Part shown: positions 1 through 52,563 of the stretch, in pieces | How positions within the stretch are numbered: the stretch's first letter is position 1 | Layout: each line of letters begins with the position of its first letter | DNA from: Candidatus Methanophagales archaeon | GTDB lineage: Archaea > Halobacteriota > Syntropharchaeia > Alkanophagales > Methanospirareceae | Assembly: GCA_025966525.1 (NCBI GenBank) | Contig: JAPDIG010000002.1 | Location: forward strand, 1 to 52,563 | Length of the DNA stretch: 52,563 bases | Reading direction: 5' to 3' | Translations under genes and position numbers: made by a program | Notes under the pieces: generated by a model | Databases searched by the model: none | What the model saw: the letters and a program-made list of their open reading frames with translations, nothing else | Told to the model about the DNA's origin: nothing

Positions 1-80
1 GTATCGCAGGGTATTAACACAAAGGAGGAGTTACTGAATGGTAGTTGGTGGAGGGGGCTTATAATTATTTTCCATTTCAT

Positions 81-92
81 AAAAAATAAAAA
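81..92 (-). terminator. Oligo-T tract downstream of the surface-protein gene
   Basis: The plus-strand A-run aaaaaataaaaa reads as TTTTTATTTTTT on the minus strand. It lies just 3' of the stop codon at 105-107. Archaeal termination commonly uses oligo-T tracts. Confidence 0.3.
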
Positions 93-104
93 GGAGTAGA
101 GTCT

Positions 105-1028
105 TCAAATTGGCAACTTTACTCCTTCGAAACCGTCCTTTATCTCTTTTACAATTTCTGCTGCTGTCATGCTTTTACTACTCACCGCACTTGGTGTGTA
201 AATCCAAGTTGTAGAAGCCGTGCTTACCACTTCTTCTGTTGTCGTATTCGTCAACGAAATGACGTAGCACCCACAGAAACTTTCGTTTCCCCAGTCTTCC
301 ACAGGAATTGAAATCTTAAATGACATATAGTTAGTCGACATATTTATCGTTGTCTGCCATATTCGCGTCCAACTGTTTTGATCTGGTATCCCAAAATACC
401 ACTCAAACAGCATGTTTTGGGCAATACCCGTTGGATTCGCAAGCTGAATTGTTGTAGTGATCATATCACCAGGAGAATATTCTTCCTTATCAGTAGAAAT
501 GGAAACTTCTGCTATTATGTTGAAGTTTATTTCTAATCTCTCTGGTCCTCTATGCCTGGTTGCATAGCCCGTTGCTAGACTAAAGGGACTACGTTCATCC
601 CACGAACAGATGACCGGTATCGAATGAATACCGACAGGCGTTCCTTCTTCCACGTGAACCGTGATTTTTATCTCTTTCTCATACCATGGATTTAACGTGT
701 CTATCCCAATTACTGCGGGTCCTATAACAGATATGTTTCTTGTGCTTTCAAACGTTAACTTGAGATTTCTCGCACCGCCAGGTGCACTTCTCACTGTCAA
801 GACAACTTCTTTTGTCTCTCCCGGATAGAAGTCTGCTGGTTTTACATCTGTTATGATAACTTCGCTTGGATAACCGAACTCGTTGGTGCCAATCTGGTCA
901 GTAGCAGGTCTTTCCCCCAACGTGGGTGACATCGTCACTAACACCGAAGCAAGCATTACTGCTGCCAGCACAATACCTATTATTGCTCTTTGCACCCAAC
1001 CCTCTTCTTTCTCTCTCGTTTCATTCAT
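105..1028 (-). CDS. Membrane-anchored or secreted surface protein with Ig-like (CARDB-like) beta domains
   Basis: 307-aa ORF with an N-terminal hydrophobic signal-anchor (AIIGIVLAAVMLASVLVTM) followed by beta-rich sequence. The C-terminal ~130 aa (TDKEEYSPGD..NPT..W.FGIP..KLPI) resemble the C-terminal module of the cytochrome at 16181-17614. No catalytic motif was seen. Confidence 0.6.
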   Translation of the reverse strand: MNETREKEEGWVQRAIIGIVLAAVMLASVLVTMSPTLGERPATDQIGTNEFGYPSEVIITDVKPADFYPGETKEVVLTVRSAPGGARNLKLTFESTRNISVIGPAVIGIDTLNPWYEKEIKITVHVEEGTPVGIHSIPVICSWDERSPFSLATGYATRHRGPERLEINFNIIAEVSISTDKEEYSPGDMITTTIQLANPTGIAQNMLFEWYFGIPDQNSWTRIWQTTINMSTNYMSFKISIPVEDWGNESFCGCYVISLTNTTTEEVVSTASTTWIYTPSAVSSKSMTAAEIVKEIKDGFEGVKLPI

Positions 1029-1093
1029 TTTTTAGCTTTCTCACCTCCATTCTCTTTTTATCCTTCACTTCCTATTTAAAACTTTCTGTTTAT

Positions 1094-2167
1094 TTATTCG
1101 AAATCCGGCAACGCTGAACACGCTCGACATCGTACACATCCTGCCTTGTTCTTCCTCCAGCTCATTCCTTCGTCATGCATTATCTCTGCTACCTCTTCAT
1201 AGATGTAATACATCCTATCCGGGCTTGGCGGTTTCTCTTTTTCCAGCATTGATCCCGGTATAGGACGCAGAGGCACGATGAACGGATAAACACCAAGCTC
1301 AGCCAATAACTTACTACCCTCTATAATAGATTCGTTGCTCTCACCCAGTCCTGCAATTACATAACTGCTGACTTGACAATCGCCAAAAATATCTACACTT
1401 CGCTTCCACGCATCTATATAATGCTGAAACGGTATCTCTGCTTTACACAAAGCTACTTCTTTTAGCACTTCCCTGTCAAAGGACTCTACGTGTATGCCCA
1501 CAGTATCCACCGAATCGTAAAGGGCGTCTATCTTACTGAGTTCCTTCGGTGGCTCAAATTGAGCATGGATAGGCAACCCAGTTGCTTCTTTTATCGCTCT
1601 CGCCGATTCTGCAAGGTAATTTATACCTTTGTCAGGAGTAGCTGTTGTGCCTGTGGTAAGCGTCACATGCGTTACATGGTCTAATTTCTTCGCTGCAATC
1701 GCGACCTCTGCGAGGTCATCTGGTCTCTTCCTCGCTATTGTCGCACCACTTTTCAGCGACAGTTCTATTGCGCAGAACTTACACCGCTTTGGCGTGTTCC
1801 AATAAACACAGGTTTGTATTGTGGTAGTAGCTAAGCAATCAGCGCCGTGCAGAAGTGCAATTTTATGATAAGGTATGCCCTCCCTGGTCTTTAGCTCTTG
1901 AAACTTTGCACTCGGAAATCTCACCTCAGCAATTCTTTCACCATTTCTTTTTATTATATATCTTCCATCTCCATTCTCGCTTTCAGTTTCAACGCTGTAA
2001 GGTGATGTAGAAACAAACCAGCTCTGTGTTGGAACGTTTGCTACCGTGTTACCAAAAAGAAACATCCCACCGGCTGCGGGGCCCGCACCTGCTTTCCTAC
2101 CTTTATCTAACCCCGATACTCTTGCACCTAAACTCAATAATTCAATCTTCAAATTTTTAGTTTCCAT
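1094..2167 (-). CDS. Radical SAM superfamily protein with atypical cysteine spacing
   Basis: 357-aa ORF with the cysteine cluster CLATTTIQTCVYWNTPKRCKFC, followed by a TIM-barrel-like region (VTHVTLTTGTT, GIHVESFD, VIAGLGES). There is a C-terminal CVRCRAC cluster. The subfamily cannot be assigned by eye. Confidence 0.7.
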   Translation of the reverse strand: METKNLKIELLSLGARVSGLDKGRKAGAGPAAGGMFLFGNTVANVPTQSWFVSTSPYSVETESENGDGRYIIKRNGERIAEVRFPSAKFQELKTREGIPYHKIALLHGADCLATTTIQTCVYWNTPKRCKFCAIELSLKSGATIARKRPDDLAEVAIAAKKLDHVTHVTLTTGTTATPDKGINYLAESARAIKEATGLPIHAQFEPPKELSKIDALYDSVDTVGIHVESFDREVLKEVALCKAEIPFQHYIDAWKRSVDIFGDCQVSSYVIAGLGESNESIIEGSKLLAELGVYPFIVPLRPIPGSMLEKEKPPSPDRMYYIYEEVAEIMHDEGMSWRKNKAGCVRCRACSALPDFE

Positions 2168-2182
2168 CGTAATCTACAATCA

Positions 2183-2425
2183 TCATAAAGATACCACCGC
2201 CACCTTTCTCACCTCTATCGGCTTTATCACCCTATTTCTTATCTCCTCTCTTACTTTCTCAATCCTCCTCATTTCGTCCAATGAATACATCCTCTCTCCA
2301 CACTGAACACAAACCTCCGCTTTCACTCCTTTTATAATATATGCCTCCCCTTCAATCATCTCCTGCACCTCTACAATGTCTTCTTTCGTATCTCCACCGC
2401 AAATTGGGCACTTTCCTACTTTCAT
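2183..2425 (-). CDS. YgiT-type zinc-finger protein (MqsA-like antitoxin N-domain)
   Basis: 80-aa ORF with two CxxC pairs (CPICGG ... CVQCGE) in the YgiT finger arrangement. It lies 23 nt downstream of a DUF4258-like gene on the same strand. Confidence 0.65.
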   Translation of the reverse strand: MKVGKCPICGGDTKEDIVEVQEMIEGEAYIIKGVKAEVCVQCGERMYSLDEMRRIEKVREEIRNRVIKPIEVRKVAVVSL

Positions 2426-2448
2426 TTCCTCCTCCTTTCAAAGTCTAT

Positions 2449-2724
2449 TCATCTCACCGGGTCTGATGTATATACTGTTACGACTATCAACATATTAATG
2501 TGCTGGGGTAATGAAGAGACCACATGAATCGGTTTATCGTCTGACTTCCCATACAAAAGGCAACTTGGGAATGGTCTATCGTCCACATATTCCTCTATAA
2601 CTTTCCCATTTTCAATTGCCTTCAGCACTTCATCCGCACTTATACCATCCTTTGCCATTTCAATTCTCGCATGATCCGTGAATTTTATTTGTCTTCTTCT
2701 TATATTTTCTGCGTTCAATTCCAT
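2449..2724 (-). CDS. DUF4258-like small toxin-type protein
   Basis: 91-aa ORF. The pattern FTDHARIEMAKDGIS..VL..I..G..IE...D....LLYG.....PIHVV.....LIVVTVY fits the DUF4258 family, which is often paired with YgiT-finger antitoxins. Confidence 0.6.
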   Translation of the reverse strand: MELNAENIRRRQIKFTDHARIEMAKDGISADEVLKAIENGKVIEEYVDDRPFPSCLLYGKSDDKPIHVVSSLPQHINMLIVVTVYTSDPVR

Positions 2725-2739
2725 ATCACGTTTTTACAC

Positions 2740-4263
2740 TCAAATCCTTAATCTCCACTGCCATTTCCCCCTTTTACCTATCAATTTGCTTATCTCATCG
2801 CTTGTTATCATTCCGATAACCTTTCTATCCTTATCTATCACTGGTAACGCAGAAATGTTATATTTCTCCAATTTTCTAATCACCAACTCCAGAGGTTCTT
2901 CCGGATCTGCGGTCATCACTTTTCTTGTCATTATCTCCGCCAAATCCTCATGTCGCTTTGCCACTGCCGTTGATATATCCCAGGCTGTTACTATTCCTAC
3001 CAGTTTGCTCTCTTTTGATATAACAGGGATATGCGTGATTTGGGTCTCCATGATCAATTTTGCCGCATCTCCTATGCTCGCCCTTTCACTTATCGTCTTC
3101 ACTTCTCTTGTCATCACATCCTTTACCAGAGGCAGCTCCTTCGTCTGTTTCATTGGTTTGAAGACGGTGTCGGTTGGCAGTCTCTCTACCGGCAGCGATA
3201 ATAAAAACTTCCCTGCCTCTAATCCACGCTTCAATTCTGCAGCAATTTTACTCGCCATGTAAAAACTGGAAAGGGGCGATGTTGGCACTTCCTTTCCTTC
3301 TATTTCTATCAATCCCGATTTTAGTTCCTCGTATGTTACTCTCCTCAATACAGGTCGATCTCTTCTGCTAACACCATAATCAAGCACTTCTGTTACAATA
3401 TCTCCGTCACTTATCCCTGTTTTCCTCGCTATTCCTTCATTCAGTACTGGTATCGGTATCCCGATGCCAACGTAGAGAGTCACACCATATCCGTAGAAGG
3501 TAGCACCTTTGAGGAATTCAGCACTCATTTCCTTCAGGTTCCCTGCAACCATTAAAGTTCCAAAGCTGTTAACAGGATTGTGTTGCGTCCCTTCTCCTAT
3601 TACATATCCTCCAGCACCGGAAAGAAAAATCCTTGTTCCCACTCCTATGGTCTCGAAGTCAGGATCGTTAAAAAGAGGGGAAAGTGCCCCTGCGCCACAA
3701 TAATTCGCATTCCGGTAATTGGGAAGCAGCGTGCCCATATAGGTGTATAAAGTTCTGTCTGTGGAGTTCGTCGCAACTACATACCTTTGAGATGAATTCC
3801 TGGGATTTAACATCATCGCCTGATTCAGGTCTTCAAGAGTAATTGTTGTTCCTATTTCCTTACGCGGATAACAATCCGTGCCGTAGCCGATAGCCTTCAT
3901 TTCTATGGGTTTGCCTGCTACTAAATCTTCTATCACATATCCACCGCCATATTCGGCTCCTTTATCCTCTGATGGTTGTGTTGCCCCTAAATAGGCATCC
4001 ACCGCTGCAATTCCGGTATACGCCTCTACATCGTTAAGCCATACCCGCTTCATTTTTATTGGTGGGTCAGCGTGCCCAAAGTTGATGAACACGCCCGAGG
4101 AGCACATGGGACCAAAAGTCCCGGTGGTTACAACATCCACTTCCTTCGCCGCTTCTTCTACTCCTAACTCGCTTACTATCTCGCTCATTTTATCTGCTGT
4201 CACTACATGAACACTTCCATCCACAATTTTTTCGTTTATCTCTTCTATACTTTTATTTCGCAT
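2740..4263 (-). CDS. Homocysteine biosynthesis protein (COG1900/DUF39 domain plus two CBS domains; L-aspartate-semialdehyde sulfurtransferase type, MJ0100/MA1821-like)
   Basis: 507-aa ORF. The large N-terminal domain carries GTFGPMCSSG, NYCGAGALSPL and GIGIPIPVLNE-type blocks typical of COG1900. The C-terminal tandem CBS pair includes VKDVMTREV..ISALPVIDKDRKVIGMITSDE. Confidence 0.8.
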   Translation of the reverse strand: MRNKSIEEINEKIVDGSVHVVTADKMSEIVSELGVEEAAKEVDVVTTGTFGPMCSSGVFINFGHADPPIKMKRVWLNDVEAYTGIAAVDAYLGATQPSEDKGAEYGGGYVIEDLVAGKPIEMKAIGYGTDCYPRKEIGTTITLEDLNQAMMLNPRNSSQRYVVATNSTDRTLYTYMGTLLPNYRNANYCGAGALSPLFNDPDFETIGVGTRIFLSGAGGYVIGEGTQHNPVNSFGTLMVAGNLKEMSAEFLKGATFYGYGVTLYVGIGIPIPVLNEGIARKTGISDGDIVTEVLDYGVSRRDRPVLRRVTYEELKSGLIEIEGKEVPTSPLSSFYMASKIAAELKRGLEAGKFLLSLPVERLPTDTVFKPMKQTKELPLVKDVMTREVKTISERASIGDAAKLIMETQITHIPVISKESKLVGIVTAWDISTAVAKRHEDLAEIMTRKVMTADPEEPLELVIRKLEKYNISALPVIDKDRKVIGMITSDEISKLIGKRGKWQWRLRI

Positions 4264-5293
4264 AATATATTTTCCTCACAGGCCACGATATTTCAATTCC
4301 TTCTTTATCATATCGTCCCTTTAATGCCTTTATAAATTCATGCATAACTAAGTACTTTGCCACTGGTTCCTCCACGCGCAAAATAACCGAGAAGTTTATG
4401 TTTGAGTCTCCGAAAGTATGGTACCTGATGAATGGTTCAAAGGTTTTAATCGCTCCCGGGACGGTTTCCTGTATGTGCTTCGCTACATCAATCGTGACTT
4501 GCTCTACCTTCTCCAGATCCGACCCATAAGCGACACCGCACTGAACTACCGCCGCCATCTCCATGACTGGCAACGAGTTATTTACGATTATACTCTCCGC
4601 GAGTTTCGCATTTGGGACAATGACAAGTGTATTTGGCAGGGTTCGGACCCTCGTGGATCGCCAGCCAATATCTTCCACAAACCCGGAAGGACCTCCCTCT
4701 ATGTCTATAAAATCCCCAACATTTATGGGTCGGTCTGTGATAATATGTAATCCTGCGAAAAGGTTTGAAAGCGTATTTTGAAGTGCCAGTGCAACTACTA
4801 AGCCACCTAAACCAAAAGCAGCGAGTAAAGGACTTATTTCTATCTCAAAATGGTCCATAATCATTAAAAAAGCTATTAAATAGACGACAGTTGCAACCAC
4901 ACTGCTCATCAATTTCGGCATCCGCTCAAATTTCTTCTGCACCCTCAGCCACCTACTTATCAGAACGCCCAAAATCCGGGATACAATCAAAGATAGCAAC
5001 AATACCGTACCAACAAAAAATACCGCATCTATCTTCGCAGAGAAGGGTGCAAGAACCGATAGAGATTTCAATGCGAAATAAAAGCCTGCGAAAAAGATAA
5101 AAATACATAACGGTTTTGTAATTATTTTCAATATGATATCATCAATATCGGTCTTTGTTCGAGCTGCAAATGCCTTAAGGTATATTACGAGGACAAAATG
5201 AACTATTTTGGTGAGAATAGCGAAGCTTGCCAGAATTAACACGAATTGAAAATATTCATTCCAAATCAAACTCTCTATTTCTATCACCGCCAT
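4253..5293 (-). CDS. Small-conductance mechanosensitive channel (MscS family)
   Basis: 346-aa ORF with several N-terminal TM helices. It then shows the MscS signature region LQNTLSNLFAGLHIITDRPINVGDFI..G..G.VEDIGWRSTRVRTLPNTLVIVPN. Confidence 0.8.
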   Translation of the reverse strand: MAVIEIESLIWNEYFQFVLILASFAILTKIVHFVLVIYLKAFAARTKTDIDDIILKIITKPLCIFIFFAGFYFALKSLSVLAPFSAKIDAVFFVGTVLLLSLIVSRILGVLISRWLRVQKKFERMPKLMSSVVATVVYLIAFLMIMDHFEIEISPLLAAFGLGGLVVALALQNTLSNLFAGLHIITDRPINVGDFIDIEGGPSGFVEDIGWRSTRVRTLPNTLVIVPNAKLAESIIVNNSLPVMEMAAVVQCGVAYGSDLEKVEQVTIDVAKHIQETVPGAIKTFEPFIRYHTFGDSNINFSVILRVEEPVAKYLVMHEFIKALKGRYDKEGIEISWPVRKIYYAK

Positions 5294-5422
5294 ATTTTTA
5301 TTGTATTTTGAGCTTAGATATTAGAGTTTGTTTAGACCTGAACTCTGCCTCACCACCCCACAAGTCCAGCAGGTAGAGTGCTTAGATGCTATACCACCGC
5401 GGAGCAGATTATATTTGAGCAT

Positions 5423-5680
5423 TCACTCCCCTGAAGTCGCATATATTTCATAAGGCATTATCTTCTTATTTACCTTTTTCTTCCCTTTCAACTTACTTAC
5501 GAGGTCGGCGGCTTTCTCCTTCTTCTCGCGCTTCTTCAACCGCTCCAATATAGTTGCCATCTCTTTTTCTTTCTCTGCACCGCCGTATTCCTTCTCTTCC
5601 TCTTTTACATATCCCTCTTCCTCTTCTATTTCCTCTTCTTCCCCTTCCATTCCTTCAAAAACCATTACATCCACAACCAC
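5423..5680 (-). CDS. Small, highly charged protein ending in SGE; candidate Pup-like modifier
   Basis: 85-aa ORF with a GTG start at 5680, preceded by GGGGG about 10 nt upstream; an alternative ATG lies at 5665. The N-terminal half is Glu-rich, the centre is Lys-rich, and the C-terminus is MPYEIYATSGE followed by the stop. It sits 68 nt downstream of the second Pup-ligase-family gene on the same strand. It is low-complexity, so coding status rests mainly on context. Confidence 0.45.
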   Translation of the reverse strand: MVVDVMVFEGMEGEEEEIEEEEGYVKEEEKEYGGAEKEKEMATILERLKKREKKEKAADLVSKLKGKKKVNKKIMPYEIYATSGE

Positions 5681-5748
5681 TTTGACTCAACCCCCTTATT
5701 ATCTTTTATTTTTTTTTTTGATCAAACTTTCTTCTAAAGTAAGTTTGT

Positions 5749-7329
5749 TTAATAAATTATCTTGTCAGGATATAACCCTTTTGCTGCCGATAAAATCTCC
5801 TCTATTTCTCTTCCCTCTGTCATTTCCGCCCACATTTCTTCCTTATTCAACATGAACGGTTCGTCCAGCATTATTTTCGCCTCATTAAGCACCATCGTTG
5901 ACCAGCTTACACTCTTCACATGCGGCCCATACCTTTTCAACAGCTCAGCTTTGAAAAATTCTCTCGTTTGCTCCGGTGCATTACTCAGCGCGTATTTCAC
6001 TCTATCCGGTAGGGAAGACCAATCAACTTGCGGCAATTCCCGCTTTGCGAATGTCAGCGACTCCTTCGGATTGAAAAGGCAACTGCCTTTCAGACTTTCC
6101 TCTCCATCCCCGAGGTAATACATCACACTTTCATCCAACAATGCATATTGGTTACAGATGCTTATTCCTTCGGAAGCGCTTTTCGGCTCGTAATTCACAA
6201 GCAATGCCAATTTCGTCACCCAGTCTATCCCATCCACGCATTCTTCCACATGCCGAGCTTCCAGCTTCTTTATCACTTCCTTTAAACATTTTCTCCCTAT
6301 TCTATCCCATTTCCCTTCTACTCCCTTCTCTTCGTACATCTTCTCTATTGCTTCGAGATAAAATAGTAGAATGGAAACAGCGTCTGTCCTACTGCCGTCC
6401 TTCAACTTTATCTTCCACTCGCATTCCTGCGTATCCAGTGATATTTTCTTGAACGCACTCACCGGGTCTTCTATCTCCGGAGCGTCATCCAGGAACCCCA
6501 ATTCAAATGCACAAATTACCATTGCTTGCGCAATATCACGCAAGAAAATTGCGTATTCAGAACGAAGTGCTTCGTAATGTATATCGTGCAGTCGCCAGTA
6601 TTTGCGTGCAGCATGAGGTTGGTCTCTCGTGTTTAAGATACCCCTGCTAACGGTGGTGGAAAGAGAAGATTTTTGAACAACAAACATCGCTCTTGGCGAA
6701 ATAACGAACTTCACGCCCTCTTTTCCAATGGTCTTCCCAGAAACGACATCGCCTGACCCAGTGAACAATATCCTTGTAACAACCCAGGGTATTAGCGCTT
6801 TTTCTACACGACTCCAATCCTCACACGCTTCCCTTTTTGTTATTATATTCCCGTGCGTGGCGTATGTATTGGTATTTACTTTTTCCCCTTTTCCTATGTG
6901 TACGCCACTGCTAACAGCGCGACTGAAAAAATTGGCGACATTATTTTTATGAATAGCTACTTTTTTTTTCAAAGCCCGGCTCGCCTCTTTTGAGCCTATA
7001 AAAGCGTATATCTCCGATGCTTTATCGTATGCCACGGCATCAAAGGGGTTATTGTAAGAAGGCGTGGATATTTCAAGATGTCCCATATCGTTGTAAATCC
7101 GGCAGCCATTCTCACCAAACGAAGACGCGATTCTCGCTTCGTGCGCTTCCTGTGATACTTCGGTGGCGGTGTCCCACTTCACATCGTGTGAAAATCGTCT
7201 TCTTTTTAAACCCTGAATCGCGGCGTTAACGAGCAAGGATGGATTTAAACCCGCTTTTGCAGTCACTGGATATTCCTGCTCCACCCCTCTTATCTTATTC
7301 TCCGTCCCTTCCCCAACTCCCTTCCTCAT
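5749..7329 (-). CDS. Pup-ligase/deamidase family protein (PafA/Dop-like), paralogue B
   Basis: 526-aa ORF. Its blocks match PafA motifs as I recall them: GVEQEY (GIETEF), ENGCRIYNDMGHLEISTP ([20 protein letters not shown]), LIPWVVTRILFTGSGDV (LPFLVTRQLICGAGKV) and ILNTRDQPHAARKYWRLHDI (INTRDEPHADAEKYRRLH). Confidence 0.85.
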   Translation of the reverse strand: MRKGVGEGTENKIRGVEQEYPVTAKAGLNPSLLVNAAIQGLKRRRFSHDVKWDTATEVSQEAHEARIASSFGENGCRIYNDMGHLEISTPSYNNPFDAVAYDKASEIYAFIGSKEASRALKKKVAIHKNNVANFFSRAVSSGVHIGKGEKVNTNTYATHGNIITKREACEDWSRVEKALIPWVVTRILFTGSGDVVSGKTIGKEGVKFVISPRAMFVVQKSSLSTTVSRGILNTRDQPHAARKYWRLHDIHYEALRSEYAIFLRDIAQAMVICAFELGFLDDAPEIEDPVSAFKKISLDTQECEWKIKLKDGSRTDAVSILLFYLEAIEKMYEEKGVEGKWDRIGRKCLKEVIKKLEARHVEECVDGIDWVTKLALLVNYEPKSASEGISICNQYALLDESVMYYLGDGEESLKGSCLFNPKESLTFAKRELPQVDWSSLPDRVKYALSNAPEQTREFFKAELLKRYGPHVKSVSWSTMVLNEAKIMLDEPFMLNKEEMWAEMTEGREIEEILSAAKGLYPDKIIY

Positions 7330-7336
7330 TATGCCA

Positions 7337-9145
7337 TTATATCTCTTCTTCCTCTTCCTTACACCTCTTCTCCGCCCTGCTTATCTCTTCTATCTGATCC
7401 GTTATCCTGTCCTCATCCCATCCATCCAGTTCATCAAATCTATAAGTTTTGTTATTAGAATACAGCAAATAGTCCAAATAAGGATTCCTGACGATTCTGT
7501 TTCTTATTTCACGGCTTATCTCCTCCTCCCAGCCCCTTATGTCCTCTTCCTCCGCCAGAAGTCGCACAAGAACTTGCCTTGTCGCTTCGCCCCTTCTCCT
7601 CTCACGTAAAAACACCACCACTGCACTCGGCATCCTCGCAAGTTCCGGATACCTTTCAAATAGCCTTGAATATTCCTCACCACTTGGTCTGCCCATGTCT
7701 ATCTTTATCTTTGGCTCCCTGTTTATCGTTATCTTATTCCAGCTTAGTGCAGCATTATCAAATTCTGATGCGAGTCTTACCCTCAGCTCTGCTCTGGAAT
7801 TCTTTGGAGGAAATAACAACGCTTCTCCTATCTCCTCTTCTGTTAGTACTCGCTCCGCCCCTATCCTATCCGCTACGCGCTCGTATAGGTCATAATTACA
7901 AAGATTGGTGAAATCAAACGAAGCTGCTATCTCTTTCTCCACTTGCTCATCCATCATGTAGATGCTCCGGTAATCAAATTTACCCTTTGATGTGTATTCA
8001 TATTCAAAATCATCTATTTCATTCTTTATCACCCATAACTTCATCACCCATTCCAGACGCCGCATCACGTATGGGTCCTCAAGCAATCCCTGCCTGAACT
8101 TATCACAAAGCCTCTTAAACGTATCCAAAACATATTTGTCCCAGTAAGATGTCTCTCGTTCCTCAAACAACTCCTCTATTACCGCAAGATAACCCGCCTC
8201 AAGGTAATCAATCGCTAACTCAGTCCTCCCATTTGTTAACTTTATCCGCCAATCACCTTCGGTATTCGTCGAGATGTCTTTAAATGTTTGAAGTGGATTC
8301 CAGATGTCATCTACATGCGAGAGCTTACCGGTTTCTATTGCGTCCAATACATAGGATGTAAGTGCATTATTGAGCAGCCGTGTAACCTCAGAGCGAACAC
8401 CCTCACCTGATGTAATATGCACACGGTATTTATCTTTTGTACTCAACGGCTCGTCACGTGTCGATAATATCGGCCACTGTGAAGGTGATTCAGTGAGAAC
8501 CCGCTTCGAAACCATCGCTTTCGGTGAAATCACATATTTCAACCCTTCTTTCTCTGCTATAAATCCGCCAGCGCCAAAGAATATCTTCCGAAGTACTAAA
8601 AATGGTATGAGCAAATTCTCTTTACCCACAAATTTCCTCCTCTCTACCAGGTATGATTCGTGCGTGCCCCTGCTATATCTCTTGTCTATCTCCACATTTG
8701 CTTTCCAGCATTGGATGTATGTGGTGTCATTCCCTCTTTTCCTTAACTTCTTCCTGTATCTTTCGTTTGCTTTTTCCACTCCTATCTGCATGTATAACTC
8801 TGCCGCTTTATCATATTTCAGCACCTCAAAGGCGTTTCTGCATTCAGGCGTGGCTATCTCCAGGTGACCGCCGGTGCAGATGTAAATCCGAGAGCCATTT
8901 CTCAAAAAGCCATCGTTCCTCCTCCGCAACTTCGAGCATATCGCGTCCGTTCCATCAAAAAAAGTATAATTCTCAAGCGCACGAATCACTTCATCTACAT
9001 GATAAAATCTCGCATATCTGTACAAGCCGGGCGATTCTGAACTTATGCCGACTCTAAATTCGTGCTCCAACCCTTGCCATTTGTTCAAATCGTCCCCCAT
9101 TTTTTTAAAAATGCATTCCTGTTTCTTCTTCTGGCATTCCCTCAT
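7337..9145 (-). CDS. Pup-ligase/deamidase family protein (PafA/Dop-like), paralogue A
   Basis: 602-aa ORF with blocks GLEHEF, RNGSRIYICTGGHLEIATPEC, GTHESYL, LIPFLVLRKIFFGAGGF and ILSTRDEPLSTKDKYRVHI. The first ATG (9145) overlaps the upstream ATPase gene by 41 nt. An internal ATG at 9100 (MGDDLNKW) would begin 4 nt after the ATPase stop codon and may be the true start. Confidence 0.85.
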   Translation of the reverse strand: MRECQKKKQECIFKKMGDDLNKWQGLEHEFRVGISSESPGLYRYARFYHVDEVIRALENYTFFDGTDAICSKLRRRNDGFLRNGSRIYICTGGHLEIATPECRNAFEVLKYDKAAELYMQIGVEKANERYRKKLRKRGNDTTYIQCWKANVEIDKRYSRGTHESYLVERRKFVGKENLLIPFLVLRKIFFGAGGFIAEKEGLKYVISPKAMVSKRVLTESPSQWPILSTRDEPLSTKDKYRVHITSGEGVRSEVTRLLNNALTSYVLDAIETGKLSHVDDIWNPLQTFKDISTNTEGDWRIKLTNGRTELAIDYLEAGYLAVIEELFEERETSYWDKYVLDTFKRLCDKFRQGLLEDPYVMRRLEWVMKLWVIKNEIDDFEYEYTSKGKFDYRSIYMMDEQVEKEIAASFDFTNLCNYDLYERVADRIGAERVLTEEEIGEALLFPPKNSRAELRVRLASEFDNAALSWNKITINREPKIKIDMGRPSGEEYSRLFERYPELARMPSAVVVFLRERRRGEATRQVLVRLLAEEEDIRGWEEEISREIRNRIVRNPYLDYLLYSNNKTYRFDELDGWDEDRITDQIEEISRAEKRCKEEEEEI

Positions 9146-10739
9146 ACCCTGATGCTAATATCTCCTCTGCTCTTCGCTGCACAAACTTGTCAAAACCTTC
9201 TTTCAGGTGCCTCATGTTCACTCCTATTTCTTCTACGCGTTTGTACCGCTTCTGCAGTTCTTCCGTCTTGCTTCCTGCATCCAATATCGCTGCGATTCCC
9301 TCCTTATCCCACATCCTCCTCATATCCTCGTTGTTGATAATTCCTTTTTTAAGCATCAGCAATGTCCTCTCCTCTAACGCCTTGTCCCTCGCATAGTTGA
9401 ATATCTGCGCTATAAACCTCCCGGTTATCGTATCTGCTCTCTTTATCCTCCCTATTTCTGTCTCAACGTACTTATCACTGTACATGTAGCCAATAATCTC
9501 CTTCACCAGATGTGACCTCGCCTCTTCTTCTCCTCCTTCTTCCTTTATCAGGTAGTGGTCAATAGGAATTTTTTTAGCATAGAGCGAGGCAATGGAAGAC
9601 GCAGCTTCCTTATCCGGCTTTGGAACCTCAATTATCTTGTCAAATCTCGCTCTGAATGCGGAATCTATGAGGTACAATCTGTTCGTTGCTCCTACCACCG
9701 TAAGGTGTGGATGCAGAGCATGGAAACCTTCCAACAGGTCCAGCAGTTGCCCGGTGACTCTCTCTGGTGCTCCGGAAGAGCCAGTGTACATGCCCCTTTC
9801 CTGTGCTAACGCATCTATCTCGTCAAAGAAGATTACACCATAGTCATTTTCTCCTTCTTCTAATTTAGCGTTCGCTGCCTCAAACACCATCCGTACATTC
9901 TTCTCTGATTCCCCAAGCCACATGCTGAAAAGTTCCCCCGCGCCTACCTTCACAAATTCACAGTTTGGTAGTGCAGATGCCAATGCCTTTGCACACATCG
10001 TTTTACCGCAGCCTGGAGGACCATACATTAATATTCTCCGAGAACATTCTCCATATTTTGTGTAATCATCAGGGTTTATCATCGGAAGAATAATACTCTT
10101 TATCAATTCCTGTTTTATCTCCTTTAAACCGCCTATGTCATTAAAGCTCACCCCTGGATTCTTTGTGACTTCGTAGCGGGAGAGTTCTTTTGCCTTGTAA
10201 CACTTCTTTATGTCAAACGTGCCTGGAAGAAGCCCCACTTTCATCCCCTCTTTTACCATTTCCTTTTCTTCTTCGCTTAGCCTTTTGTAGAGCCTGCCGC
10301 GTCCTTTCCCGGTTGATATTTCTCCGACCCAGCCCTCGTCGTCCTTCCTTAACTCCTCTATCTCTCCCACCTCTAAATCTACCATCCTATCATACACCTT
10401 TGTGATGCCTATGGTAAATCCACTGGGGTTATTTCTGTCGGGGATGCGTCCGATGAACACATATTTGCCTTCTTTCAGCTCTTCTATTTCTTTCCCGGTA
10501 AGCGTCCCGTAGGGTAAAGCCTTTAATGCACCATTCAAATTCACAATAGCACCTTCTTCAGTCTTTTCTACTACGAATCCACAGTCCAAAGGTGGCGACC
10601 TCGATTTTGATACAAGTTTCTCCAAATCCGCTTTATACGCTTCCGTCTCCTCGTATTTCCTCATCAACCGTCGGTAGTCGCTCTCTAACCGTTCATACTC
10701 GTATCTTGGAATATAGTCTCCTCTTTCTTCCATTTTCAA
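9105..10739 (-). CDS. AAA+ ATPase with coiled-coil and OB-like N-domain (Mpa/ARC-like proteasomal-type unfoldase)
   Basis: 544-aa ORF with an N-terminal heptad-rich helix (YEYERLESDYRRLMRKYEETEAYKADLEKLVSK) followed by beta-rich segments. It has Walker A GPPGCGKT, Walker B VIFFDEIDAL, pore-loop-like MWLG and sensor VVGATNR. A long helical C-terminal extension resembles the Mpa post-AAA region. The likely true start is the ATG at 10733, preceded by GGGGA; the ORF track begins at a TTG at 10739. Confidence 0.85.
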   Translation of the reverse strand: MKMEERGDYIPRYEYERLESDYRRLMRKYEETEAYKADLEKLVSKSRSPPLDCGFVVEKTEEGAIVNLNGALKALPYGTLTGKEIEELKEGKYVFIGRIPDRNNPSGFTIGITKVYDRMVDLEVGEIEELRKDDEGWVGEISTGKGRGRLYKRLSEEEKEMVKEGMKVGLLPGTFDIKKCYKAKELSRYEVTKNPGVSFNDIGGLKEIKQELIKSIILPMINPDDYTKYGECSRRILMYGPPGCGKTMCAKALASALPNCEFVKVGAGELFSMWLGESEKNVRMVFEAANAKLEEGENDYGVIFFDEIDALAQERGMYTGSSGAPERVTGQLLDLLEGFHALHPHLTVVGATNRLYLIDSAFRARFDKIIEVPKPDKEAASSIASLYAKKIPIDHYLIKEEGGEEEARSHLVKEIIGYMYSDKYVETEIGRIKRADTITGRFIAQIFNYARDKALEERTLLMLKKGIINNEDMRRMWDKEGIAAILDAGSKTEELQKRYKRVEEIGVNMRHLKEGFDKFVQRRAEEILASGYEGMPEEETGMHF

Positions 10740-10832
10740 TCCCCTTTAATAGATAAGAATTGATTTTATAAAAATGCATTGCCCCGCCATTGTTTTTATA
10801 TAATTATATTTACAATATATAGTTATAGAAAG
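10740..10832. promoter_or_regulatory. Divergent intergenic region with two TATA-like boxes
   Basis: ttttataaaaa at 10764-10774 is about 30-40 nt upstream of the ATPase ATG on the minus strand. tttttatataatta at 10794-10807 is about 30 nt upstream of the phoU-like ATG at 10833. No experimental TSS is available. Confidence 0.35.
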
Positions 10833-11897
10833 ATGAAAGAGGAGAAGAGGAAAATACAACTTACGGGAGGTTCTACACTCACCATATCGCTTCCTATAAA
10901 GTGGGCAAGAGAAGCGGGCATAAAGCAGGGAGATGAACTGTCTTTAATCCAACGTGCGGATCATTCTCTCCTCGTCATACCGGAGAAGGAGGAAGGAGAG
11001 CAGATAAAATCTGCGGAACTCGAACTCTCAGAGCTCGAAAGCTTTGAGGACAACTTCAGGTATCTTATCGCTCATTACCTCGTTGGATATGACCTTATAA
11101 AGCTTTTATCACCCAGTGGCTTCGGGGCTGAAGAAAGAAAGCGGATAAAGGAGGAGGTGAGGAAGAGGCTGATAGGCATGGAGGTTGTTGGAGAGTCGTC
11201 AAAGGAAATAGTACTCCAAAGCTTTTTGAAATACGAAGATTTTACACTGAGAGATGCGATACGGAGTATGTCTGAGATAATATTGTCAATGCATGGAGAT
11301 GCGATTTCCGCACTTGAAAAAGGCGATCTAAATCTTGCGGAGGATGTTATAGAGCGTGATAACGAGATAGACCGATTTTATTTGCTTATCGTAAGACAGC
11401 TAAAGGCTGCGATGAGCGATCCCGAACTTGCAAAGAAGATAGGTGTGGGCAGGCAGCGCGATAGCCTGGGATACCGAATAATAGTGAAGAGCATGGAGAG
11501 AATAGGCGACCATGTGGAGAACATAGCGAAAAATTCCATTCTGATGAATCCCGAAAGTCATGCATCTGTACATGCACCTGTATCTTTAGGGACTCAAAGC
11601 CTGGAGGGCATAAAAGAGATCGGCTTTCGTACTGAACACATCTTCACCAAGACCCTGGCTTCCTTATCAAACATGGATATGAAAGAGGCGAATGAGACGA
11701 TAAGGGATGCGAATGCGCTGATAGATACGTTAGAGGGAATAAATGAGCGAGTTTTGGCAGAAGAGCTGAGTATTACGGATAAAATACATGTTCTTTCTAT
11801 CCTTGAGAGTTTGGGAAGAATAGCGAAGTATTGCGCTGATATAGCCGAGGTAACGATAAATATGGGGACGTGGATAGCGGGGGAACTGGAATTTTAG
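10833..11897 (+). CDS. phoU: Phosphate uptake regulator (AbrB/SpoVT-type N-domain plus PhoU repeats)
   Basis: The ORF track begins at 10779, but MKEEKRKIQLTGGSTLTISLPIKWARE (a SpoVT/AbrB swapped-hairpin motif) starts at the ATG at 10833. Two PhoU-like helical repeats follow (DNEIDRFY..., ERIGDHVENIA / GRIAKYCADIAE). Confidence 0.8.
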   Translation: MKEEKRKIQLTGGSTLTISLPIKWAREAGIKQGDELSLIQRADHSLLVIPEKEEGEQIKSAELELSELESFEDNFRYLIAHYLVGYDLIKLLSPSGFGAEERKRIKEEVRKRLIGMEVVGESSKEIVLQSFLKYEDFTLRDAIRSMSEIILSMHGDAISALEKGDLNLAEDVIERDNEIDRFYLLIVRQLKAAMSDPELAKKIGVGRQRDSLGYRIIVKSMERIGDHVENIAKNSILMNPESHASVHAPVSLGTQSLEGIKEIGFRTEHIFTKTLASLSNMDMKEANETIRDANALIDTLEGINERVLAEELSITDKIHVLSILESLGRIAKYCADIAEVTINMGTWIAGELEF

Positions 11898-12907
11898 GAC
11901 ATTTCACGGAGAATTTTTAGACTGACAACGCCTCCCGTTACCAAATTTGTGTAGTATATGATCAGTCGCCACAAAACAGTGAACACGCCTAATAGGGGAG
12001 CTGCTACCAATGCTGAATACAGAGATGCAAGACTGACTTCTGCTACGCCGCTGCTGCCTGGAGTCGTAGGGACAGCCACAATTATAAGCAGGATAAACTG
12101 TGCTGCGATTGAGTATATCCATACCGGGTCTGCACCGAAGCCAAGCAGTATGAGCGATGGTATAGCAAACTCCGCGAGCCAGAATGCAAGCGTAAAAATC
12201 AAAGCAAGTCCGATAGTGACTTTACCTTCACACTGAAATCTCCGTATGGCATTATAAAAATTGTCCAGCTCGTGATTGACTTTTTCCTTCATCTCTTCCA
12301 GTCTCCTGTATCTTAGTTTGAACTTTGAAAACAGGAAGTCAATGACTTTCTTTGCTTTTTCTGGCTTCGCAAGACCATAGGCTACAATTGCGACTCCTGC
12401 GCAGAGGCAAACGCCGATGAAAGTGAAGATTGTACATAGAATAATATTCTGGGACAATACCGTTCTAAATAGCAGAAAACTTACTGCTGCGCCAATTGTG
12501 ACTACTACGACATCCAATGCTCTTTCTCCAAAAACCACTGCTGTTCCGTCTCCCACGGTAAACCCGTTTTTATTTAACAGGTAGATTCTTACGGGTTCGC
12601 CACCGAATTGTGACGGGGTGATGCAGGCTGCGAAGTAACTCGCTAAAGTTATTTTTAGTGATTTCAATAATTTCAAATCCTTCTCGCCACCAACGAACTC
12701 GCTCATCAGTTTTAGTCGTGAACCCCAGATTATCCATGCTCCGAAATGCATTCCAATCGCAGATAACAGGTATAAGGGGCGAATTTCAGCAAGAATATCA
12801 TAGGTTGCCAGCGTTGTGGTTAATGAGAGGAGGGCAATTATAGTTATGATGCTTACTGCGAGAGATACTATTAGTAATAGTAATCTTCTGTGGCTATGGT
12901 TTCTCAT
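11894..12907 (-). CDS. Flippase-like integral membrane protein (UPF0104 / LPG-synthase TM-domain family)
   Basis: Polytopic membrane protein. I trimmed the start to the ATG at 12907 (MRNHSHRRLLLLIV...). The longer ORF to 13090 would overlap the srp54 start and has non-protein-like composition. Confidence 0.7.
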   Translation of the reverse strand: MRNHSHRRLLLLIVSLAVSIITIIALLSLTTTLATYDILAEIRPLYLLSAIGMHFGAWIIWGSRLKLMSEFVGGEKDLKLLKSLKITLASYFAACITPSQFGGEPVRIYLLNKNGFTVGDGTAVVFGERALDVVVVTIGAAVSFLLFRTVLSQNIILCTIFTFIGVCLCAGVAIVAYGLAKPEKAKKVIDFLFSKFKLRYRRLEEMKEKVNHELDNFYNAIRRFQCEGKVTIGLALIFTLAFWLAEFAIPSLILLGFGADPVWIYSIAAQFILLIIVAVPTTPGSSGVAEVSLASLYSALVAAPLLGVFTVLWRLIIYYTNLVTGGVVSLKILREMS

Positions 12908-12978
12908 ATGAAAATAGATAAGGGAAAGAAAGTATAAAATTAAATGTAAATTGCAATAAATAGGCATAAGAGGTAGAA

Positions 12979-14328
12979 ATGTTAGAGAAATTAAGCAGTT
13001 CGTTGAAGGGAACGATTTGGAAGATAGCGAGAGCGAAGAGAATAGACAAGCGAATGTTAGATGAGATAGTGCGAGACATTCAGCGGGCATTGATACAGGC
13101 GGATGTTAAGATTTCACTGGTGAAGGAACTCTCGAGTCGCATAAGGGAACGCAGTTTAAAGGAGAAGCTCGCGTTGAATCCGCGCGAGCATGTGATTAAG
13201 GTGGTATATGAGGAGTTGATAAATATCCTAGGAAGGGGTGTGGAGGTCCCTTTAGCGGCGCAGAAAATAATGATGGTGGGCTTGCATGGTTCTGGTAAAA
13301 CATCTTCGTGTGCGAAGCTTGCGCGATATTTTCAAAAGAAGGGGTTAAAGCCTGCGGTTATCTGTGCTGATGTATATAGACCGGCAGCATCCGACCAGCT
13401 AAGGCAATTGTGTGATAAAATAGGCGTTCCCTTTTACGATGGTGCCAATCTACCAGACAGGAATGTGATAGGCATAGTAAAAGCAGGAGTGAAAGAATTT
13501 GAGAAGTATGATGTGGAGATAATAGACACTGCGGGGAGGCATGCGCTGGAAGAGGACATGATAGAGGAGATAAGAGATATAAAGGAGTCTATAAAGCCAG
13601 ATCAGCGATTTCTCATTCTGGATGCGAGCATAGGGCAGCAAGCATCGGTGCAGGCTAAGGCTTTTGATGATGCGATTGGAATTACTGGTATTATTATAAC
13701 CAAAATGGATGGAACCGCAAAGGGCGGTGGGGCGCTTTCCGCGGTCTCAGAAACAAACTCCGGAGTCGCGTTTATAGGCACAGGAGAAAAAATAGATGAT
13801 TTTGAGAAATTTGAACCCGATGGGTTTATCTCCCGGTTGCTTGGAATGGGAGACATAAAGAGTTTGATAGAGATGGCGGAAGAGAGTTTAAAGCCAGAGG
13901 ATGTGGACGTAGATATCTTGAAGGGCAAATTTACGTTAAAGGATTTGTATAAGCAGTTAGAAGCGGTGAAGAAGATGGGACCGATGAAGAAAATAATGCA
14001 GATGCTGCCTTTAGGTGGACTTGGGTTTGATATAGACTTTGACGACACGATGTATCAAGTTACAGAGGATAAACTAAAAAAATTCAAGGTGATGATGGAT
14101 TCGATGACTGAAGAAGAGTTGACCGAGCCGAAAGTAATAGATGGGTCAAGACTGAAAAGAATAGCAAGGGGTTCTGGGACGACAACTGCGGAGGTAAACG
14201 AGCTGATAAAATACCACCGGATGATGCAAAAGATGATGAAAAGTATGACATCAAGAAGAGGAGCAGGGAAAATACCGATGAAAGGGATGAAAATACCGAT
14301 GGGTAAGATGTTGAAGAGGATGAAATAG
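12979..14328 (+). CDS. srp54: Signal recognition particle 54 kDa protein
   Basis: 449-aa ORF with N, G and M domains. Motifs include [35 protein letters not shown] and a Met-rich C-terminus (MMQKMMKSM). GAGGT lies about 6 nt upstream of the ATG. Confidence 0.95.
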
Positions 14329-14368
14329 AAATAGAAGTAAAAGCTCAAGAATCAGGTCAGGTCTTATG

Positions 14369-14740
14369 TTATTCTTGTTCAATACGTAGTTGTGTTTTTG
14401 ATTGTAAAATCGAAAATATTTCTTTTACCTCTTTCTTTCTTTTTTCTATATCTTCAACACTATCTATTCCAAACTTCTTGAACGCAGTCAGTAATTCCTT
14501 TGCAACTTCCGATTTATGTATCCATAAGCAATCAGAACATCCCCAAATAAGACCTCCTGCCTTCGTCTGTATCCATTCGCCACCGGTTCGCTCATCTTCA
14601 CAGGGATAAAAAGGGCAGAAACACCATGTACAGTCCTGACCGGAAAAATGGCATGGATAATATTCACACGTCTCGTCGGGTCCTACGAGTTTCTGTTCAT
14701 CCATTACCCTTTTCAGGTGTTCATAGGCAAGTGGATGCAT
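14369..14740 (-). CDS. Cysteine-rich small-domain protein
   Basis: 123-aa ORF with a dense Cys/aromatic pattern (CEYYPCHF..QDCTWCFCPFYPC....WGCSDCLWIH). This is characteristic of the archaeal cysteine-rich small domain family. Confidence 0.6.
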   Translation of the reverse strand: MHPLAYEHLKRVMDEQKLVGPDETCEYYPCHFSGQDCTWCFCPFYPCEDERTGGEWIQTKAGGLIWGCSDCLWIHKSEVAKELLTAFKKFGIDSVEDIEKRKKEVKEIFSILQSKTQLRIEQE

Positions 14741-14788
14741 GGAATACCTCTCTACTGTTGCGTCAAGAATCTTCCAAAAGGTGTAACG

Positions 14789-14821
14789 AAAAAAATAAAA
14801 AGCAGGGTCCAGTTAGGACCC
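14789..14821 (-). terminator. Hairpin plus T-tract downstream of cytochrome gene 1
   Basis: On the minus strand this reads GGGTCC-TAACT-GGACCC followed by TGCTTTTTATTTTTTT. It begins about 20 nt after the stop codon at 14842-14844. Confidence 0.5.
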
Positions 14822-14841
14822 CCCAGCCCTTGTTTAATTAT

Positions 14842-16032
14842 CTAACGTCTACACTTTGCAAGAAATACAACCACCGCAATAGCAATCACTGCGAATATCA
14901 GTTCGAAACCTGGTGGCTTTGGTGTAGGTGCAGGTGTTTCCGCTGGTGTAGGTGCAGGTGTTTCCGCTGGTATTTCTACTGCTAAGACCCTGTTAATCGT
15001 CTCTTGTGGTATAAAAGAGCCACCTTCACCGAGTATCTCTCCTTCACAACCTTTACAGAGCACTTCTGGGTTTTCATGGCACTCTGCGCATTCCTTTGCC
15101 TTATCTGTAACTGTATGCGGGAACCATGCACCATACCCTGTGTGTGTCGCATTGTCATAAGCAGCAGTCATGTTCATGAACGGTTTTATCTTACCATCAG
15201 CACCGATAGCAAGATGGAAATCGTCAATCACTACTTTCGTTCCCTTTCTGGTATCTAAGTGGCAGTTTACACATTTTGGTGCCCATCCCGTGTGACATGC
15301 AGTACAGTCGAGTTTATCACCGTGTATCTTATGCGCACTTACATCTGGTGAATACTGTGTCACCGGCATTCCCTTGACCGTCTTTCCAGGGCTTTTGTGG
15401 CAATCCTCGCATGACGTCTTGACCGCCTCAAGCTGGCTGGCTACTGCTTCCCCTGAACCATGCATATCTTCCGCGGTATGGCAGTCCGTGCACGTAAGCC
15501 CCTTCTCATAGTGAATATCCGCGGGGTGTGCTACTTCGGCTCCTTCTATCGGAATCTTGCCATGTGCTGGAATCTCCCCTACAAAGGTTGAAGTTTGTTT
15601 CTTGAAGTGGCACTGGTCACATGTCGGCATATTCTTGCTCAAATCTTCCTTATGCGGGTCTTCTCCATGGCACTTTTCGCAGGTGGTAGCATGGCATTTG
15701 GAACAGTTCCACTTCGCATAATACTCATCCATATCAATTCCGAAATGCTTTGCCGCATACTTCTCGTATTCGCCCTTCATCCCCGCGCCGGTGTAATGTA
15801 GCGAAGTCGTAAAGTTTTCAATAACACCAGAATGACAGCTACAACCTCCGAACTCTTCCCCCGCCGCAATCGCTACGCTCACCAGTGATACTGATAACAC
15901 TACGAAAATCATCAAAGGCAATATCTTCTTTACTATCTTCGCTATTGTAGATTTACAAGGGTCTGCGTATCCTGCATTTCCATCTGTTTTTGGCATTTTC
16001 TTCTCCTCCCTAACAAATATCCAGTATTTCAA
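14842..16032 (-). CDS. Multihaem c-type cytochrome with PGF-CTERM archaeal sorting signal
   Basis: 396-aa ORF; the start may be the ATG at 15996 (MPKTDG). It has an N-terminal signal-anchor and eight CxxCH motifs (CSKCH, CEKCH, CDQCH, CTDCH, CEDCH, CTACH, CVNCH, CAECH) plus one CSCH. The C-terminus is a Thr/Pro linker (AETPAPTPAETPAPTP), then KPPGFELIFAVIAIAVVVFLAKCRR (PGF motif, TM helix, basic tail). Confidence 0.85.
   Translation of the reverse strand: MKYWIFVREEKKMPKTDGNAGYADPCKSTIAKIVKKILPLMIFVVLSVSLVSVAIAAGEEFGGCSCHSGVIENFTTSLHYTGAGMKGEYEKYAAKHFGIDMDEYYAKWNCSKCHATTCEKCHGEDPHKEDLSKNMPTCDQCHFKKQTSTFVGEIPAHGKIPIEGAEVAHPADIHYEKGLTCTDCHTAEDMHGSGEAVASQLEAVKTSCEDCHKSPGKTVKGMPVTQYSPDVSAHKIHGDKLDCTACHTGWAPKCVNCHLDTRKGTKVVIDDFHLAIGADGKIKPFMNMTAAYDNATHTGYGAWFPHTVTDKAKECAECHENPEVLCKGCEGEILGEGGSFIPQETINRVLAVEIPAETPAPTPAETPAPTPKPPGFELIFAVIAIAVVVFLAKCRR
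14921..14968. repeat. Perfect 24-nt tandem duplication inside the cytochrome linker
   Basis: ggtgtaggtgcaggtgtttccgct occurs twice back to back (14921-14944 and 14945-14968). It encodes AETPAPTP twice on the minus strand. Confidence 0.9.
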
Positions 16033-16150
16033 TTTAAGATTTATGGACTATAAAAGACTTTCGGTTTTTTTCTGTCATTTGGCAATGAAGCGAAAGACTT
16101 TCTAAATCGTGTATGCTGAATATATTCGCACAAAAATAAAAAATAAGGGG

Positions 16151-16171
16151 AAAAAACCGAGTTTTCAACTC
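16151..16171 (-). terminator. Short hairpin plus T-tract downstream of cytochrome gene 2
   Basis: On the minus strand this reads GAGTT-GAA-AACTC followed by GGTTTTTTCCCCTTATTTTTTATTTTT, directly after the stop at 16181-16183. Confidence 0.4.
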
Positions 16172-16180
16172 TACGCAACT

Positions 16181-17614
16181 CTAACTCGGTAATCCCGCTT
16201 TTTCAAGTTCTTTTGTTATTTCTCCTCTGATGTTCACTGATAGTATTTTATTCTTTTGCCCCGGGATTCCCAGTGGTAGCATCACTTCTCTTCCTGGACT
16301 ACAAGCCCAACATGCCGCATTAGCGTCTAAAACCTCGCCACTTGTATTAAGTAACTGTACATAGAAGACATTGCCGGAAGGCATTATGCCCAAATATGGA
16401 ACCGGAATGCTGAAATTAAATGTACTATTATACCCCGCTGGTACCGGCACTGAGGTTACTGTTGGAACCCAAATGGTATACTGTGGGATTCCCCAGTAAC
16501 ATTGGAACGTTACGTTTTTCTGAGTTGGATTTGTGATGCTGATGGTAATTGTCATCGTGTCACCCGGCGAGTATTTGAATTTATCTGTGGCGACTGTGAC
16601 TGTTGGTTTACGTTTATGAGCACCGATTATCCTATCTATTACTTCTTGTGGAATAAAAGAACCACCTTCGCCAAGTATCTCTCCTTCACAGCCTTTGCAG
16701 AGCACTTCTGGATTTTCATGGCAGTCTGCGCATTCCTTTGCCTTATCTGTAACTGTATGTGGGAACCATGCACCATACCCTGTGTGTGTCGCATTGTTAT
16801 AAGCAGAAGTCATGTTTATGAACGGTTTTATCTTACCATCAGCACCGATAGCAAGATGGAAATCATCAATCACTACTTTCGTTCCCTTCCTGGTGTCTAA
16901 GTGACAGTTTACACATTTTGGTGCCCATCCTGTGTGACATGCAGCACAGTCAAGTTTATCCCCGTGTATTCTGTGCGACTGCGTATCGTTTGAATACTGA
17001 GTCACCGGCATGCCCTTGACCGTCTTTCCAGGTTTTTTGTGGCAATCCTCACACGATATACTCACTGCTTCAAGCATCGTGCTATATTCAACACCCGTAC
17101 CGTGCATATCTTCCGCGGTATGGCACTCTGTGCATGTAAGCCCCTTCTGGTAGTGGATATCCGCCGGATGTGGTACTTCGGGTCCTTCTATCGGAACCTT
17201 GCCATGTGCTGGAGTCTCCCCAATAAAGATCGAGGTCTGTTTCTTAAAGTGGCACTGGTCGCATGTCGTCATATTCTTACTCAAATCTTCCATAACATGC
17301 GGGAACTGATATCCTATATGGCACTTTTCGCAGGTGGTAGCATGGCATTTGGAACAGTTCCACTTCGCATAATACTCATCCATATCAATTCCGAAATGCT
17401 TTGCCGCATACTTCTCGTATTCGCCCTTCATCCCCGCGCCGGTGTAATGGAGCGAAGTCGTAAAATTATCGGCAATCTCTCTATGACACATCGCACAACT
17501 TCCGAAGTCTTCCGCTACTATCGATACATTAGCCAACAAAATGGAAAGCACTGCAACTATCATCACTGGCAATATTTTCTTTACCAATATTCTACACTTT
17601 TTTCGCATTTTCAC
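16181..17614 (-). CDS. Multihaem c-type cytochrome with C-terminal Ig-like domain
   Basis: 477-aa ORF with an N-terminal signal-anchor and nine CxxCH motifs (CAMCH, CSKCH, CEKCH, CDQCH, CTECH, CEDCH, CAACH, CVNCH, CADCH). The haem domain is a close paralogue of 14842-16032. The C-terminal ~130 aa resemble the C-terminus of the ORF at 105-1028. Confidence 0.85.
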   Translation of the reverse strand: MKMRKKCRILVKKILPVMIVAVLSILLANVSIVAEDFGSCAMCHREIADNFTTSLHYTGAGMKGEYEKYAAKHFGIDMDEYYAKWNCSKCHATTCEKCHIGYQFPHVMEDLSKNMTTCDQCHFKKQTSIFIGETPAHGKVPIEGPEVPHPADIHYQKGLTCTECHTAEDMHGTGVEYSTMLEAVSISCEDCHKKPGKTVKGMPVTQYSNDTQSHRIHGDKLDCAACHTGWAPKCVNCHLDTRKGTKVVIDDFHLAIGADGKIKPFINMTSAYNNATHTGYGAWFPHTVTDKAKECADCHENPEVLCKGCEGEILGEGGSFIPQEVIDRIIGAHKRKPTVTVATDKFKYSPGDTMTITISITNPTQKNVTFQCYWGIPQYTIWVPTVTSVPVPAGYNSTFNFSIPVPYLGIMPSGNVFYVQLLNTSGEVLDANAACWACSPGREVMLPLGIPGQKNKILSVNIRGEITKELEKAGLPS

Positions 17615-17815
17615 CTCCTTCTTTTTTTACCCCCTTTCCCCTTCCCCTCCCAAATAGCTACTTGCTATACACTTCCCTATGATGACCATAGCTCATATGA
17701 CTATATAAAACCATATGTTTATAACATAGATCAAATACACTTTTGTAATATCAAATATCTTTATATTTGTGAATAAATTACAATTTAGAGATACAAGACT
17801 AAGAAAGAGAGCAAT

Positions 17816-19000
17816 ATGATCCGTATAACACAGCTTGTTCATGGAAAAGGGACCGTCAGCGAAGCACTAAAGCATAGAAAAAAGCCTCCGCATCAGGTCC
17901 CAAGCAGGCTACTGGCATTTGCCGAAACACGCAGACCCGTGATTTTCTGGAACATCACGAATAGATGTAACTTAGCATGTGCTCATTGCTATATTAGTGC
18001 CAGACCTGAATTGGATGATAGAGAAGAGTTATCATTGGAAGAGGCGAAAGCCTTCATCGCCGACCTCGCGGAGATAAGAGTCCCGTTACTTCTCTTCACC
18101 GGCGGTGAACCACTGGTAAGAAAAGATTTCTGGGAACTCGCTGAATACGCAACTGAAAAAGGGTTGAAAACTGCACTGAGCACCAATGGCACGTTGATAA
18201 CAGAGGAAGTTGCATCAAAAATAAAGGCGCGCGGAATTGAGTACGTAGGTGTGTCGCTGGACGGTGCTAAGGAGGAAACGCATGATGCCATTAGAAATCA
18301 GCCTGGGTGCTTTAAACGCGCGGTGCAAGCGTTGAGGAACTGTGCGGAAATCGGGCTTAAAGCCGGCATCCGAGTTACCATTACGAGGGACAATTATCAA
18401 GAAATAACGGACTTACTTGACCTTGCGATTGAATTAAAAGTGCCGCGGTTTTGCCTTTACTGGCTCGTTCCGAGCGGAAGAGGGAAAGAGATTTATAACC
18501 TGCAATTAGAGCCGCAAGAAGTTGCTCATATCTTTGATTTGTTATATCGAAGAGCAAGGGATTTGAACCCTGAAGAAATGGAAATTCTCACTGTTGATGC
18601 ACCACAAGACGGTATTTATCTGCTGAATAAATTAAAAGGAGATAATAGCCAGGAATACGAAAATGCACTTAAACTACTGCAATATACTGGAGATTCATGT
18701 AGTGCCGGTGACCGCGTCGCGAACGTTGACCCGGCGGGTAATGTTTATCCCTGTCAGTTCGCTCAGTTAGAAGAGTTTAAAATCGGGAATGTCCGAGAAA
18801 GAAAATTCAGTGAACTCTGGAATGATTCTGAAAACCCCGTCCTTGCGGCATTCCGGGAAAAGACGAAATTCTTGAAGGGAAAGTGTGGTTCCTGCGTTTA
18901 CAAAGACTTATGCGGTGGGGGATGCAGGATAAGGGCATACGCAGAGTATGAAGATATATGGGCGGAAGACCCGCTGTGTTCTTTTAATCCTGATAGCTGA
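17816..19000 (+). CDS. Radical SAM/SPASM-domain protein, NirJ/AhbC/AhbD-like (possible alternative haem-biosynthesis enzyme)
   Basis: 394-aa ORF with the canonical cluster ITNRCNLACAHCY, a GGEPL motif and a C-terminal SPASM-type cysteine pattern (CSAG..., CQF, CGSCVYKDLCGGGCRIRA). The AhbD-type assignment is from overall pattern and context next to the cytochrome genes and is not verified. Confidence 0.65.
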   Translation: MIRITQLVHGKGTVSEALKHRKKPPHQVPSRLLAFAETRRPVIFWNITNRCNLACAHCYISARPELDDREELSLEEAKAFIADLAEIRVPLLLFTGGEPLVRKDFWELAEYATEKGLKTALSTNGTLITEEVASKIKARGIEYVGVSLDGAKEETHDAIRNQPGCFKRAVQALRNCAEIGLKAGIRVTITRDNYQEITDLLDLAIELKVPRFCLYWLVPSGRGKEIYNLQLEPQEVAHIFDLLYRRARDLNPEEMEILTVDAPQDGIYLLNKLKGDNSQEYENALKLLQYTGDSCSAGDRVANVDPAGNVYPCQFAQLEEFKIGNVRERKFSELWNDSENPVLAAFREKTKFLKGKCGSCVYKDLCGGGCRIRAYAEYEDIWAEDPLCSFNPDS

Positions 19001-19011
19001 GAAAGAAGAAT

Positions 19012-19353
19012 ATGACCGTAATACCGCCTTCTTATGACATACCGGAGGAGACAGTAGAAAAAGTGAGGAGTCTTGTAAAAGAAGATGTTGGAGACATAGC
19101 CTTTATTTTCAAAGTCTTATCCGACCCGCTCAGAATTGGGATATTGAAGGCATTAAATACCGACCATCTTTGTGTATGCGTTTTTGTCGAAGTTACGAAT
19201 CAAAGGTATTCGCTCCTATCTTACCACCTGAAACAACTGAAAGAGGCGAAATTAGTAGATTATAAAAAGCAAGGTAAGTTTTTAATGTATCACCTGACGG
19301 AGTTAGGAAAAAGGATATTGGATATTATCGCAGAGATAAAAGAATCGCTATAA
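19012..19353 (+). CDS. ArsR/SmtB-family winged-helix transcriptional regulator
   Basis: 113-aa ORF. LSDPLRIGILKAL....LCVCVFVEV....SLLSYHLKQLKEAKLV matches the ArsR HTH core. It starts 12 nt after the radical SAM gene. Confidence 0.75.
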   Translation: MTVIPPSYDIPEETVEKVRSLVKEDVGDIAFIFKVLSDPLRIGILKALNTDHLCVCVFVEVTNQRYSLLSYHLKQLKEAKLVDYKKQGKFLMYHLTELGKRILDIIAEIKESL

Positions 19354-19384
19354 TTAATTAATCGCTCGCATTCTTCGACTTTAA

Positions 19385-20284
19385 TCAATCATATAAGCCC
19401 CTATCACGTATATTTAACTTCATCCCCTTCTTCAATTCCTTATACCTGTTTCGAAGTGTAACAGGGGTTGTACCTGCGACTGTAGCTATTTTCTTCTCCT
19501 CTTGATACTCAACCTTACCACTTAAAGTCATTGCGAGGTATATTGCCGCCGCCGCCGTTCCTGCTGGTGCCCACCCTTTTGTTGCTACTGTTTCTCCACT
19601 TTCTTTTATTATTTTTATTGCCCTTTCCCTTACTACATCACTTAATCCCAGTTCAGAGCAAAACCGGGGAATGTAACGTGCGGGGTCAGTCGGTGCAAGC
19701 TTTATTTCAAGGTTTCTTAAAAGGGAAAGATATGTCCTTCTTATTTTCCTCAAAGGCATTTTTGATACCTCTGCAATCTCTTTCAGTGTTCGTGGAACTC
19801 CGCACTGCCTGCAAGTGATATACAGCATCGCCGAGACTAATTCTTCTATACTCCGTCCCTTAATCAATTTCTGCTTCACCGCTTTTCGGTATAATACTGA
19901 AGTTGCCTCCTTGATATAATTCGGCAGCTTGAGCGCACATGCCATTCTATCTATCTCAACGAGTGCGAAGGTAAGAGTTTTTTCACTGCTGTCCATACTT
20001 GTCCACTGTAAACGCCTCGCTCGCATAGGCAATTTTGGCATACCTGTACTCAATCCTTTGTCATGTATTCTATAACTCATAGGAGGACCTGTTCTTACCC
20101 TTTTAGAGGCTTGTTCGGAGTCATACGCACGCCATTCCGGTCCAAGGTCCACAAGATTCTCTGTTATTACCATTCCGCAATCAGAACAGTAAAGTTCCCC
20201 ATGCTTCGGATCTGTCACTATATTTTTCGACCCGCATTCTGGACATTCTCTTATTCTGTTAGTCATAATCATTATCTCCTCCAA
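19385..20284 (-). CDS. tfb: Transcription initiation factor IIB (TFB)
   Basis: 299-aa ORF with an N-terminal zinc ribbon CPECGS...CSDCG, a B-finger/linker region (GPEWRAYD) and two cyclin-like repeats. Confidence 0.9.
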   Translation of the reverse strand: MEEIMIMTNRIRECPECGSKNIVTDPKHGELYCSDCGMVITENLVDLGPEWRAYDSEQASKRVRTGPPMSYRIHDKGLSTGMPKLPMRARRLQWTSMDSSEKTLTFALVEIDRMACALKLPNYIKEATSVLYRKAVKQKLIKGRSIEELVSAMLYITCRQCGVPRTLKEIAEVSKMPLRKIRRTYLSLLRNLEIKLAPTDPARYIPRFCSELGLSDVVRERAIKIIKESGETVATKGWAPAGTAAAAIYLAMTLSGKVEYQEEKKIATVAGTTPVTLRNRYKELKKGMKLNIRDRGLYD

Positions 20285-20460
20285 AGAGAAATATCTACAC
20301 TAACCAGCTCGCAAAGTCATACAGCTAACTCAAATAATTCTCTCCCCTTTTCCTCCCTTTGTAATCATTCTTCTTTTCTGCATTACCCATCAATTATATT
20401 ATGTTTTTTATGACATAAATAGATTAGAGCGAAACTACAAGATTACACGGTTTTCATCAC

Positions 20461-20751
20461 TTAAAGCCTTCTTTTAAGTTCCGAAATCACTTCTTCCACT
20501 TTCCCTGTTAACCAGTATTTCCTTATCGCTTTTCCCTTTGACTTCGCATCATCAGATATTTCGTATTTACTGCTCAAGAATCCATGCTCCTCCAGAGTAA
20601 GCAGATGATAAGAAATGAGCCTTCTTTCTTCTCCTAACGCATTGCTTATTTCGTTTATATGCATCGGCTTCTCTTCAAGCAGTTCCACAATCCTGTACCT
20701 CTTCGGGTGCAAAAGCACATGTACGTCCTTTAAGTTATCTTCTATTTTCAT
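20461..20751 (-). CDS. ArsR-like winged-helix DNA-binding protein
   Basis: 96-aa ORF. LLHPKRYRIVELLEEKPMHINEISNALGEERRLISYHLLTLEEHGFL is an ArsR-type wHTH. Confidence 0.65.
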   Translation of the reverse strand: MKIEDNLKDVHVLLHPKRYRIVELLEEKPMHINEISNALGEERRLISYHLLTLEEHGFLSSKYEISDDAKSKGKAIRKYWLTGKVEEVISELKRRL

Positions 20752-20920
20752 CGTAAATCCTTCTTTTGGAAGAGAGTACTTAAAAATATTCCCATTTTTT
20801 TCCGTTTATGCGAAATATACTCAGCACAATTTCATTTATATTCTAACATATCTTTATTATGGTGTCGTGATACCGCGAAAAAAAAACGGGTAAAAAGAGA
20901 AAAAAAGGTGAAAAAGGAAG

Positions 20921-21727
20921 ATGAAAGTTCGCGATATAATGAGCACGCCAATCATTACCGAAGATGAAGGCACGGGGGTCATTAAAATAGCGAAAGATAT
21001 GGAAGAGTTGGGGATAGGTAGCGTAGTTATCACCTCAGGAGGTAAACCCGCAGGAATAATCACTGAACGCAACATAGCATTAAAAGTTCTGTTAAAGAAT
21101 AGAAGGGCAAGTGATGTAAAAGCGAAAGAAATAATGTCTTCCCCTCTGGTCACCATCGCGCCAGAGGCATCAGTAGAGGAAGCATGCGAGCTTGCCGCAA
21201 AGAATGCTATAAAAAGGCTGCCTGTGGTTGAAAATGGAGTGCTCATCGGCATTGTAAGCGTTAGAAACATATTGACACTGAAGCCAGAGTATGTAAAAAG
21301 ATTTTATCCAGAGGTGCGAGTTTTAGCGAGTGGGTGGACACTTGACCGGCTTGAGCACTCTTTGATTGACTGCGAAGTGTTCTTAGCGGGAAAAAAGGTG
21401 AATCGCTACAAAGAAAGACTGAAAGAAGTGTACGATGAACTGAGCGAACTCATGAGCTATTACGTGGACGACAAGGAGCTGAAGGATATATTTAACATCA
21501 CGGAGCAGCTCTATCAAGATATTGAAGGTAAAAGTGAGATAGAAATATCAACAGAAGAGCAAAAAAAGAAGCTGGAAAATGTATTGAGAAAATTCAGGCA
21601 CACAACCTACTGGAGGAAACAGCAGTCCATGACCAGCTTTGCATCGGGAATTTTTTGGTTCCGTGATTACCGACATGGTATGGGCAAAGAGCTTCGATTG
21701 CCTTTCAAAAGAACGCGACCGATGTGA
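20921..21727 (+). CDS. CBS-domain protein with C-terminal helical extension
   Basis: 268-aa ORF with a tandem CBS pair (VRDIMSTPIIT..., AKEIMSSPLVTI...RLPVVENGVLIGIVS), followed by a charged helical region of unknown function. Confidence 0.7.
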   Translation: MKVRDIMSTPIITEDEGTGVIKIAKDMEELGIGSVVITSGGKPAGIITERNIALKVLLKNRRASDVKAKEIMSSPLVTIAPEASVEEACELAAKNAIKRLPVVENGVLIGIVSVRNILTLKPEYVKRFYPEVRVLASGWTLDRLEHSLIDCEVFLAGKKVNRYKERLKEVYDELSELMSYYVDDKELKDIFNITEQLYQDIEGKSEIEISTEEQKKKLENVLRKFRHTTYWRKQQSMTSFASGIFWFRDYRHGMGKELRLPFKRTRPM

Positions 21728-21790
21728 TCGAATAGGGATAAGAAAGAAGTAGAAGGAGGTGCGTAAGGAGAGATGAGAGTTAAGGAGGCT

Positions 21791-22156
21791 TTATTTTCTC
21801 CCTTTTTCTGAAAACCAGCCTTCACTTCTCATCACTTCCATTGAAATCCTGTTACCCGGAGCATCTCCTCTGGCTACGAAAACCCCGACATTCTCGCCAA
21901 CCGCTTCTGATATCTCTGCAACATCTCTATGTGTAAATCCTGGACAGAGAAGGATTGACTGAATACCCTCCTCTTTGACAACCTTTTTGCATACTTCAAT
22001 CGCTTGCTCCTGATCTTTGACCACTACTACGAAGAGCTTATAGTACCTGCACGTTTCAATAATACATCTATGCATCTCTGCTTCTGCATCTGGAGCATGA
22101 GCGAGGAACAGTACTTTAAATGTCATACTTATCACCTCCGAAATCTTCTTTGACAC
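21791..22156 (-). CDS. Small alpha/beta protein of unknown function
   Basis: 121-aa ORF. The likely real start is the ATG at 22126 ([12 protein letters not shown]...), which would overlap the upstream pyrophosphatase gene stop by about 10 nt. No catalytic motif was recognised. Confidence 0.5.
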   Translation of the reverse strand: MSKKISEVISMTFKVLFLAHAPDAEAEMHRCIIETCRYYKLFVVVVKDQEQAIEVCKKVVKEEGIQSILLCPGFTHRDVAEISEAVGENVGVFVARGDAPGNRISMEVMRSEGWFSEKGRK

Positions 22157-23810
22157 TATTTAGCCTCTCGCAGAAGTATCCTATCGCAGGGATAAAATCT
22201 TTCTTTCGCGATAAAGTTCTTGGAATAGTACATTTATCGTTCTCTATTTTAACCGCGAACGCCTTCTCAATTATCATCTTATCTCCTTTGACTAAAATCT
22301 CTTCACCCTTGCGTAATGGATTAGTAATGAGGAAAGCGACCAAATCGTATTGATTCTCCTTACGCAAGCGTTCCATCTCTGATTTAATATCCTCTTCTTT
22401 TACGCCCATCTCATCCTCATTCAAAACCATTATTTGCCCCACACCAACTTTTTTCGTACCCAGCAGATATTCTTTAAAATCATGAAGCAGGATTTCTCTG
22501 GCGGATTTGCTCTTAATGTTTATACTTGCAGTTAAAAGTTCTTTGCCGTATTCTTCAATTCCAACGTCAAGAATATCAGCCAATTTATGAGCAATTTCTT
22601 TATCTCGTTCCGTGGTGGTGGATAAAGTCAGGATTAAGGTATCAGAGAGGATGCCAGCGAGAAGCAATCCCGCTATTTCTGCCGGAATATCTATTTGATG
22701 AAGAAACATAAATCCCGCGACAATGGTGCATGTACTGCCAATAGGCTCATTGTGAACATGGATAGGCATCAGTGTAGATATGTCGCCAACCCGGTGATGG
22801 TCAATAATCTCCAGTATCTCTGCTTCCTGTACCCCATCAGCAGCCTGCGAAATCTCATTATGGTCAACTAAGATGACCTTTTTTCTTATTGGATGAAGTA
22901 AATCCGTCCTTGTGATTATACCTATCAAACGCTTGTCACCGTTTACCAGCAGCACACAGCGATATTTAGATTCTGCGACTTTACGTCTTATCTCAGAGAT
23001 CCGGGTATAAAGTCCCGCTACGGGAACCTCTTTTGACATTATAACATGGAGAGGTGTTGACAATGCGAACAACTTGGCGGTATCAAACGTGTGATACGGA
23101 GAAGAAACAATTAACGTTCCTTTTTTGGCTGCTAAAGAGATGACCTCCTGGCTAATGGCGGAATCGCCGGTGATTATAAGAGCAGAACATCCAGAATTAA
23201 TCAAATCTATTTGAACATCCGTCCTGTCGCCAAGAATAACGATATCCCCCGCCCGGACTCTGTTTAAAATCGTTGATTTCTGCATTGCTGCGATAAATAT
23301 CCTGCCTTTTAGTTTGTCGATGTTCTTGGGATTGGCAATCACTTTTGCGTCTAAGGTATTAACCAGAATATTCAGGTCAATCGGAGTCGTTGATAAATCA
23401 CCAAAGCCCATAGTACCAATATAGTGTTCAGCGATGTCTTTCAGACCAATAATTCCTAATAGCCTTCTGGTGGAGTCTACGATGGGGACGGTGCGGATAC
23501 CTCTTTCTTTCATCAAAGAAGCAACATCCTTAAGGGAATCGTAGGGAGAAGCGACAATGGGTTTTTTCAATTCCATATCACTGGCAGTAGGTGCTAAACT
23601 TTCTATTTCTATCGGGGGCTCGAAATTGAATTTTTCAAGAGCAAATTTTGTTTCGCTATTTAATTCTCCCGCCCTTGCAGGAATATACAGGTATCTCTTG
23701 TCAACAATATTTTTGAAGTATGCATATCCAATAGCGGAGCAGACGGAATCGCAATCGGGGTTTTTGTGCCCAATAATAAATACCTGCTTCAGAGTCATCT
23801 CTTCTCCCAC
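22116..23810 (-). CDS. CBS-domain-containing family II inorganic pyrophosphatase (DHH-CBS-DRTGG-CBS-DHHA2)
   Basis: 564-aa ORF with an N-terminal DHH block ([20 protein letters not shown]). CBS and DRTGG-like inserts follow ([11 protein letters not shown]..., ALIITGD). The DHH core then resumes (VDHNE, IIDHHR), and there is a DHHA2-like C-terminus. Confidence 0.8.
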
Positions 23811-25105
23811 TTATACAAATCCAGAACTTGAGAAAGTGTCCTGCCTCTCTTTATCTCTTCCCTTACTCGTTCCTCGTTCTTCCATACCTCTTTCGCACGT
23901 CTTGCAATTTCATACGCATGCCCCTTTGGAACGACCACAACGCCGTTCTCATCGCCTATAATCCAATCTCCGGGTTTCACTTCCTGTCCACCGCACTTTA
24001 TCTCAGTATTTAGTTCACCAAAACCTTTTGGCTCTCCTGCGTTCGGCACTATGTATTTAGCGAAAACAGGGAATCTCAATCTCCTTATCTCCTCTACATC
24101 CCGCACTGCACCGTCTATAACGATACCTGCAATGCCTTTTTGCTTACAACTCCACGATGCGAGTTCACCCCAGGGTGCGATATCCTTTGAGCCCGCATAA
24201 ACCACAATTACATCTCCTTCCTTTGCTACATCTGTTGCCTCTACCGGCTTCGCCCAGTCTCCCTCGAACGTCTGCACGGTTACCGCCTTGCCTACAAGCT
24301 TTATATTCTCAAATAGCGGTTTTATACCTTGCATCACACCTTTACGATGCATCGCATCTGATATGTTCGGTGTGGACACCTGCATAAACAACTCGAAAAT
24401 CTGTTCATCAAGTGTTCTCTTCTCCACCCTCTTTCTCTCTTCTTTTCCCGCTATTCCAGAATCCATACTTTTTCTTATCTTTATCGTTGATTCTCGCACC
24501 TTCGCGGACCTCGTTATGTTGCCGCCAACGATAACAACCTCCGCACCCAAATTCACCACCTCTGATGCCATTTCCGCATCTACACCACCTGCTACTGCCA
24601 ATGGCGTGTCTATCGCCGCAGATACTTTTTCCAAAAGATTCAGCGTATCCATCCCCCGCATCTGCTGGTCTATCCCTACATGCACACAGACGTAATCCAC
24701 ACCCATCCCTTCCATCTCCTCTGCTCGCCGTACCGGGTCCTTTGCGTTCATTATATCTGTCATAATCGCCACACCGTATTTACGAGCAGATTTTACCGCC
24801 TCTTCTATCACAGCATTATCCGCAACTGCAAGTATAGTGACCACAGAAGCGCCGGACTTCGCCGCCATCTCTACTTCTATCGCACCGGTATCCATAGTTT
24901 TCATATCTGCTACTATTTTCACGTCAGGGAAAACTTCTTTCAGCATTCTTATTGCATTCATTCCTTCGCTCTTTATCAACGGCGTTCCCACTTCTAACCA
25001 GTCAGCACCACCTTCTAAACTCTCTTTTCCTATTTCTATCGCTCTTTCCAGCTCGAGCACATCGAGAGCAACTTGCAGTATCTTCTTCTCTCCCTTTTTC
25101 TTCAT
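23795..25105 (-). CDS. Bifunctional 3-hexulose-6-phosphate synthase-like / RraA-like protein
   Basis: 436-aa ORF. The N-terminal half is OMP-decarboxylase/HPS-like (LQVALDV..., [33 protein letters not shown]). The C-terminal half is RraA/aldolase-like (ISDAMHRKG..., GELAS...[13 protein letters not shown]). Confidence 0.75.
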
Positions 25106-25161
25106 ATTGAATCCATTAATTTAAATTAAAGAATAATATACAAGGGCTGAAAACTGATTAC

Positions 25162-26076
25162 ATGGAGCTAAAACTAAGTTCGCCTCAAGACTGTGTCGGC
25201 GATTTTACTTACAACTTCATTTGGCAGCACAGAGGAGCAAAACTCAATCCGAGAGATATAATCCCTTCTCAACTCGGCGCGAGGTTTTCGTATGAAGATG
25301 TTGTTGAAGCATTGAAAAGAGGCGAAGATGTGCATATTAAAGGAGATGTGGGCAAGAGGCTTGGCTCCAGCTTAGGTGTTGACCTCGTTTTTTTCTGTGG
25401 CAGTGGAAAGGAATTGCCTGAAGTGGGGTCTATAATAGTAGATGGAAATGCAGGCTCCTATCTTGGAATGAGCATGCTTTCAGGTGCTATTTACGTTAAG
25501 GGCGAAGTTGAAGAACCTGTTGGCAATGTCATACAGATAAAAACCGATTTGAACAGCTACAAGAAATTTGTTTCGATAACTTGGCTCTTGCATCATACAG
25601 AGGAGATAGAAAGGGGCAGCATACTTGAGCCTAACGAGTTCAGAGAAGGTGAGCTGCTTCTTAGAGACGGAATTTTGAGAAGTACGCTTGCTGCTCGTTG
25701 CAGGAAAGCGAGAAAGGTACATGTGAAAGGAGACGTTGGGATAAGCGTTGGCATATTGATGCGTAAAGGTTTTGTTTTGGTAGATGGATCTGCGGGGATG
25801 AACGCGGCTGCTTTGCTCAATGGTGGTAAAGTGGTGATATTGGGTGATGCATCAGAATTCCTGGGTGTGGAGATGAGAAAAGGGCTTGTGTTTGTAAAGG
25901 GTAATTGCAAAGGCTTTGTAGGTGCTAAAATAACTGGTGGCAGGATAATTTGCAGAAGGACAAAGCCAGTGCCACCGGTTAAGGAAAAAGCACTTGAAAA
26001 GGAAGATCTAACGTTGCTTGCTGAGTTTGGAATCTCGGGTATGATTACGCTGAATTATGGACGGTATGAGGTTTGA
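25162..26076 (+). CDS. GXGXG-motif protein (FwdC / glutamate-synthase domain-3 family)
   Basis: 304-aa ORF with repeated beta-helix units. Examples are IKGDVGKRLGSSLG, VDGNAGSYLGMSMLSGAIYVKGEV, VKGDVGISVGILMRKGFVLVDGSAG and ILGDASEFLGVEMRKGLVFVKGN. Confidence 0.65.
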   Translation: MELKLSSPQDCVGDFTYNFIWQHRGAKLNPRDIIPSQLGARFSYEDVVEALKRGEDVHIKGDVGKRLGSSLGVDLVFFCGSGKELPEVGSIIVDGNAGSYLGMSMLSGAIYVKGEVEEPVGNVIQIKTDLNSYKKFVSITWLLHHTEEIERGSILEPNEFREGELLLRDGILRSTLAARCRKARKVHVKGDVGISVGILMRKGFVLVDGSAGMNAAALLNGGKVVILGDASEFLGVEMRKGLVFVKGNCKGFVGAKITGGRIICRRTKPVPPVKEKALEKEDLTLLAEFGISGMITLNYGRYEV

Positions 26077-26133
26077 GTTTGAAAGTTTTTTCTAATTAAA
26101 GTATATTATGAATGAAAGGAAATAAAAAGCTTC

Positions 26134-29100
26134 TTGTTCAGCACGATGAAAACAGCAGTTTCCAAAATACGCAAAAGAGATGGTCGAGTTGTAGAATTCG
26201 AGCATGAGAAAATCACAAACGCCATTTACAAAGCGCTGGTTAGTGTTGGCATAGAAGAAGAAGGCAGAGAGCAAGAGCTTGCAAAAGAGCTAACTGAAAA
26301 GGTGGTGTTTGAACTTGAAAAGTCGTTTGCCGCAAGAGCCAGAATTCCATCAGTTGAAGATGTGCAGGATGTAGTAGAGCATGTGCTGATCGCAGAAGGA
26401 TTTAGCGAAGTTGCGAAAGCGTATATTTTATATCGCCAGCAGCGTGCAGATATTCGCGGTCTAAAGAAATTTATAGGTGTTACGGATGATTTAAAGCTTT
26501 CATTGAATGCCGTAGAGGTATTGAAAAGAAGATACCTGTTAAAGAACGAACTCGGAGAAGTCATCGAGACCCCAGGTCAAATGTTCGAGCGTGTGGCAAA
26601 AGCAATAGCACGAGCGGAATTGAATTATGGTAAAAGCAAAGGCGAGGCAAAGGAAATTGAACGCAGATTTTACCTGCTAATGCGTGATTTAGAATTCCTG
26701 CCCAACAGTCCTACATTAATGAATGCAGGAACAGAACTCGGGCAGCTCGCTGCTTGTTTCGTTCTACCAGTTGAGGATTCGATAGAAGGTATATTTGGTG
26801 CGGTTAAGAACATGGCGAAGATTCACCAAAGCGGCGGTGGAACCGGATTCTCTTTCTCAAGGCTGAGACCAAAGGGAGATGTGGTAAAGTCAACAGGGGG
26901 AATCGCCTCAGGTCCCGTCTCTTTCATGCGTGTTTTTGACGTTGCCACGGATGTAATCAAGCAAGGAGGCAAGAGAAGAGGCGCGAATATGGGCATATTG
27001 AACGTCGAACACCCAGACATTCTGGAATTTATAAGAGCGAAAGCTCGAGGAGGATTTGCCAATTTCAATATCTCCGTAGCTGTTACTGATGAATTCATGC
27101 GTGCAGTGGAGAGAAACGATGAATATGGGCTCATAAATCCCCGCACGAAAGAAGAAGTGAGAAAAATCAATGCGAGAGAAGTTTTTAACGAGATTGTAAC
27201 CTATGCATGGAAGACGGGAGACCCAGGGATCGTTTTTATGGATGAGATAAATCGCTGTAATCCTATTCCCGCGATTGGGAAGATAGAGGCAACTAATCCG
27301 TGCGTAACCGCTGATACATGGGTAATGACTGCTGAGGGTCCGAGACAGGTTGAAGAATTAATTGGTAAAAAGTTTACTGCAATTGTAAACGGCGAGAAAT
27401 GGGAGAGTTCAGGAGAAGGATTCTTTGAGACCGGGGTGAAACCAGTTTACAGATTGAAGACCGCAGAAGGATTTGAATTGCATCTGACGGTAGATCACCC
27501 GGTTATGAGAGTGGAGAGAAAGACAAGATATAAAATTGTGACGCAATGGAGCAATGCAGGGGATTTGAAGCCCGGCGATAAAATTATCATCAACAATCAC
27601 AGAGATTTTGGTAATTGGAACGTTAAGGGCAAATATACGGAATCTGAAGGCTATTTAATGGGTTTGCTCTTAGGAGATGGTACGATTAAAAAATTAAATT
27701 CTGGGCTGAAGGCAATTAGCAATAAAATGGAGAAAGCATCTGTGGATTTCTGCGGAGGTCTGCTAAGAGGGTTATTTGATGCAGATGGCTCGGTTCAAGG
27801 AAATCAATCGAAAGGTGTTAGTGTAAGACTGGCTCAGAGCGATATTGAGATTCTCAAGTCGGTTCAGCGTATGCTTTTACGATTTGGAATATTCTCGAGG
27901 ATTTATATGAATAGGAGAGGAGAAAGGAAGGTGAAAATGCCCGATGGGAAAGGGGGGATAAAAGAGTATATTACAAAACCTCAGCACGAATTGGTAATTT
28001 CCAAAGAGAACATATTGTATTTCGCTGAAAGGGTTGGATTTGATGATTCAGAGAAAATGGAAAAACTTGAAAAGGCTATATGGAATTACAAACGGAAAAT
28101 GAATCGAGAGCGGTTTGTAGCATCCGTAGAGGAAGTAGTTCCAGAGGGCATAGAAAAGGTTTATGATGTTCAAATTCCGGGAATAAATGCTTTTGATGCG
28201 AATGGATTCTATGTGCATAATTGTGGTGAGCAGCCACTCTTACCGTACGATTCATGCAATTTAGGCTCGATAAATGTTTCAAAATTTGTCAAAAACGGGG
28301 GGAGCAGCGAAATAGACTGGGAAAGGCTTAGAGAGGTAATCTGGATTTCTGTGAGGTTTTTAGATGATGTCATAGATGTGAACAGGTATCCATTGCCTGA
28401 GATAGAGCACATGACAAAAGCGAACAGAGGGATAGGGCTTGGAATAATGGGATTTGCAGAACTGTTAATCAAGCTTGGGATTGCGTATGATTCAAAGGAT
28501 GCACTTTCGCTGGGTGAAAAGCTAATGCGATTCATTACAAATGAAGCGCGGCAGTGTTCAGCACAGCTCGGGCTCGAAAGAGGGTCTTTTCCCAACTTCG
28601 AACTCAGCATTTGGAACGCTAAATACGAAGCAATGCGAAATGCCACGGTAACCACCATCGCACCAACGGGAACAATAAGTATAATTGCGAGCTGCTCCAG
28701 TGGAATAGAGCCTATATTCGCTGTTGCATTTGTTCGGAACGTAATGGGAGGAATGCTGGAGATAAACAAGTTGTTTGAGGATATAGCGAAGGAAAAGGGC
28801 TTTTACAGCAAAGATTTGATCGCGGAGATTGCAAAATGCGGCTCAATACAGGATATTGAAGGAATCCCAGAAGATATTAAAAGGATATTTGTTACTGCGC
28901 TTGACATCTCGCCGGAATGGCATGTGCGAATGCAAGCAGCATTTCAGAAATATACGGACAATGCGACATCAAAAACAGTGAATCTGCCGAGCGATGTAAC
29001 GTGGGGCAATGTAAAAAAGGTGTTTTTATTGGCTTACAAGCTTAAGTGTAAGGGTATTACTGTTTACCGATATGGAAGTAAAGAGCAGGTTCTGTCGCTG

Positions 29101-29181
29101 GATATTCCAAAACTCATGCTTGAGGAGTATGTATGCGCTGATTCGGAATACACAGGCGAGTGCAGGATATGTTCGGTATAA
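26134..29181 (+). CDS. nrdJ: Adenosylcobalamin-dependent (class II) ribonucleotide reductase with ATP-cone, interrupted by an intein
   Basis: 1015-aa ORF with an N-terminal ATP-cone (KIRKRDGRVVEFEHEKITNAIYKA). RNR blocks include FLPNSPTLMNAG, ACFVLPVEDS and SGGGTGFSFSRLRP. The finger-loop motif TNP/CGEQ is split by the intein. C-terminal redox cysteines are present (CADSEYTGECRICS). The start could be Met5 (MKTAVSK). Confidence 0.9.
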   Translation: MFSTMKTAVSKIRKRDGRVVEFEHEKITNAIYKALVSVGIEEEGREQELAKELTEKVVFELEKSFAARARIPSVEDVQDVVEHVLIAEGFSEVAKAYILYRQQRADIRGLKKFIGVTDDLKLSLNAVEVLKRRYLLKNELGEVIETPGQMFERVAKAIARAELNYGKSKGEAKEIERRFYLLMRDLEFLPNSPTLMNAGTELGQLAACFVLPVEDSIEGIFGAVKNMAKIHQSGGGTGFSFSRLRPKGDVVKSTGGIASGPVSFMRVFDVATDVIKQGGKRRGANMGILNVEHPDILEFIRAKARGGFANFNISVAVTDEFMRAVERNDEYGLINPRTKEEVRKINAREVFNEIVTYAWKTGDPGIVFMDEINRCNPIPAIGKIEATNPCVTADTWVMTAEGPRQVEELIGKKFTAIVNGEKWESSGEGFFETGVKPVYRLKTAEGFELHLTVDHPVMRVERKTRYKIVTQWSNAGDLKPGDKIIINNHRDFGNWNVKGKYTESEGYLMGLLLGDGTIKKLNSGLKAISNKMEKASVDFCGGLLRGLFDADGSVQGNQSKGVSVRLAQSDIEILKSVQRMLLRFGIFSRIYMNRRGERKVKMPDGKGGIKEYITKPQHELVISKENILYFAERVGFDDSEKMEKLEKAIWNYKRKMNRERFVASVEEVVPEGIEKVYDVQIPGINAFDANGFYVHNCGEQPLLPYDSCNLGSINVSKFVKNGGSSEIDWERLREVIWISVRFLDDVIDVNRYPLPEIEHMTKANRGIGLGIMGFAELLIKLGIAYDSKDALSLGEKLMRFITNEARQCSAQLGLERGSFPNFELSIWNAKYEAMRNATVTTIAPTGTISIIASCSSGIEPIFAVAFVRNVMGGMLEINKLFEDIAKEKGFYSKDLIAEIAKCGSIQDIEGIPEDIKRIFVTALDISPEWHVRMQAAFQKYTDNATSKTVNLPSDVTWGNVKKVFLLAYKLKCKGITVYRYGSKEQVLSLDIPKLMLEEYVCADSEYTGECRICSV
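27301..28221 (+). mobile_element. Intein (307 aa) in the RNR finger loop, with a degenerate LAGLIDADG endonuclease domain
   Basis: It starts with Cys (CVTADTWV, block A) and has block B LTVDHPVM. LAGLIDADG-like motifs are YLMGLLLGDGT and LLRGLFDADGS, only about 35 aa apart. Blocks F/G are VYDVQIPGINAFDANGFYVHN, followed by the +1 Cys of CGEQ. Confidence 0.85.
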
Positions 29182-29191
29182 AGTTTTAAAG

Positions 29192-30937
29192 CTACTTCCA
29201 TAATTCTTGTCTTTCTATCTCTAGTTGTTTAAGTTTCCCTTTCGCAGGCACGCCATTTTCATCCCAGCCACGCATACGGTAATATTCATCGAGCGTCTTT
29301 AAAAACTCTTCTTTATCTATCACCCGTCCATTCACCTTCTCCTTAAAGAACCTATCGGGCAAAGTATCATCCTTTTTACCAAACCCTTCTCTTACATTAT
29401 AAAGCCGTTCTACGTTCCATATCCTCTCTCCGACAAGCATCAAATCCTCAGACGTATAATTCTCCCCGGTAACAGCACTCAATATGTTCGCATATTCCTC
29501 CTCGCCTGCACCGAAGAATGCAAATTTACACACCACGAGCGAATCAACCGCGGCAAATCTATCTTGGAATATCTTTGTATGTCCTGCTTTTCCCGCAAGC
29601 GTGTAAGGGTCAATAGCCTTTGGTTTTCTCAGTATCTCCGGAGCGACGAGATATGCCCTTGTATGGCATCCTCCTCGATTGGAGGTGGCATAACTGAAAC
29701 CCAAACCTTTTACTCCCCGAGGGTCATAAGAGGGGAGTTCAAGCCCTTTCACTTGAATTGCCTTCTCAGGATGCCCTTCTGATTCAGCAAAAGCCTTTGC
29801 ACCTCTACCAAGTCTTTCGCCAATGCCCTCTTTTTCTCCTATCATTCTCGTTAGCTTTAACAGTTCGGTATGAGAAATGCCTTTATCCCCCATCTCTGAG
29901 TAACAGCCCAAAACACCAGCAACAGAAATCGTGTCCAAGCCGTAATCGTTACAGCGCCGGTTTGCCTCAACAACTGCCTTATAGTCAGGGTTTTGAATGT
30001 TTGCACCCATGAGACCAATGGTCTCATATTCTGGCAGTTCTTTGCCCTCTTTATCTTCTCTTTTACACGCGATAGGGCAGGAATAACAAGCCTTTTTCCT
30101 CGTAGAGTATTCCTCAGCTATGGTCTTTGCAAAAAACTTCCGAATGTCAAAATCCGGCTCTGCCCGTCTGAAATTTGCTACCGGAAGGATTTTCATCCAG
30201 CTCGTTATCTTCACTAAAAACGGTGTTCCAAAAACCGACAGCCCTTTACTTATAGTTGGACACGCAATTAATAGCCGGTTAATCGCTTTCTTTTGCTTTG
30301 AAAATTCTCCCTTATCGTAGATATCAACTCTTCCCGCGCCTTTTACCACGATTGCCTTCAGTTTTTTCGAGCCCATTACCGCGCCCACACCACCTCGCCC
30401 AAAAGCATGAATGCCATCTGCTATTATCGAAGCCAAAGGCACAAGTTTCTCGCCTGCTCTGCCTATACAAACTACGCTACCATTTCCTTTTAAAATTCCT
30501 GTGGTCTCTTTCACGTTCTTACCCCACAGCCACGCGGCAGGTTTTATCTCCACCAGATCATCTTCTATTTTTATAAATACCGGTTCTGGTGATTTACCTG
30601 CAATAATTATCGCATCGTAACCTGCTTTTTTCAGCTCAGGACCAAATGAACCACCACAGTTAGAATCAAATATCGTTCCTGTCAAAGGTGATCTCGTGGA
30701 CAGCGAGACTCTGCCCGAGGCTGGCGTAGTAGTGCCTGTCAGTGGACCGGCGGCAAATACAAGCAGGTTAGCTGGTACAAGGGCATCGGCACGTCCGGCA
30801 TCATACAATATCTTCGCTCCCAGCCCGCGACCACCGAGATAATTCTTGAGTAAGGAATCATCGGGAACGAAGCTATCTATTCGATGTTCCGAAAGGTCTA
30901 TTTTGAGTATTCGTTTTTTCCAGCCATATGCGTTCAT
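29192..30937 (-). CDS. aor: Aldehyde:ferredoxin oxidoreductase family (tungstopterin) enzyme
   Basis: 581-aa ORF with a typical AOR N-terminus (YGWKKRILKIDLS......LGGRGLGAKILYD). It also has SPLTG, GGCH.RAY-type motifs and an AOR C-terminal domain. Confidence 0.9.
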   Translation of the reverse strand: MNAYGWKKRILKIDLSEHRIDSFVPDDSLLKNYLGGRGLGAKILYDAGRADALVPANLLVFAAGPLTGTTTPASGRVSLSTRSPLTGTIFDSNCGGSFGPELKKAGYDAIIIAGKSPEPVFIKIEDDLVEIKPAAWLWGKNVKETTGILKGNGSVVCIGRAGEKLVPLASIIADGIHAFGRGGVGAVMGSKKLKAIVVKGAGRVDIYDKGEFSKQKKAINRLLIACPTISKGLSVFGTPFLVKITSWMKILPVANFRRAEPDFDIRKFFAKTIAEEYSTRKKACYSCPIACKREDKEGKELPEYETIGLMGANIQNPDYKAVVEANRRCNDYGLDTISVAGVLGCYSEMGDKGISHTELLKLTRMIGEKEGIGERLGRGAKAFAESEGHPEKAIQVKGLELPSYDPRGVKGLGFSYATSNRGGCHTRAYLVAPEILRKPKAIDPYTLAGKAGHTKIFQDRFAAVDSLVVCKFAFFGAGEEEYANILSAVTGENYTSEDLMLVGERIWNVERLYNVREGFGKKDDTLPDRFFKEKVNGRVIDKEEFLKTLDEYYRMRGWDENGVPAKGKLKQLEIERQELWK

Positions 30938-31025
30938 TTTTTTTACGCAAAGCCCGTATAAAAACCGGCAAATTTATACACTGCGCATAGAAGATAGGGT
31001 GGAGGCGCAATATTGAGAAGGATGA

Positions 31026-31097
31026 TGCCCCAGCCGGGAATCGAACCCGGATCTTGGGCTCCGCAGGCCCAAGGGATCTCCACTACCACACTGGGGC
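31026..31097 (-). tRNA. tRNA-Arg (anticodon GCG)
   Basis: The minus strand reads GCCCCAG..TGGGC-CTGCGGA-GCCCA..CCGGG-TTCGATT-CCCGG-CTGGGGC-A. It has a perfect 7-bp acceptor stem, a 5-bp anticodon stem with the 7-nt loop C-U-GCG-G-A, and a canonical T-arm. CCA is not encoded. The D-stem is weak (2-3 pairs), so confirm with tRNAscan-SE. Confidence 0.8.
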
Positions 31098-31117
31098 TTT
31101 ATTACAAAGCACATCAT

Positions 31118-31129
31118 GATTTTATTAAC
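31118..31129 (-). promoter_or_regulatory. TATA-like box upstream of tRNA-Arg
   Basis: The minus strand reads GTTAATAAAATC, centred about 27 nt upstream of the predicted tRNA 5' end. Confidence 0.3.
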
Positions 31130-31197
31130 TTGCTTCTACTTACATCTTTATTTTCGCTCCCCTTCTATAATTTATAGGGAGGTGTTTTTTCATGTAG

Positions 31198-32684
31198 TCA
31201 TTTTTCAATGCAGAGGTAAGGGTCCACCCATTGCGACCAGAACTGAACCGGATTCTTAACTGGCACCATTTCTTCATTGTCCGGGCTGAACAACTCGCTG
31301 TTGTAAAACACGAATCCTTCTTTCATTTGATGTTCTAAATTGCTCTTCAATATTCCTTCCATAATTTCTTTTTCAATTGCTCCTGCATATTGCAGAATTC
31401 TTATCAGATAAGGTGTATCTCTCGGCCAGACCACCGCCTCATGATATTCCTCATCTCCATAATAAGTCTTCTTAGAAGATTTCTTCACCAATATCCCAAA
31501 TGGTAAGCCATTCTTTTCCATTAACAAATTCTCCTTCACGTCTTTGATGAATTCTTTCAATTCATGGTGAGAAAAGATATCCTCATCGAGGAGCAAAGAG
31601 AATGCGACTACTGTCGGTGACCCTGGCGTCTTATCTCTTTTGCCTTTCACCGTTACGAGATTGTAGAAAATATTCTCTTCAGAATTCCAGAATATAGTTT
31701 TGAAGTTTTTACGCACTTTTTCTAATAATGCGAAATACTCATCTTTTTTGTTCTCGTTCTCAGAAGACATCATCACACAATGACTCAACATTTTTATCCA
31801 TTTCGCATTTAGCTCAGGCAAGAAATACTTTGGCTTATTCAGTTCGTTCTCCCCTAAATCACACCATGAGTCTGGTATCCGTATCGAGACTTTCACTCTT
31901 TTCCCTTCTATTTCTATATCTCGCTTCGTATCGGTCCACGAATGCCAGGGAACAGCAGAAATAAGTCCGTTTTCGTTCAGCACTGGTGCACCATTTACCT
32001 TTTCCAAATCGTTCATTTTGAATCGAGCGATGGTGAACTCCGCCCTTTCCAAAATTGTACTCGCAAAATCATCGTCCCAGAGCCAAGTTTATACCACCAT
32101 TCGTTTTTCTTTTTCCATGTTCTGACCTCGCATTTTTTCACCGTTCTAATCGAAATATATTTTTCATCGCGCCAGATAAGCATTCCATCGTGTATAGCCT
32201 TGCAAAAGTGTCCCTCAGGTGCAGACTCATCGTACATGTGTCTTATATCCACGATTGGCTCGATTATAATCGAAGATGCATTGCTTTCGAGCGAGACGCA
32301 GGCACTGATGCTGTTTTGCCTTGCTCCAATATCCATGAGATAGTAGGTCACAGCGAGATTTAATTTCTCTTCTTCGTTTTCGTAATAATAAATCATTTTC
32401 CATGGAAAAGCGGTTACGAGCTTTGCTCTTAGCTTAATATACCGCGACCCTTTCTTCGCACCCACTGCTATTCCATCGAGGAAATGGAAATTCTCACCTT
32501 CTATCAAGACAGATAAACCTTCATAGGGGTAATCACGATTAGGAATGATTTTTTCTATTGAATCACCAAAGGGGACGGAGAAAACCGACTGAGACCATGA
32601 AGCCTGCATTCGCTTAACTATGACATGTCGTGTAAATGCGGGATTTATGTCCTCTATCGGTTGAAGGTCAACGCTTAAGTTCAT
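31198..32684 (-). pseudogene. Glycogen-debranching-enzyme-like (amylo-alpha-1,6-glucosidase family) gene split by a frameshift
   Basis: Two overlapping ORFs lie in different frames: 32013-32684 (223 aa) and 31198-32052 (284 aa). The downstream frame is already open upstream of its TTG start (TWLWDDDFASTILERAEF...). The upstream frame ends 13 codons later. This is consistent with a single indel near 32085-32095. The C-terminal part has EEYHEAVVWPRDTPYL, reminiscent of the six-hairpin glycosidase motif of GDE_C proteins. The family call is tentative. Confidence 0.45.
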
Positions 32685-32725
32685 AGGAATTTTTTTTGGC
32701 TAAATTTTTTGCTTGCAAAAAGTTT

Positions 32726-33622
32726 CTACACGATTTTGACGCCATATTCCGCTCCTGTCATGGTTATTTCCCGTTTTAACGCATTTAAAAATATTTTGAA
32801 AGCATTACAAGAGAAATCAACCCAATCGGCGAATTCCTCAGCAGAAAGCTCTAATTCTTTTTCTATTTCGTTCTGGCTGGCGAGTCCAAACCGCTTTACT
32901 TCTTCCCAATTCTCCTCCAAATATTTGAAAAGCGATGCGGATGCGAAATGCGTGGGCACCAGAGGGGATTGTGCAGAAAGGTCGAGAATCAACTCTCGTT
33001 CCCGTTTCAGTTCATCAGCAGAAATCGCAGACTGCTGTATCGCTTTTACCCTCGCTTCTTCGTGGACTACGCCTTTCATCTCAGAGCTGAGGATTTTTAT
33101 GTGCTGCGTGGCTAATTCTTTGTAGATTTCGCCCTGAGCAAGTTCGTGTTCGAGCATGTATCTGAGCATGGGTTCAGTTGCTGATTTGATGTAAGCTTCG
33201 TTCATCGCGATGATGGAAAACCACAAGCCGCGAAGAAAAAAACGGCGGTGCATTGCAATGCCATAATCTAAAGAACCTGTGAAAGGAGCTAAAATAGATG
33301 GTGCAAATATGAGAGCTTTGGTTTTTAGCAAAATAGTATTCTTGCGGCGATTCTTGTGTGTAATTTTCTCTATTTTTTCTTTCTCTTCGCGTTCAAGTGG
33401 AAAGTGCATCGAAGCCGGATGTGCGAGGCATTTTTCGTAAAATTCAATGATTTCGATTATTTTATCGAAGTTTAGCTTCTTTAGCGTTTCTGCTATTTCC
33501 TTTACTACCGCTTGCACCCATATAATATACCCGGCTTCGTATTTCTTGCGTGATTCTTCTCCTCCGCCATCCGAAGAAATCATTTTTTCACCTATTCGTA
33601 TTTTAAAGACTTTCTCGCCCAA
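32726..33622 (-). CDS. Hypothetical protein (helical; no recognised domain)
   Basis: 298-aa ORF that overlaps the upstream radical SAM gene by 20 nt (33603-33622), so it is probably co-transcribed. It contains MLEHELAQGE, which is not a true HExxH. Confidence 0.5.
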   Translation of the reverse strand: MGEKVFKIRIGEKMISSDGGGEESRKKYEAGYIIWVQAVVKEIAETLKKLNFDKIIEIIEFYEKCLAHPASMHFPLEREEKEKIEKITHKNRRKNTILLKTKALIFAPSILAPFTGSLDYGIAMHRRFFLRGLWFSIIAMNEAYIKSATEPMLRYMLEHELAQGEIYKELATQHIKILSSEMKGVVHEEARVKAIQQSAISADELKRERELILDLSAQSPLVPTHFASASLFKYLEENWEEVKRFGLASQNEIEKELELSAEEFADWVDFSCNAFKIFLNALKREITMTGAEYGVKIV

Positions 33623-34643
33623 CGAGCTTTTCTAAAATCCCGTATTCTTCACGAGTTTTCACGAAGAGATGGACATTCCCAAGCTTAATTTTTCTCAACC
33701 CTGCATCTTTTGCCGCGTTATATGCTTCTATCATTTGCCACATATTAGGAGTCGGGACATCCATCATTTTATGCTCAGGGAAGAAAGCGAGGATAGTGAA
33801 AGGTATTTCTGCATCCACTGATGCTAACTCAGCCGCAATTCTGGCTATCTGCGGTGTCTCTACCCAGCCGGGAATATAGAGTGATAGAACCTCTAAAACG
33901 AATCCTCGTTCTTTTAGCTCTGCTGGAAGTTTCAAAATACGAGCATTCGATACGCCTGTCAGCTTTCGATGCGTCTCCTCATCAAAAGCCTTTATATCCA
34001 GCCAGAAAGAATCTATTTCTGATTCTTTGAAGAGGTCTAAATTAGCAGGAGTAAGTCCATACCCGTTTGTTTCAAAAAGAACCCAAACCCTTTCATTTAA
34101 ACCTTTTATCAATTTAGCAGACTTCACATAGAAATCTGGCTGGCATGCGAGGTCTCCGCCTGTGAATGCAACTATATTGCGAGCAGGTCCCCAGCCCTGC
34201 GGGCTTAGCACAATTTTGTCAACGCCTAATACTCCCGGACATCTCTTGCTCCTCTTACCATACACAACGCAACTTCCGCATGAGTTACAAATTTCATGTG
34301 CGTGCCAGCTCGTTGCGTGCTCTCTCCGTACAGAAGTGATTTCATATTCGCTCAAATATTTCTCGACTTCCTTTGCCACATCATGGGGAGACATCCAGTC
34401 TCCTACGGCATTTTGAGTAAAATGCCATGAATGGCATTTTCTGCATGAGAGATTACATCCCGACTGGTAAATGGAAAGATAATGCTCAGGCCTTGAAAGG
34501 AAGATCGCATTTATCAACCGGAATGGAATTCCATCTTTATACCTAAGCGTGGATTCACAAGCATTTCGCCATCTTCCCTCTTTAAAATCAAACACATGGC
34601 AACTCCCTTGCTCGAATCCCTGCTTAATTAGCTCACATTCCAT
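33603..34643 (-). CDS. Radical SAM protein (activase-like)
   Basis: 346-aa ORF with the canonical cluster GCNLSCRKCHSW. A second Cys-rich stretch follows (HEICNSCGSCVVYGKRSKRC), plus a GGD-type SAM motif (FTGGDLACQPDF). Confidence 0.75.
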   Translation of the reverse strand: MECELIKQGFEQGSCHVFDFKEGRWRNACESTLRYKDGIPFRLINAIFLSRPEHYLSIYQSGCNLSCRKCHSWHFTQNAVGDWMSPHDVAKEVEKYLSEYEITSVRREHATSWHAHEICNSCGSCVVYGKRSKRCPGVLGVDKIVLSPQGWGPARNIVAFTGGDLACQPDFYVKSAKLIKGLNERVWVLFETNGYGLTPANLDLFKESEIDSFWLDIKAFDEETHRKLTGVSNARILKLPAELKERGFVLEVLSLYIPGWVETPQIARIAAELASVDAEIPFTILAFFPEHKMMDVPTPNMWQMIEAYNAAKDAGLRKIKLGNVHLFVKTREEYGILEKLVGRESL

Positions 34644-34651
34644 GCCGCTTG

Positions 34652-36190
34652 CTAAGTTTTTTCCTTCACATAAATCGTATCCCCTTCTTTTAACTTGCTG
34701 AGAAAAGACAAAGTTGAAGGCGTGAGGGAAGAAAAAGAAAGGACGAGGTTAACGCCATCGAAAGTCTCACCGGTGGGTCCGTACTTCTTGCTGTCATCCA
34801 GTCTAATTCCCATTAGCCCACGGTTTGCTCTGGACATGTTTGTAACTCCGAGGATTCCCTTTTTTACCTCTCCTTTTGGTAAGTTCTCGGGCACAAGTGT
34901 CCCCGCCTCGTCTGCGCTTCCCTTAAATAGCACCATCATCCCAGGGACAGAGAAATGCACTTTTAAAATCCCTATTGGTCTGTTAATCAACCCTGTAAGC
35001 TTTTTGAAATACCATACGGTCTTAGGCGCCTCATCATAAAACAGCTCTACTGGAAACACCCATTCCTCCTTAACACCAATAGTTTTTACTTCTCCTACCT
35101 CCATGATATCCATTGTCAACGCTGGCTCTTGGTCCACAACCACTGCGTTATCATCCTTATTTCCTTCTCTCAACTGCCCGATATCTTCACTCTCTAAATA
35201 TTCCTCTGCTTCACGCTGCGTTTTTCCCACCACCGTCATCCATTTGGGCTCGGTCGCGATGTGAACAGTATCCCCAAATTGTGCGTAATCCATCAATTCC
35301 CCACCTTGTATTATTTCGCCAAATACGTTATGAGAAGGGTGGGGCAGCCTACTTTCCTTATATGCATACACTTTCCCCCTCTCACTCCCCGAGGTTCGTA
35401 CCGAGAGATAATATTTTGATCGGTAGCTGATATTCTCAACAGGTAAATTAAGACTTTTTAAAGCTTCTGAAGCCAGATAAGTATATGAAAGGTCATCTAT
35501 GTGGAAGACACCATCTCTTGTAAGAGATAAGAAATGTTCACTTGACATTGGTGCTTCTCGAAGGAGTTTTACTTTTGCAAAGGTGAATATCTCCTGTCCT
35601 TCCTTTATCTCGGTATTCAAGTCAGTAGTGACGACGCCGATTCGTTCCGCTTTTGTTACAATAGGGCTTATTCCCTCTATTCTATCACCCTCACGCAAAT
35701 CAGAAATGATACTCCTCCCCCTGGTTAATTTCCCGATTATAGCATCCCCTCCAGTTCCATAAGCAGCTTCGTGCTCTCGCTTGCTTATCATAAGGTATGT
35801 CATGCTTGGGTCAAAACCGCCAAAGCCAAAGAACACATCCCATTTCTTGTATTTATGCTCCCTTTTTTCTACACTTAGATTCGTCCCTATTGGACCAATA
35901 CCAATTATATCCTCGCTTACCCAACCTATTCTACCTCTTTCACCGTGGAACCGCTTATAGGCATCATAGAACAAAGACATTGCTGCCGCCTCTTTTTCCC
36001 CGACAATCGTTATCCTCGCCTCCCTTTTTGCTATCTTCAGGGAAAATTCATTCTTCAACGCTTCTCTCTTTTTTTCTGAAACTATCGCTATTATACAGCC
36101 TTGTCGGTATGTACCACCCAGCTCTTCGATAATATCACCCAACCTTTTACTTCTGACTTCCTGTATCTCACCATTGAACTTGACTTTCAT
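34652..36190 (-). CDS. Large uncharacterised protein with N-terminal ubiquitin-like (ThiS/MoaD-like) beta-grasp; possibly UPF0288 / methanogenesis-marker-3-like
   Basis: 512-aa ORF. The N-terminus MKVKFNGEIQEV....LGDIIEELG resembles a beta-grasp domain. It is followed by three repeated beta-rich modules with GxxxxG..GD..I endings (cyclophilin-like by eye). The UPF0288 assignment is from memory of the family architecture and is unverified. Confidence 0.45.
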   Translation of the reverse strand: MKVKFNGEIQEVRSKRLGDIIEELGGTYRQGCIIAIVSEKKREALKNEFSLKIAKREARITIVGEKEAAAMSLFYDAYKRFHGERGRIGWVSEDIIGIGPIGTNLSVEKREHKYKKWDVFFGFGGFDPSMTYLMISKREHEAAYGTGGDAIIGKLTRGRSIISDLREGDRIEGISPIVTKAERIGVVTTDLNTEIKEGQEIFTFAKVKLLREAPMSSEHFLSLTRDGVFHIDDLSYTYLASEALKSLNLPVENISYRSKYYLSVRTSGSERGKVYAYKESRLPHPSHNVFGEIIQGGELMDYAQFGDTVHIATEPKWMTVVGKTQREAEEYLESEDIGQLREGNKDDNAVVVDQEPALTMDIMEVGEVKTIGVKEEWVFPVELFYDEAPKTVWYFKKLTGLINRPIGILKVHFSVPGMMVLFKGSADEAGTLVPENLPKGEVKKGILGVTNMSRANRGLMGIRLDDSKKYGPTGETFDGVNLVLSFSSLTPSTLSFLSKLKEGDTIYVKEKT

Positions 36191-36249
36191 AACTATATTT
36201 TAAGAGAGAGAACATTTTAAAGTTTTTCTTTTTTTCCTTTTTAAATCTC

Positions 36250-37008
36250 ATGAATAATAAGTATGCAATGGATGTGAAATTGCTTAGAGTAACAAAAGAG
36301 GGAATAGATTTGGTTGCGGAGGGGGCGAGGGTGAGCGGTGTTCATTTGGCGCAAAGCGCAAGGAAAATTGTTGAGCTAATTACGGATAATGATTATTCAT
36401 CAGTGCTCGAGCATATCTATTTCACCATGGATATCTCAGGGATAAGTGTTGCACTGAGCAGGGAACTGTTAGAGCACAGGATTGCCTCGCACACTGGAAA
36501 GAGCACGAGATATAAGGAAGAAAAGGGGTTTGAGTACTATGTTCCAAAAGAGTTAGAGCGAAAGGGGAGAGAGGAAGGAGCGAGGATTTACATGGAGGCG
36601 ATGAAAAACGCTAATGATGCATACACGAAGTTAAGAGAACTTGGCGTTGCGAGAGAACAGGCGAGATATGTTCTGCCACTGGCTTTGCATACACATTATG
36701 TACTAACGATAAACACTCGGAGTTTGATAAACTTCTTCATGCTCAGGCTCTGTGTACGAGCGTCACCTGAAATAAGAGAACTCGCAATGCGTATGTATAA
36801 GATATGTCTGGAAGAATACCCGGATATTTTCTCGCGGATTTGGTGTCGTGGCTTCACGCTCGGCGTATGTCCAGAGAATGAAGCTAGGCCCGATAGATGT
36901 CCATTCAAAAAATTCTTGCCGAAGAAGCGCGAGGTGAAGGGTAAATTCGAGCGTGATGCAAGGATGATAATAGAAAAAGAATTGAAGGGTTTGGTTTTTA
37001 CGGGGTGA
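36250..37008 (+). CDS. thyX: FAD-dependent thymidylate synthase
   Basis: 252-aa ORF with the ThyX signature region SVLEHIYFTMDISGISVALSRELLEHRIASHTGKSTRY. The first Arg of the classical RHR triad is Glu here. Confidence 0.85.
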   Translation: MNNKYAMDVKLLRVTKEGIDLVAEGARVSGVHLAQSARKIVELITDNDYSSVLEHIYFTMDISGISVALSRELLEHRIASHTGKSTRYKEEKGFEYYVPKELERKGREEGARIYMEAMKNANDAYTKLRELGVAREQARYVLPLALHTHYVLTINTRSLINFFMLRLCVRASPEIRELAMRMYKICLEEYPDIFSRIWCRGFTLGVCPENEARPDRCPFKKFLPKKREVKGKFERDARMIIEKELKGLVFTG

Positions 37009-37017
37009 TAAAAAAAA

Positions 37018-38217
37018 ATGTTTGATGAACCTGTAATAGAAATAAGCACGAGAGAAGTAACTGCAACAACCCCTGATACGACGATAGCAAAAGCTATCGG
37101 TATCATGGAAAAAAACAACTTCCATAACCTGGTTGTACTTGATAGTGACAAGATATATCTTGTTAATATACAAGACCTGCTGGTGGCATCGAATCCTGAA
37201 TCAAACGTGGACGGGGTCATGTTTAAACCACACTGCATACATAAAGATACACCAACTATTGACGCGATAAGTGAGCTGCTGGATAGCGGGCAGAGAGCAG
37301 CACCAGTAGTTGACGATGATGGCAAGCTTGAAGGAATTATCACGGACTATGACATCATGAGGAGGGGAGCAGAGTCGCTCATCTTAAAAGATGCCAAGGT
37401 TACAGAAATAATGACCAAAAACCCTATTTGTGTAGAAGAAACGGACAGTATTGGAAAAGCGAGAACCATCATGAGAAAAAACAACATAGGACGAGTTCTT
37501 GTTGTTGATGCGAATAATAAATTAAAGGGCATAGTTACCGGTGGAGATATTTTAAAAAAGATTTACAAGCCAAAAAGAAGGATGACCGTGGGGGAAGTGA
37601 AAGGGGAGAACATTCCACGAATGGGGCAACCGGTCTCGCTTATCTCGAGTTCACCTGTGAGAACTGCGGACGTAGATGCAAACCTCGCAGAAATCGCGAA
37701 TTTGATGCAGAAATACGATATACGAAGTGTGCCTATTCTAAGCGATGGGGTTCCAAGGGGTATTGTAACAATACCAGATATAATGAAGTATCTGAAGGGG
37801 CTTAAAGAAGAGACAAAGGTGGAAGTAGAGATTCAAGGAACCCCCGACGAGGAATATAAGGAACTTGCGGAGAGGGTTATCGAGACGGAAGTGAGAAAAA
37901 TTGTCAAAATTGCTAAGCGCGTGCATTGGATTAAAATAGTGATAAAAAAGGAGCGGGATAGAGGGGGCACTTCATATTATAAAATCGGTGCGCATGTGAA
38001 AACACCTGATAAATTGTATGTTGCTCAGAGCGAGCCAGGGGGTATCCACTCCCAAACAATGATAGCAAAGAGAGGGGCGGAAAATAGAGAGGTAGAAGTG
38101 AGGGCAGGAAAGAGGAGATGGGATTTTATTGATGTGTTGAAGGATGCTTTACTATCAGTTGAGGGACAGATAGAGGAAGACAAGGAGAAAAGGCTGAAAA
38201 ATGGACGGTTTTTTTAA
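37018..38217 (+). CDS. Four-CBS-domain protein with C-terminal alpha/beta domain (RaiA/HPF-like by eye)
   Basis: 399-aa ORF with four CBS repeats (e.g. VTEIMTKNPICVEE...IGRVLVVDANNKLKGIVTGGD). The final ~130 aa are VEVEIQG...YKELAERVIETEVRKIVKIAKRVHWIKIVIKKE...YYKIGAHVKTPDKLYVAQSE... Confidence 0.75.
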   Translation: MFDEPVIEISTREVTATTPDTTIAKAIGIMEKNNFHNLVVLDSDKIYLVNIQDLLVASNPESNVDGVMFKPHCIHKDTPTIDAISELLDSGQRAAPVVDDDGKLEGIITDYDIMRRGAESLILKDAKVTEIMTKNPICVEETDSIGKARTIMRKNNIGRVLVVDANNKLKGIVTGGDILKKIYKPKRRMTVGEVKGENIPRMGQPVSLISSSPVRTADVDANLAEIANLMQKYDIRSVPILSDGVPRGIVTIPDIMKYLKGLKEETKVEVEIQGTPDEEYKELAERVIETEVRKIVKIAKRVHWIKIVIKKERDRGGTSYYKIGAHVKTPDKLYVAQSEPGGIHSQTMIAKRGAENREVEVRAGKRRWDFIDVLKDALLSVEGQIEEDKEKRLKNGRFF

Positions 38218-38218
38218 T

Positions 38219-39109
38219 TTAAAGAGAAAGTTTGTAAGGCAGCCCTTTTCTACAACCATACTCTCGAATACAGCACGAGGCAACCAAGTTACCCGTTTTA
38301 CCGCTTTCATAGATTCCCTTCTCACGGAGCAACCCAAACAAAAAACCGGCTGCAAATGCATCACCTGCGCCTGTTGTATCCACCACATCCGTTGGATATG
38401 CTTCTATTAAATGCGATTCTCCTGTTGTATCCGCGACATAACAGCCTCTTTCGCCTAAAGTCACAGAAACAATCTGAGCACCGATGTTCAAGAGCCTTTC
38501 AGCACCTTTTTCATAGTCCGCTTCTTTTAGCAATGATTTTAATTCACGGATACTGAGAAAAATCACTTCGCTTCGCTCTATTAACTCTACCAAATCATCA
38601 AGCTTGTAATTGAAGCAGAGCATGCCGGGGCTAAAACTGAGCTTCGGTTTTACTCTCCTTGTCAATTCGGATTGCATGTCCAGTTGCTCTTTGCTCACGA
38701 ATGAACTCATGTGTAGAAACTTCGCGTGATCTAAAAATTCCATGTCTATATTCTCCATGCACAACCGGTCATTCACACCTGGAAGGATATAAAGCGCCCT
38801 TTCTCCCTTGGCATCCACGAATGATAGTGCAGCGCCGGTGTTACCCGCCTCTTTCCTTAGCCTCGTCTCCACTCCCTCTTTTCTGAATTCTTCCAGAATT
38901 AGTTCGCCTTCTTTGTCATTACCTACAATCCCCACAAAACCAACATCAATACCTAATCTCGCTAATGCAACGATTGTATTTGCTGCAGAACCTCCTGGTG
39001 CATTCGTAACAGCTAAAATCCCTACTTCCTCCCCTCCTTTCGCTATTCGCTCCACAGCATACAAAACATCGTAATTCAAGGCTCCTAAGCCAATTACATC
39101 TTTTTTCAT
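38219..39109 (-). CDS. PfkB-family carbohydrate/nucleoside kinase
   Basis: 296-aa ORF with an N-terminal GLGALNYD...GGSAANT motif and the C-terminal DTTGAGDAFAAGFLFGLL anion-hole motif. Confidence 0.8.
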   Translation of the reverse strand: MKKDVIGLGALNYDVLYAVERIAKGGEEVGILAVTNAPGGSAANTIVALARLGIDVGFVGIVGNDKEGELILEEFRKEGVETRLRKEAGNTGAALSFVDAKGERALYILPGVNDRLCMENIDMEFLDHAKFLHMSSFVSKEQLDMQSELTRRVKPKLSFSPGMLCFNYKLDDLVELIERSEVIFLSIRELKSLLKEADYEKGAERLLNIGAQIVSVTLGERGCYVADTTGESHLIEAYPTDVVDTTGAGDAFAAGFLFGLLREKGIYESGKTGNLVASCCIREYGCRKGLPYKLSL

Positions 39110-39181
39110 TTTTTTCCTTTATTTAATAAATCACAAATAAAATATCGAAAAAGATTTAAATAGCAAAAAATATCATTTCAT

Positions 39182-39544
39182 TTGCCAAGCGCTATGTCAG
39201 AAGAAGAGAAAGAGGAAAGGATACCAGAAGCATTTTTGAAAACAGTGAGCGATTTTTATAAGGAGAGTGACACGGTTTTTAAAGAATTTGATGCAATACG
39301 AGAAAACTATTCAAAGGGCGAGGAGATTATGGAAGACTTAAAAGGATTTAGAAGCAAAAGACCCGGCATCTTTGGGTTGATTTACGACATCTTTCATAAG
39401 GAGGTGGAGCTTGAAGATAAGCTTGACAGGGCAGGGATAGAGAAAGAGAAGAGGGATAAGATACTTGAGTTTAGGGAGCGTTTCTCTGATTTAGCTGATG
39501 AGATCGATTTACTTGTTCTTGGGGAATTGGGATTGGGCGCTTGA
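39182..39544 (+). CDS. Hypothetical small acidic helical protein
   Basis: 120-aa ORF starting at a TTG; an ATG at 39194 (MSEEEKEE) is more likely. No recognisable domain. Confidence 0.4.
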   Translation: MPSAMSEEEKEERIPEAFLKTVSDFYKESDTVFKEFDAIRENYSKGEEIMEDLKGFRSKRPGIFGLIYDIFHKEVELEDKLDRAGIEKEKRDKILEFRERFSDLADEIDLLVLGELGLGA

Positions 39545-39555
39545 GATTTGGATTT

Positions 39556-40152
39556 TCAAGAAGAAAGTGCCTCAAATATACTTCTAACCTGCTTCTCAGT
39601 TTCCTCCTTCGTGCCTTCATTATTTATGACGAAATCAGCGAATTTCAGCTTCTCTTTCAGGGGCAGTTGTAAATCAATCAATTTTTTAGCTTCTTCCTTT
39701 GTTGCGCCTTCTCGCTCCATCACCCTTCTTGTTTGCGTCTCCTCACTGAGATAAACAACAATTACCTTATCAAATTCTTTTTGAAGTTCTGTCTCTATTA
39801 ACAGTGGGACATCAATAACCACGAGAGCATTTTGCTCTATTCTCTTTATCGCTTCTACCCTTTCAATACACCTCTTCCACACTTCAGGGTGTATTATCCG
39901 TTCTAAAATCTTTCGCTTCTCTGAATCGCCGAACACTATCCCCCTCAGCTTCTTCCTATCTATCTCTAAATCCTTCCTCAAGATTTCCTTACCAAAGAAA
40001 TTCACTATCTCCCACCACGCTTTTGAACACGGTCTTATAACTTCTCTGCTTAATACATCACAGTCTATCCCGTAAGCGCCGAGGCTCATAAATGTATCTA
40101 ATACGAGGCTCTTTCCACTTGCTATTCCGCCGGTTATGCCCACGAGTTGCAT
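39556..40152 (-). CDS. coaE: Dephospho-CoA kinase (bacterial CoaE type)
   Basis: 198-aa ORF with the P-loop GITGGIASGKS at the N-terminus, a CoaE-like core (IHP.V, VIDVPLL.E) and typical length. It overlaps the lhr stop by 19 nt. Confidence 0.8.
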   Translation of the reverse strand: MQLVGITGGIASGKSLVLDTFMSLGAYGIDCDVLSREVIRPCSKAWWEIVNFFGKEILRKDLEIDRKKLRGIVFGDSEKRKILERIIHPEVWKRCIERVEAIKRIEQNALVVIDVPLLIETELQKEFDKVIVVYLSEETQTRRVMEREGATKEEAKKLIDLQLPLKEKLKFADFVINNEGTKEETEKQVRSIFEALSS

Positions 40153-42836
40153 TTCTTAGAAAAGAGTTTGTTTGAACTTATATCACAAGATATGGATTTC
40201 CCTTCGATATACTCCATCACCCTCCTGTGGAGCTCGTGCAACAACTCCCTTCTCGACTCCATCAGCACCACATCTGATGCCTGCAAAGCAACGAGATTAT
40301 GAATGAAAGGAGACGGAAACGGCGTTTTTATTGTTCTTATTTCTATCGCACCGCTTTCAATTCCTCTAAGCACCTCCTTCGCATGCTCTATGTCAAAGAC
40401 CTCCTCCAGTATCTCCCTGAATGTCTCCTCCACAATAGGGAAATCTTCTATCTTCTTTGCAACGTTGAGTATAGAAGCAGAACTGCGCTGCTGCTTCCCA
40501 ACGCTCATTTCATACCCCTTATACTGCTTTAGCACCATTAACCCGCGGACTGCACAATGCCTGAATCTGCGTTTAAAAAGTTCTGTCTTCCGTACGCTTT
40601 TCCGCAACAATTCATCTATGTTGTCACTTCTCGCCAACGCTGCTACGGACTCTACATCCACGTTTTTATGTGGCAACTTCAAAATAAATCCGTTGTCGTT
40701 TATCGTTATAGATACGTTTGTCTTATGAGCGATGCTCATTGCATAGGCATAAGCTCTTGACAACGCATCCAGCGTTCTCCTACCGTACAAGGCATGAAAA
40801 GCGATGTTTTGTCGCCCCAAGTCATCACAATAATGTTCTATTATGATGCGTCTATGATTGGGTATTACCCCTGCGTATCTCTTTTGCGCCTCGAAATAAA
40901 GAAACACATTTTCCGCTGCGGTTTCTTCCAACCTGTATTCTTTTTTCAGCCAATCCACAATCTCTCTCTTCTTCTCTTTCCCGTCTTCCATCTTTTTCTC
41001 TATCTCTTCTCTAAATTTGCCTATCTCTATCGCAGAATCATATTCCAACGGCAGCATCTCGCCTATCCATGCAGGAATGGTAGGCATGCCTTCAAAAGAG
41101 TCTACGTATGCTCTCATCCCACGCACCGAAACGAACTTGTAAGTTTTACCGCCAAGCACGAAAGTATCACCAGGCTCGAGCTTCTCTAAAAATGGCTCGT
41201 CTATTTCACCTATCCACTCCTTTGGTTTTGGTGCTCGGAGGAAAACCTGCACTGAACTCTCCGATGGTATCGTTCCCACATGTGTCATGTATATACCACG
41301 AGTGCTTCTTTTCCTTCCAAACACGCCCTGGGCTTCATCATACCATATCTTTGGATATACCTTCCTGTTCTCCAGTTCGGAATGCACGCCTGACAAATAT
41401 CGCAACACCGCGACAAGCTGCTCATGCTTTAAATCGCGGTATGGATACGCCCTTCGTATCAAGTTATAAGCATCTTCGACATTCCATTTCTGCTCTAACG
41501 ACATTCCTACGAGATGTTGTGCCAAAACATCCAGTGCACATCCTACCACACGCACCTTGTCCAACTTCTTCTCTTTTGCCCTCCTCGCTAACACTGCACA
41601 TTCCACTAAATCGTCCATATCAGTGACGATCAGACAACCCTTTGCTATCTTCTCCAATCGATGACCCGACCTCCCAGCTCTTTGTATCAACCTCGTTGTG
41701 CTCTTCGGCGAGCCAATAAGGATGCAAAGGTCCAACGCACCTATGTCTATGCCCAACTCAAGAGATGAGGAACAGGCAACTGCTTTCATCTTTCCCTCTT
41801 TCAATCCCTCTTCCACTGTAAACCTCGTATCTCGCGACAAAGACCCATGATGCGTCCCTATTTTGCACTTATCAACTTCGCTCACCATCTTCGCAAGCTT
41901 ATACGACACTCGTTCCGCACCCGATCTCGTATTCGTGAATATTAACGTGGATTCACGTTTCTCAACTAACTCCCTCACCTTTTCATACAGTGCTGCTGTT
42001 ATATCCGTATCATGCTCCGTCACATCAGGCTTTCCGCTATAAATAAAATTCACCGGTGCGATTACGCTTACTTCCAAATCCTTTGCAAAAGAGACATCTG
42101 CAATCAAACAATCTCGCTGTTCTAATCCCCTGCCCTCTTCTTTTGATTGTGAGTAGCCCACCAGAAATTTAGCCACTTCTTCTAAAGGAGAAATGGTCGC
42201 ACTCATCCCTATGCGAGTGAACTCTGAGTCACAAAAGTTCTGCAATCTTTCCAGTGTTATACTCAAATGTGCACCCCTTTTTGAATCAGCAACCTCGTGT
42301 ATTTCATCCACAATCACGTAATCCAGCTTTTTGAGGTGAAGCTTGAACTTTGGCGCATTCAATATAATCGCTGCGCTTTCCGGCGTCGTTATGAGAATAT
42401 GTGGCGGCTTCCTCAGCATATTTTGGCGCTCTTTCTGTGTAGTATCCCCTGTTCTAACAGCCACCCGTATTCCTGTATCTACTCCTGCAAGCTCTTTCCC
42501 TAGCTTCGCGATCTCATCTAATGGCTCCTCAAGGTTCCTTCTTATATCGTTTCCAAGCGCCTTTAAGGGACTTATATAAAGACAATAAATCCTATCCTCG
42601 AGCTTATTCGCCCTGCTTAACTTACAAAGATTGTTTATAATACCAAGGAAGCAAGCAAAAGTCTTTCCACTGCCCGTAGGTGCGCATATCAAAATATTGT
42701 TTCTGTTCACTATTTCTATAATAGCATATCTTTGCGGCGGCGTAAAATGATGATATTTCTTTCTAAACCAAGCACCGATGTAAGGTTCTAATCTTTCGTA
42801 TATCTCCTTCTCTTTGTATTCGCGAGCTGTTCTCAT
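40134..42836 (-). CDS. lhr: Lhr-family ATP-dependent DEAD/DEAH-box helicase
   Basis: 900-aa ORF with motif I APTGSGKT, motif II VIVDEIHE, SAT (MSATIS) and motif VI QRAGRSGHR. The C-terminal DEAD/H-associated domain is typical of Lhr-core proteins. Confidence 0.9.
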   Translation of the reverse strand: MRTAREYKEKEIYERLEPYIGAWFRKKYHHFTPPQRYAIIEIVNRNNILICAPTGSGKTFACFLGIINNLCKLSRANKLEDRIYCLYISPLKALGNDIRRNLEEPLDEIAKLGKELAGVDTGIRVAVRTGDTTQKERQNMLRKPPHILITTPESAAIILNAPKFKLHLKKLDYVIVDEIHEVADSKRGAHLSITLERLQNFCDSEFTRIGMSATISPLEEVAKFLVGYSQSKEEGRGLEQRDCLIADVSFAKDLEVSVIAPVNFIYSGKPDVTEHDTDITAALYEKVRELVEKRESTLIFTNTRSGAERVSYKLAKMVSEVDKCKIGTHHGSLSRDTRFTVEEGLKEGKMKAVACSSSLELGIDIGALDLCILIGSPKSTTRLIQRAGRSGHRLEKIAKGCLIVTDMDDLVECAVLARRAKEKKLDKVRVVGCALDVLAQHLVGMSLEQKWNVEDAYNLIRRAYPYRDLKHEQLVAVLRYLSGVHSELENRKVYPKIWYDEAQGVFGRKRSTRGIYMTHVGTIPSESSVQVFLRAPKPKEWIGEIDEPFLEKLEPGDTFVLGGKTYKFVSVRGMRAYVDSFEGMPTIPAWIGEMLPLEYDSAIEIGKFREEIEKKMEDGKEKKREIVDWLKKEYRLEETAAENVFLYFEAQKRYAGVIPNHRRIIIEHYCDDLGRQNIAFHALYGRRTLDALSRAYAYAMSIAHKTNVSITINDNGFILKLPHKNVDVESVAALARSDNIDELLRKSVRKTELFKRRFRHCAVRGLMVLKQYKGYEMSVGKQQRSSASILNVAKKIEDFPIVEETFREILEEVFDIEHAKEVLRGIESGAIEIRTIKTPFPSPFIHNLVALQASDVVLMESRRELLHELHRRVMEYIEGKSISCDISSNKLFSKKCNSWA

Positions 42837-42881
42837 TATTTAATTTTCTTAATCTTATCAAACTTATCATATTATGGAACA

Positions 42882-43574
42882 ATGGTCTTAGCAGGGAAAT
42901 TATTCCTGGTCGAAGGGGATGTGGATGCCGGCTTGCATACAATCGCCGCCAAGCTGAAGGGTTTTAAATCAGAAGATAAATTGAAGGAGAACGATAGAGA
43001 TATAAGTTTGATTACCGAGATAAAGGACTTGCGCTTGATCGGAGATTCCTTGCATGGAACTTTCATCCAGGACCAGCTTCTGGAAGTGTATCATCATGGC
43101 GAGCGGGTGCACATACCAACCACGTCCGAAGCTCCTTTTTTCTTTGTCGAACAGAGGCAAACGGGTAGAATTGTTCTCACGATTATGGAGAAGAAAGCGA
43201 GAGCAAACAATATCGCCAATCAATTGAGCAAAATACTCTTCATAACAACGGGGAAGATAGTGGAAGTGAGGATTGAGCCTGCGCGATTTGAGCGTTTTCA
43301 CGAAGATAACTTCGAGGATACAAAAGTAATCTTCTTTGACGATGTAGACCTACCGAATATCAAAAAACTGTCTTTGTATGGCTCTGCTTTAGGAAACACA
43401 TCTATGTATGTAGACCATTTAAAGCATGGTAAAATATGGTATATTGTATTGAAGTCTAAGCGGCATGGAACGGTGGTAGGGGTAACAAGAAACGGTGTTG
43501 TAACCATTTTCAGCAAAGCAAATAAAGAGGATTTTATAAATTACGTGCTGGATGAGATCGTTGGTTTGATTTAA
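42882..43574 (+). CDS. Hypothetical protein
   Basis: 230-aa ORF with protein-like composition, divergent from lhr. No recognisable motif. Confidence 0.5.
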   Translation: MVLAGKLFLVEGDVDAGLHTIAAKLKGFKSEDKLKENDRDISLITEIKDLRLIGDSLHGTFIQDQLLEVYHHGERVHIPTTSEAPFFFVEQRQTGRIVLTIMEKKARANNIANQLSKILFITTGKIVEVRIEPARFERFHEDNFEDTKVIFFDDVDLPNIKKLSLYGSALGNTSMYVDHLKHGKIWYIVLKSKRHGTVVGVTRNGVVTIFSKANKEDFINYVLDEIVGLI

Positions 43575-43591
43575 AGCCGTAAAAGTATAAG

Positions 43592-44284
43592 ATGAAGGAG
43601 AGTTTCAGGCTAAAAGAGACTTTTGCATGGATAACAGCAGAGGAAAGGAAGTATGTAGAAATTGCAAAAGAGGAGATAAAACAGCGTAGAAAGGAATTGG
43701 AAAGATTTGTACGCTGGAATCCCTATTTTCTCGTGACGCTTGAGAGTTACCAGGTAAAAGAAAAAGATAAGGTACCCGAAATAGTGAGAAGAATGGCAGA
43801 ATCTGCCGAAAAATTCTGCATAGGACCAATGTCCGCAGTTGCAGGAACATTAGCGGAGTTCGCGGTAGAGGCGATGCGTGATGCCGGAGCGACTTATGCA
43901 ATGGTGGATAATGGAGGCGATGTTGCGTTGATAAACGATAGAGATGTGCTTGTTGGCATATATGCAGGTGAAAGTGCCTTCTCGAACAGGATTGCACTTA
44001 AGATAAAACCATCGGCATCATTATTAGGTATATGCACGTCTTCTGGGACGGTGGGGCATTCCATAAGCTTTGGGAATGCAGATGCTGCAACAGTGATAAG
44101 CAATAGCGCATCTTTGTCAGATGCCGCAGCAACTGCGCTCTGCAATTCTGCATCTGATGCTCATTCTGTCTCCAGAGCATTCCATTCGATCAATCATGTA
44201 GCGGGCATAAAAGGTGCATTTGTAATATACAAGGATGTCCTCGCAACGTGGGGTGAAATTCCAGAAATCGTGAAAATAAAATAG
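43592..44284 (+). CDS. UPF0280-family protein (ApbE-like fold)
   Basis: 230-aa ORF. IGPMSAVAGTLAEFAVEAM...VDNGGDVAL...GICTSSGTVGHS.SFGNADA matches the archaeal UPF0280 pattern as I recall it. Confidence 0.65.
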   Translation: MKESFRLKETFAWITAEERKYVEIAKEEIKQRRKELERFVRWNPYFLVTLESYQVKEKDKVPEIVRRMAESAEKFCIGPMSAVAGTLAEFAVEAMRDAGATYAMVDNGGDVALINDRDVLVGIYAGESAFSNRIALKIKPSASLLGICTSSGTVGHSISFGNADAATVISNSASLSDAAATALCNSASDAHSVSRAFHSINHVAGIKGAFVIYKDVLATWGEIPEIVKIK

Positions 44285-44337
44285 ATAAATTAGATGGGAA
44301 AAGTTTATACAGATTGCCTTGAATATAATCAAATAAG

Positions 44338-45636
44338 ATGAGACCCGGCATCGTTTTCAACTGGGAAGAAAAGGACTTGGAGAAAGTTTCCTTGGCAGAA
44401 GGGATCAGCTTGGAGAGACTGAAAAGAGAGCTCGAAGCAGGTAGAGTTGTAATTCCGAGAAATGCAAAGAGAGCAGAGCAGACGGAGAACCGAGAGAGAG
44501 CACTAAAAGCAATTGGCGAAGGAATGAGTACGAAAGTGAACGTAAACGTGGGAACGTCAAAGGATTATGTTAACCTCGAGGAAGAGGTAGAGAAGGCAAA
44601 AGTTGCAGTAAAATACGGTGCTGATACAATAATGGACCTCTCCACCGGTGGGGACCTCGATGAAATACGGGGAACGATTTTGAAAGAAATAGATGAGCCT
44701 GTCGGGACAGTGCCAATCTACCAGGCGGCTTTAGAGAAAACTGAAGAAAGGGCTGTGGTGGACATGAGTCCGGATGACATGTTCAATGCAGTAAGGAAAC
44801 ATGCAGAGGATGGTATCGACTTCGTTACCATTCATGCAGGCGTAAATCTGAACTCGCTGGAGAGATTGAGGAAAAGCGAGCGCATCTTAGATGTTGTCAG
44901 TCGAGGCGGCGCTTTTCTCGTCGCATGGATGATTCACAACGAGCAAGAAAATCCGTTTTACGAAGAATATGATTACCTGTTGGAAATAGCAAAAGAGTAT
45001 GACTTAACGCTTAGTCTGGGTGATGGTATGCGTCCAGGCTGCATCTCTGATGCCTCGGACCGTGCGAAATATATGGAAACTATTGTGCTTGGAGAGCTTG
45101 TGGAGCAGGCGAGGAAAGAAGGAGTCCAAGCAATGGTTGAAGGTCCAGGACATATGCCGCTGGACGAAATAGAAGCGTCTGTAAAGACGATAAAACATAT
45201 AACTGACTTTGCACCCCTGTATCTCTTAGGACCGCTCGTTACTGATGTCGCACCCGGATACGACCACTTTGTGAGTGCAATAGGAGGGGCGATTGCGGGA
45301 ATGTACGGTGCTGATTTCCTTTGCATGGTGTCACCTTCGGAGCATTTAGCATTGCCCTCGATAAACGACGTAAAAGAAGGGACGATAATAACGAAAATAG
45401 CGGCACATGTCGCAGACCTCGTTAAGGAGGGGCAAAGAGAGAAGGCGCGACTCCTGGACGATGAAATGGCGCATGCAAGAAAGAACTTGGATTGGAAAAG
45501 ACAGTTGGAAATCGCGATAAACCCCGGGGAAGCTCGAAGAATAAGAAATGGCAGACCTTCGGAGAGCGATGCTTGTTCCATTTGCGGTGATTTGTGTGCG
45601 ATAAAAATGGTGAAGGAGTTTTTGAAAAGGAAGTAG
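44338..45636 (+). CDS. thiC: Phosphomethylpyrimidine synthase
   Basis: 432-aa ORF with ThiC blocks ([55 protein letters not shown]). The C-terminal radical SAM cluster is [11 protein letters not shown]. Confidence 0.9.
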
Positions 45637-45949
45637 CGGTAACATGAAGCCCGCTTCGCGTATGAGCAAACAACTTGTTTATGATCTGAGTTTTCCCGGT
45701 AGCGTGAAGGATATAAAAACGCTCGGATATTATCGGTTTAGCTGGTCTTGCTAAAGGACTAATTGAAAGAATTAGTACAAAAAGTTAAAAGGTATTTGAA
45801 GGCATATTAAGCACGGAAATTGTTTGAAATTCTTGGATATGTTCATAATGATTTCCAGAATCTGCTTTTTACAAGAAAAGGTTTTTGGCAACACTTTCTA
45901 TTAAAATATGATGCATTGCATTAATCATCGCCTCGCCATTAATTACTGA

Positions 45950-46363
45950 TTGATCCGTGAGGTATATAACAAAAAGGGAAGAATGAAGAGCAGAGATGCT
46001 TATATAGGAATTGGATTTCATAGAAACGTTGGGAAGGTGGAAATAGAGAAAGCGATTTGCAGATTCCTGGAGGAATTAGGAATAGAACTGGAAGAAGTTA
46101 AAGGTTTATGCACCGTGGATTTCAAAGAAACAGAGGAGTTGCAGGAGGTTTCTGCTAAGTTTAGCATTCCTTTATTTTTCTTTTCGCGCGATGAAATAAA
46201 TAGCGTGGATGTGCAGTCAAAAAGCGCAGCAACTGAAGCGCTTAACATAAAGGGTGTTGCAGAACCCTGTGCTATCCTGGGAGCAACGAGGAATAAGGGC
46301 GAGTTCAAAATCGTGAAAAGGAAATCATTTGATAGAAAAATAACCCTTGCGATGGTGACTTAG
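45950..46363 (+). CDS. cbiG: CbiG C-terminal-domain protein (cobalt-precorrin-5A hydrolase, C-domain only)
   Basis: 137-aa ORF; the start is probably the ATG for MKSRDAYIGIGFHR. The pattern IGIG.....V..IE.AI...L.ELG.....V..L.T.D.K..E..L.E.S......FF...EIN.......S.....L.I.GVAEPCAILGA fits CbiG_C. No CbiG N or middle domain is present. Confidence 0.7.
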   Translation: MIREVYNKKGRMKSRDAYIGIGFHRNVGKVEIEKAICRFLEELGIELEEVKGLCTVDFKETEELQEVSAKFSIPLFFFSRDEINSVDVQSKSAATEALNIKGVAEPCAILGATRNKGEFKIVKRKSFDRKITLAMVT

Positions 46364-46380
46364 AGAAATAAAAAAAGTAG

Positions 46381-47802
46381 GTGGACATGCTATCAGTAGT
46401 GGGAATCGGACCGGGAGCTTTGGACTTGATGACCGAACGAGCGAGAGTACGGATTTCGAGCGCGGATGTCATTATGGGCAATGAAAGATACATTGAGTTA
46501 ATAAAGGACATCCTTCCCGCGAGTGCTGAGGTAATAATAGGCAGGATGGGAACCGAGGTGGAACGTGCGAAGAAAGCAGTGGAATTAGGGAAGCAAAAAA
46601 ACGTCGTTCTTGTCTCCGGAGGTGATGCGGGCATTTACGGCATGGCGGGGCTGGCAATTGAGGTTATCGCACATTCCGAAAAGGATACAAAGCTGGAGAT
46701 AATCCCGGGTATAACGGCTGCATTTGCATCGGCTGCCTTACTTGGTGCACCTTTGTCAAACGATTTCGCAGTTATCAGTTTGAGCGATTTGTTAGTGCCG
46801 TGGAACGAGATAGAGAAGAAGTTGGAAGGTTTAGCAAAAATAGACATCGCTGTGGTTATATATAACCCGATGAGCAAAACCAGGAAGGTACAATTAGAGA
46901 GGGCATACGAGATTTTTACGCAGTTCCGTGACAGGAAAACAATGGTCGGCATCGTGAAAAATGCAGAAAGAGAAGGATGCGAAATTGAGACTACCATTTT
47001 AGAAGATTTGCCTGATTTCTACCATCGTATAGATATGTCAACGACTATTATTATAGGCTGTTCGGGAACGAAAAAAATGGGAGGTCTGATGGTTACACGC
47101 AGGGGATATGAAAGAAAATATAATTACACAGGAGAAAGAGGGCATACAAGCGCTCCGCTACACGAGATAGACGATTATGTAGAGGCGGGAAGCAGGATAT
47201 GGGAGCTCAGCAAGGCAATCGTAGGTGATATTGTCTCAAAATACCCAGGTTCGTTAAGCGAGCACGAACGAAGAGTTGCGGAACGCGTGGTTTTTGCTAA
47301 TGCTGACCCTTCGTTTCTGGACTCCCTTGTGTTCAAGCATAACCCGGTTGAGAAGGGGATACAGTGCATAAAAGATGGTAAAATAATCATTACGGACATT
47401 GAAATGGTGAAAGCGGGAATCAGCAAAAAATACAGGGAGAAGGTAAGGTGTTATGTGAACGCACCAAAAACAATGGAGAAGGCGAAAAAGGAAGGGCTCA
47501 CGAGAACTGCCGCTGGAATCAGACTCGCAAAGGAACTCGTTCATGATAACATCGTGGCTATTGGGAACGCACCTTCAGCCTGTCAGGAGCTTTGTGCACT
47601 CGTTGAGGATGGTATAAAGCCCGCTCTTATCGTTGCCACTCCCGTGGGGTTTGTTAATGCCGCGGAGACGAAAGAGAAGATCTTGTCTATGGGTATTCCT
47701 TGCATTGCGATAAGGGGTTCAAGAGGTGGGACTCCTTCAGCCGTGGCGATTATCAACGCGATAATCGAGATTGCGCATCAGATTAGCCGCGTTGACCGGT
47801 AA
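46381..47802 (+). CDS. Fusion of cobalt-precorrin-3 C17-methyltransferase (CbiH/CobJ) and precorrin-8X methylmutase (CbiC/CobH)
   Basis: 473-aa ORF. The N-terminal half is a tetrapyrrole methylase (LSVVGIGPGALDLMT, VSGGDAGIYGMAG, PGITA). The C-terminal half has CbiC motifs (AIGNAPSA, VATPVGFVNAAETKE, GSRGGTPSAVAIINA). Confidence 0.8.
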   Translation: MDMLSVVGIGPGALDLMTERARVRISSADVIMGNERYIELIKDILPASAEVIIGRMGTEVERAKKAVELGKQKNVVLVSGGDAGIYGMAGLAIEVIAHSEKDTKLEIIPGITAAFASAALLGAPLSNDFAVISLSDLLVPWNEIEKKLEGLAKIDIAVVIYNPMSKTRKVQLERAYEIFTQFRDRKTMVGIVKNAEREGCEIETTILEDLPDFYHRIDMSTTIIIGCSGTKKMGGLMVTRRGYERKYNYTGERGHTSAPLHEIDDYVEAGSRIWELSKAIVGDIVSKYPGSLSEHERRVAERVVFANADPSFLDSLVFKHNPVEKGIQCIKDGKIIITDIEMVKAGISKKYREKVRCYVNAPKTMEKAKKEGLTRTAAGIRLAKELVHDNIVAIGNAPSACQELCALVEDGIKPALIVATPVGFVNAAETKEKILSMGIPCIAIRGSRGGTPSAVAIINAIIEIAHQISRVDR

Positions 47803-47867
47803 GAGCAATGGATGGCTATCTGATATTATCTCTGGAGGACGAGTTTCAATTTATCGAGAATCCATGT

Positions 47868-49769
47868 TTAGCCTATATATGGCACTTCTTTTTCAGTAAT
47901 TTTCTGTTTTATGGGTATAGAAAAATAGAATGTCGAGCCTTTCCCTAACTCGCTTTCCACCCATATCTTACCACTATGCGCTTGAATGATTCCCTTAGCG
48001 ATAGCCAATCCTAAACCTGTTCCTCCGTGTTCCCTTCCCATAGAACCGTTAATCTGGGAGAATGGTTTGAACAATTTCTCTTTGTCCGTTTTTGAAATCC
48101 CAATACCATCATCTGTTATACAAAACAGAACGTTTTCCTCAACTTGCATCGTTTCAACAACCACATCAGCGTATTTTTTCGAAAATTTAATCGCGTTGTT
48201 TAATAAATTACTTATTACCTGCCTTAATCGTTCGGCATCTCCAATTATAGTCGGCAATTCGGCTAATCTCGCTCTTATTTTAACGTTTTTCTTCTTTGCG
48301 AAGGGTTCCTGCATTTTTATTGCCTCCTTTACCGTGTCATTGAGGCTCATAGACTCGAAAGAAATCTTGATTCTCCCTGCTTCTATTCTTGAAATATCCA
48401 GGATGTCGTTAATCAATTTATCCAATCTCGTCAGATTTCTGAGAATAACCGCTATGCTATCCTCTTGTTTCTTGTTCAGCCTTCCCATATATCCTTCTTG
48501 CAGCATTTGTAGTTGCGCTTGCATGGGTGTCAGAGGGGTTCTCAATTCATGTGATGTTAGTGACAGGAAGACAGATTTCATCCTTGTTACCTCCTCTAAA
48601 TCCACTACTTTTAACTCCAGCTCGCGGTTGAGCTTTCGAATCTCTTCTTCCGCTTTTTTCCGTTCCGTGATGTCTCTAAATATCGTTAATTTCGATACAG
48701 TGCCATCAACATTCTTCAAAGGCGTCTCAATGAGGTCATAAGTTTTGTTCACCCCGCGAGAGTACCATTCCCATCTCGCTGTCTTTCCCTTCGTCACTTC
48801 TGGAAGTTTGCACAGTGGACAGGGTTTCTCGCGATTATGAAACACTTTATAGCAAATATCCCCCACACGGTTTCCAAACTCGTGACGTAAAACCTTGTTC
48901 ATAAACTCTACTTTGTAGTCTTCTGAAACGACATACACGCCATCAACCATGCTTTCCAGAATCAAATTCAGGTTGTCCCGCTCTGCTTTTATCCTCGCTT
49001 CCAACTCTACTACTTTTGTTATATCTCTGCTCACACGGACAGTGCCAATCGGCACACCTTTTTTGTCTTTTAGTACTGCTGCCGACATGCTGATATGAAT
49101 AGGCTTCCCATCTTTCCTCAACACGATTGTCCGATAGTCTCGAATCTCCCCTTCCTTCTGCACCAGCTCCATTATTCTATCCGCTTCTTCAGGGTCTGCG
49201 AAGAATTTCCTGTTGGACGTTCCTACCACCTCATCCGCACGATAACCCATGATTCCCTCTGCACCTTTATTCCAATCTCGCACAATCCCTTTCATATCTA
49301 CCACAGTAATCGTGTCTGCAGAACTCGCAATAATATTATTCAAATAATCTCGTGTTTCTTTCAATTTGCCCTCGCTCTTTCTTACCTCCTCTCCTCTTCT
49401 TTTTTCCTCCTGCAACAGAGATTTAGCGTGTTCACGGCTTACAAATCCGACAAAATAAGCGGCAGCGAGAAAAACAAACGCTCTTTGTACCGCCTCAAGC
49501 GTTACGATGCTAAAGCCGAAGTCCGTGTGGATGAAAGTCGTGAGAACATGAACCGCACCGAGGAAGATTGCAACATAAATAGCCCTTGTATGATACCATA
49601 CCCCAGCTAGAATAAGGGGAATATAGAAAAAATGTGTGTACACAATTTCTTTACCCATGATGAAAGTGACATAAACATCTAAAATGACACAAGCTAAGAT
49701 TGCGATAAGTAGAATAAGAGATTTCATCTTCTCGCGCGGTATGCCAGCAAAGAGGTGTCTGTTTTCCAT
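47868..49769 (-). CDS. Membrane-bound PAS-domain sensor histidine kinase
   Basis: 633-aa ORF with N-terminal TM helices and two PAS-like modules, the second with CYKVFHNREKPCPLC. It has a HisKA H-box (LTSHELRTPL) and a HATPase_c domain (NLLNNAIKF, DDGIGI, GGTGLGLAI). Confidence 0.85.
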   Translation of the reverse strand: MENRHLFAGIPREKMKSLILLIAILACVILDVYVTFIMGKEIVYTHFFYIPLILAGVWYHTRAIYVAIFLGAVHVLTTFIHTDFGFSIVTLEAVQRAFVFLAAAYFVGFVSREHAKSLLQEEKRRGEEVRKSEGKLKETRDYLNNIIASSADTITVVDMKGIVRDWNKGAEGIMGYRADEVVGTSNRKFFADPEEADRIMELVQKEGEIRDYRTIVLRKDGKPIHISMSAAVLKDKKGVPIGTVRVSRDITKVVELEARIKAERDNLNLILESMVDGVYVVSEDYKVEFMNKVLRHEFGNRVGDICYKVFHNREKPCPLCKLPEVTKGKTARWEWYSRGVNKTYDLIETPLKNVDGTVSKLTIFRDITERKKAEEEIRKLNRELELKVVDLEEVTRMKSVFLSLTSHELRTPLTPMQAQLQMLQEGYMGRLNKKQEDSIAVILRNLTRLDKLINDILDISRIEAGRIKISFESMSLNDTVKEAIKMQEPFAKKKNVKIRARLAELPTIIGDAERLRQVISNLLNNAIKFSKKYADVVVETMQVEENVLFCITDDGIGISKTDKEKLFKPFSQINGSMGREHGGTGLGLAIAKGIIQAHSGKIWVESELGKGSTFYFSIPIKQKITEKEVPYIG

Positions 49770-49786
49770 ACTTTTATTTTATTATT

Positions 49787-50161
49787 TTAATCGGTTTTTT
49801 CAATCGCATCAAGCAGCTCTCTCATGGTAAACGGCTTGCCAATGAAATCTACAACCTGTTTCAAAGCAAGCAAATCCTCTTCCTCTGCTTCCAGCATATG
49901 AACCGCGGTCAAAAAGATAATTTTTATCCCTGCGAATCTGCTATCTTTCTCTATCGCATTCAGTATCTCCTTGGAAGTCAAGCCGGGCATCATTATATCC
50001 AGCAGAAGAACATCAGGGATTTCTTCTTTTAATTTCTCCAGGCACTCATGCCCATCCTTTGCTTTGATAGTTCTATAATTATTGGCTTCCAGGATTTGTC
50101 CAACCGAGAGCAAAACGTCAGGTTCGTCATCCACAATCATAATCGTTTTTCTTTCGCCCAT
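49787..50161 (-). CDS. Single-domain response regulator (CheY-like receiver)
   Basis: 124-aa ORF with VDDEPD, the phospho-acceptor context LLLDIMMPG, and a conserved T (LTA) and K (GKP). Confidence 0.85.
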   Translation of the reverse strand: MGERKTIMIVDDEPDVLLSVGQILEANNYRTIKAKDGHECLEKLKEEIPDVLLLDIMMPGLTSKEILNAIEKDSRFAGIKIIFLTAVHMLEAEEEDLLALKQVVDFIGKPFTMRELLDAIEKTD

Positions 50162-50213
50162 TATTCTTATTTTTTATTTGTCTGCTCCTATTTATCTTTT
50201 TTTATTTTAACTT

Positions 50214-51680
50214 TCAGACGTGAGGCGTGACGGCAGCGACCAATTGAAAAGGTCCTTTTTTCCCTATTATCAGTGAAGCAGATAATCGGGCATTGAATTC
50301 TGAACCGTCTTTTCGCAACGCAGTCAAATCCCCTTCCCACGTCCCTTTTTCACGTACCGTGGTAAGAACATCCTCAGCTTTAGCTTCGTCTTTCCAGAAT
50401 GATGAGCAATGGCGTCCTAAAACCTCCCTCTCCGCTTTATAGCCCCACATTTCCATGAATGCATGATTCACATAGGTCTGATTTCCTTCCAGGTTGGTCA
50501 TAAAAATAGGTTGAGTGGAGATTCTAATGGCATTGGCTTTGAGCCTCCACTCCTCTTCCGCTTTAATCTTAGCGATACCACCTGCGATTGCCTCTGATAC
50601 ACCCTCAAGCAAACTTCTATCTTCTTCAGAAATCGTTCTTCCGGAGCTGGTGAGGATGAGGAGAGCGCCATGAAGCTCGCCTTTGGTCTTCAGTGGAATC
50701 GCATAAACCTCTTGAAGATTATATTCCCCGGCTAAGCGGAAAGCGGTTTGGGCAAGTTCGAGCTCAACCATGCCTTTCCTGCTATCGAAGAAATCAAAAA
50801 AGATTACTTCCTTACGGTGGATTGCCTCCATTGCTATTCTCCTCTTCCATTCCTCAGCTCCACTTGTTTCTCCAACAGGATAACCTATCTGAGCATAACT
50901 GAAAAGCATATCCTTTACAGGGTCGTAAATCAATATATCGCCGAAGTCGAAACTGATTACATCTCGCAAGTTCTTGAGTATCGTGGAACACAACTGGTGG
51001 ATGGTGTACGACCTGTTAACCGATTCGCCGAGCAGACGGTGCAGTTCAGAGAGATTTTTTATTCGCTGCTCGTACTTCACTTTTTCTGTGACATCGTGGA
51101 TGATGGCGATAACGGAGAAGGAGCCGTCGGGATTCTCAACCCGTCTCGCTTTGATGTCCAGTATTCTCCCATCTTTATCTTCCTCTCGGCTTTCCACTTC
51201 CTCTGAACTTCCATCAATGACCTCTGCTATTCGACTGAGAGTTTGGCGTTGATGTGCAGAACCAAAGAAGACGTGATAATATTTCTGCCCTATGCAATCC
51301 CCATATAGTGCGGTCAAATACCGGTTCATGAAGAGGATATTGTAATCAAAGTCAAGAATCAGAATGCCTTCGGGCATATAGGAGAGGATGCGAGAGAAAA
51401 TCTTCTCGGTGTATGTCTTCTCTTCTTCGCTTAGCAGGAAGATGTGCTGTAAAGGCGATTTACTCACGGACCATATCTTTGCTCTCCCTATTTGCTTGTA
51501 CGTGATGCGCCCATCAGCGCGCAGGTGGTTCAGGTATTTGGACAGCGTATGCCTTCCGAGTTGCACTGCCTTCGATATCTCTTCTATGGTGGCACCTATA
51601 CCCCCGATGTCCTGTATTACATCGATTATTTTGGAGTATATCTCTTCTTCCGCTTTCACTTTCATCTTATGTAATGACAA
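50214..51680 (-). CDS. wHTH-PAS-GAF-PAS sensory regulator (no kinase domain)
   Basis: 488-aa ORF with an N-terminal winged helix (ATIEEISKAVQLGRHTLSKYLNHLRADGRI), a PAS module, a GAF-like module (DFGDILIYD...) and a C-terminal PAS module. Confidence 0.7.
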   Translation of the reverse strand: MSLHKMKVKAEEEIYSKIIDVIQDIGGIGATIEEISKAVQLGRHTLSKYLNHLRADGRITYKQIGRAKIWSVSKSPLQHIFLLSEEEKTYTEKIFSRILSYMPEGILILDFDYNILFMNRYLTALYGDCIGQKYYHVFFGSAHQRQTLSRIAEVIDGSSEEVESREEDKDGRILDIKARRVENPDGSFSVIAIIHDVTEKVKYEQRIKNLSELHRLLGESVNRSYTIHQLCSTILKNLRDVISFDFGDILIYDPVKDMLFSYAQIGYPVGETSGAEEWKRRIAMEAIHRKEVIFFDFFDSRKGMVELELAQTAFRLAGEYNLQEVYAIPLKTKGELHGALLILTSSGRTISEEDRSLLEGVSEAIAGGIAKIKAEEEWRLKANAIRISTQPIFMTNLEGNQTYVNHAFMEMWGYKAEREVLGRHCSSFWKDEAKAEDVLTTVREKGTWEGDLTALRKDGSEFNARLSASLIIGKKGPFQLVAAVTPHV

Positions 51681-51883
51681 ACATAAAATTGGTGCAGATG
51701 ATATATAAAAGTATGGTTACCATTAACGGACACATTCCCCGATAAATTTAGAAAAATATATATATCCCTTTCGATATAACTATCCTTTAATGCTCACCGT
51801 ATATGGGCACCATGTGGGAAAAAGAGAGCGGTGCCGAAGATAATATTGAGATATACGAAAATGCAACGGTGAGATGAGGTAAA

Positions 51884-52171
51884 ATGTCGCAATTGGTTAT
51901 TAAGGAAAGCAGAAGGGAGGAAAGATTCAAAAATAAAGAGCGAAGGGGTAAATTCGAGATAATCGCGGATGTCCTTTCAGTAGCAAGGGAAGGGGCAAAG
52001 AAGACACAGATAGTATATAAAGCGAATCTTAATTTCAAGATAGTGAGCGAGTATCTTTCTTTTCTGGAGGTGAAAGGATTTATAGGGAATACGAGCAGGG
52101 ATTACACGACAACAGAAAAGGGAGAAAAATTCTTAAGGATTTATAAGGAGATGGAGGAGCTGTTAGCGTAA
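51884..52171 (+). CDS. Small winged-helix DNA-binding protein
   Basis: 95-aa ORF. EIIADVLSVAREGAKKTQIVYKANLNFKIVSEYLSFLEVKGFI.....Y..TEKGEKFL is a typical archaeal wHTH pattern. Confidence 0.6.
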   Translation: MSQLVIKESRREERFKNKERRGKFEIIADVLSVAREGAKKTQIVYKANLNFKIVSEYLSFLEVKGFIGNTSRDYTTTEKGEKFLRIYKEMEELLA

Positions 52172-52176
52172 CACTT

Positions 52177-52200
52177 TTTCTTTTTTCTACAAAAAAGAAA
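52177..52200 (+). terminator. AT-only hairpin / T-tract after the wHTH gene
   Basis: TTTCTTTTTT-CTAC-AAAAAAGAAA is a perfect 10-bp inverted repeat starting 6 nt after the stop codon. The T-runs alone could act as an archaeal terminator. Confidence 0.35.
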
Positions 52201-52481
52201 ACCTGTGCTAAAAGAAAAAAGTTTTTTCTTTGCCAAAGCCTCCTCTTATTCTCTTATTTTTTAACTTGATTCAGGTTCTTTTTAAAAGGAAGCACTGCTT
52301 AAAACACTGAGTTCAGTTTCTTAACCATTTTCCGTAGGCAAAATTCTTATGTCTTTTTATGATGTCCTGTTCAACCTACCTATTGAGGGTTACCATATAG
52401 GATACCCTAAAGGGATGCTTTAATGGGTGGGATTTGGGGTAGGGGAACGATATAAAAATTTAGGAGGTGATAAGGAAAAAA

Positions 52482-52563
52482 ATGAGATCGAGAACACAAA
52501 TTGCTGCGCTGGCAGTGGTGATGATAATGACAATCGGCACAACAGTCATGCCCGCGATGGCTG
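52482..52563 (+). CDS. 5' end of a secreted-protein gene (partial, runs off the window)
   Basis: The ATG at 52482 is preceded by AGGAGGTGA. It encodes MRSRTQIAALAVVMIMTIGTTVMPAMA, a classical signal peptide with an A-x-A cleavage site. Confidence 0.45.
   Translation, partial: MRSRTQIAALAVVMIMTIGTTVMPAMA

Follow-up and report, generated by a model that had tools for sequence, protein, structure and literature searches.

Organization and distribution of the locus

The window (the whole 52,563-nucleotide stretch of Candidatus Methanophagales DNA that was analyzed) contains four tightly packed minus-strand genes between positions 5423 and 10739, coding for an AAA+ ATPase, two paralogues (PL1 and PL2), and an 85-residue small protein (SM). 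The features of the locus are as follows.

9105..10739, minus strand: predicted Mpa-like AAA+ unfoldase; 544 aa as the listed open reading frame, probable ATG start at 10733
7337..9145, minus strand: PL1, Pup-ligase-family paralogue; probable start at 9100, giving 587 aa and matching database entries
5749..7329, minus strand: PL2, Dop-type paralogue; 526 aa
5423..5680, minus strand: SM, candidate modifier; 85 aa, ending in ...YATSGE; possible starts, the GTG at 5680 or an ATG farther downstream
10740..10832, no strand: intergenic region separating the operon from the divergently transcribed AbrB-PhoU gene, as seen in the sequence itself
10779..11897, plus strand: AbrB/MazE-PhoU regulator-like gene, divergent from the operon; probable start near 10833

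A preliminary description of this DNA had placed four almost gap-free open reading frames on one strand, and all four were recovered on the minus strand in the order ATPase-PL1-PL2-SM, with intergenic gaps of approximately 0, 7, and 68 nt. The motifs that it had quoted were also found, namely, GPPGCGKT (Walker A), FFDEID (Walker B), and MWLG (pore loop) in the AAA module of the ATPase, together with GxExE[FY], NGxRxY...HxE..TPE, LIPF/WxVxR..F.G.G, and [NS]TRD.P....Y.R.H. The intergenic region is a putative promoter region, containing an archaeal-type TATA element (TTTTTATAAAA) located ~40 nt upstream of the ATG of the ATPase gene and a purine-rich sequence resembling a ribosome-binding site (AAAGGGGA). 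The divergent AbrB/MazE-PhoU gene neighbors the cluster in 45 of the 48 assessable Syntrophoarchaeia loci, and its product is a possible regulator of the operon. However, the gene is absent from the Alkanophaga versions and from locus L082, so its adjacency may merely reflect synteny. The flanking genes are archaeal, as previously stated, and include, in addition to AbrB/MazE-PhoU, those coding for SRP54, TFB, multihaem cytochromes, and an HcyBio-CBS protein; the mention of PGF-CTERM cytochromes was correct in part, this tail being present on just one of two cytochromes.

A survey of related genomes, as suggested in the preliminary description, revealed the cluster in about 60 species-level genomes, and the operon order is conserved in about 50 species-level genomes of ANME-1, Syntrophoarchaeum, and Alkanophaga. 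A minimal version, composed of PL1, PL2, and a peptide of 27 to 40 residues ending in PPGE, is present in Bathyarchaeia and Methanomethylicia. The PL1 proteins of the two phyla are orthologous to each other, as are the PL2 proteins (hhalign scores of about 600 and about 840, respectively). The ATPase is part of the Halobacteriota version only, where 49 of the 50 loci that could be assessed show tight coupling of its gene within the operon, and is missing from the Thermoproteota version.

Two members of the PafA/Dop family

Both middle proteins had been assigned to the PafA/Dop family, an assignment that would have failed had they missed the Pup-ligase models or grouped with unrelated GS-fold ligases. 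PL1 and PL2 matched Pfam PF03136 (Pup_ligase) at 200.8 and 226.9 bits, respectively, for a gathering cut-off of 25. The AF2 model of PL1 (pTM 0.80) matched Dop and PafA structures with E-values of 1e-26 to 1e-28 and TM scores of up to 0.80, the E-values obtained with other GS-fold ligases being 20 orders of magnitude worse. As judged from profile and model comparisons, PL1 is therefore a member of the PafA/Dop family rather than a GCS2 or GS enzyme. Its NCBIfam scores were similar for PafA and Dop (160.5 and 155.6 bits, both under the equivalog cut-offs), and the protein has a C-terminal extension of ~110 residues.

PL2 was closer to Dop than to PafA in comparisons with NCBIfam models (200.4 versus 140.0 bits), in a PDB profile search (206 versus 132 bits), and in hhalign comparisons with bacterial Dop-type and PafA-type profiles (515 to 525 versus 422 to 428). 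Its catalytic set is complete (E17, E19, R77, Y79, D81, E86, H159, R213, R235, and H248) and retains the GhExE motif and the equivalents of Dop R90, Y92, D94, R205, R227, and H241, residues whose roles have been described (PMC8599861; PMC7947786). PL2 also displays the Dop-type D-M-G/D-H-A loop spacing and a short insert resembling the Dop loop, in which a conserved Trp (W52) aligns with Dop W47. On the basis of these alignments, we classify PL2 as a Dop-type family member with all catalytic residues intact. PL2 was present in every lineage and in reduced loci.

SM is a small protein with a conserved Gly-Glu terminus

The 85-residue open reading frame reported to end in Gly-Glu was confirmed. 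Acidic residues predominate in its variable N-terminal half (18 D/E versus 4 K/R), whereas the C-terminal half is basic and hardly varies (...LVSKLKGKKKVNKKIMPYEIYATSGE), and the protein is probably disordered. Comparison of 44 distinct orthologous DNA sequences gave a pN/pS ratio of 0.11 (pS, 0.64; pN, 0.073), which fell to 0.035 in the last 20 codons, indicating that the small open reading frame is a real gene under strong purifying selection. SM was detected in 46 of the 54 Syntrophoarchaeia loci that could be assessed, and an SM-type peptide was found in all 13 assessable Thermoproteota loci, with the C-terminal motif E-[IV]-[YV]-A-x-x-G-E common to both phyla. The endings were TSGE (n = 44), TAGE (n = 3), and TSGQ (n = 1), the rare G-Q variants paralleling the Q/E dichotomy of Pup. 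No match to any Pfam or NCBIfam model, including any Pup model, was obtained with SM even at E<=10. The hallmarks of Pup are a G-[EQ] terminus and adjacency to a PafA/Dop-family gene (Iyer et al. 2008), and SM displays both.

The ATPase resembles Mpa over its full length

The ATPase comprises a long N-terminal helix (residues 12 to 46), a beta-rich region of ~140 residues (52 to 193) that would fit two OB-type barrels, a single AAA module, and an extended C-terminal helical region. A Foldseek search with its AF2 model (mean pLDDT, 78.7) returned M. tuberculosis Mpa for all of the top 30 PDB matches (~500 aligned columns; E ~3e-24), whereas Cdc48, PAN, and Rpt structures were aligned over only ~350 columns. 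Thus, the modeled ATPase is structurally nearest to Mpa, over its full length, rather than to PAN, Cdc48, or Rpt subunits, as had been proposed by eye with respect to PAN.

Relationship to known systems

The literature searched contained no description of a Pup-type system in archaea, in line with the earlier claim, and the Pup system of reviews and family surveys to date is one of bacteria only. Databases give the proteins automatic names only, such as "PafA2 family protein". Methane-oxidizing ANME-1 and dozens of related archaea carry a conserved operon that is closely similar to the bacterial one, with a new kind of candidate tag and an oddly altered ligase-like partner.

The cluster shares with the actinobacterial Pup-proteasome system (Pup, PafA, Dop, Mpa/ARC, and PrcAB) two PafA/Dop paralogues beside a small G-[EQ] protein, one Dop-type with the Dop-loop Trp and D-M-G/D-H-A spacing and the other with a PafA-type loop insertion, as well as an ATPase of Mpa architecture in the same operon and rare Gln-ending tags. 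It differs in its archaeal host, in its gene order (ATPase-PL1-PL2-tag) without 20S genes in the locus, in the Cys that replaces the catalytic Asp of the PafA-type paralogue, in the tail of the ATPase (GMH[FY] instead of GQYL), and in scores far under the equivalog cut-offs. SM itself has no detectable homology to Pup, ends in SGE or PGE rather than GG[EQ], and has a helix-prone region that is basic rather than acidic.

The C terminus of UBact, like that of SM, reads [ST]-G-E instead of G-G-E, and UBact is likewise a divergent, non-actinobacterial small tag encoded beside PafA/Dop homologues. UBact hosts are bacterial, however, and SM matched no Pfam or NCBIfam model (E<=10), a comparison that covered whichever Pup or UBact models these libraries include. 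UBact systems were reportedly described in Gram-negative bacteria, such as Nitrospirae and Verrucomicrobia, by Lehmann and colleagues in 2017.

Archaeal SAMP tagging differs in both chemistry and fold: SAMPs adopt the beta-grasp fold and undergo adenylation and thioester formation at their C-terminal Gly, whereas the operon codes for GS-fold ligases and a non-beta-grasp tag that would react through the side chain of its C-terminal Glu. The two systems would have in common an archaeal small-protein modifier of lysines with a proposed connection to the proteasome, which for SAMP/Urm1-type tagging (E1-like UbaA) is put forward in PMC2948915 (see also PMC4569737).

The AAA module of the ATPase belongs to the classic clade, as in PAN and Cdc48, and NCBIfam PAN and Cdc48 models matched this domain at 142 to 167 bits, although far under family cut-offs. 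The ATPase also differs from PAN and Cdc48 by the shorter alignment reported above, by a tail that is not HbYX in ANME-1, and by full-length relatives that occur solely in Syntrophoarchaeia and a small number of further Halobacteriota.

Proposed pathway

From the observed homology, architecture, conservation, selection, and residue states, we infer conjugation, a division of roles between the paralogues, and delivery to the proteasome. Somewhat more probably than otherwise, the locus would be a native archaeal tagging operon of the Pup type, and not of the ubiquitin/SAMP type, with PL2 as the engine, PL1 as an accessory, and the Mpa-like ATPase as the unfoldase. The small dipolar protein SM would be the tag. 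A PafA/Dop-family enzyme with ATP-Mg would phosphorylate the side-chain carboxylate of its C-terminal Glu, and the acyl-phosphate would be resolved by a lysine amine of the target to form an isopeptide bond. The rare Gln-ending forms imply a preceding deamidation step. PL2 would most likely be the catalytic engine for ligation, deamidation, and probably tag removal, since it is Dop-type, has complete catalytic residues, and is kept in every lineage and in reduced loci; bifunctionality is documented within the PafA/Dop family (PMC7947786; see also PMC5358908). PL1, PafA-like but with lineage-specific catalytic decay, would most likely be an accessory subunit, probably still binding nucleotide and/or SM, that may help to recruit substrates or the ATPase or have a regulatory role. 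In the Halobacteriota version, the ATPase would recognize the tag via its N-terminal helix, thread the disordered acidic N terminus of SM, and unfold tagged proteins, which would probably go to the 20S proteasome.

Several observations count against this explanation. To our knowledge, bacterial Dop does not ligate, which argues against a ligase role for the Dop-type PL2. SM has no detectable similarity to Pup or UBact models, and in 8 of 54 loci its gene does not neighbor that of PL2. The scores of the three large proteins are all far under the NCBIfam equivalog cut-offs.

A link to the proteasome is uncertain, since the ATPase has a noncanonical tail and 20S genes are absent nearby: none was found in the window or across ~1.06 Mb of sequence from related loci, and no proteasome gene lies close by in 83 sequences. 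The tag could instead regulate its targets without being a 20S degradation signal, or the ATPase could act only in disassembly or unfolding or feed a different protease. The conserved tail, ...E[ED]TGMH[FY], lacks in ANME-1 (G-M-H-F/Y) the penultimate Tyr of HbYX and GQYL and matches neither motif. Such outputs would also fit the Thermoproteota version, which has no dedicated ATPase, the M42 peptidase gene located after that of SM in L082, and the bacterial Pup systems of Plesiocystis and Rhodopirellula, which have no linked proteasome genes (Iyer et al. 2008). We regard them as possible but on balance rather unlikely, since the ATPase has the architecture of Mpa, the orthologue linked to the cluster of L082 has a canonical HbYX ending (...PFYV), AYF or FYV endings are seen in relatives farther removed, and all archaea encode 20S proteasomes (PMC12288473). 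The tail is in addition nearly invariant in ANME-1, implying a docking partner.

An assignment of roles closer to the bacterial one, in which PL1 is the ligase, still active in ANME-1 through Cys75 as a base or nucleophile, and PL2 is only a deamidase or tag remover, appears doubtful. It is favored by the catalytic loop of PL1 (Y-I-C-T-G-G-H-L-E), in which C-T-G-G carries the PafA-specific one-residue insertion and corresponds to the bacterial D-T-G-x except for the replacement of Asp by Cys, by the PafA-type Ala of the EIATPE motif, and by reciprocal HMM and hhalign scores, which in the ANME-1 class tilt PL1 to PafA and PL2 to Dop. Down to 45% identity, there is no variation in Cys75 or in the nucleotide/metal ligands (GhExE, R, Y, H-E, and R-x-H), and PL1 is better conserved than PL2 in ANME-1, both of which fit a working enzyme better than a dead one. 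However, the missing Asp, D94 of the Dop active site (PMC8599861), is regarded as catalytic in both PafA and Dop (PMC7947786 Table 1). The losses also differ between lineages (Dop numbering): D94 to C and R205 to K in ANME-1, R227 to I and H241 to Q in Methanomethylicia, and R90 to V and D94 to H in Bathyarchaeia. In the latter two lineages, PL1 can hardly be a ligase, being short of essential residues, and yet the three-gene unit persists. Moreover, loci lacking PL1 retain PL2, together with SM where assessable (L013 and L032), and Thermoproteota PL1 scored higher against Dop-type than PafA-type profiles in hhalign comparisons.

It is improbable that the locus has no role in protein tagging and that the small open reading frame codes for a precursor peptide or carrier, its C-terminal Glu being ligated to a small-molecule amine or participating in peptide maturation. 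The Thermoproteota peptides, of just 27 to 40 residues, and the lack of similarity of SM to Pup would accord with such a function. Both enzymes are nevertheless specifically of the PafA/Dop family, not GCS2 or GS, SM has both hallmarks of Pup (a G-[EQ] end and a neighboring family gene), the operon includes an Mpa-like unfoldase, and no transporter, protease, or other maturation gene was found to be conserved around the cluster.

Native archaeal origin

The operon is native to archaea and inherited across the whole class, the preliminary description having already judged a chimeric insert unlikely. An origin of the cluster from chimeric assembly, from contamination, or from the very recent insertion of bacterial DNA has a negligible probability and is effectively refuted by the recurrence of the same archaeal neighbors (AbrB-PhoU and SRP54) across dozens of assemblies obtained independently, among them the record with the title 'ANME-1 cluster archaeon AG-394-G06' (L039), by the archaeal TATA element, by the base composition, which showed no anomaly relative to the flanks and window (operon GC of 0.443 versus 0.431 for the window; GC3 like that of flanking genes such as that of SRP54), and by the nearest bacterial proteins, which are only about 30% identical, with a sharp fall in score from 317 to 241 bits. 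A few public cluster-bearing contigs are labeled Desulfobacteria, Patescibacteria, or Nitrosotalea, but these are 73 to 80% identical to the ANME-1 versions, indicating that they are mis-binned.

Four-gene operon and genomic context

The Pup-like operon that the preliminary description had recognized in this archaeal genome was confirmed, as the open reading frames, the family matches, and the archaeal flanks were all found. Four co-directional ORFs on the minus strand (5423-10739), separated by gaps of ~0, 7, and 68 nt, encode in this order an Mpa-like AAA+ protein (the ATPase), two paralogues of the Pup-ligase (PafA/Dop) family (PL1 and PL2), and a small protein that is the candidate modifier, or tag (SM).

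Genes of the operon
9105-10739, minus strand, AAA+ ATPase, 544 aa (TTG start as called; the ATG at 10733 is probably the true start)
7337-9145, minus strand, PL1 (database entries, one from the same contig among them, start at the Met at 9100, giving 587 aa)
5749-7329, minus strand, PL2, 526 aa
5423-5680, minus strand, SM, 85 aa, C-terminal end ...KKIMPYEIYATSGE

An AT-rich element, TTTTTATAAAA, is located ~40 nt upstream of the ATPase start. The operon is flanked by archaeal housekeeping genes encoding HcyBio-CBS, MscS, AbrB/MazE-PhoU, SRP54, two multihaem cytochromes, and TFB. The base composition of the operon is normal, with a GC content of 0.443 versus 0.431 for the window and a GC3 comparable to that of nearby genes (for example, SRP54). 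Together with the presence of the same cluster in dozens of archaeal loci, this composition ruled out a chimera or a recent transfer, and the earlier judgement that a bacterial chimera was unlikely was thereby borne out. A known anti-phage defence system was also rejected, since PADLOC returned generic AAA matches only, the surroundings are of the housekeeping type, and viral contigs contained no homologues.

The flanking cytochromes had been described as PGF-CTERM proteins. Two adjacent genes for multihaem c-type cytochromes are indeed present (14842-16032 and 16181-17614, both on the minus strand), with 8 and 9 CxxCH motifs, but a PGF-CTERM-like anchor (...PKPPGFELIFAVIAIAVVVFLAKCRR) ends the first of them only. 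A radical SAM/SPASM maturase-like gene (17816-19000) adjoins the pair.

Family and fold of PL1 and PL2

Comparison with Pfam PF03136 (Pup_ligase) gave 200.8 bits for PL1 and 226.9 bits for PL2, far above the gathering cut-off of 25, so that the assignment of the two middle proteins to this family held. The equivalog models were matched far below their cut-offs by both proteins: TIGR03688 (Dop; cut-off, 492.3) gave 200.4 bits for PL2 and 155.6 bits for PL1, and TIGR03686 (PafA; cut-off, 551.3) gave 140.0 bits for PL2 and 160.5 bits for PL1. PL2 therefore prefers Dop (200 versus 140 bits), and PL1 is close to a tie (PafA, 160.5; Dop, 155.6). The solved structures matched by the sequences of PL1 and PL2 were those of Dop and PafA only, PL2 matching Dop with an E value of 7e-60 in a profile search of the PDB. 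The predicted model of PL1 (pTM, 0.80) matched Dop and PafA structures with E values of 1e-26 to 1e-28 and TM scores of 0.62 to 0.80. The next matches, the glutamine synthetase (GS)-fold proteins YbdK/GCS2, were obtained at 1e-6, which ruled out an unrelated GS-fold carboxylate-amine ligase. The GhExE ATP-binding motif, GLEHEF in PL1 and GVEQEY in PL2, is kept across all clades.

Active sites of the two paralogues

Unless otherwise specified, active-site residues are numbered according to Acidothermus Dop, and residue roles were taken from PMC8599861 and PMC7947786. In every lineage, PL2 retains GhExE, R90, Y92, D94, E99, H155, R205, R227, and H241; its own catalytic Asp, D81 (equivalent to D94 of Dop and D64 of PafA), is invariant or nearly so. 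The PL2 loop, Y-N-D-M-G-H-L-E, has the spacing of Dop with nothing inserted after the Asp, and its D-M-G segment is also found among bacterial Dop-type proteins. The S-T-P motif is likewise of the Dop type, and PL2 contains a short insert resembling the Dop loop, with a conserved W52 aligned to W47 of Dop. This insert is shorter than its bacterial counterparts, as the spacing between GxExE and NGxR is 59 residues in PL2 versus mostly 60 to 110 residues in bacteria.

The catalytic Asp position of PL1 is occupied in the Halobacteriota clade by Cys75; this Cys and the nucleotide and metal ligands show no variation among sequences down to 45% identity. In ANME-1 and its relatives, the PL1 loop, Y-I-C-T-G-G-H-L-E, corresponds to the bacterial PafA-type D-T-G-x loop with the Asp replaced by Cys. 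Thus, PL1 of ANME-1 displays the PafA-specific one-residue insertion (C-T-G-G) and the PafA-type Ala (EIATPE) while the catalytic Asp is missing. Elsewhere, the loop lacks the insertion (Bathyarchaeia) or contains a longer one (Methanomethylicia). Judging from these alignments and the substitutions listed below, the catalytic residues of PL1 have decayed by different routes in different archaeal lineages.

Substitutions in PL1 by lineage
ANME-1 and relatives: D94 to C, R205 to K
Methanomethylicia: Asp retained; R227 to I, H241 to Q; His of DxxHxE gone
Bathyarchaeia: R90 to V, D94 to H

Three cysteines of PL1, C75, C87, and C131 (7337-9100, minus strand), are invariant in the Halobacteriota clade and are located in or beside the strands of the active-site sheet; if close together in space, they could form a metal or redox site. 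A Cys at the catalytic Asp position is also found in a solitary third PL1-like paralogue, database protein P0373 (495 aa; ~50% identical to PL1), encoded in the related loci L080 (7001-8488) and L081 (5714-7201) between two genes for GH57 glycoside hydrolases, with no gene for a tag, PL2, or the ATPase nearby. Members of a related cluster at 50% identity are labelled Methanophagales.

The small candidate tag

SM is a real gene under constraint: in 44 distinct DNA sequences, the last 45 codons gave a pS of 0.64 and a pN of 0.073, and the pN/pS ratio of the last 20 codons was 0.035. Four representatives of SM matched no family model in Pfam and NCBIfam, including Pup, even at E values up to 10. 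Pup has been defined by a length of 50 to 90 residues, a G-[EQ] C terminus, a bihelical core with an extended tail, and an invariable PafA-family neighbour gene (Iyer et al. 2008). By its sequence and gene order, SM resembles Pup in its terminus and in its adjacency to a PafA-family gene but not in matching the Pup sequence. The notion of a Pup-like small protein ending in -GE thus stood for the G-[EQ] end and the neighbouring gene and did not extend to the Pup model.

The C-terminal ends were TSGE (44 sequences), TAGE (3), and TSGQ (1), and in Thermoproteota PPGE (10) and PPGQ (1), so that the residue preceding G-[EQ] is Ser, Ala, or Pro, in contrast to the Gly present in the GG[EQ] end of Pup. 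A C-terminal pattern, E-[IV]-[YV]-A-x-x-G-E, is common to SM of both archaeal phyla. The protein is dipolar: its N-terminal half is acidic and variable, and its C-terminal half is basic and hardly varies. As called, the ORFs span 73 to 123 aa in Halobacteriota, in which the start codons are uncertain, and 27 to 40 aa in Thermoproteota (for example, MSEVVLPSFKRKERVDKKLKKEHSEVVAPPGE). Trypsin would leave a C-terminal remnant of 12 residues, IMPYEIYATSGE.

The ATPase and its possible link to the proteasome

The alignment of the ATPase with the Mpa/ARC equivalog TIGR03689 covers residues 18 to 457 and scored 156.2 bits, below the cut-off of 504.75; the NCBIfam models for PAN, CdvC, Mpa, and Cdc48 scored roughly equally, all below threshold. 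The AlphaFold2 model (pLDDT, 78.7) comprises a long N-terminal helix, ~140 residues of beta structure, a single AAA module, and a helical extension at the C terminus, and its strand pattern is consistent with tandem OB-type barrels. In Foldseek, M. tuberculosis Mpa accounted for every one of the best 30 PDB matches, which aligned over ~500 columns with TM scores of 0.46/0.54, moderate values that we attribute to the flexible arrangement of the domains. Cdc48 and Rpt subunits aligned across the AAA part alone (~350 columns). Outside Syntrophoarchaeia, full-length sequence relatives were found only in a few further Halobacteriota.

The C terminus of the ATPase is G-M-H-[FY] in the window and in all ANME-1, Syntrophoarchaeum, and Alkanophaga orthologues, and is nearly invariant. 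These tails do not contain the GQYL/GxYx proteasome-docking motif, the His of G-M-H-[FY] occupying the position of the Tyr in HbYX and GQYL. The cluster-linked ATPase of a more divergent locus, L082, ends in ...PFYV, a canonical HbYX motif, and distant relatives end in AYF or FYV. Two distant relatives, P0465 and P0466, are encoded by genes that do not adjoin PL genes. In locus L078 (1926-7038), the gene for P0465 (~41% identical to the ATPase) is followed by three tandem copies of a gene pair encoding proteins of ~434 to 437 aa and ~117 to 128 aa with zero Pfam matches.

The link between the ATPase and the proteasome is uncertain. The Mpa architecture, the nearly invariant tail, the HbYX motif of L082, and the AYF/FYV ends of the relatives argue for it, as does the presence of 20S proteasomes in all archaea (PMC12288473). 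The G-M-H-[FY] tail of ANME-1, the lack of 20S genes in the loci searched, and the Thermoproteota version without ATPase are neutral or argue against it. There were no Pfam proteasome matches among the 30 largest ORFs scanned in the window, and a tblastn search of 1.06 Mb of related loci (83 sequences) located no genes for the alpha and beta subunits of the 20S proteasome, a negative result that is only moderately strong.

Distribution and reduced loci

The locus scan used one genome per species, an 11-sequence alignment, and archaeal-specific patterns, so that no bacterial loci were returned; bacterial relatives were drawn from an exhaustive profile search. Among the 73 loci identified, ~60 belong to ANME-1/Methanophagales, Syntrophoarchaeum, Alkanophaga, and Methanoxibalbensis (58 to 90% identity for PL2), and a second group belongs to Bathyarchaeia and Methanomethylicia (33 to 39%). 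The survey of synteny in related archaea that had been proposed revealed a conserved gene order across the Syntrophoarchaeia loci.

Conservation of gene order in Syntrophoarchaeia (assessable loci)
PL1 upstream of PL2: 55/57
ATPase upstream of PL1: 49/50
Divergent AbrB-PhoU gene: 45/48
SM directly downstream of PL2: 46/54

An adjacent SM was not found in the remaining 8 of the 54 loci, which include the Alkanophaga genomes and three Arctic-vent ANME-1 clades. In Thermoproteota, the clusters contain PL1, PL2, and, directly downstream of PL2 in 13/13 assessable loci, the tiny ORF of 27 to 40 aa. No ATPase or protease gene was found beside these clusters, the conserved neighbours of which encode 2-oxoacid:ferredoxin oxidoreductases. 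L082 has the order ATPase-PL1-PL2-SM and belongs to a more divergent archaeal lineage, with neighbours of the methanogenesis type and of archaeal information processing. The gene directly following its tag gene encodes an M42 (TET-type) aminopeptidase (7843-8892), a single case that may be a coincidence.

Three loci are reduced, and these could be real deletions or assembly errors in metagenome-assembled genomes (MAGs).

Reduced loci
L011: PL2 alone
L013: PL2 and SM in a different context
L032 (1839-4428): ATPase cut after residue 295, PL1 missing, PL2 and SM intact

Versions of the cluster were also carried by four contigs labelled Nitrosotalea, Desulfobacteria, Bathyarchaeia, and Patescibacteria (L020, L028, L061, and L067). 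L020, L028, and L061 harbour clusters of the ANME-1 type (73 to 80% identity), and L067 a version of the Bathyarchaeia type. The contigs with versions 73 to 80% identical to the neighbouring archaeal ones are evidently mis-binned for that reason, and all four were almost certainly placed in the wrong MAGs.

Evolutionary relations

Among the 3,645 family members recovered by the exhaustive profile search, the archaeal PL2 clade stood apart at the top: its ~20 representatives (at 50% identity) scored at least 317 bits, after which the scores fell to 241 bits.

Profile-profile comparisons (hhalign scores)
PL1 between the two phyla: about 600
PL2 between the two phyla: about 840
PL2 versus bacterial Dop-type: 515-525
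PL2 versus bacterial PafA-type: 422-428
PL2 versus PL1: 248-385
PL1 (ANME-1 class) versus PafA-type, 371; versus Dop-type, 343
PL1 (Thermoproteota) versus Dop-type, 497; versus PafA-type, 450

These scores indicate that PL1 in one phylum is the orthologue of PL1 in the other, and likewise for PL2, that PL2 is robustly of the Dop type, and that the affiliation of PL1 is ambiguous. A rough neighbour-joining tree, in which PL1 is a long branch and few PafA references were included, supported the archaeal PL2 clade (bootstrap, 64), grouped bacterial Dop and PafA together (61), and placed PL1 outside (69). This topology is at odds with the loop signatures, the HMM scores, and hhalign, which associate PL2 with Dop and PL1, weakly, with PafA, and we therefore assigned no order to the duplications. 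It is clear that the archaeal PL1 and PL2 genes were not recently imported from Actinobacteria, that both paralogues are old, and that the pair is older than its own spread over two archaeal phyla.

Proposed mechanism and competing readings

A Pup-type tagging system, as had been proposed from the outset, is the best-supported reading of the family assignments, architecture, and conservation, from which we infer all of its functional steps. The side chain of the C-terminal Glu of SM would be converted to an acyl-phosphate and joined to lysines. PL2 would be the catalytic engine and PL1 an accessory subunit, and the ATPase would serve as receptor for the tag and as unfoldase. PL2 is the likely engine because it has the sole full active site in all lineages, because it survives in the reduced loci, and because the family is bidirectional. 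In this regard, Dop was converted to a ligase by twenty substitutions, and the family probably descends from a ligase that had a Dop-like side activity (PMC7947786). PafA itself is reported to be able to transfer Pup between substrates (PMC5358908).

According to the main rival, the bacterial division of labour was kept and PL1 is a ligase that depends on its Cys. This explanation gains real weight from Cys75 and the ligands around it, all of which are invariant in PL1 of ANME-1; the lineage-specific losses in the PL1 active site fit an accessory subunit. Two further proposals, which we jointly consider improbable, go beyond the Pup-type reading. According to the first, PL1 of ANME-1 and its relatives is alive, the replacement of Asp by an invariant Cys serving to hold the gamma-glutamyl phosphate of the tag as an enzyme-bound thioester; such an enzyme would be a hybrid between the acyl-phosphate activation of the Pup type and the thioester relay of ubiquitin E1/E2. 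According to the second, the Mpa-like ATPase and the PafA/Dop pair may have been born in archaea and have reached Actinobacteria along with the proteasome.

Relation to previous work and significance

In the openly accessible literature searched, we found no description of an archaeal Pup/PafA/Dop system. The founding comparative analysis reported none in archaea (Iyer et al. 2008), a 2010 survey of archaeal ubiquitin-like proteins speculated on an unrelated halobacterial family only (PMC2948915), and a family-wide phylogeny lists bacterial phyla only, with archaea never mentioned (PMC7947786). Reviews from 2019, 2025, and 2026 treat pupylation as bacterial (including PMC6466877 and PMC12288473). 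In a large comparative-genomics paper on ANME, neither the proteasome nor Pup or PafA is mentioned, and a whole-word search of the UBact literature returned nothing on archaea. Automatic database names include "proteasome accessory factor PafA2 family protein" and "Pup--protein ligase" for PL1 and PL2, and "AAA family ATPase" and "26S protease regulatory subunit" for the ATPase; the homology of PL1 and PL2 has therefore already been caught by annotation pipelines. Relative to the literature searched, what is new is the system as a whole, with its tag, Mpa-like ATPase, and altered PL1 and its distribution over two phyla.

If the operon works as we infer, the picture of pupylation as a bacterial invention centred on Actinobacteria would change. 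Archaea would possess, beside SAMP/Urm1, a second, chemically distinct tagging route bearing on the choice of proteasome substrates, and the peptides of 27 to 40 aa in Thermoproteota would be unusually short tags in comparison to the 50 to 90 residues reported for Pup. The presence of deep-branching PafA/Dop proteins and an Mpa-like ATPase in archaea, in two phyla, would make the origin of the Pup-proteasome system testable. The ligase/hydrolase switch of the enzyme family could be studied in natural experiments, among them a possibly ligating Dop-type enzyme and a PafA-type enzyme in which a Cys occupies the catalytic position. The system is also of environmental relevance, since its uncultured hosts (ANME-1, Syntrophoarchaeum, Alkanophaga, Methanomethylicia, and Bathyarchaeia) have key roles in methane and alkane cycling. 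Pup and PafA have been reconstituted in E. coli before, and reconstitution of the archaeal system in this host should be easy.

Other features of the window

ORFs of 223, 298, 512, and 230 aa in 32013-33622 (minus strand), 34652-36190 (minus strand), and 42882-44284 (plus strand) had zero Pfam matches at E values up to 1e-5. The 512-aa ORF adjoins a radical SAM gene (33603-34643), and two neighbouring ORFs of 230 aa are not paralogous to each other. The gene for the large subunit of ribonucleotide reductase (26134-29181, plus strand; 1015 aa) is split by an intein containing a LAGLIDADG homing-endonuclease domain (Pfam Intein_splicing, residues 406 to 696; LAGLIDADG_3, residues 541 to 635).

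Follow-up and report, generated by a model that had tools for sequence, protein, structure and literature searches.

The last gene of a four-gene operon in a Candidatus Methanophagales archaeon encodes a protein of 85 residues. This protein is probably a small, largely disordered protein modifier acting like bacterial Pup. We refer throughout to the window, a stretch of 52,563 nucleotides of contig JAPDIG010000002.1. A sequence-only reading of the window had proposed the modifier. The proposal is supported by a Gly-[Glu/Gln] end that is conserved in syntenic loci of three archaeal groups.

A small gene downstream of two PafA/Dop homologues

The candidate gene lies on the minus strand at 5423..5680, between a GTG start codon (5680-5678) and a stop codon (5423-5425). 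The ORF listing gives its product as MVVDVMVFEGMEGEEEEIEEEEGYVKEEEKEYGGAEKEKEMATILERLKKREKKEKAADLVSKLKGKKKVNKKIMPYEIYATSGE, with the C-terminus ...YEIYATSGE. The operon runs, on the same strand, from a PAN-like AAA ATPase through two Pup_ligase (PF03136) genes, PafL and DopL, to the small ORF. A gap of 68 nt separates the small ORF from DopL, the second Pup_ligase gene. A Shine-Dalgarno-like GGGGG (5691..5695, minus strand) is placed 10 nt from the GTG. This element, AAGGGGGTTGAGTxAAA-GTG (AAGGGGGTTGAGT-AAA GTG), is kept in 10 related loci (L001, L002 and L004-L011). Elements of GGAGG or GAGGTG type are found 5' of the equivalent ORFs in other lineages. Counts from a promoter and terminator scan of 5200-5800, by a method not covering archaeal promoters, were at chance level. 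The protein contains 22 Glu and 16 Lys. Net charge is -13 for residues 1-33, +9 for residues 34-73 and -2 for residues 74-85. The earlier description of this ORF is confirmed in all parts. It named the 85 residues, the GTG start, the Gly-Glu end, the GGGGG some 10 nt upstream, the site directly downstream of the ligase paralogues and the polyampholyte layout of an acidic N-terminal part and a basic, Lys-rich centre. The strand, which it left unstated, is minus.

Homologues fall into 76 protein clusters from ANME-1-type archaea, with 30-45 near-invariant residues at the C-terminus. All 76 end in YAT[SA]G[EQ]; the last residue is E in 73 and Q in 3. Bathyarchaeia and Methanomethylicota carry, right behind the enzyme pair, an ORF of 27-63 aa ending ...VVAPPG[E/Q]. 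The terminus PG[EQ] is present in 107/107 of these Thermoproteota clusters (56 Q, 51 E). Common to the ANME-1-type tag and the Thermoproteota mini-ORFs is the pattern E-[IV]-[YVI]-A-x-x-G-[EQ], anchored at the C-terminus. Homology between the two families was not demonstrable by hhalign (probability 0.5%). In public databases, the 183 tag clusters are unnamed or 'hypothetical', save one labelled 'ribosomal protein L4'. The enzymes carry the annotation 'PafA2 family protein'.

We compared the final 30 codons of the ORF in 13 loci. Codon differences were synonymous in 690 cases and non-synonymous in 112, and all four Gly codons are in use at the penultimate Gly. The substitution pattern proves that the small ORF is a real gene whose protein is under purifying selection.

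Starting from the enzymes, we could assess 39 loci from three archaeal groups; in 35 of them, the second Pup_ligase gene is immediately followed by an ORF ending G-[EQ]. The background rate is 1.0% of ORFs of at least 25 aa in the 43 loci; at this rate, the binomial probability of 35/39 is ~5e-49. In Thermoproteota, the mini-ORF starts between -4 and +11 nt from the second Pup_ligase stop, a spacing suggestive of translational coupling. Six-frame reading of ~600 kb showed the C-terminal motif a single time in each locus and at no other place. In the reverse direction, five of six look-ups from the tag side adjoin a Pup_ligase gene. The enzyme pair is present at P0179, P0183, P0038 and P0072. 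At P0068 one Pup_ligase gene was seen, and the contig begins just upstream of it. The sixth, P0182, is an orphan mini-ORF with MtrH and ThiF genes as neighbours. Four ANME-clade loci with the enzyme(s) present (L007, L012, L015 and L017) have no small ORF within 8 kb. A six-frame search of these four, L013 and L032 with the tag profile gave no match. The sequence-only reading would have counted as refuted had syntenic loci not kept the small ORF or its G-E end; both are strongly conserved.

These results bear on the reading in which the ORF is no real gene, or encodes an unrelated small basic protein (nucleic-acid-binding or ribosome-associated) that merely shares the operon. Its Lys/Arg-rich centre, the single 'ribosomal protein L4' label and a weak profile resemblance to bS20 would fit such a protein. 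However, the tag profile retrieved from the PDB only weak matches to charged helices (bS20 and others, E 0.1-0.5), which are of low complexity. Against 1.84 billion representative proteins, the ANME-1 tag profile found its own family (4 representative clusters) and one truncated relative only. Synteny with the enzyme pair across three archaeal groups and the proof of selection on the protein also argue against this reading. It is very improbable and already largely refuted.

The ATPase gene is present in 16/16 ANME-1-clade loci that reach far enough upstream, and in 12/12 genome loci bearing the long tag. None of the Thermoproteota loci, which bear the mini-tags, has it. The long form, with its basic helix segment, is confined to lineages with an AAA gene in the operon. 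By sequence judgement, the clusters of Methanomethylicota and some Bathyarchaeia adjoin genes resembling 2-oxoacid:ferredoxin oxidoreductase subunits; Pfam matches beside one cluster (POR_N, Transketolase_C, PFOR_II and Fer4) back this identity. No biosynthetic genes are kept beside the cluster across all three archaeal lineages. A defence-system reading was rejected, since PADLOC matches were limited to generic AAA, with none for the enzymes or the tag.

Predicted structure of the tag and comparison with known modifiers

The tag can be divided into three segments, all encoded on the minus strand. Residues 1-33 (5582..5680) form an acidic, poly-Glu segment, whose length and sequence vary among the 76 homologues. 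Residues 34-70 (5471..5581) are predicted to form a basic, Lys-rich helix, a putative docking element for the coiled coil of the ATPase. The C-terminal 15 residues, NKKIMPYEIYATSGE (aa 71-85, 5426..5470), would bind the enzymes. The terminal Glu (5426-5428) is the proposed reactive residue. Invariant in 64 aligned sequences are I74, P76, Y77, E78, I79, Y80, A81, T82 and G84. AF2, run on the free chain with the 64-sequence alignment, placed a helix at 34-70 (pLDDT about 70-82) and a short helix at 76-83, with pLDDT <50 at residues 1-3 and 5-33. The earlier expectation of a chain that is disordered or helical agrees with this model: residues 1-33 are predicted to be disordered and the two remaining elements helical. 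By analogy with Pup, residues 1-33 may be the region where threading initiates. Trypsin would leave IMPYEIYATSGE of the window tag on a modified lysine, a computed mass shift of +1354.6115 Da. The mini-tag remnants EHSEVVAPPGE and EHREVVAPPGE have computed shifts of +1131.5196 and +1200.5887 Da, respectively.

The Pup models PF05639 and TIGR03687 did not match the window ORF, three ANME-type homologues or four Thermoproteota mini-ORFs at E<=10. As a control, M. tuberculosis Pup scored 79.7 and 74.7 bits. The profiles of both archaeal tag families scored ~0 bits against Pup. UBact, a Pup-like tag, occurs in several phyla of Gram-negative bacteria and, to our knowledge, has been described in bacteria only. 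Its model, NF033388, did not match the archaeal ORFs at E<=10, and scored 77.6 and 84.2 bits with two UBact-like control sequences. Against these sequences, the archaeal tag profiles scored ~0 bits. By sequence, then, the tag is a member of neither family. The suggestion that a tag at this site would form a new sequence class is borne out, with positive controls at 75-84 bits.

Likeness to the Pup system is found at other levels. The archaeal tags are small and end Gly-[Gln/Glu], with the alternation of E and Q seen in Pup, and the window tag is predicted to be largely disordered. The existence of both PupQ and PupE stems from the use of the side-chain carboxylate as reactive group (PMC8599861). 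Like Pup, the archaeal tag is encoded beside two homologous enzymes of the glutamine-synthetase fold (PF03136) and, in the ANME-1 operon only, beside an AAA ATPase with coiled-coil and OB regions. The predicted layout of the window tag, a disordered N-terminus, a helix and a short C-terminal segment, is also that of Pup, and the fold and catalytic residues of Dop are present in DopL.

There are clear differences. The known systems are bacterial (Actinobacteria, Nitrospirae), whereas this host is an archaeon. Pup ends Gly-Gly-Gln/Glu; the archaeal tags keep the penultimate Gly and the E/Q but not the di-glycine, and end Ser/Ala-Gly-Glu/Gln (ANME-1 type) or Pro/Ser-Gly-Glu/Gln (Thermoproteota). 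Pup is acidic but the window tag is basic and Lys-rich, a composition that lends itself to self-ligation and implies a binding groove of different charge. Where the catalytic Asp would stand, PafL has Cys or His, and the archaeal ATPase is PAN/Cdc48-like without the GQYL tail of Mpa/ARC. The actinobacterial gene order is mpa-dop-pup-prcBA-pafA, unlike the archaeal order of ATPase, enzyme, enzyme and tag. With UBact, the archaeal system shares a short basic tag adjoining PafA/Dop homologues. The two UBact-like sequences end Thr-Gly-Glu, close to the Thr-Ser-Gly-Glu of the window tag.

Archaea also have SAMPs, Urm1-type proteins and the Caldiarchaeum ubiquitin. These are lysine-linked tags, some tied to proteasomal turnover. 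They have a beta-grasp fold, end Gly-Gly and are adenylated by E1/ThiF-type enzymes via the main-chain carboxylate. Conversely, the window tag ends Gly-Glu and has a predicted structure of helix and disorder, and its operon contains glutamine-synthetase-fold enzymes and no E1.

The enzyme pair and the ATPase

DopL (526 aa; 5749..7329, minus strand) and PafL (602 aa; 7337..9145, minus strand) score 226.9 and 200.8 bits, respectively, with PF03136, for which the gathering cut-off is 25 bits. The likely true start of PafL is Met16 at 9100, 4 nt past the AAA stop. DopL is the more Dop-like of the two. It scores 200 bits with the Dop equivalog TIGR03688 and 140 bits with that for PafA. PafL scores 160.5 bits with the PafA equivalog TIGR03686 and 155.6 bits with Dop. 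Both enzymes, together with eight further archaeal proteins, fall well short of the cut-offs of the two equivalogs, which are 492 and 551; a bacterial Dop control scored 524.7. In the PDB, DopL matched Dop (E=1.7e-37). The AF2 model of DopL (pLDDT 91.9) has its best fold match in 7oxy, a Dop-Pup complex (TM 0.78/0.86), compared with TM 0.70/0.75 for the PafA fold. YbdK and GCS are the next-best matches. The window enzymes are genuine proteins of the PafA/Dop fold.

Neither paralogue varies at the metal-binding Glu residues. DopL has the canonical active-site residues (E17, E19, D81, H84, E86, H159 and R186), and all loci whose contig covers that region show the motif NGxRxY[ND]DxxH[LF]E. PafL has PafA-like spacing in the catalytic strand and, in the alignment, an extra C-terminal insert of ~110 aa. 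Its segment RIYICTGGHLEIATPEC aligns with RLYLDVGSHPEYATAEC of C. glutamicum PafA; the 4BJR fusion has N at the Asp in question. Here PafL has Cys90, and Cys occupies the position in 17/17 ANME-1-clade loci with PafL. Elsewhere the residue is His, in one Bathyarchaeia group, or Asp with a 6-aa insert. The Arg of the TRDEPHA motif is lost in some PafL lineages. Because PafL lacks the catalytic Asp, one paralogue may be non-canonical or inactive.

In a rough NJ tree, both archaeal paralogues fall in one clade (73% support), apart from bacterial PafA and Dop. Tentatively, the archaeal pair may thus come from a duplication separate from that of PafA and Dop. We abandoned an orthology-based assignment of which paralogue ligates and which depupylates: by HMM score DopL leans to Dop and PafL is ambiguous, and the paralogues share a clade. 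Given this grouping and the scores below cut-off, the name 'ligase paralogues' used by the sequence-only reading, and labels of PafA or Dop orthology, need care.

The small protein could instead be a partner of the ATPase, the enzymes or both that is never ligated, such as an adaptor, regulator or pseudo-substrate. Loss of the canonical catalytic Asp from PafL in two lineages would suit a complex with a regulatory and not an enzymatic role. No ligation would be needed for the predicted long basic helix to bind a coiled coil, and four loci have the enzymes with no adjacent small ORF. Yet DopL keeps every canonical catalytic residue. A non-covalent role gives no reason for an invariant Gly-[Glu/Gln] with E/Q interchange across 183 clusters, and the 27-aa mini-versions retain little beyond the C-terminal motif. 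We judge this reading improbable.

A further reading is a carrier or scaffold like LysW, with the C-terminal Glu ligated to a small-molecule amine and the two enzymes loading and unloading a metabolite. LysW of Thermus and Sulfolobus is likewise a small protein, and its C-terminal ...Gly-Glu is ligated to an amine, in an ATP-dependent step, through the gamma-carboxylate. LysW combines a zinc-ribbon domain with an acidic EDWGE tail, has the ATP-grasp partners LysX/ArgX and is encoded in a biosynthetic operon. The ranking of YbdK and GCS in the fold search and the oxidoreductase-like neighbours in Methanomethylicota and some Bathyarchaeia are consistent with such a carrier. However, no biosynthetic genes accompany the cluster in all three lineages. 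The partners of the window tag are PafA/Dop-fold enzymes rather than ATP-grasp enzymes of LysX type, and the conserved ANME-1 partner is an unfoldase-type AAA ATPase. A Pfam search of the small ORF found no domain, and hence no LysW-type zinc ribbon. Some archaeal tags end in Gln, and a precursor with a terminal Gln to be deamidated is known from Pup but not from LysW. A LysW-like role is therefore a slim prospect.

The AAA+ ATPase (544 aa; 9105..10739, minus strand; PF00004) has an N-terminal coiled coil, an 'RSPPL' junction, a PAN-type OB region and one AAA module like Cdc48-D2 and PAN. With a Walker A motif at 240, a Walker B motif at 304 and, at 273, a pore loop (MWLG) of aromatic-hydrophobic-Gly type, it looks translocation-competent. 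The PAN subfamily model scored 167 bits, below cut-off, and the N-terminus matched the PAN coiled coil-OB region weakly (E 0.09). The best PDB matches are VAT/Cdc48, and the AAA module is nearer Cdc48-D2 than Mpa. Over residues 18-457, the pup_AAA model TIGR03689 gave 156 bits, below its cut-off of 504.75. In 16 loci the chain ends ...TGMH[FY], with no HbYX or GQYL proteasome-docking motif. The ATPase falls outside Mpa/ARC, which is marked by the TIGR03689 equivalog score, an N-domain of coiled coil plus double OB and a C-terminal GQYL.

A proposed pathway and its implications

We favour Pup-like modification: a last residue that switches between E and Q while the rest of the C-terminus stays fixed, in a gene next to Dop/PafA homologues, is the pattern expected of Pup-type chemistry. 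The operon layout, the Shine-Dalgarno-like element and purifying selection point to translation of the tag as the last cistron, after AAA, PafL and DopL. E/Q interchange suggests that Gly-Gln variants would first be deamidated to Gly-Glu by one PafA/Dop-family paralogue. The window tag, already ending Gly-Glu, would need no such step. If the chemistry of the family applies, one paralogue would phosphorylate the terminal Glu at its gamma-carboxylate with ATP, and the tag would be joined to the epsilon-amino group of a target lysine by an isopeptide bond. The other paralogue would remove it, as in the established chemistry of the family.

In the ANME-1 lineage, the tag would have gained the basic helix (aa 34-70) and the acidic disordered N-terminus (aa 1-33), and the operon the PAN-like coiled-coil/OB AAA ATPase. 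The co-occurrence of long tag and ATPase, together with the precedent of Pup and Mpa, suggests how these parts may work. The tag would bind the coiled coil by its helix and reach into the pore with its N-terminus, and tagged proteins would be unfolded. Unfolded proteins would probably be handed to the archaeal 20S proteasome. Bathyarchaeia and Methanomethylicota have only a minimal tag of 27-63 aa and the enzyme pair. There, tagging may be regulatory or may rely on a general unfoldase.

A bolder view is that archaea own a separate lineage of pupylation-type systems, older than or independent of the actinobacterial one. The enzyme pair would then descend from a duplication apart from that of PafA and Dop. 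The ancestral tag would have had ~30 residues, hardly anything beyond a basic stretch and ...E-V-V-A-P-P-G-E/Q. In ANME-1 archaea, a helix that binds the coiled coil and a tail for threading would have made this a full degron, and a PAN-like unfoldase would have been recruited. The paralogue with Cys or His for Asp would use a different chemistry of attachment or removal. Taken together, these propositions are unlikely.

Our literature search, covering papers outside subscription-only journals, found no paper on archaeal Pup, PafA, Dop or pupylation. A 2020 survey of PafA and Dop lists bacterial phyla only and places the origin of the pathway in Actinobacteria (PMC7947786). The abstract of a 2025 paper terms pupylation a 'unique bacterial proteolytic pathway' (PMC12053664).

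The finding would extend the known range of pupylation-type systems, which the searchable papers describe in bacteria only. At least three uncultured archaeal groups with a major part in biogeochemistry, namely ANME-1/Syntrophoarchaeia, Bathyarchaeia and Methanomethylicota, keep the complete parts list (a tag and two enzymes, with an unfoldase in ANME-1). It also exposes an annotation gap, in which the enzymes are named in public databases and practically all tag clusters are not. Natural minimal tags of 27-40 residues could serve proximity labelling of the PUP-IT type. For archaea, the system would add a protein-tagging route beside SAMPs and ubiquitin-like systems. The origin of Pup-type chemistry is reopened as a question, and a separate archaeal lineage, if true, would overturn the published placement of the pathway's origin in Actinobacteria (PMC7947786).

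A conserved operon with two Pup_ligase paralogues

The candidate tag gene (5423-5680, minus strand) is tightly packed, on a common strand, with genes for a AAA ATPase (9105-10739), PafL (602 aa; 7337-9145) and DopL (526 aa; 5749-7329). The true start of PafL is likely Met16, at 9100, 4 nt past the ATPase stop. Both PafL and DopL match the Pup_ligase family (PF03136); their names are labels of convenience only. The closest relatives of the enzymes (79-90% identity) come from MAGs labelled Methanophagales/ANME-1; together with its multihaem cytochromes, this assigns the window to an ANME-1-type archaeon. The sequence-only reading had described the small ORF as an 85-aa protein with a GTG start and a C-terminal Gly-Glu, and this was borne out. 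The gene runs from 5680 down to 5423 and ends ...KKIMPYEIYATSGE-stop. The first third is acidic (net -13), the centre basic (+9) and the short tail aromatic/hydrophobic. The Shine-Dalgarno-like GGGGG (5691-5695) lies 10 nt before the GTG, and the ORF is 68 nt past DopL, in the position after the ligase paralogues already noted. Within the 68-nt spacer, at 5696-5735 (minus strand), a run of ~14 A is followed, on the coding strand, by TAAAAGATAATAAG, directly upstream of the Shine-Dalgarno-like element. This stretch may serve as an internal archaeal promoter, boosting tag expression.

The enzymes are true members of the PafA/Dop (PF03136) family. They score 201-227 bits against PF03136, and a PDB search matched Dop (E=1.7e-37). 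The predicted structure of DopL (pLDDT 91.9, pTM 0.93) has Dop-Pup complexes as its top fold matches (TM 0.78/0.86), then PafA-Pup. Without exception in the alignment, both paralogues keep the Gly-x-Glu-x-Glu strand and the strand-end Glu, as well as His159, Arg186 and further residues of the core. Neither is an equivalog of PafA or Dop; both fall far under the cut-offs. For DopL the Dop model is favoured by 40-55 bits, and PafL is ambiguous. The Dop-type strand, NGxRxY[ND]DxxH[LF]E, is present in DopL at every locus with the region on the contig. ANME-1 PafL has PafA-type spacing but Cys in place of the catalytic Asp (RIYICTGGHLE, compared with RLYLDVGSHPE in PafA). This Cys is residue 90 of the 602-aa PafL in the window and recurs in all 17 ANME-1-clade loci carrying PafL; a distant relative, P0293, also has Cys (YLCGCHPE). 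In one Bathyarchaeia group the residue at this position is His, and the Arg before it is gone too. Elsewhere, PafL keeps the Asp and has a 6-aa insert. Asp, Cys and His are all able to act in catalysis. A rough neighbour-joining tree, built on 437 columns with 100 bootstraps and a small bacterial sample, joined PafA with Dop from bacteria (86%) and the two archaeal paralogues with each other (73%). On this basis we tentatively suggest that the archaeal duplication was separate from that of PafA and Dop.

Other genes of the window were also noted. The ribonucleotide reductase large subunit (1015 aa; 26134-29181, plus strand) is interrupted by an intein bearing a LAGLIDADG homing-endonuclease domain (Intein_splicing and LAGLIDADG_3 matches, residues 406-696). 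Two adjacent multihaem c-type cytochrome genes (14842-16032 and 16181-17614, minus strand; Cytochrome c3/c7 matches) adjoin SRP54 and a radical-SAM/SPASM gene. Such cytochromes are consistent with an ANME-type archaeon. A defence-system reading of the enzymes and the tag was rejected, with no PADLOC match in its support.

Selection and synteny of the candidate tag gene

When 5.8 billion proteins were searched by word index, 76 ANME-1-type clusters of 74-124 aa were recovered. All are unnamed or 'hypothetical', except one mislabelled 'ribosomal protein L4'. Both the length and the sequence of the acidic N-terminal part differ among them; from about residue 40 to the end they are near-identical (...REKKEKAADLVSKLKGKKKxNKKIMPYEIYAT[SA]G[EQ]). 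In a comparison of the last 30 codons across 13 loci, synonymous changes number 690 and non-synonymous ones 112; all four Gly codons occur at the penultimate position, and both Glu codons at the terminal one. The small ORF is a real gene under selection. An exhaustive HMMER search of 1.84 billion representatives with the family profile found only the family itself and one truncated relative.

Scanning 185,579 species genomes with DopL identified 43 loci: 17 from ANME-1/Syntrophoarchaeum/Alkanophaga, 16 from Bathyarchaeia and 10 from Methanomethylicota and relatives. Within the ANME-1 clade, the genes repeatedly stand in the order ATPase-PafL-DopL-small ORF. Bathyarchaeia and Methanomethylicota loci lack the ATPase; here, PafL-DopL is followed by an ORF of 27-41 aa (for example, MTEKKEDSLFPSFKKRKLKRERLTIKKEHREVVAPPGQ and MSEIALPSFKRRDKADKKLKKEHSEVVAPPGE), after a gap of -4 to +11 nt and with a GGAGG or GAGGTG element. 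Excluding three loci that end short of the relevant region and one that is N-masked, 39 of the 43 were assessable. Syntenic conservation, the check proposed with the sequence-only reading, was evident: 35 of the 39 have a G-[EQ]-ending ORF at the expected position (P ~5e-49, given a 1.0% background of such ORFs). The motif [EK][ILVM][YVILF]AxxG[EQ]-stop occurs once in the window and once in each of 28 of these 35 loci, and nowhere else in six frames; the remaining seven ORFs depart slightly from it. No tag ORF was found within 8 kb of the enzymes in four ANME-clade loci (L007, L012, L015 and L017). These include both Alkanophaga species, and L007 has DopL alone, with neither PafL nor ATPase. 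Selection and synteny together rule out an unrelated nucleic-acid-binding protein or a spurious ORF, readings to which we gave very little credence.

A profile of the short ORFs recovered 107 clusters, every one ending PG[EQ] (56 Gln, 51 Glu). In a reverse look-up of six tag proteins, five lay directly after a Pup_ligase gene and four of these after a pair; the contig of P0068 begins just upstream of its single visible Pup_ligase gene. The five include one Gln-ending ANME-1 variant and two divergent Thermoproteota forms. The sixth, P0182 (...LLKRGKIVIRKEHKLVVAPPGE; L053 5526-5660 / L054 356-490), is an orphan short tag with no Pup_ligase gene within 5 kb. An MtrH-like gene precedes it, and a divergently oriented ThiF (E1-like) gene and FdhD adjoin.

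Other features of these loci were observed. The contig of L026 (DATLAV010000181.1), titled 'Patescibacteria group bacterium', is probably mis-binned; its PafL, DopL, short tag and neighbours group with Bathyarchaeia L021, L022 and L042. In Methanomethylicota and one Bathyarchaeia group (L033-L043, L018, L023, L025 and L044; for example, L034 9777-13265) two further features adjoin PafL-DopL-tag. The first, a conserved protein of 95-105 aa, has weak matches to double-psi beta-barrel models (Molydop_binding / CDC48_N) and ends EEKYEPPP in Methanomethylicota. The other is a conserved gene run that, judged from the sequences, resembles a 2-oxoacid:ferredoxin oxidoreductase cluster; Pfam matches in L044 (POR_N, Transketolase_C, PFOR_II and Fer4) back this reading. 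The proximity may reflect a functional link or merely inherited gene order.

Probable Pup-like chemistry and relation to known modifiers

Species whose Pup gene specifies a C-terminal Gln require prior deamidation by Dop (PMC8599861). Since the archaeal tags always end in Glu or Gln after an invariant Gly, and their genes are closely linked to those of two PafA/Dop homologues, the data point to Pup-like chemistry. Such a terminus beside such enzymes is what this chemistry predicts, and would otherwise be hard to explain. A non-covalent adaptor is unlikely, leaving both the E/Q terminus and the 27-aa forms unexplained. We think it quite improbable that the protein is a LysW-like carrier, with its terminal Glu ligated to a small-molecule amine; conserved biosynthetic neighbours are absent, and neither the unfoldase nor Gln-ending precursors are accounted for. 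As a Pup-like modifier, the tag could also be ligated to itself, because it is Lys-rich.

The suggestion of a new sequence class stood. Archaeal tags had no match to Pup or UBact models at E<=10, and are set apart from both families by sequence. Controls scored well on their own models (M. tuberculosis Pup, 75-80 bits; two UBact-like sequences, 77-84 bits). Archaeal profiles gave ~0 bits against Pup and these UBact-like sequences. Profile comparison of the ANME-1 and Thermoproteota tags yielded no significant match; what they have in common is limited to a basic stretch and, after it, E-[IV]-[YVI]-A-x-x-G-[EQ].

A 2020 phylogenetic survey listed bacterial phyla only and placed the origin in Actinobacteria (PMC7947786). 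In openly searchable full texts we came across no description of archaeal PafA, Dop or Pup; this scope is the main uncertainty over priority. In the NCBI pipeline the archaeal enzymes already go by 'proteasome accessory factor PafA2 family protein', and so can be seen in databases. With one exception, the 183 tag clusters are unnamed or 'hypothetical'. The enzyme family, and probably its chemistry, is shared with known pupylation. What appears new is the domain of life, the tag sequence classes, the different ATPase and the changed catalytic residue of one paralogue.

The ATPase and the long candidate tag of ANME-1

The ATPase N-terminus has a coiled coil, a PAN-typical 'RSPPL' junction and an OB region (weak match); the pup_AAA model aligned to residues 18-457. 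Its single AAA module is nearest VAT/Cdc48 D2 in the PDB. Walker A and Walker B are intact, and the pore loop, SMWLGESE (MWLG), is of the Cdc48/VAT D2 kind. The protein looks like a mosaic of a PAN-type coiled coil/OB N-domain and a Cdc48/VAT D2-like AAA module. A C-terminal helical extension of ~150 aa ends in a conserved TGMH[FY], which is neither an HbYX nor a GQYL motif; any docking on the 20S proteasome would therefore be hypothetical.

For the tag, AF2 predicts residues 1-33 to be disordered, followed by a long helix (34-70) and a short one (76-83). When bound to Mpa, Pup has its disordered N-terminus in the pore and a helix packed on the coiled coil. On this prediction, the layout of the tag would be the same. 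In ANME-1-clade PafL, the C-terminal domain carries an insert of ~110 aa (~aa 480-590; EPKIKIDMGRPSGEEYSRLFERYPELARMP...NPYLDYLLYSNNKTYRFDELDGW) that is absent from Thermoproteota PafL and has no Pfam match. The lineages with this insert are those with the ATPase and long tag. Long tags occur only where the operon has an ATPase (12/12 genome loci), and tags of 27-63 aa where it is absent. Because long tag and ATPase co-vary, which is the best available evidence, the ANME-1 protein would be an unfolding or degradation tag.
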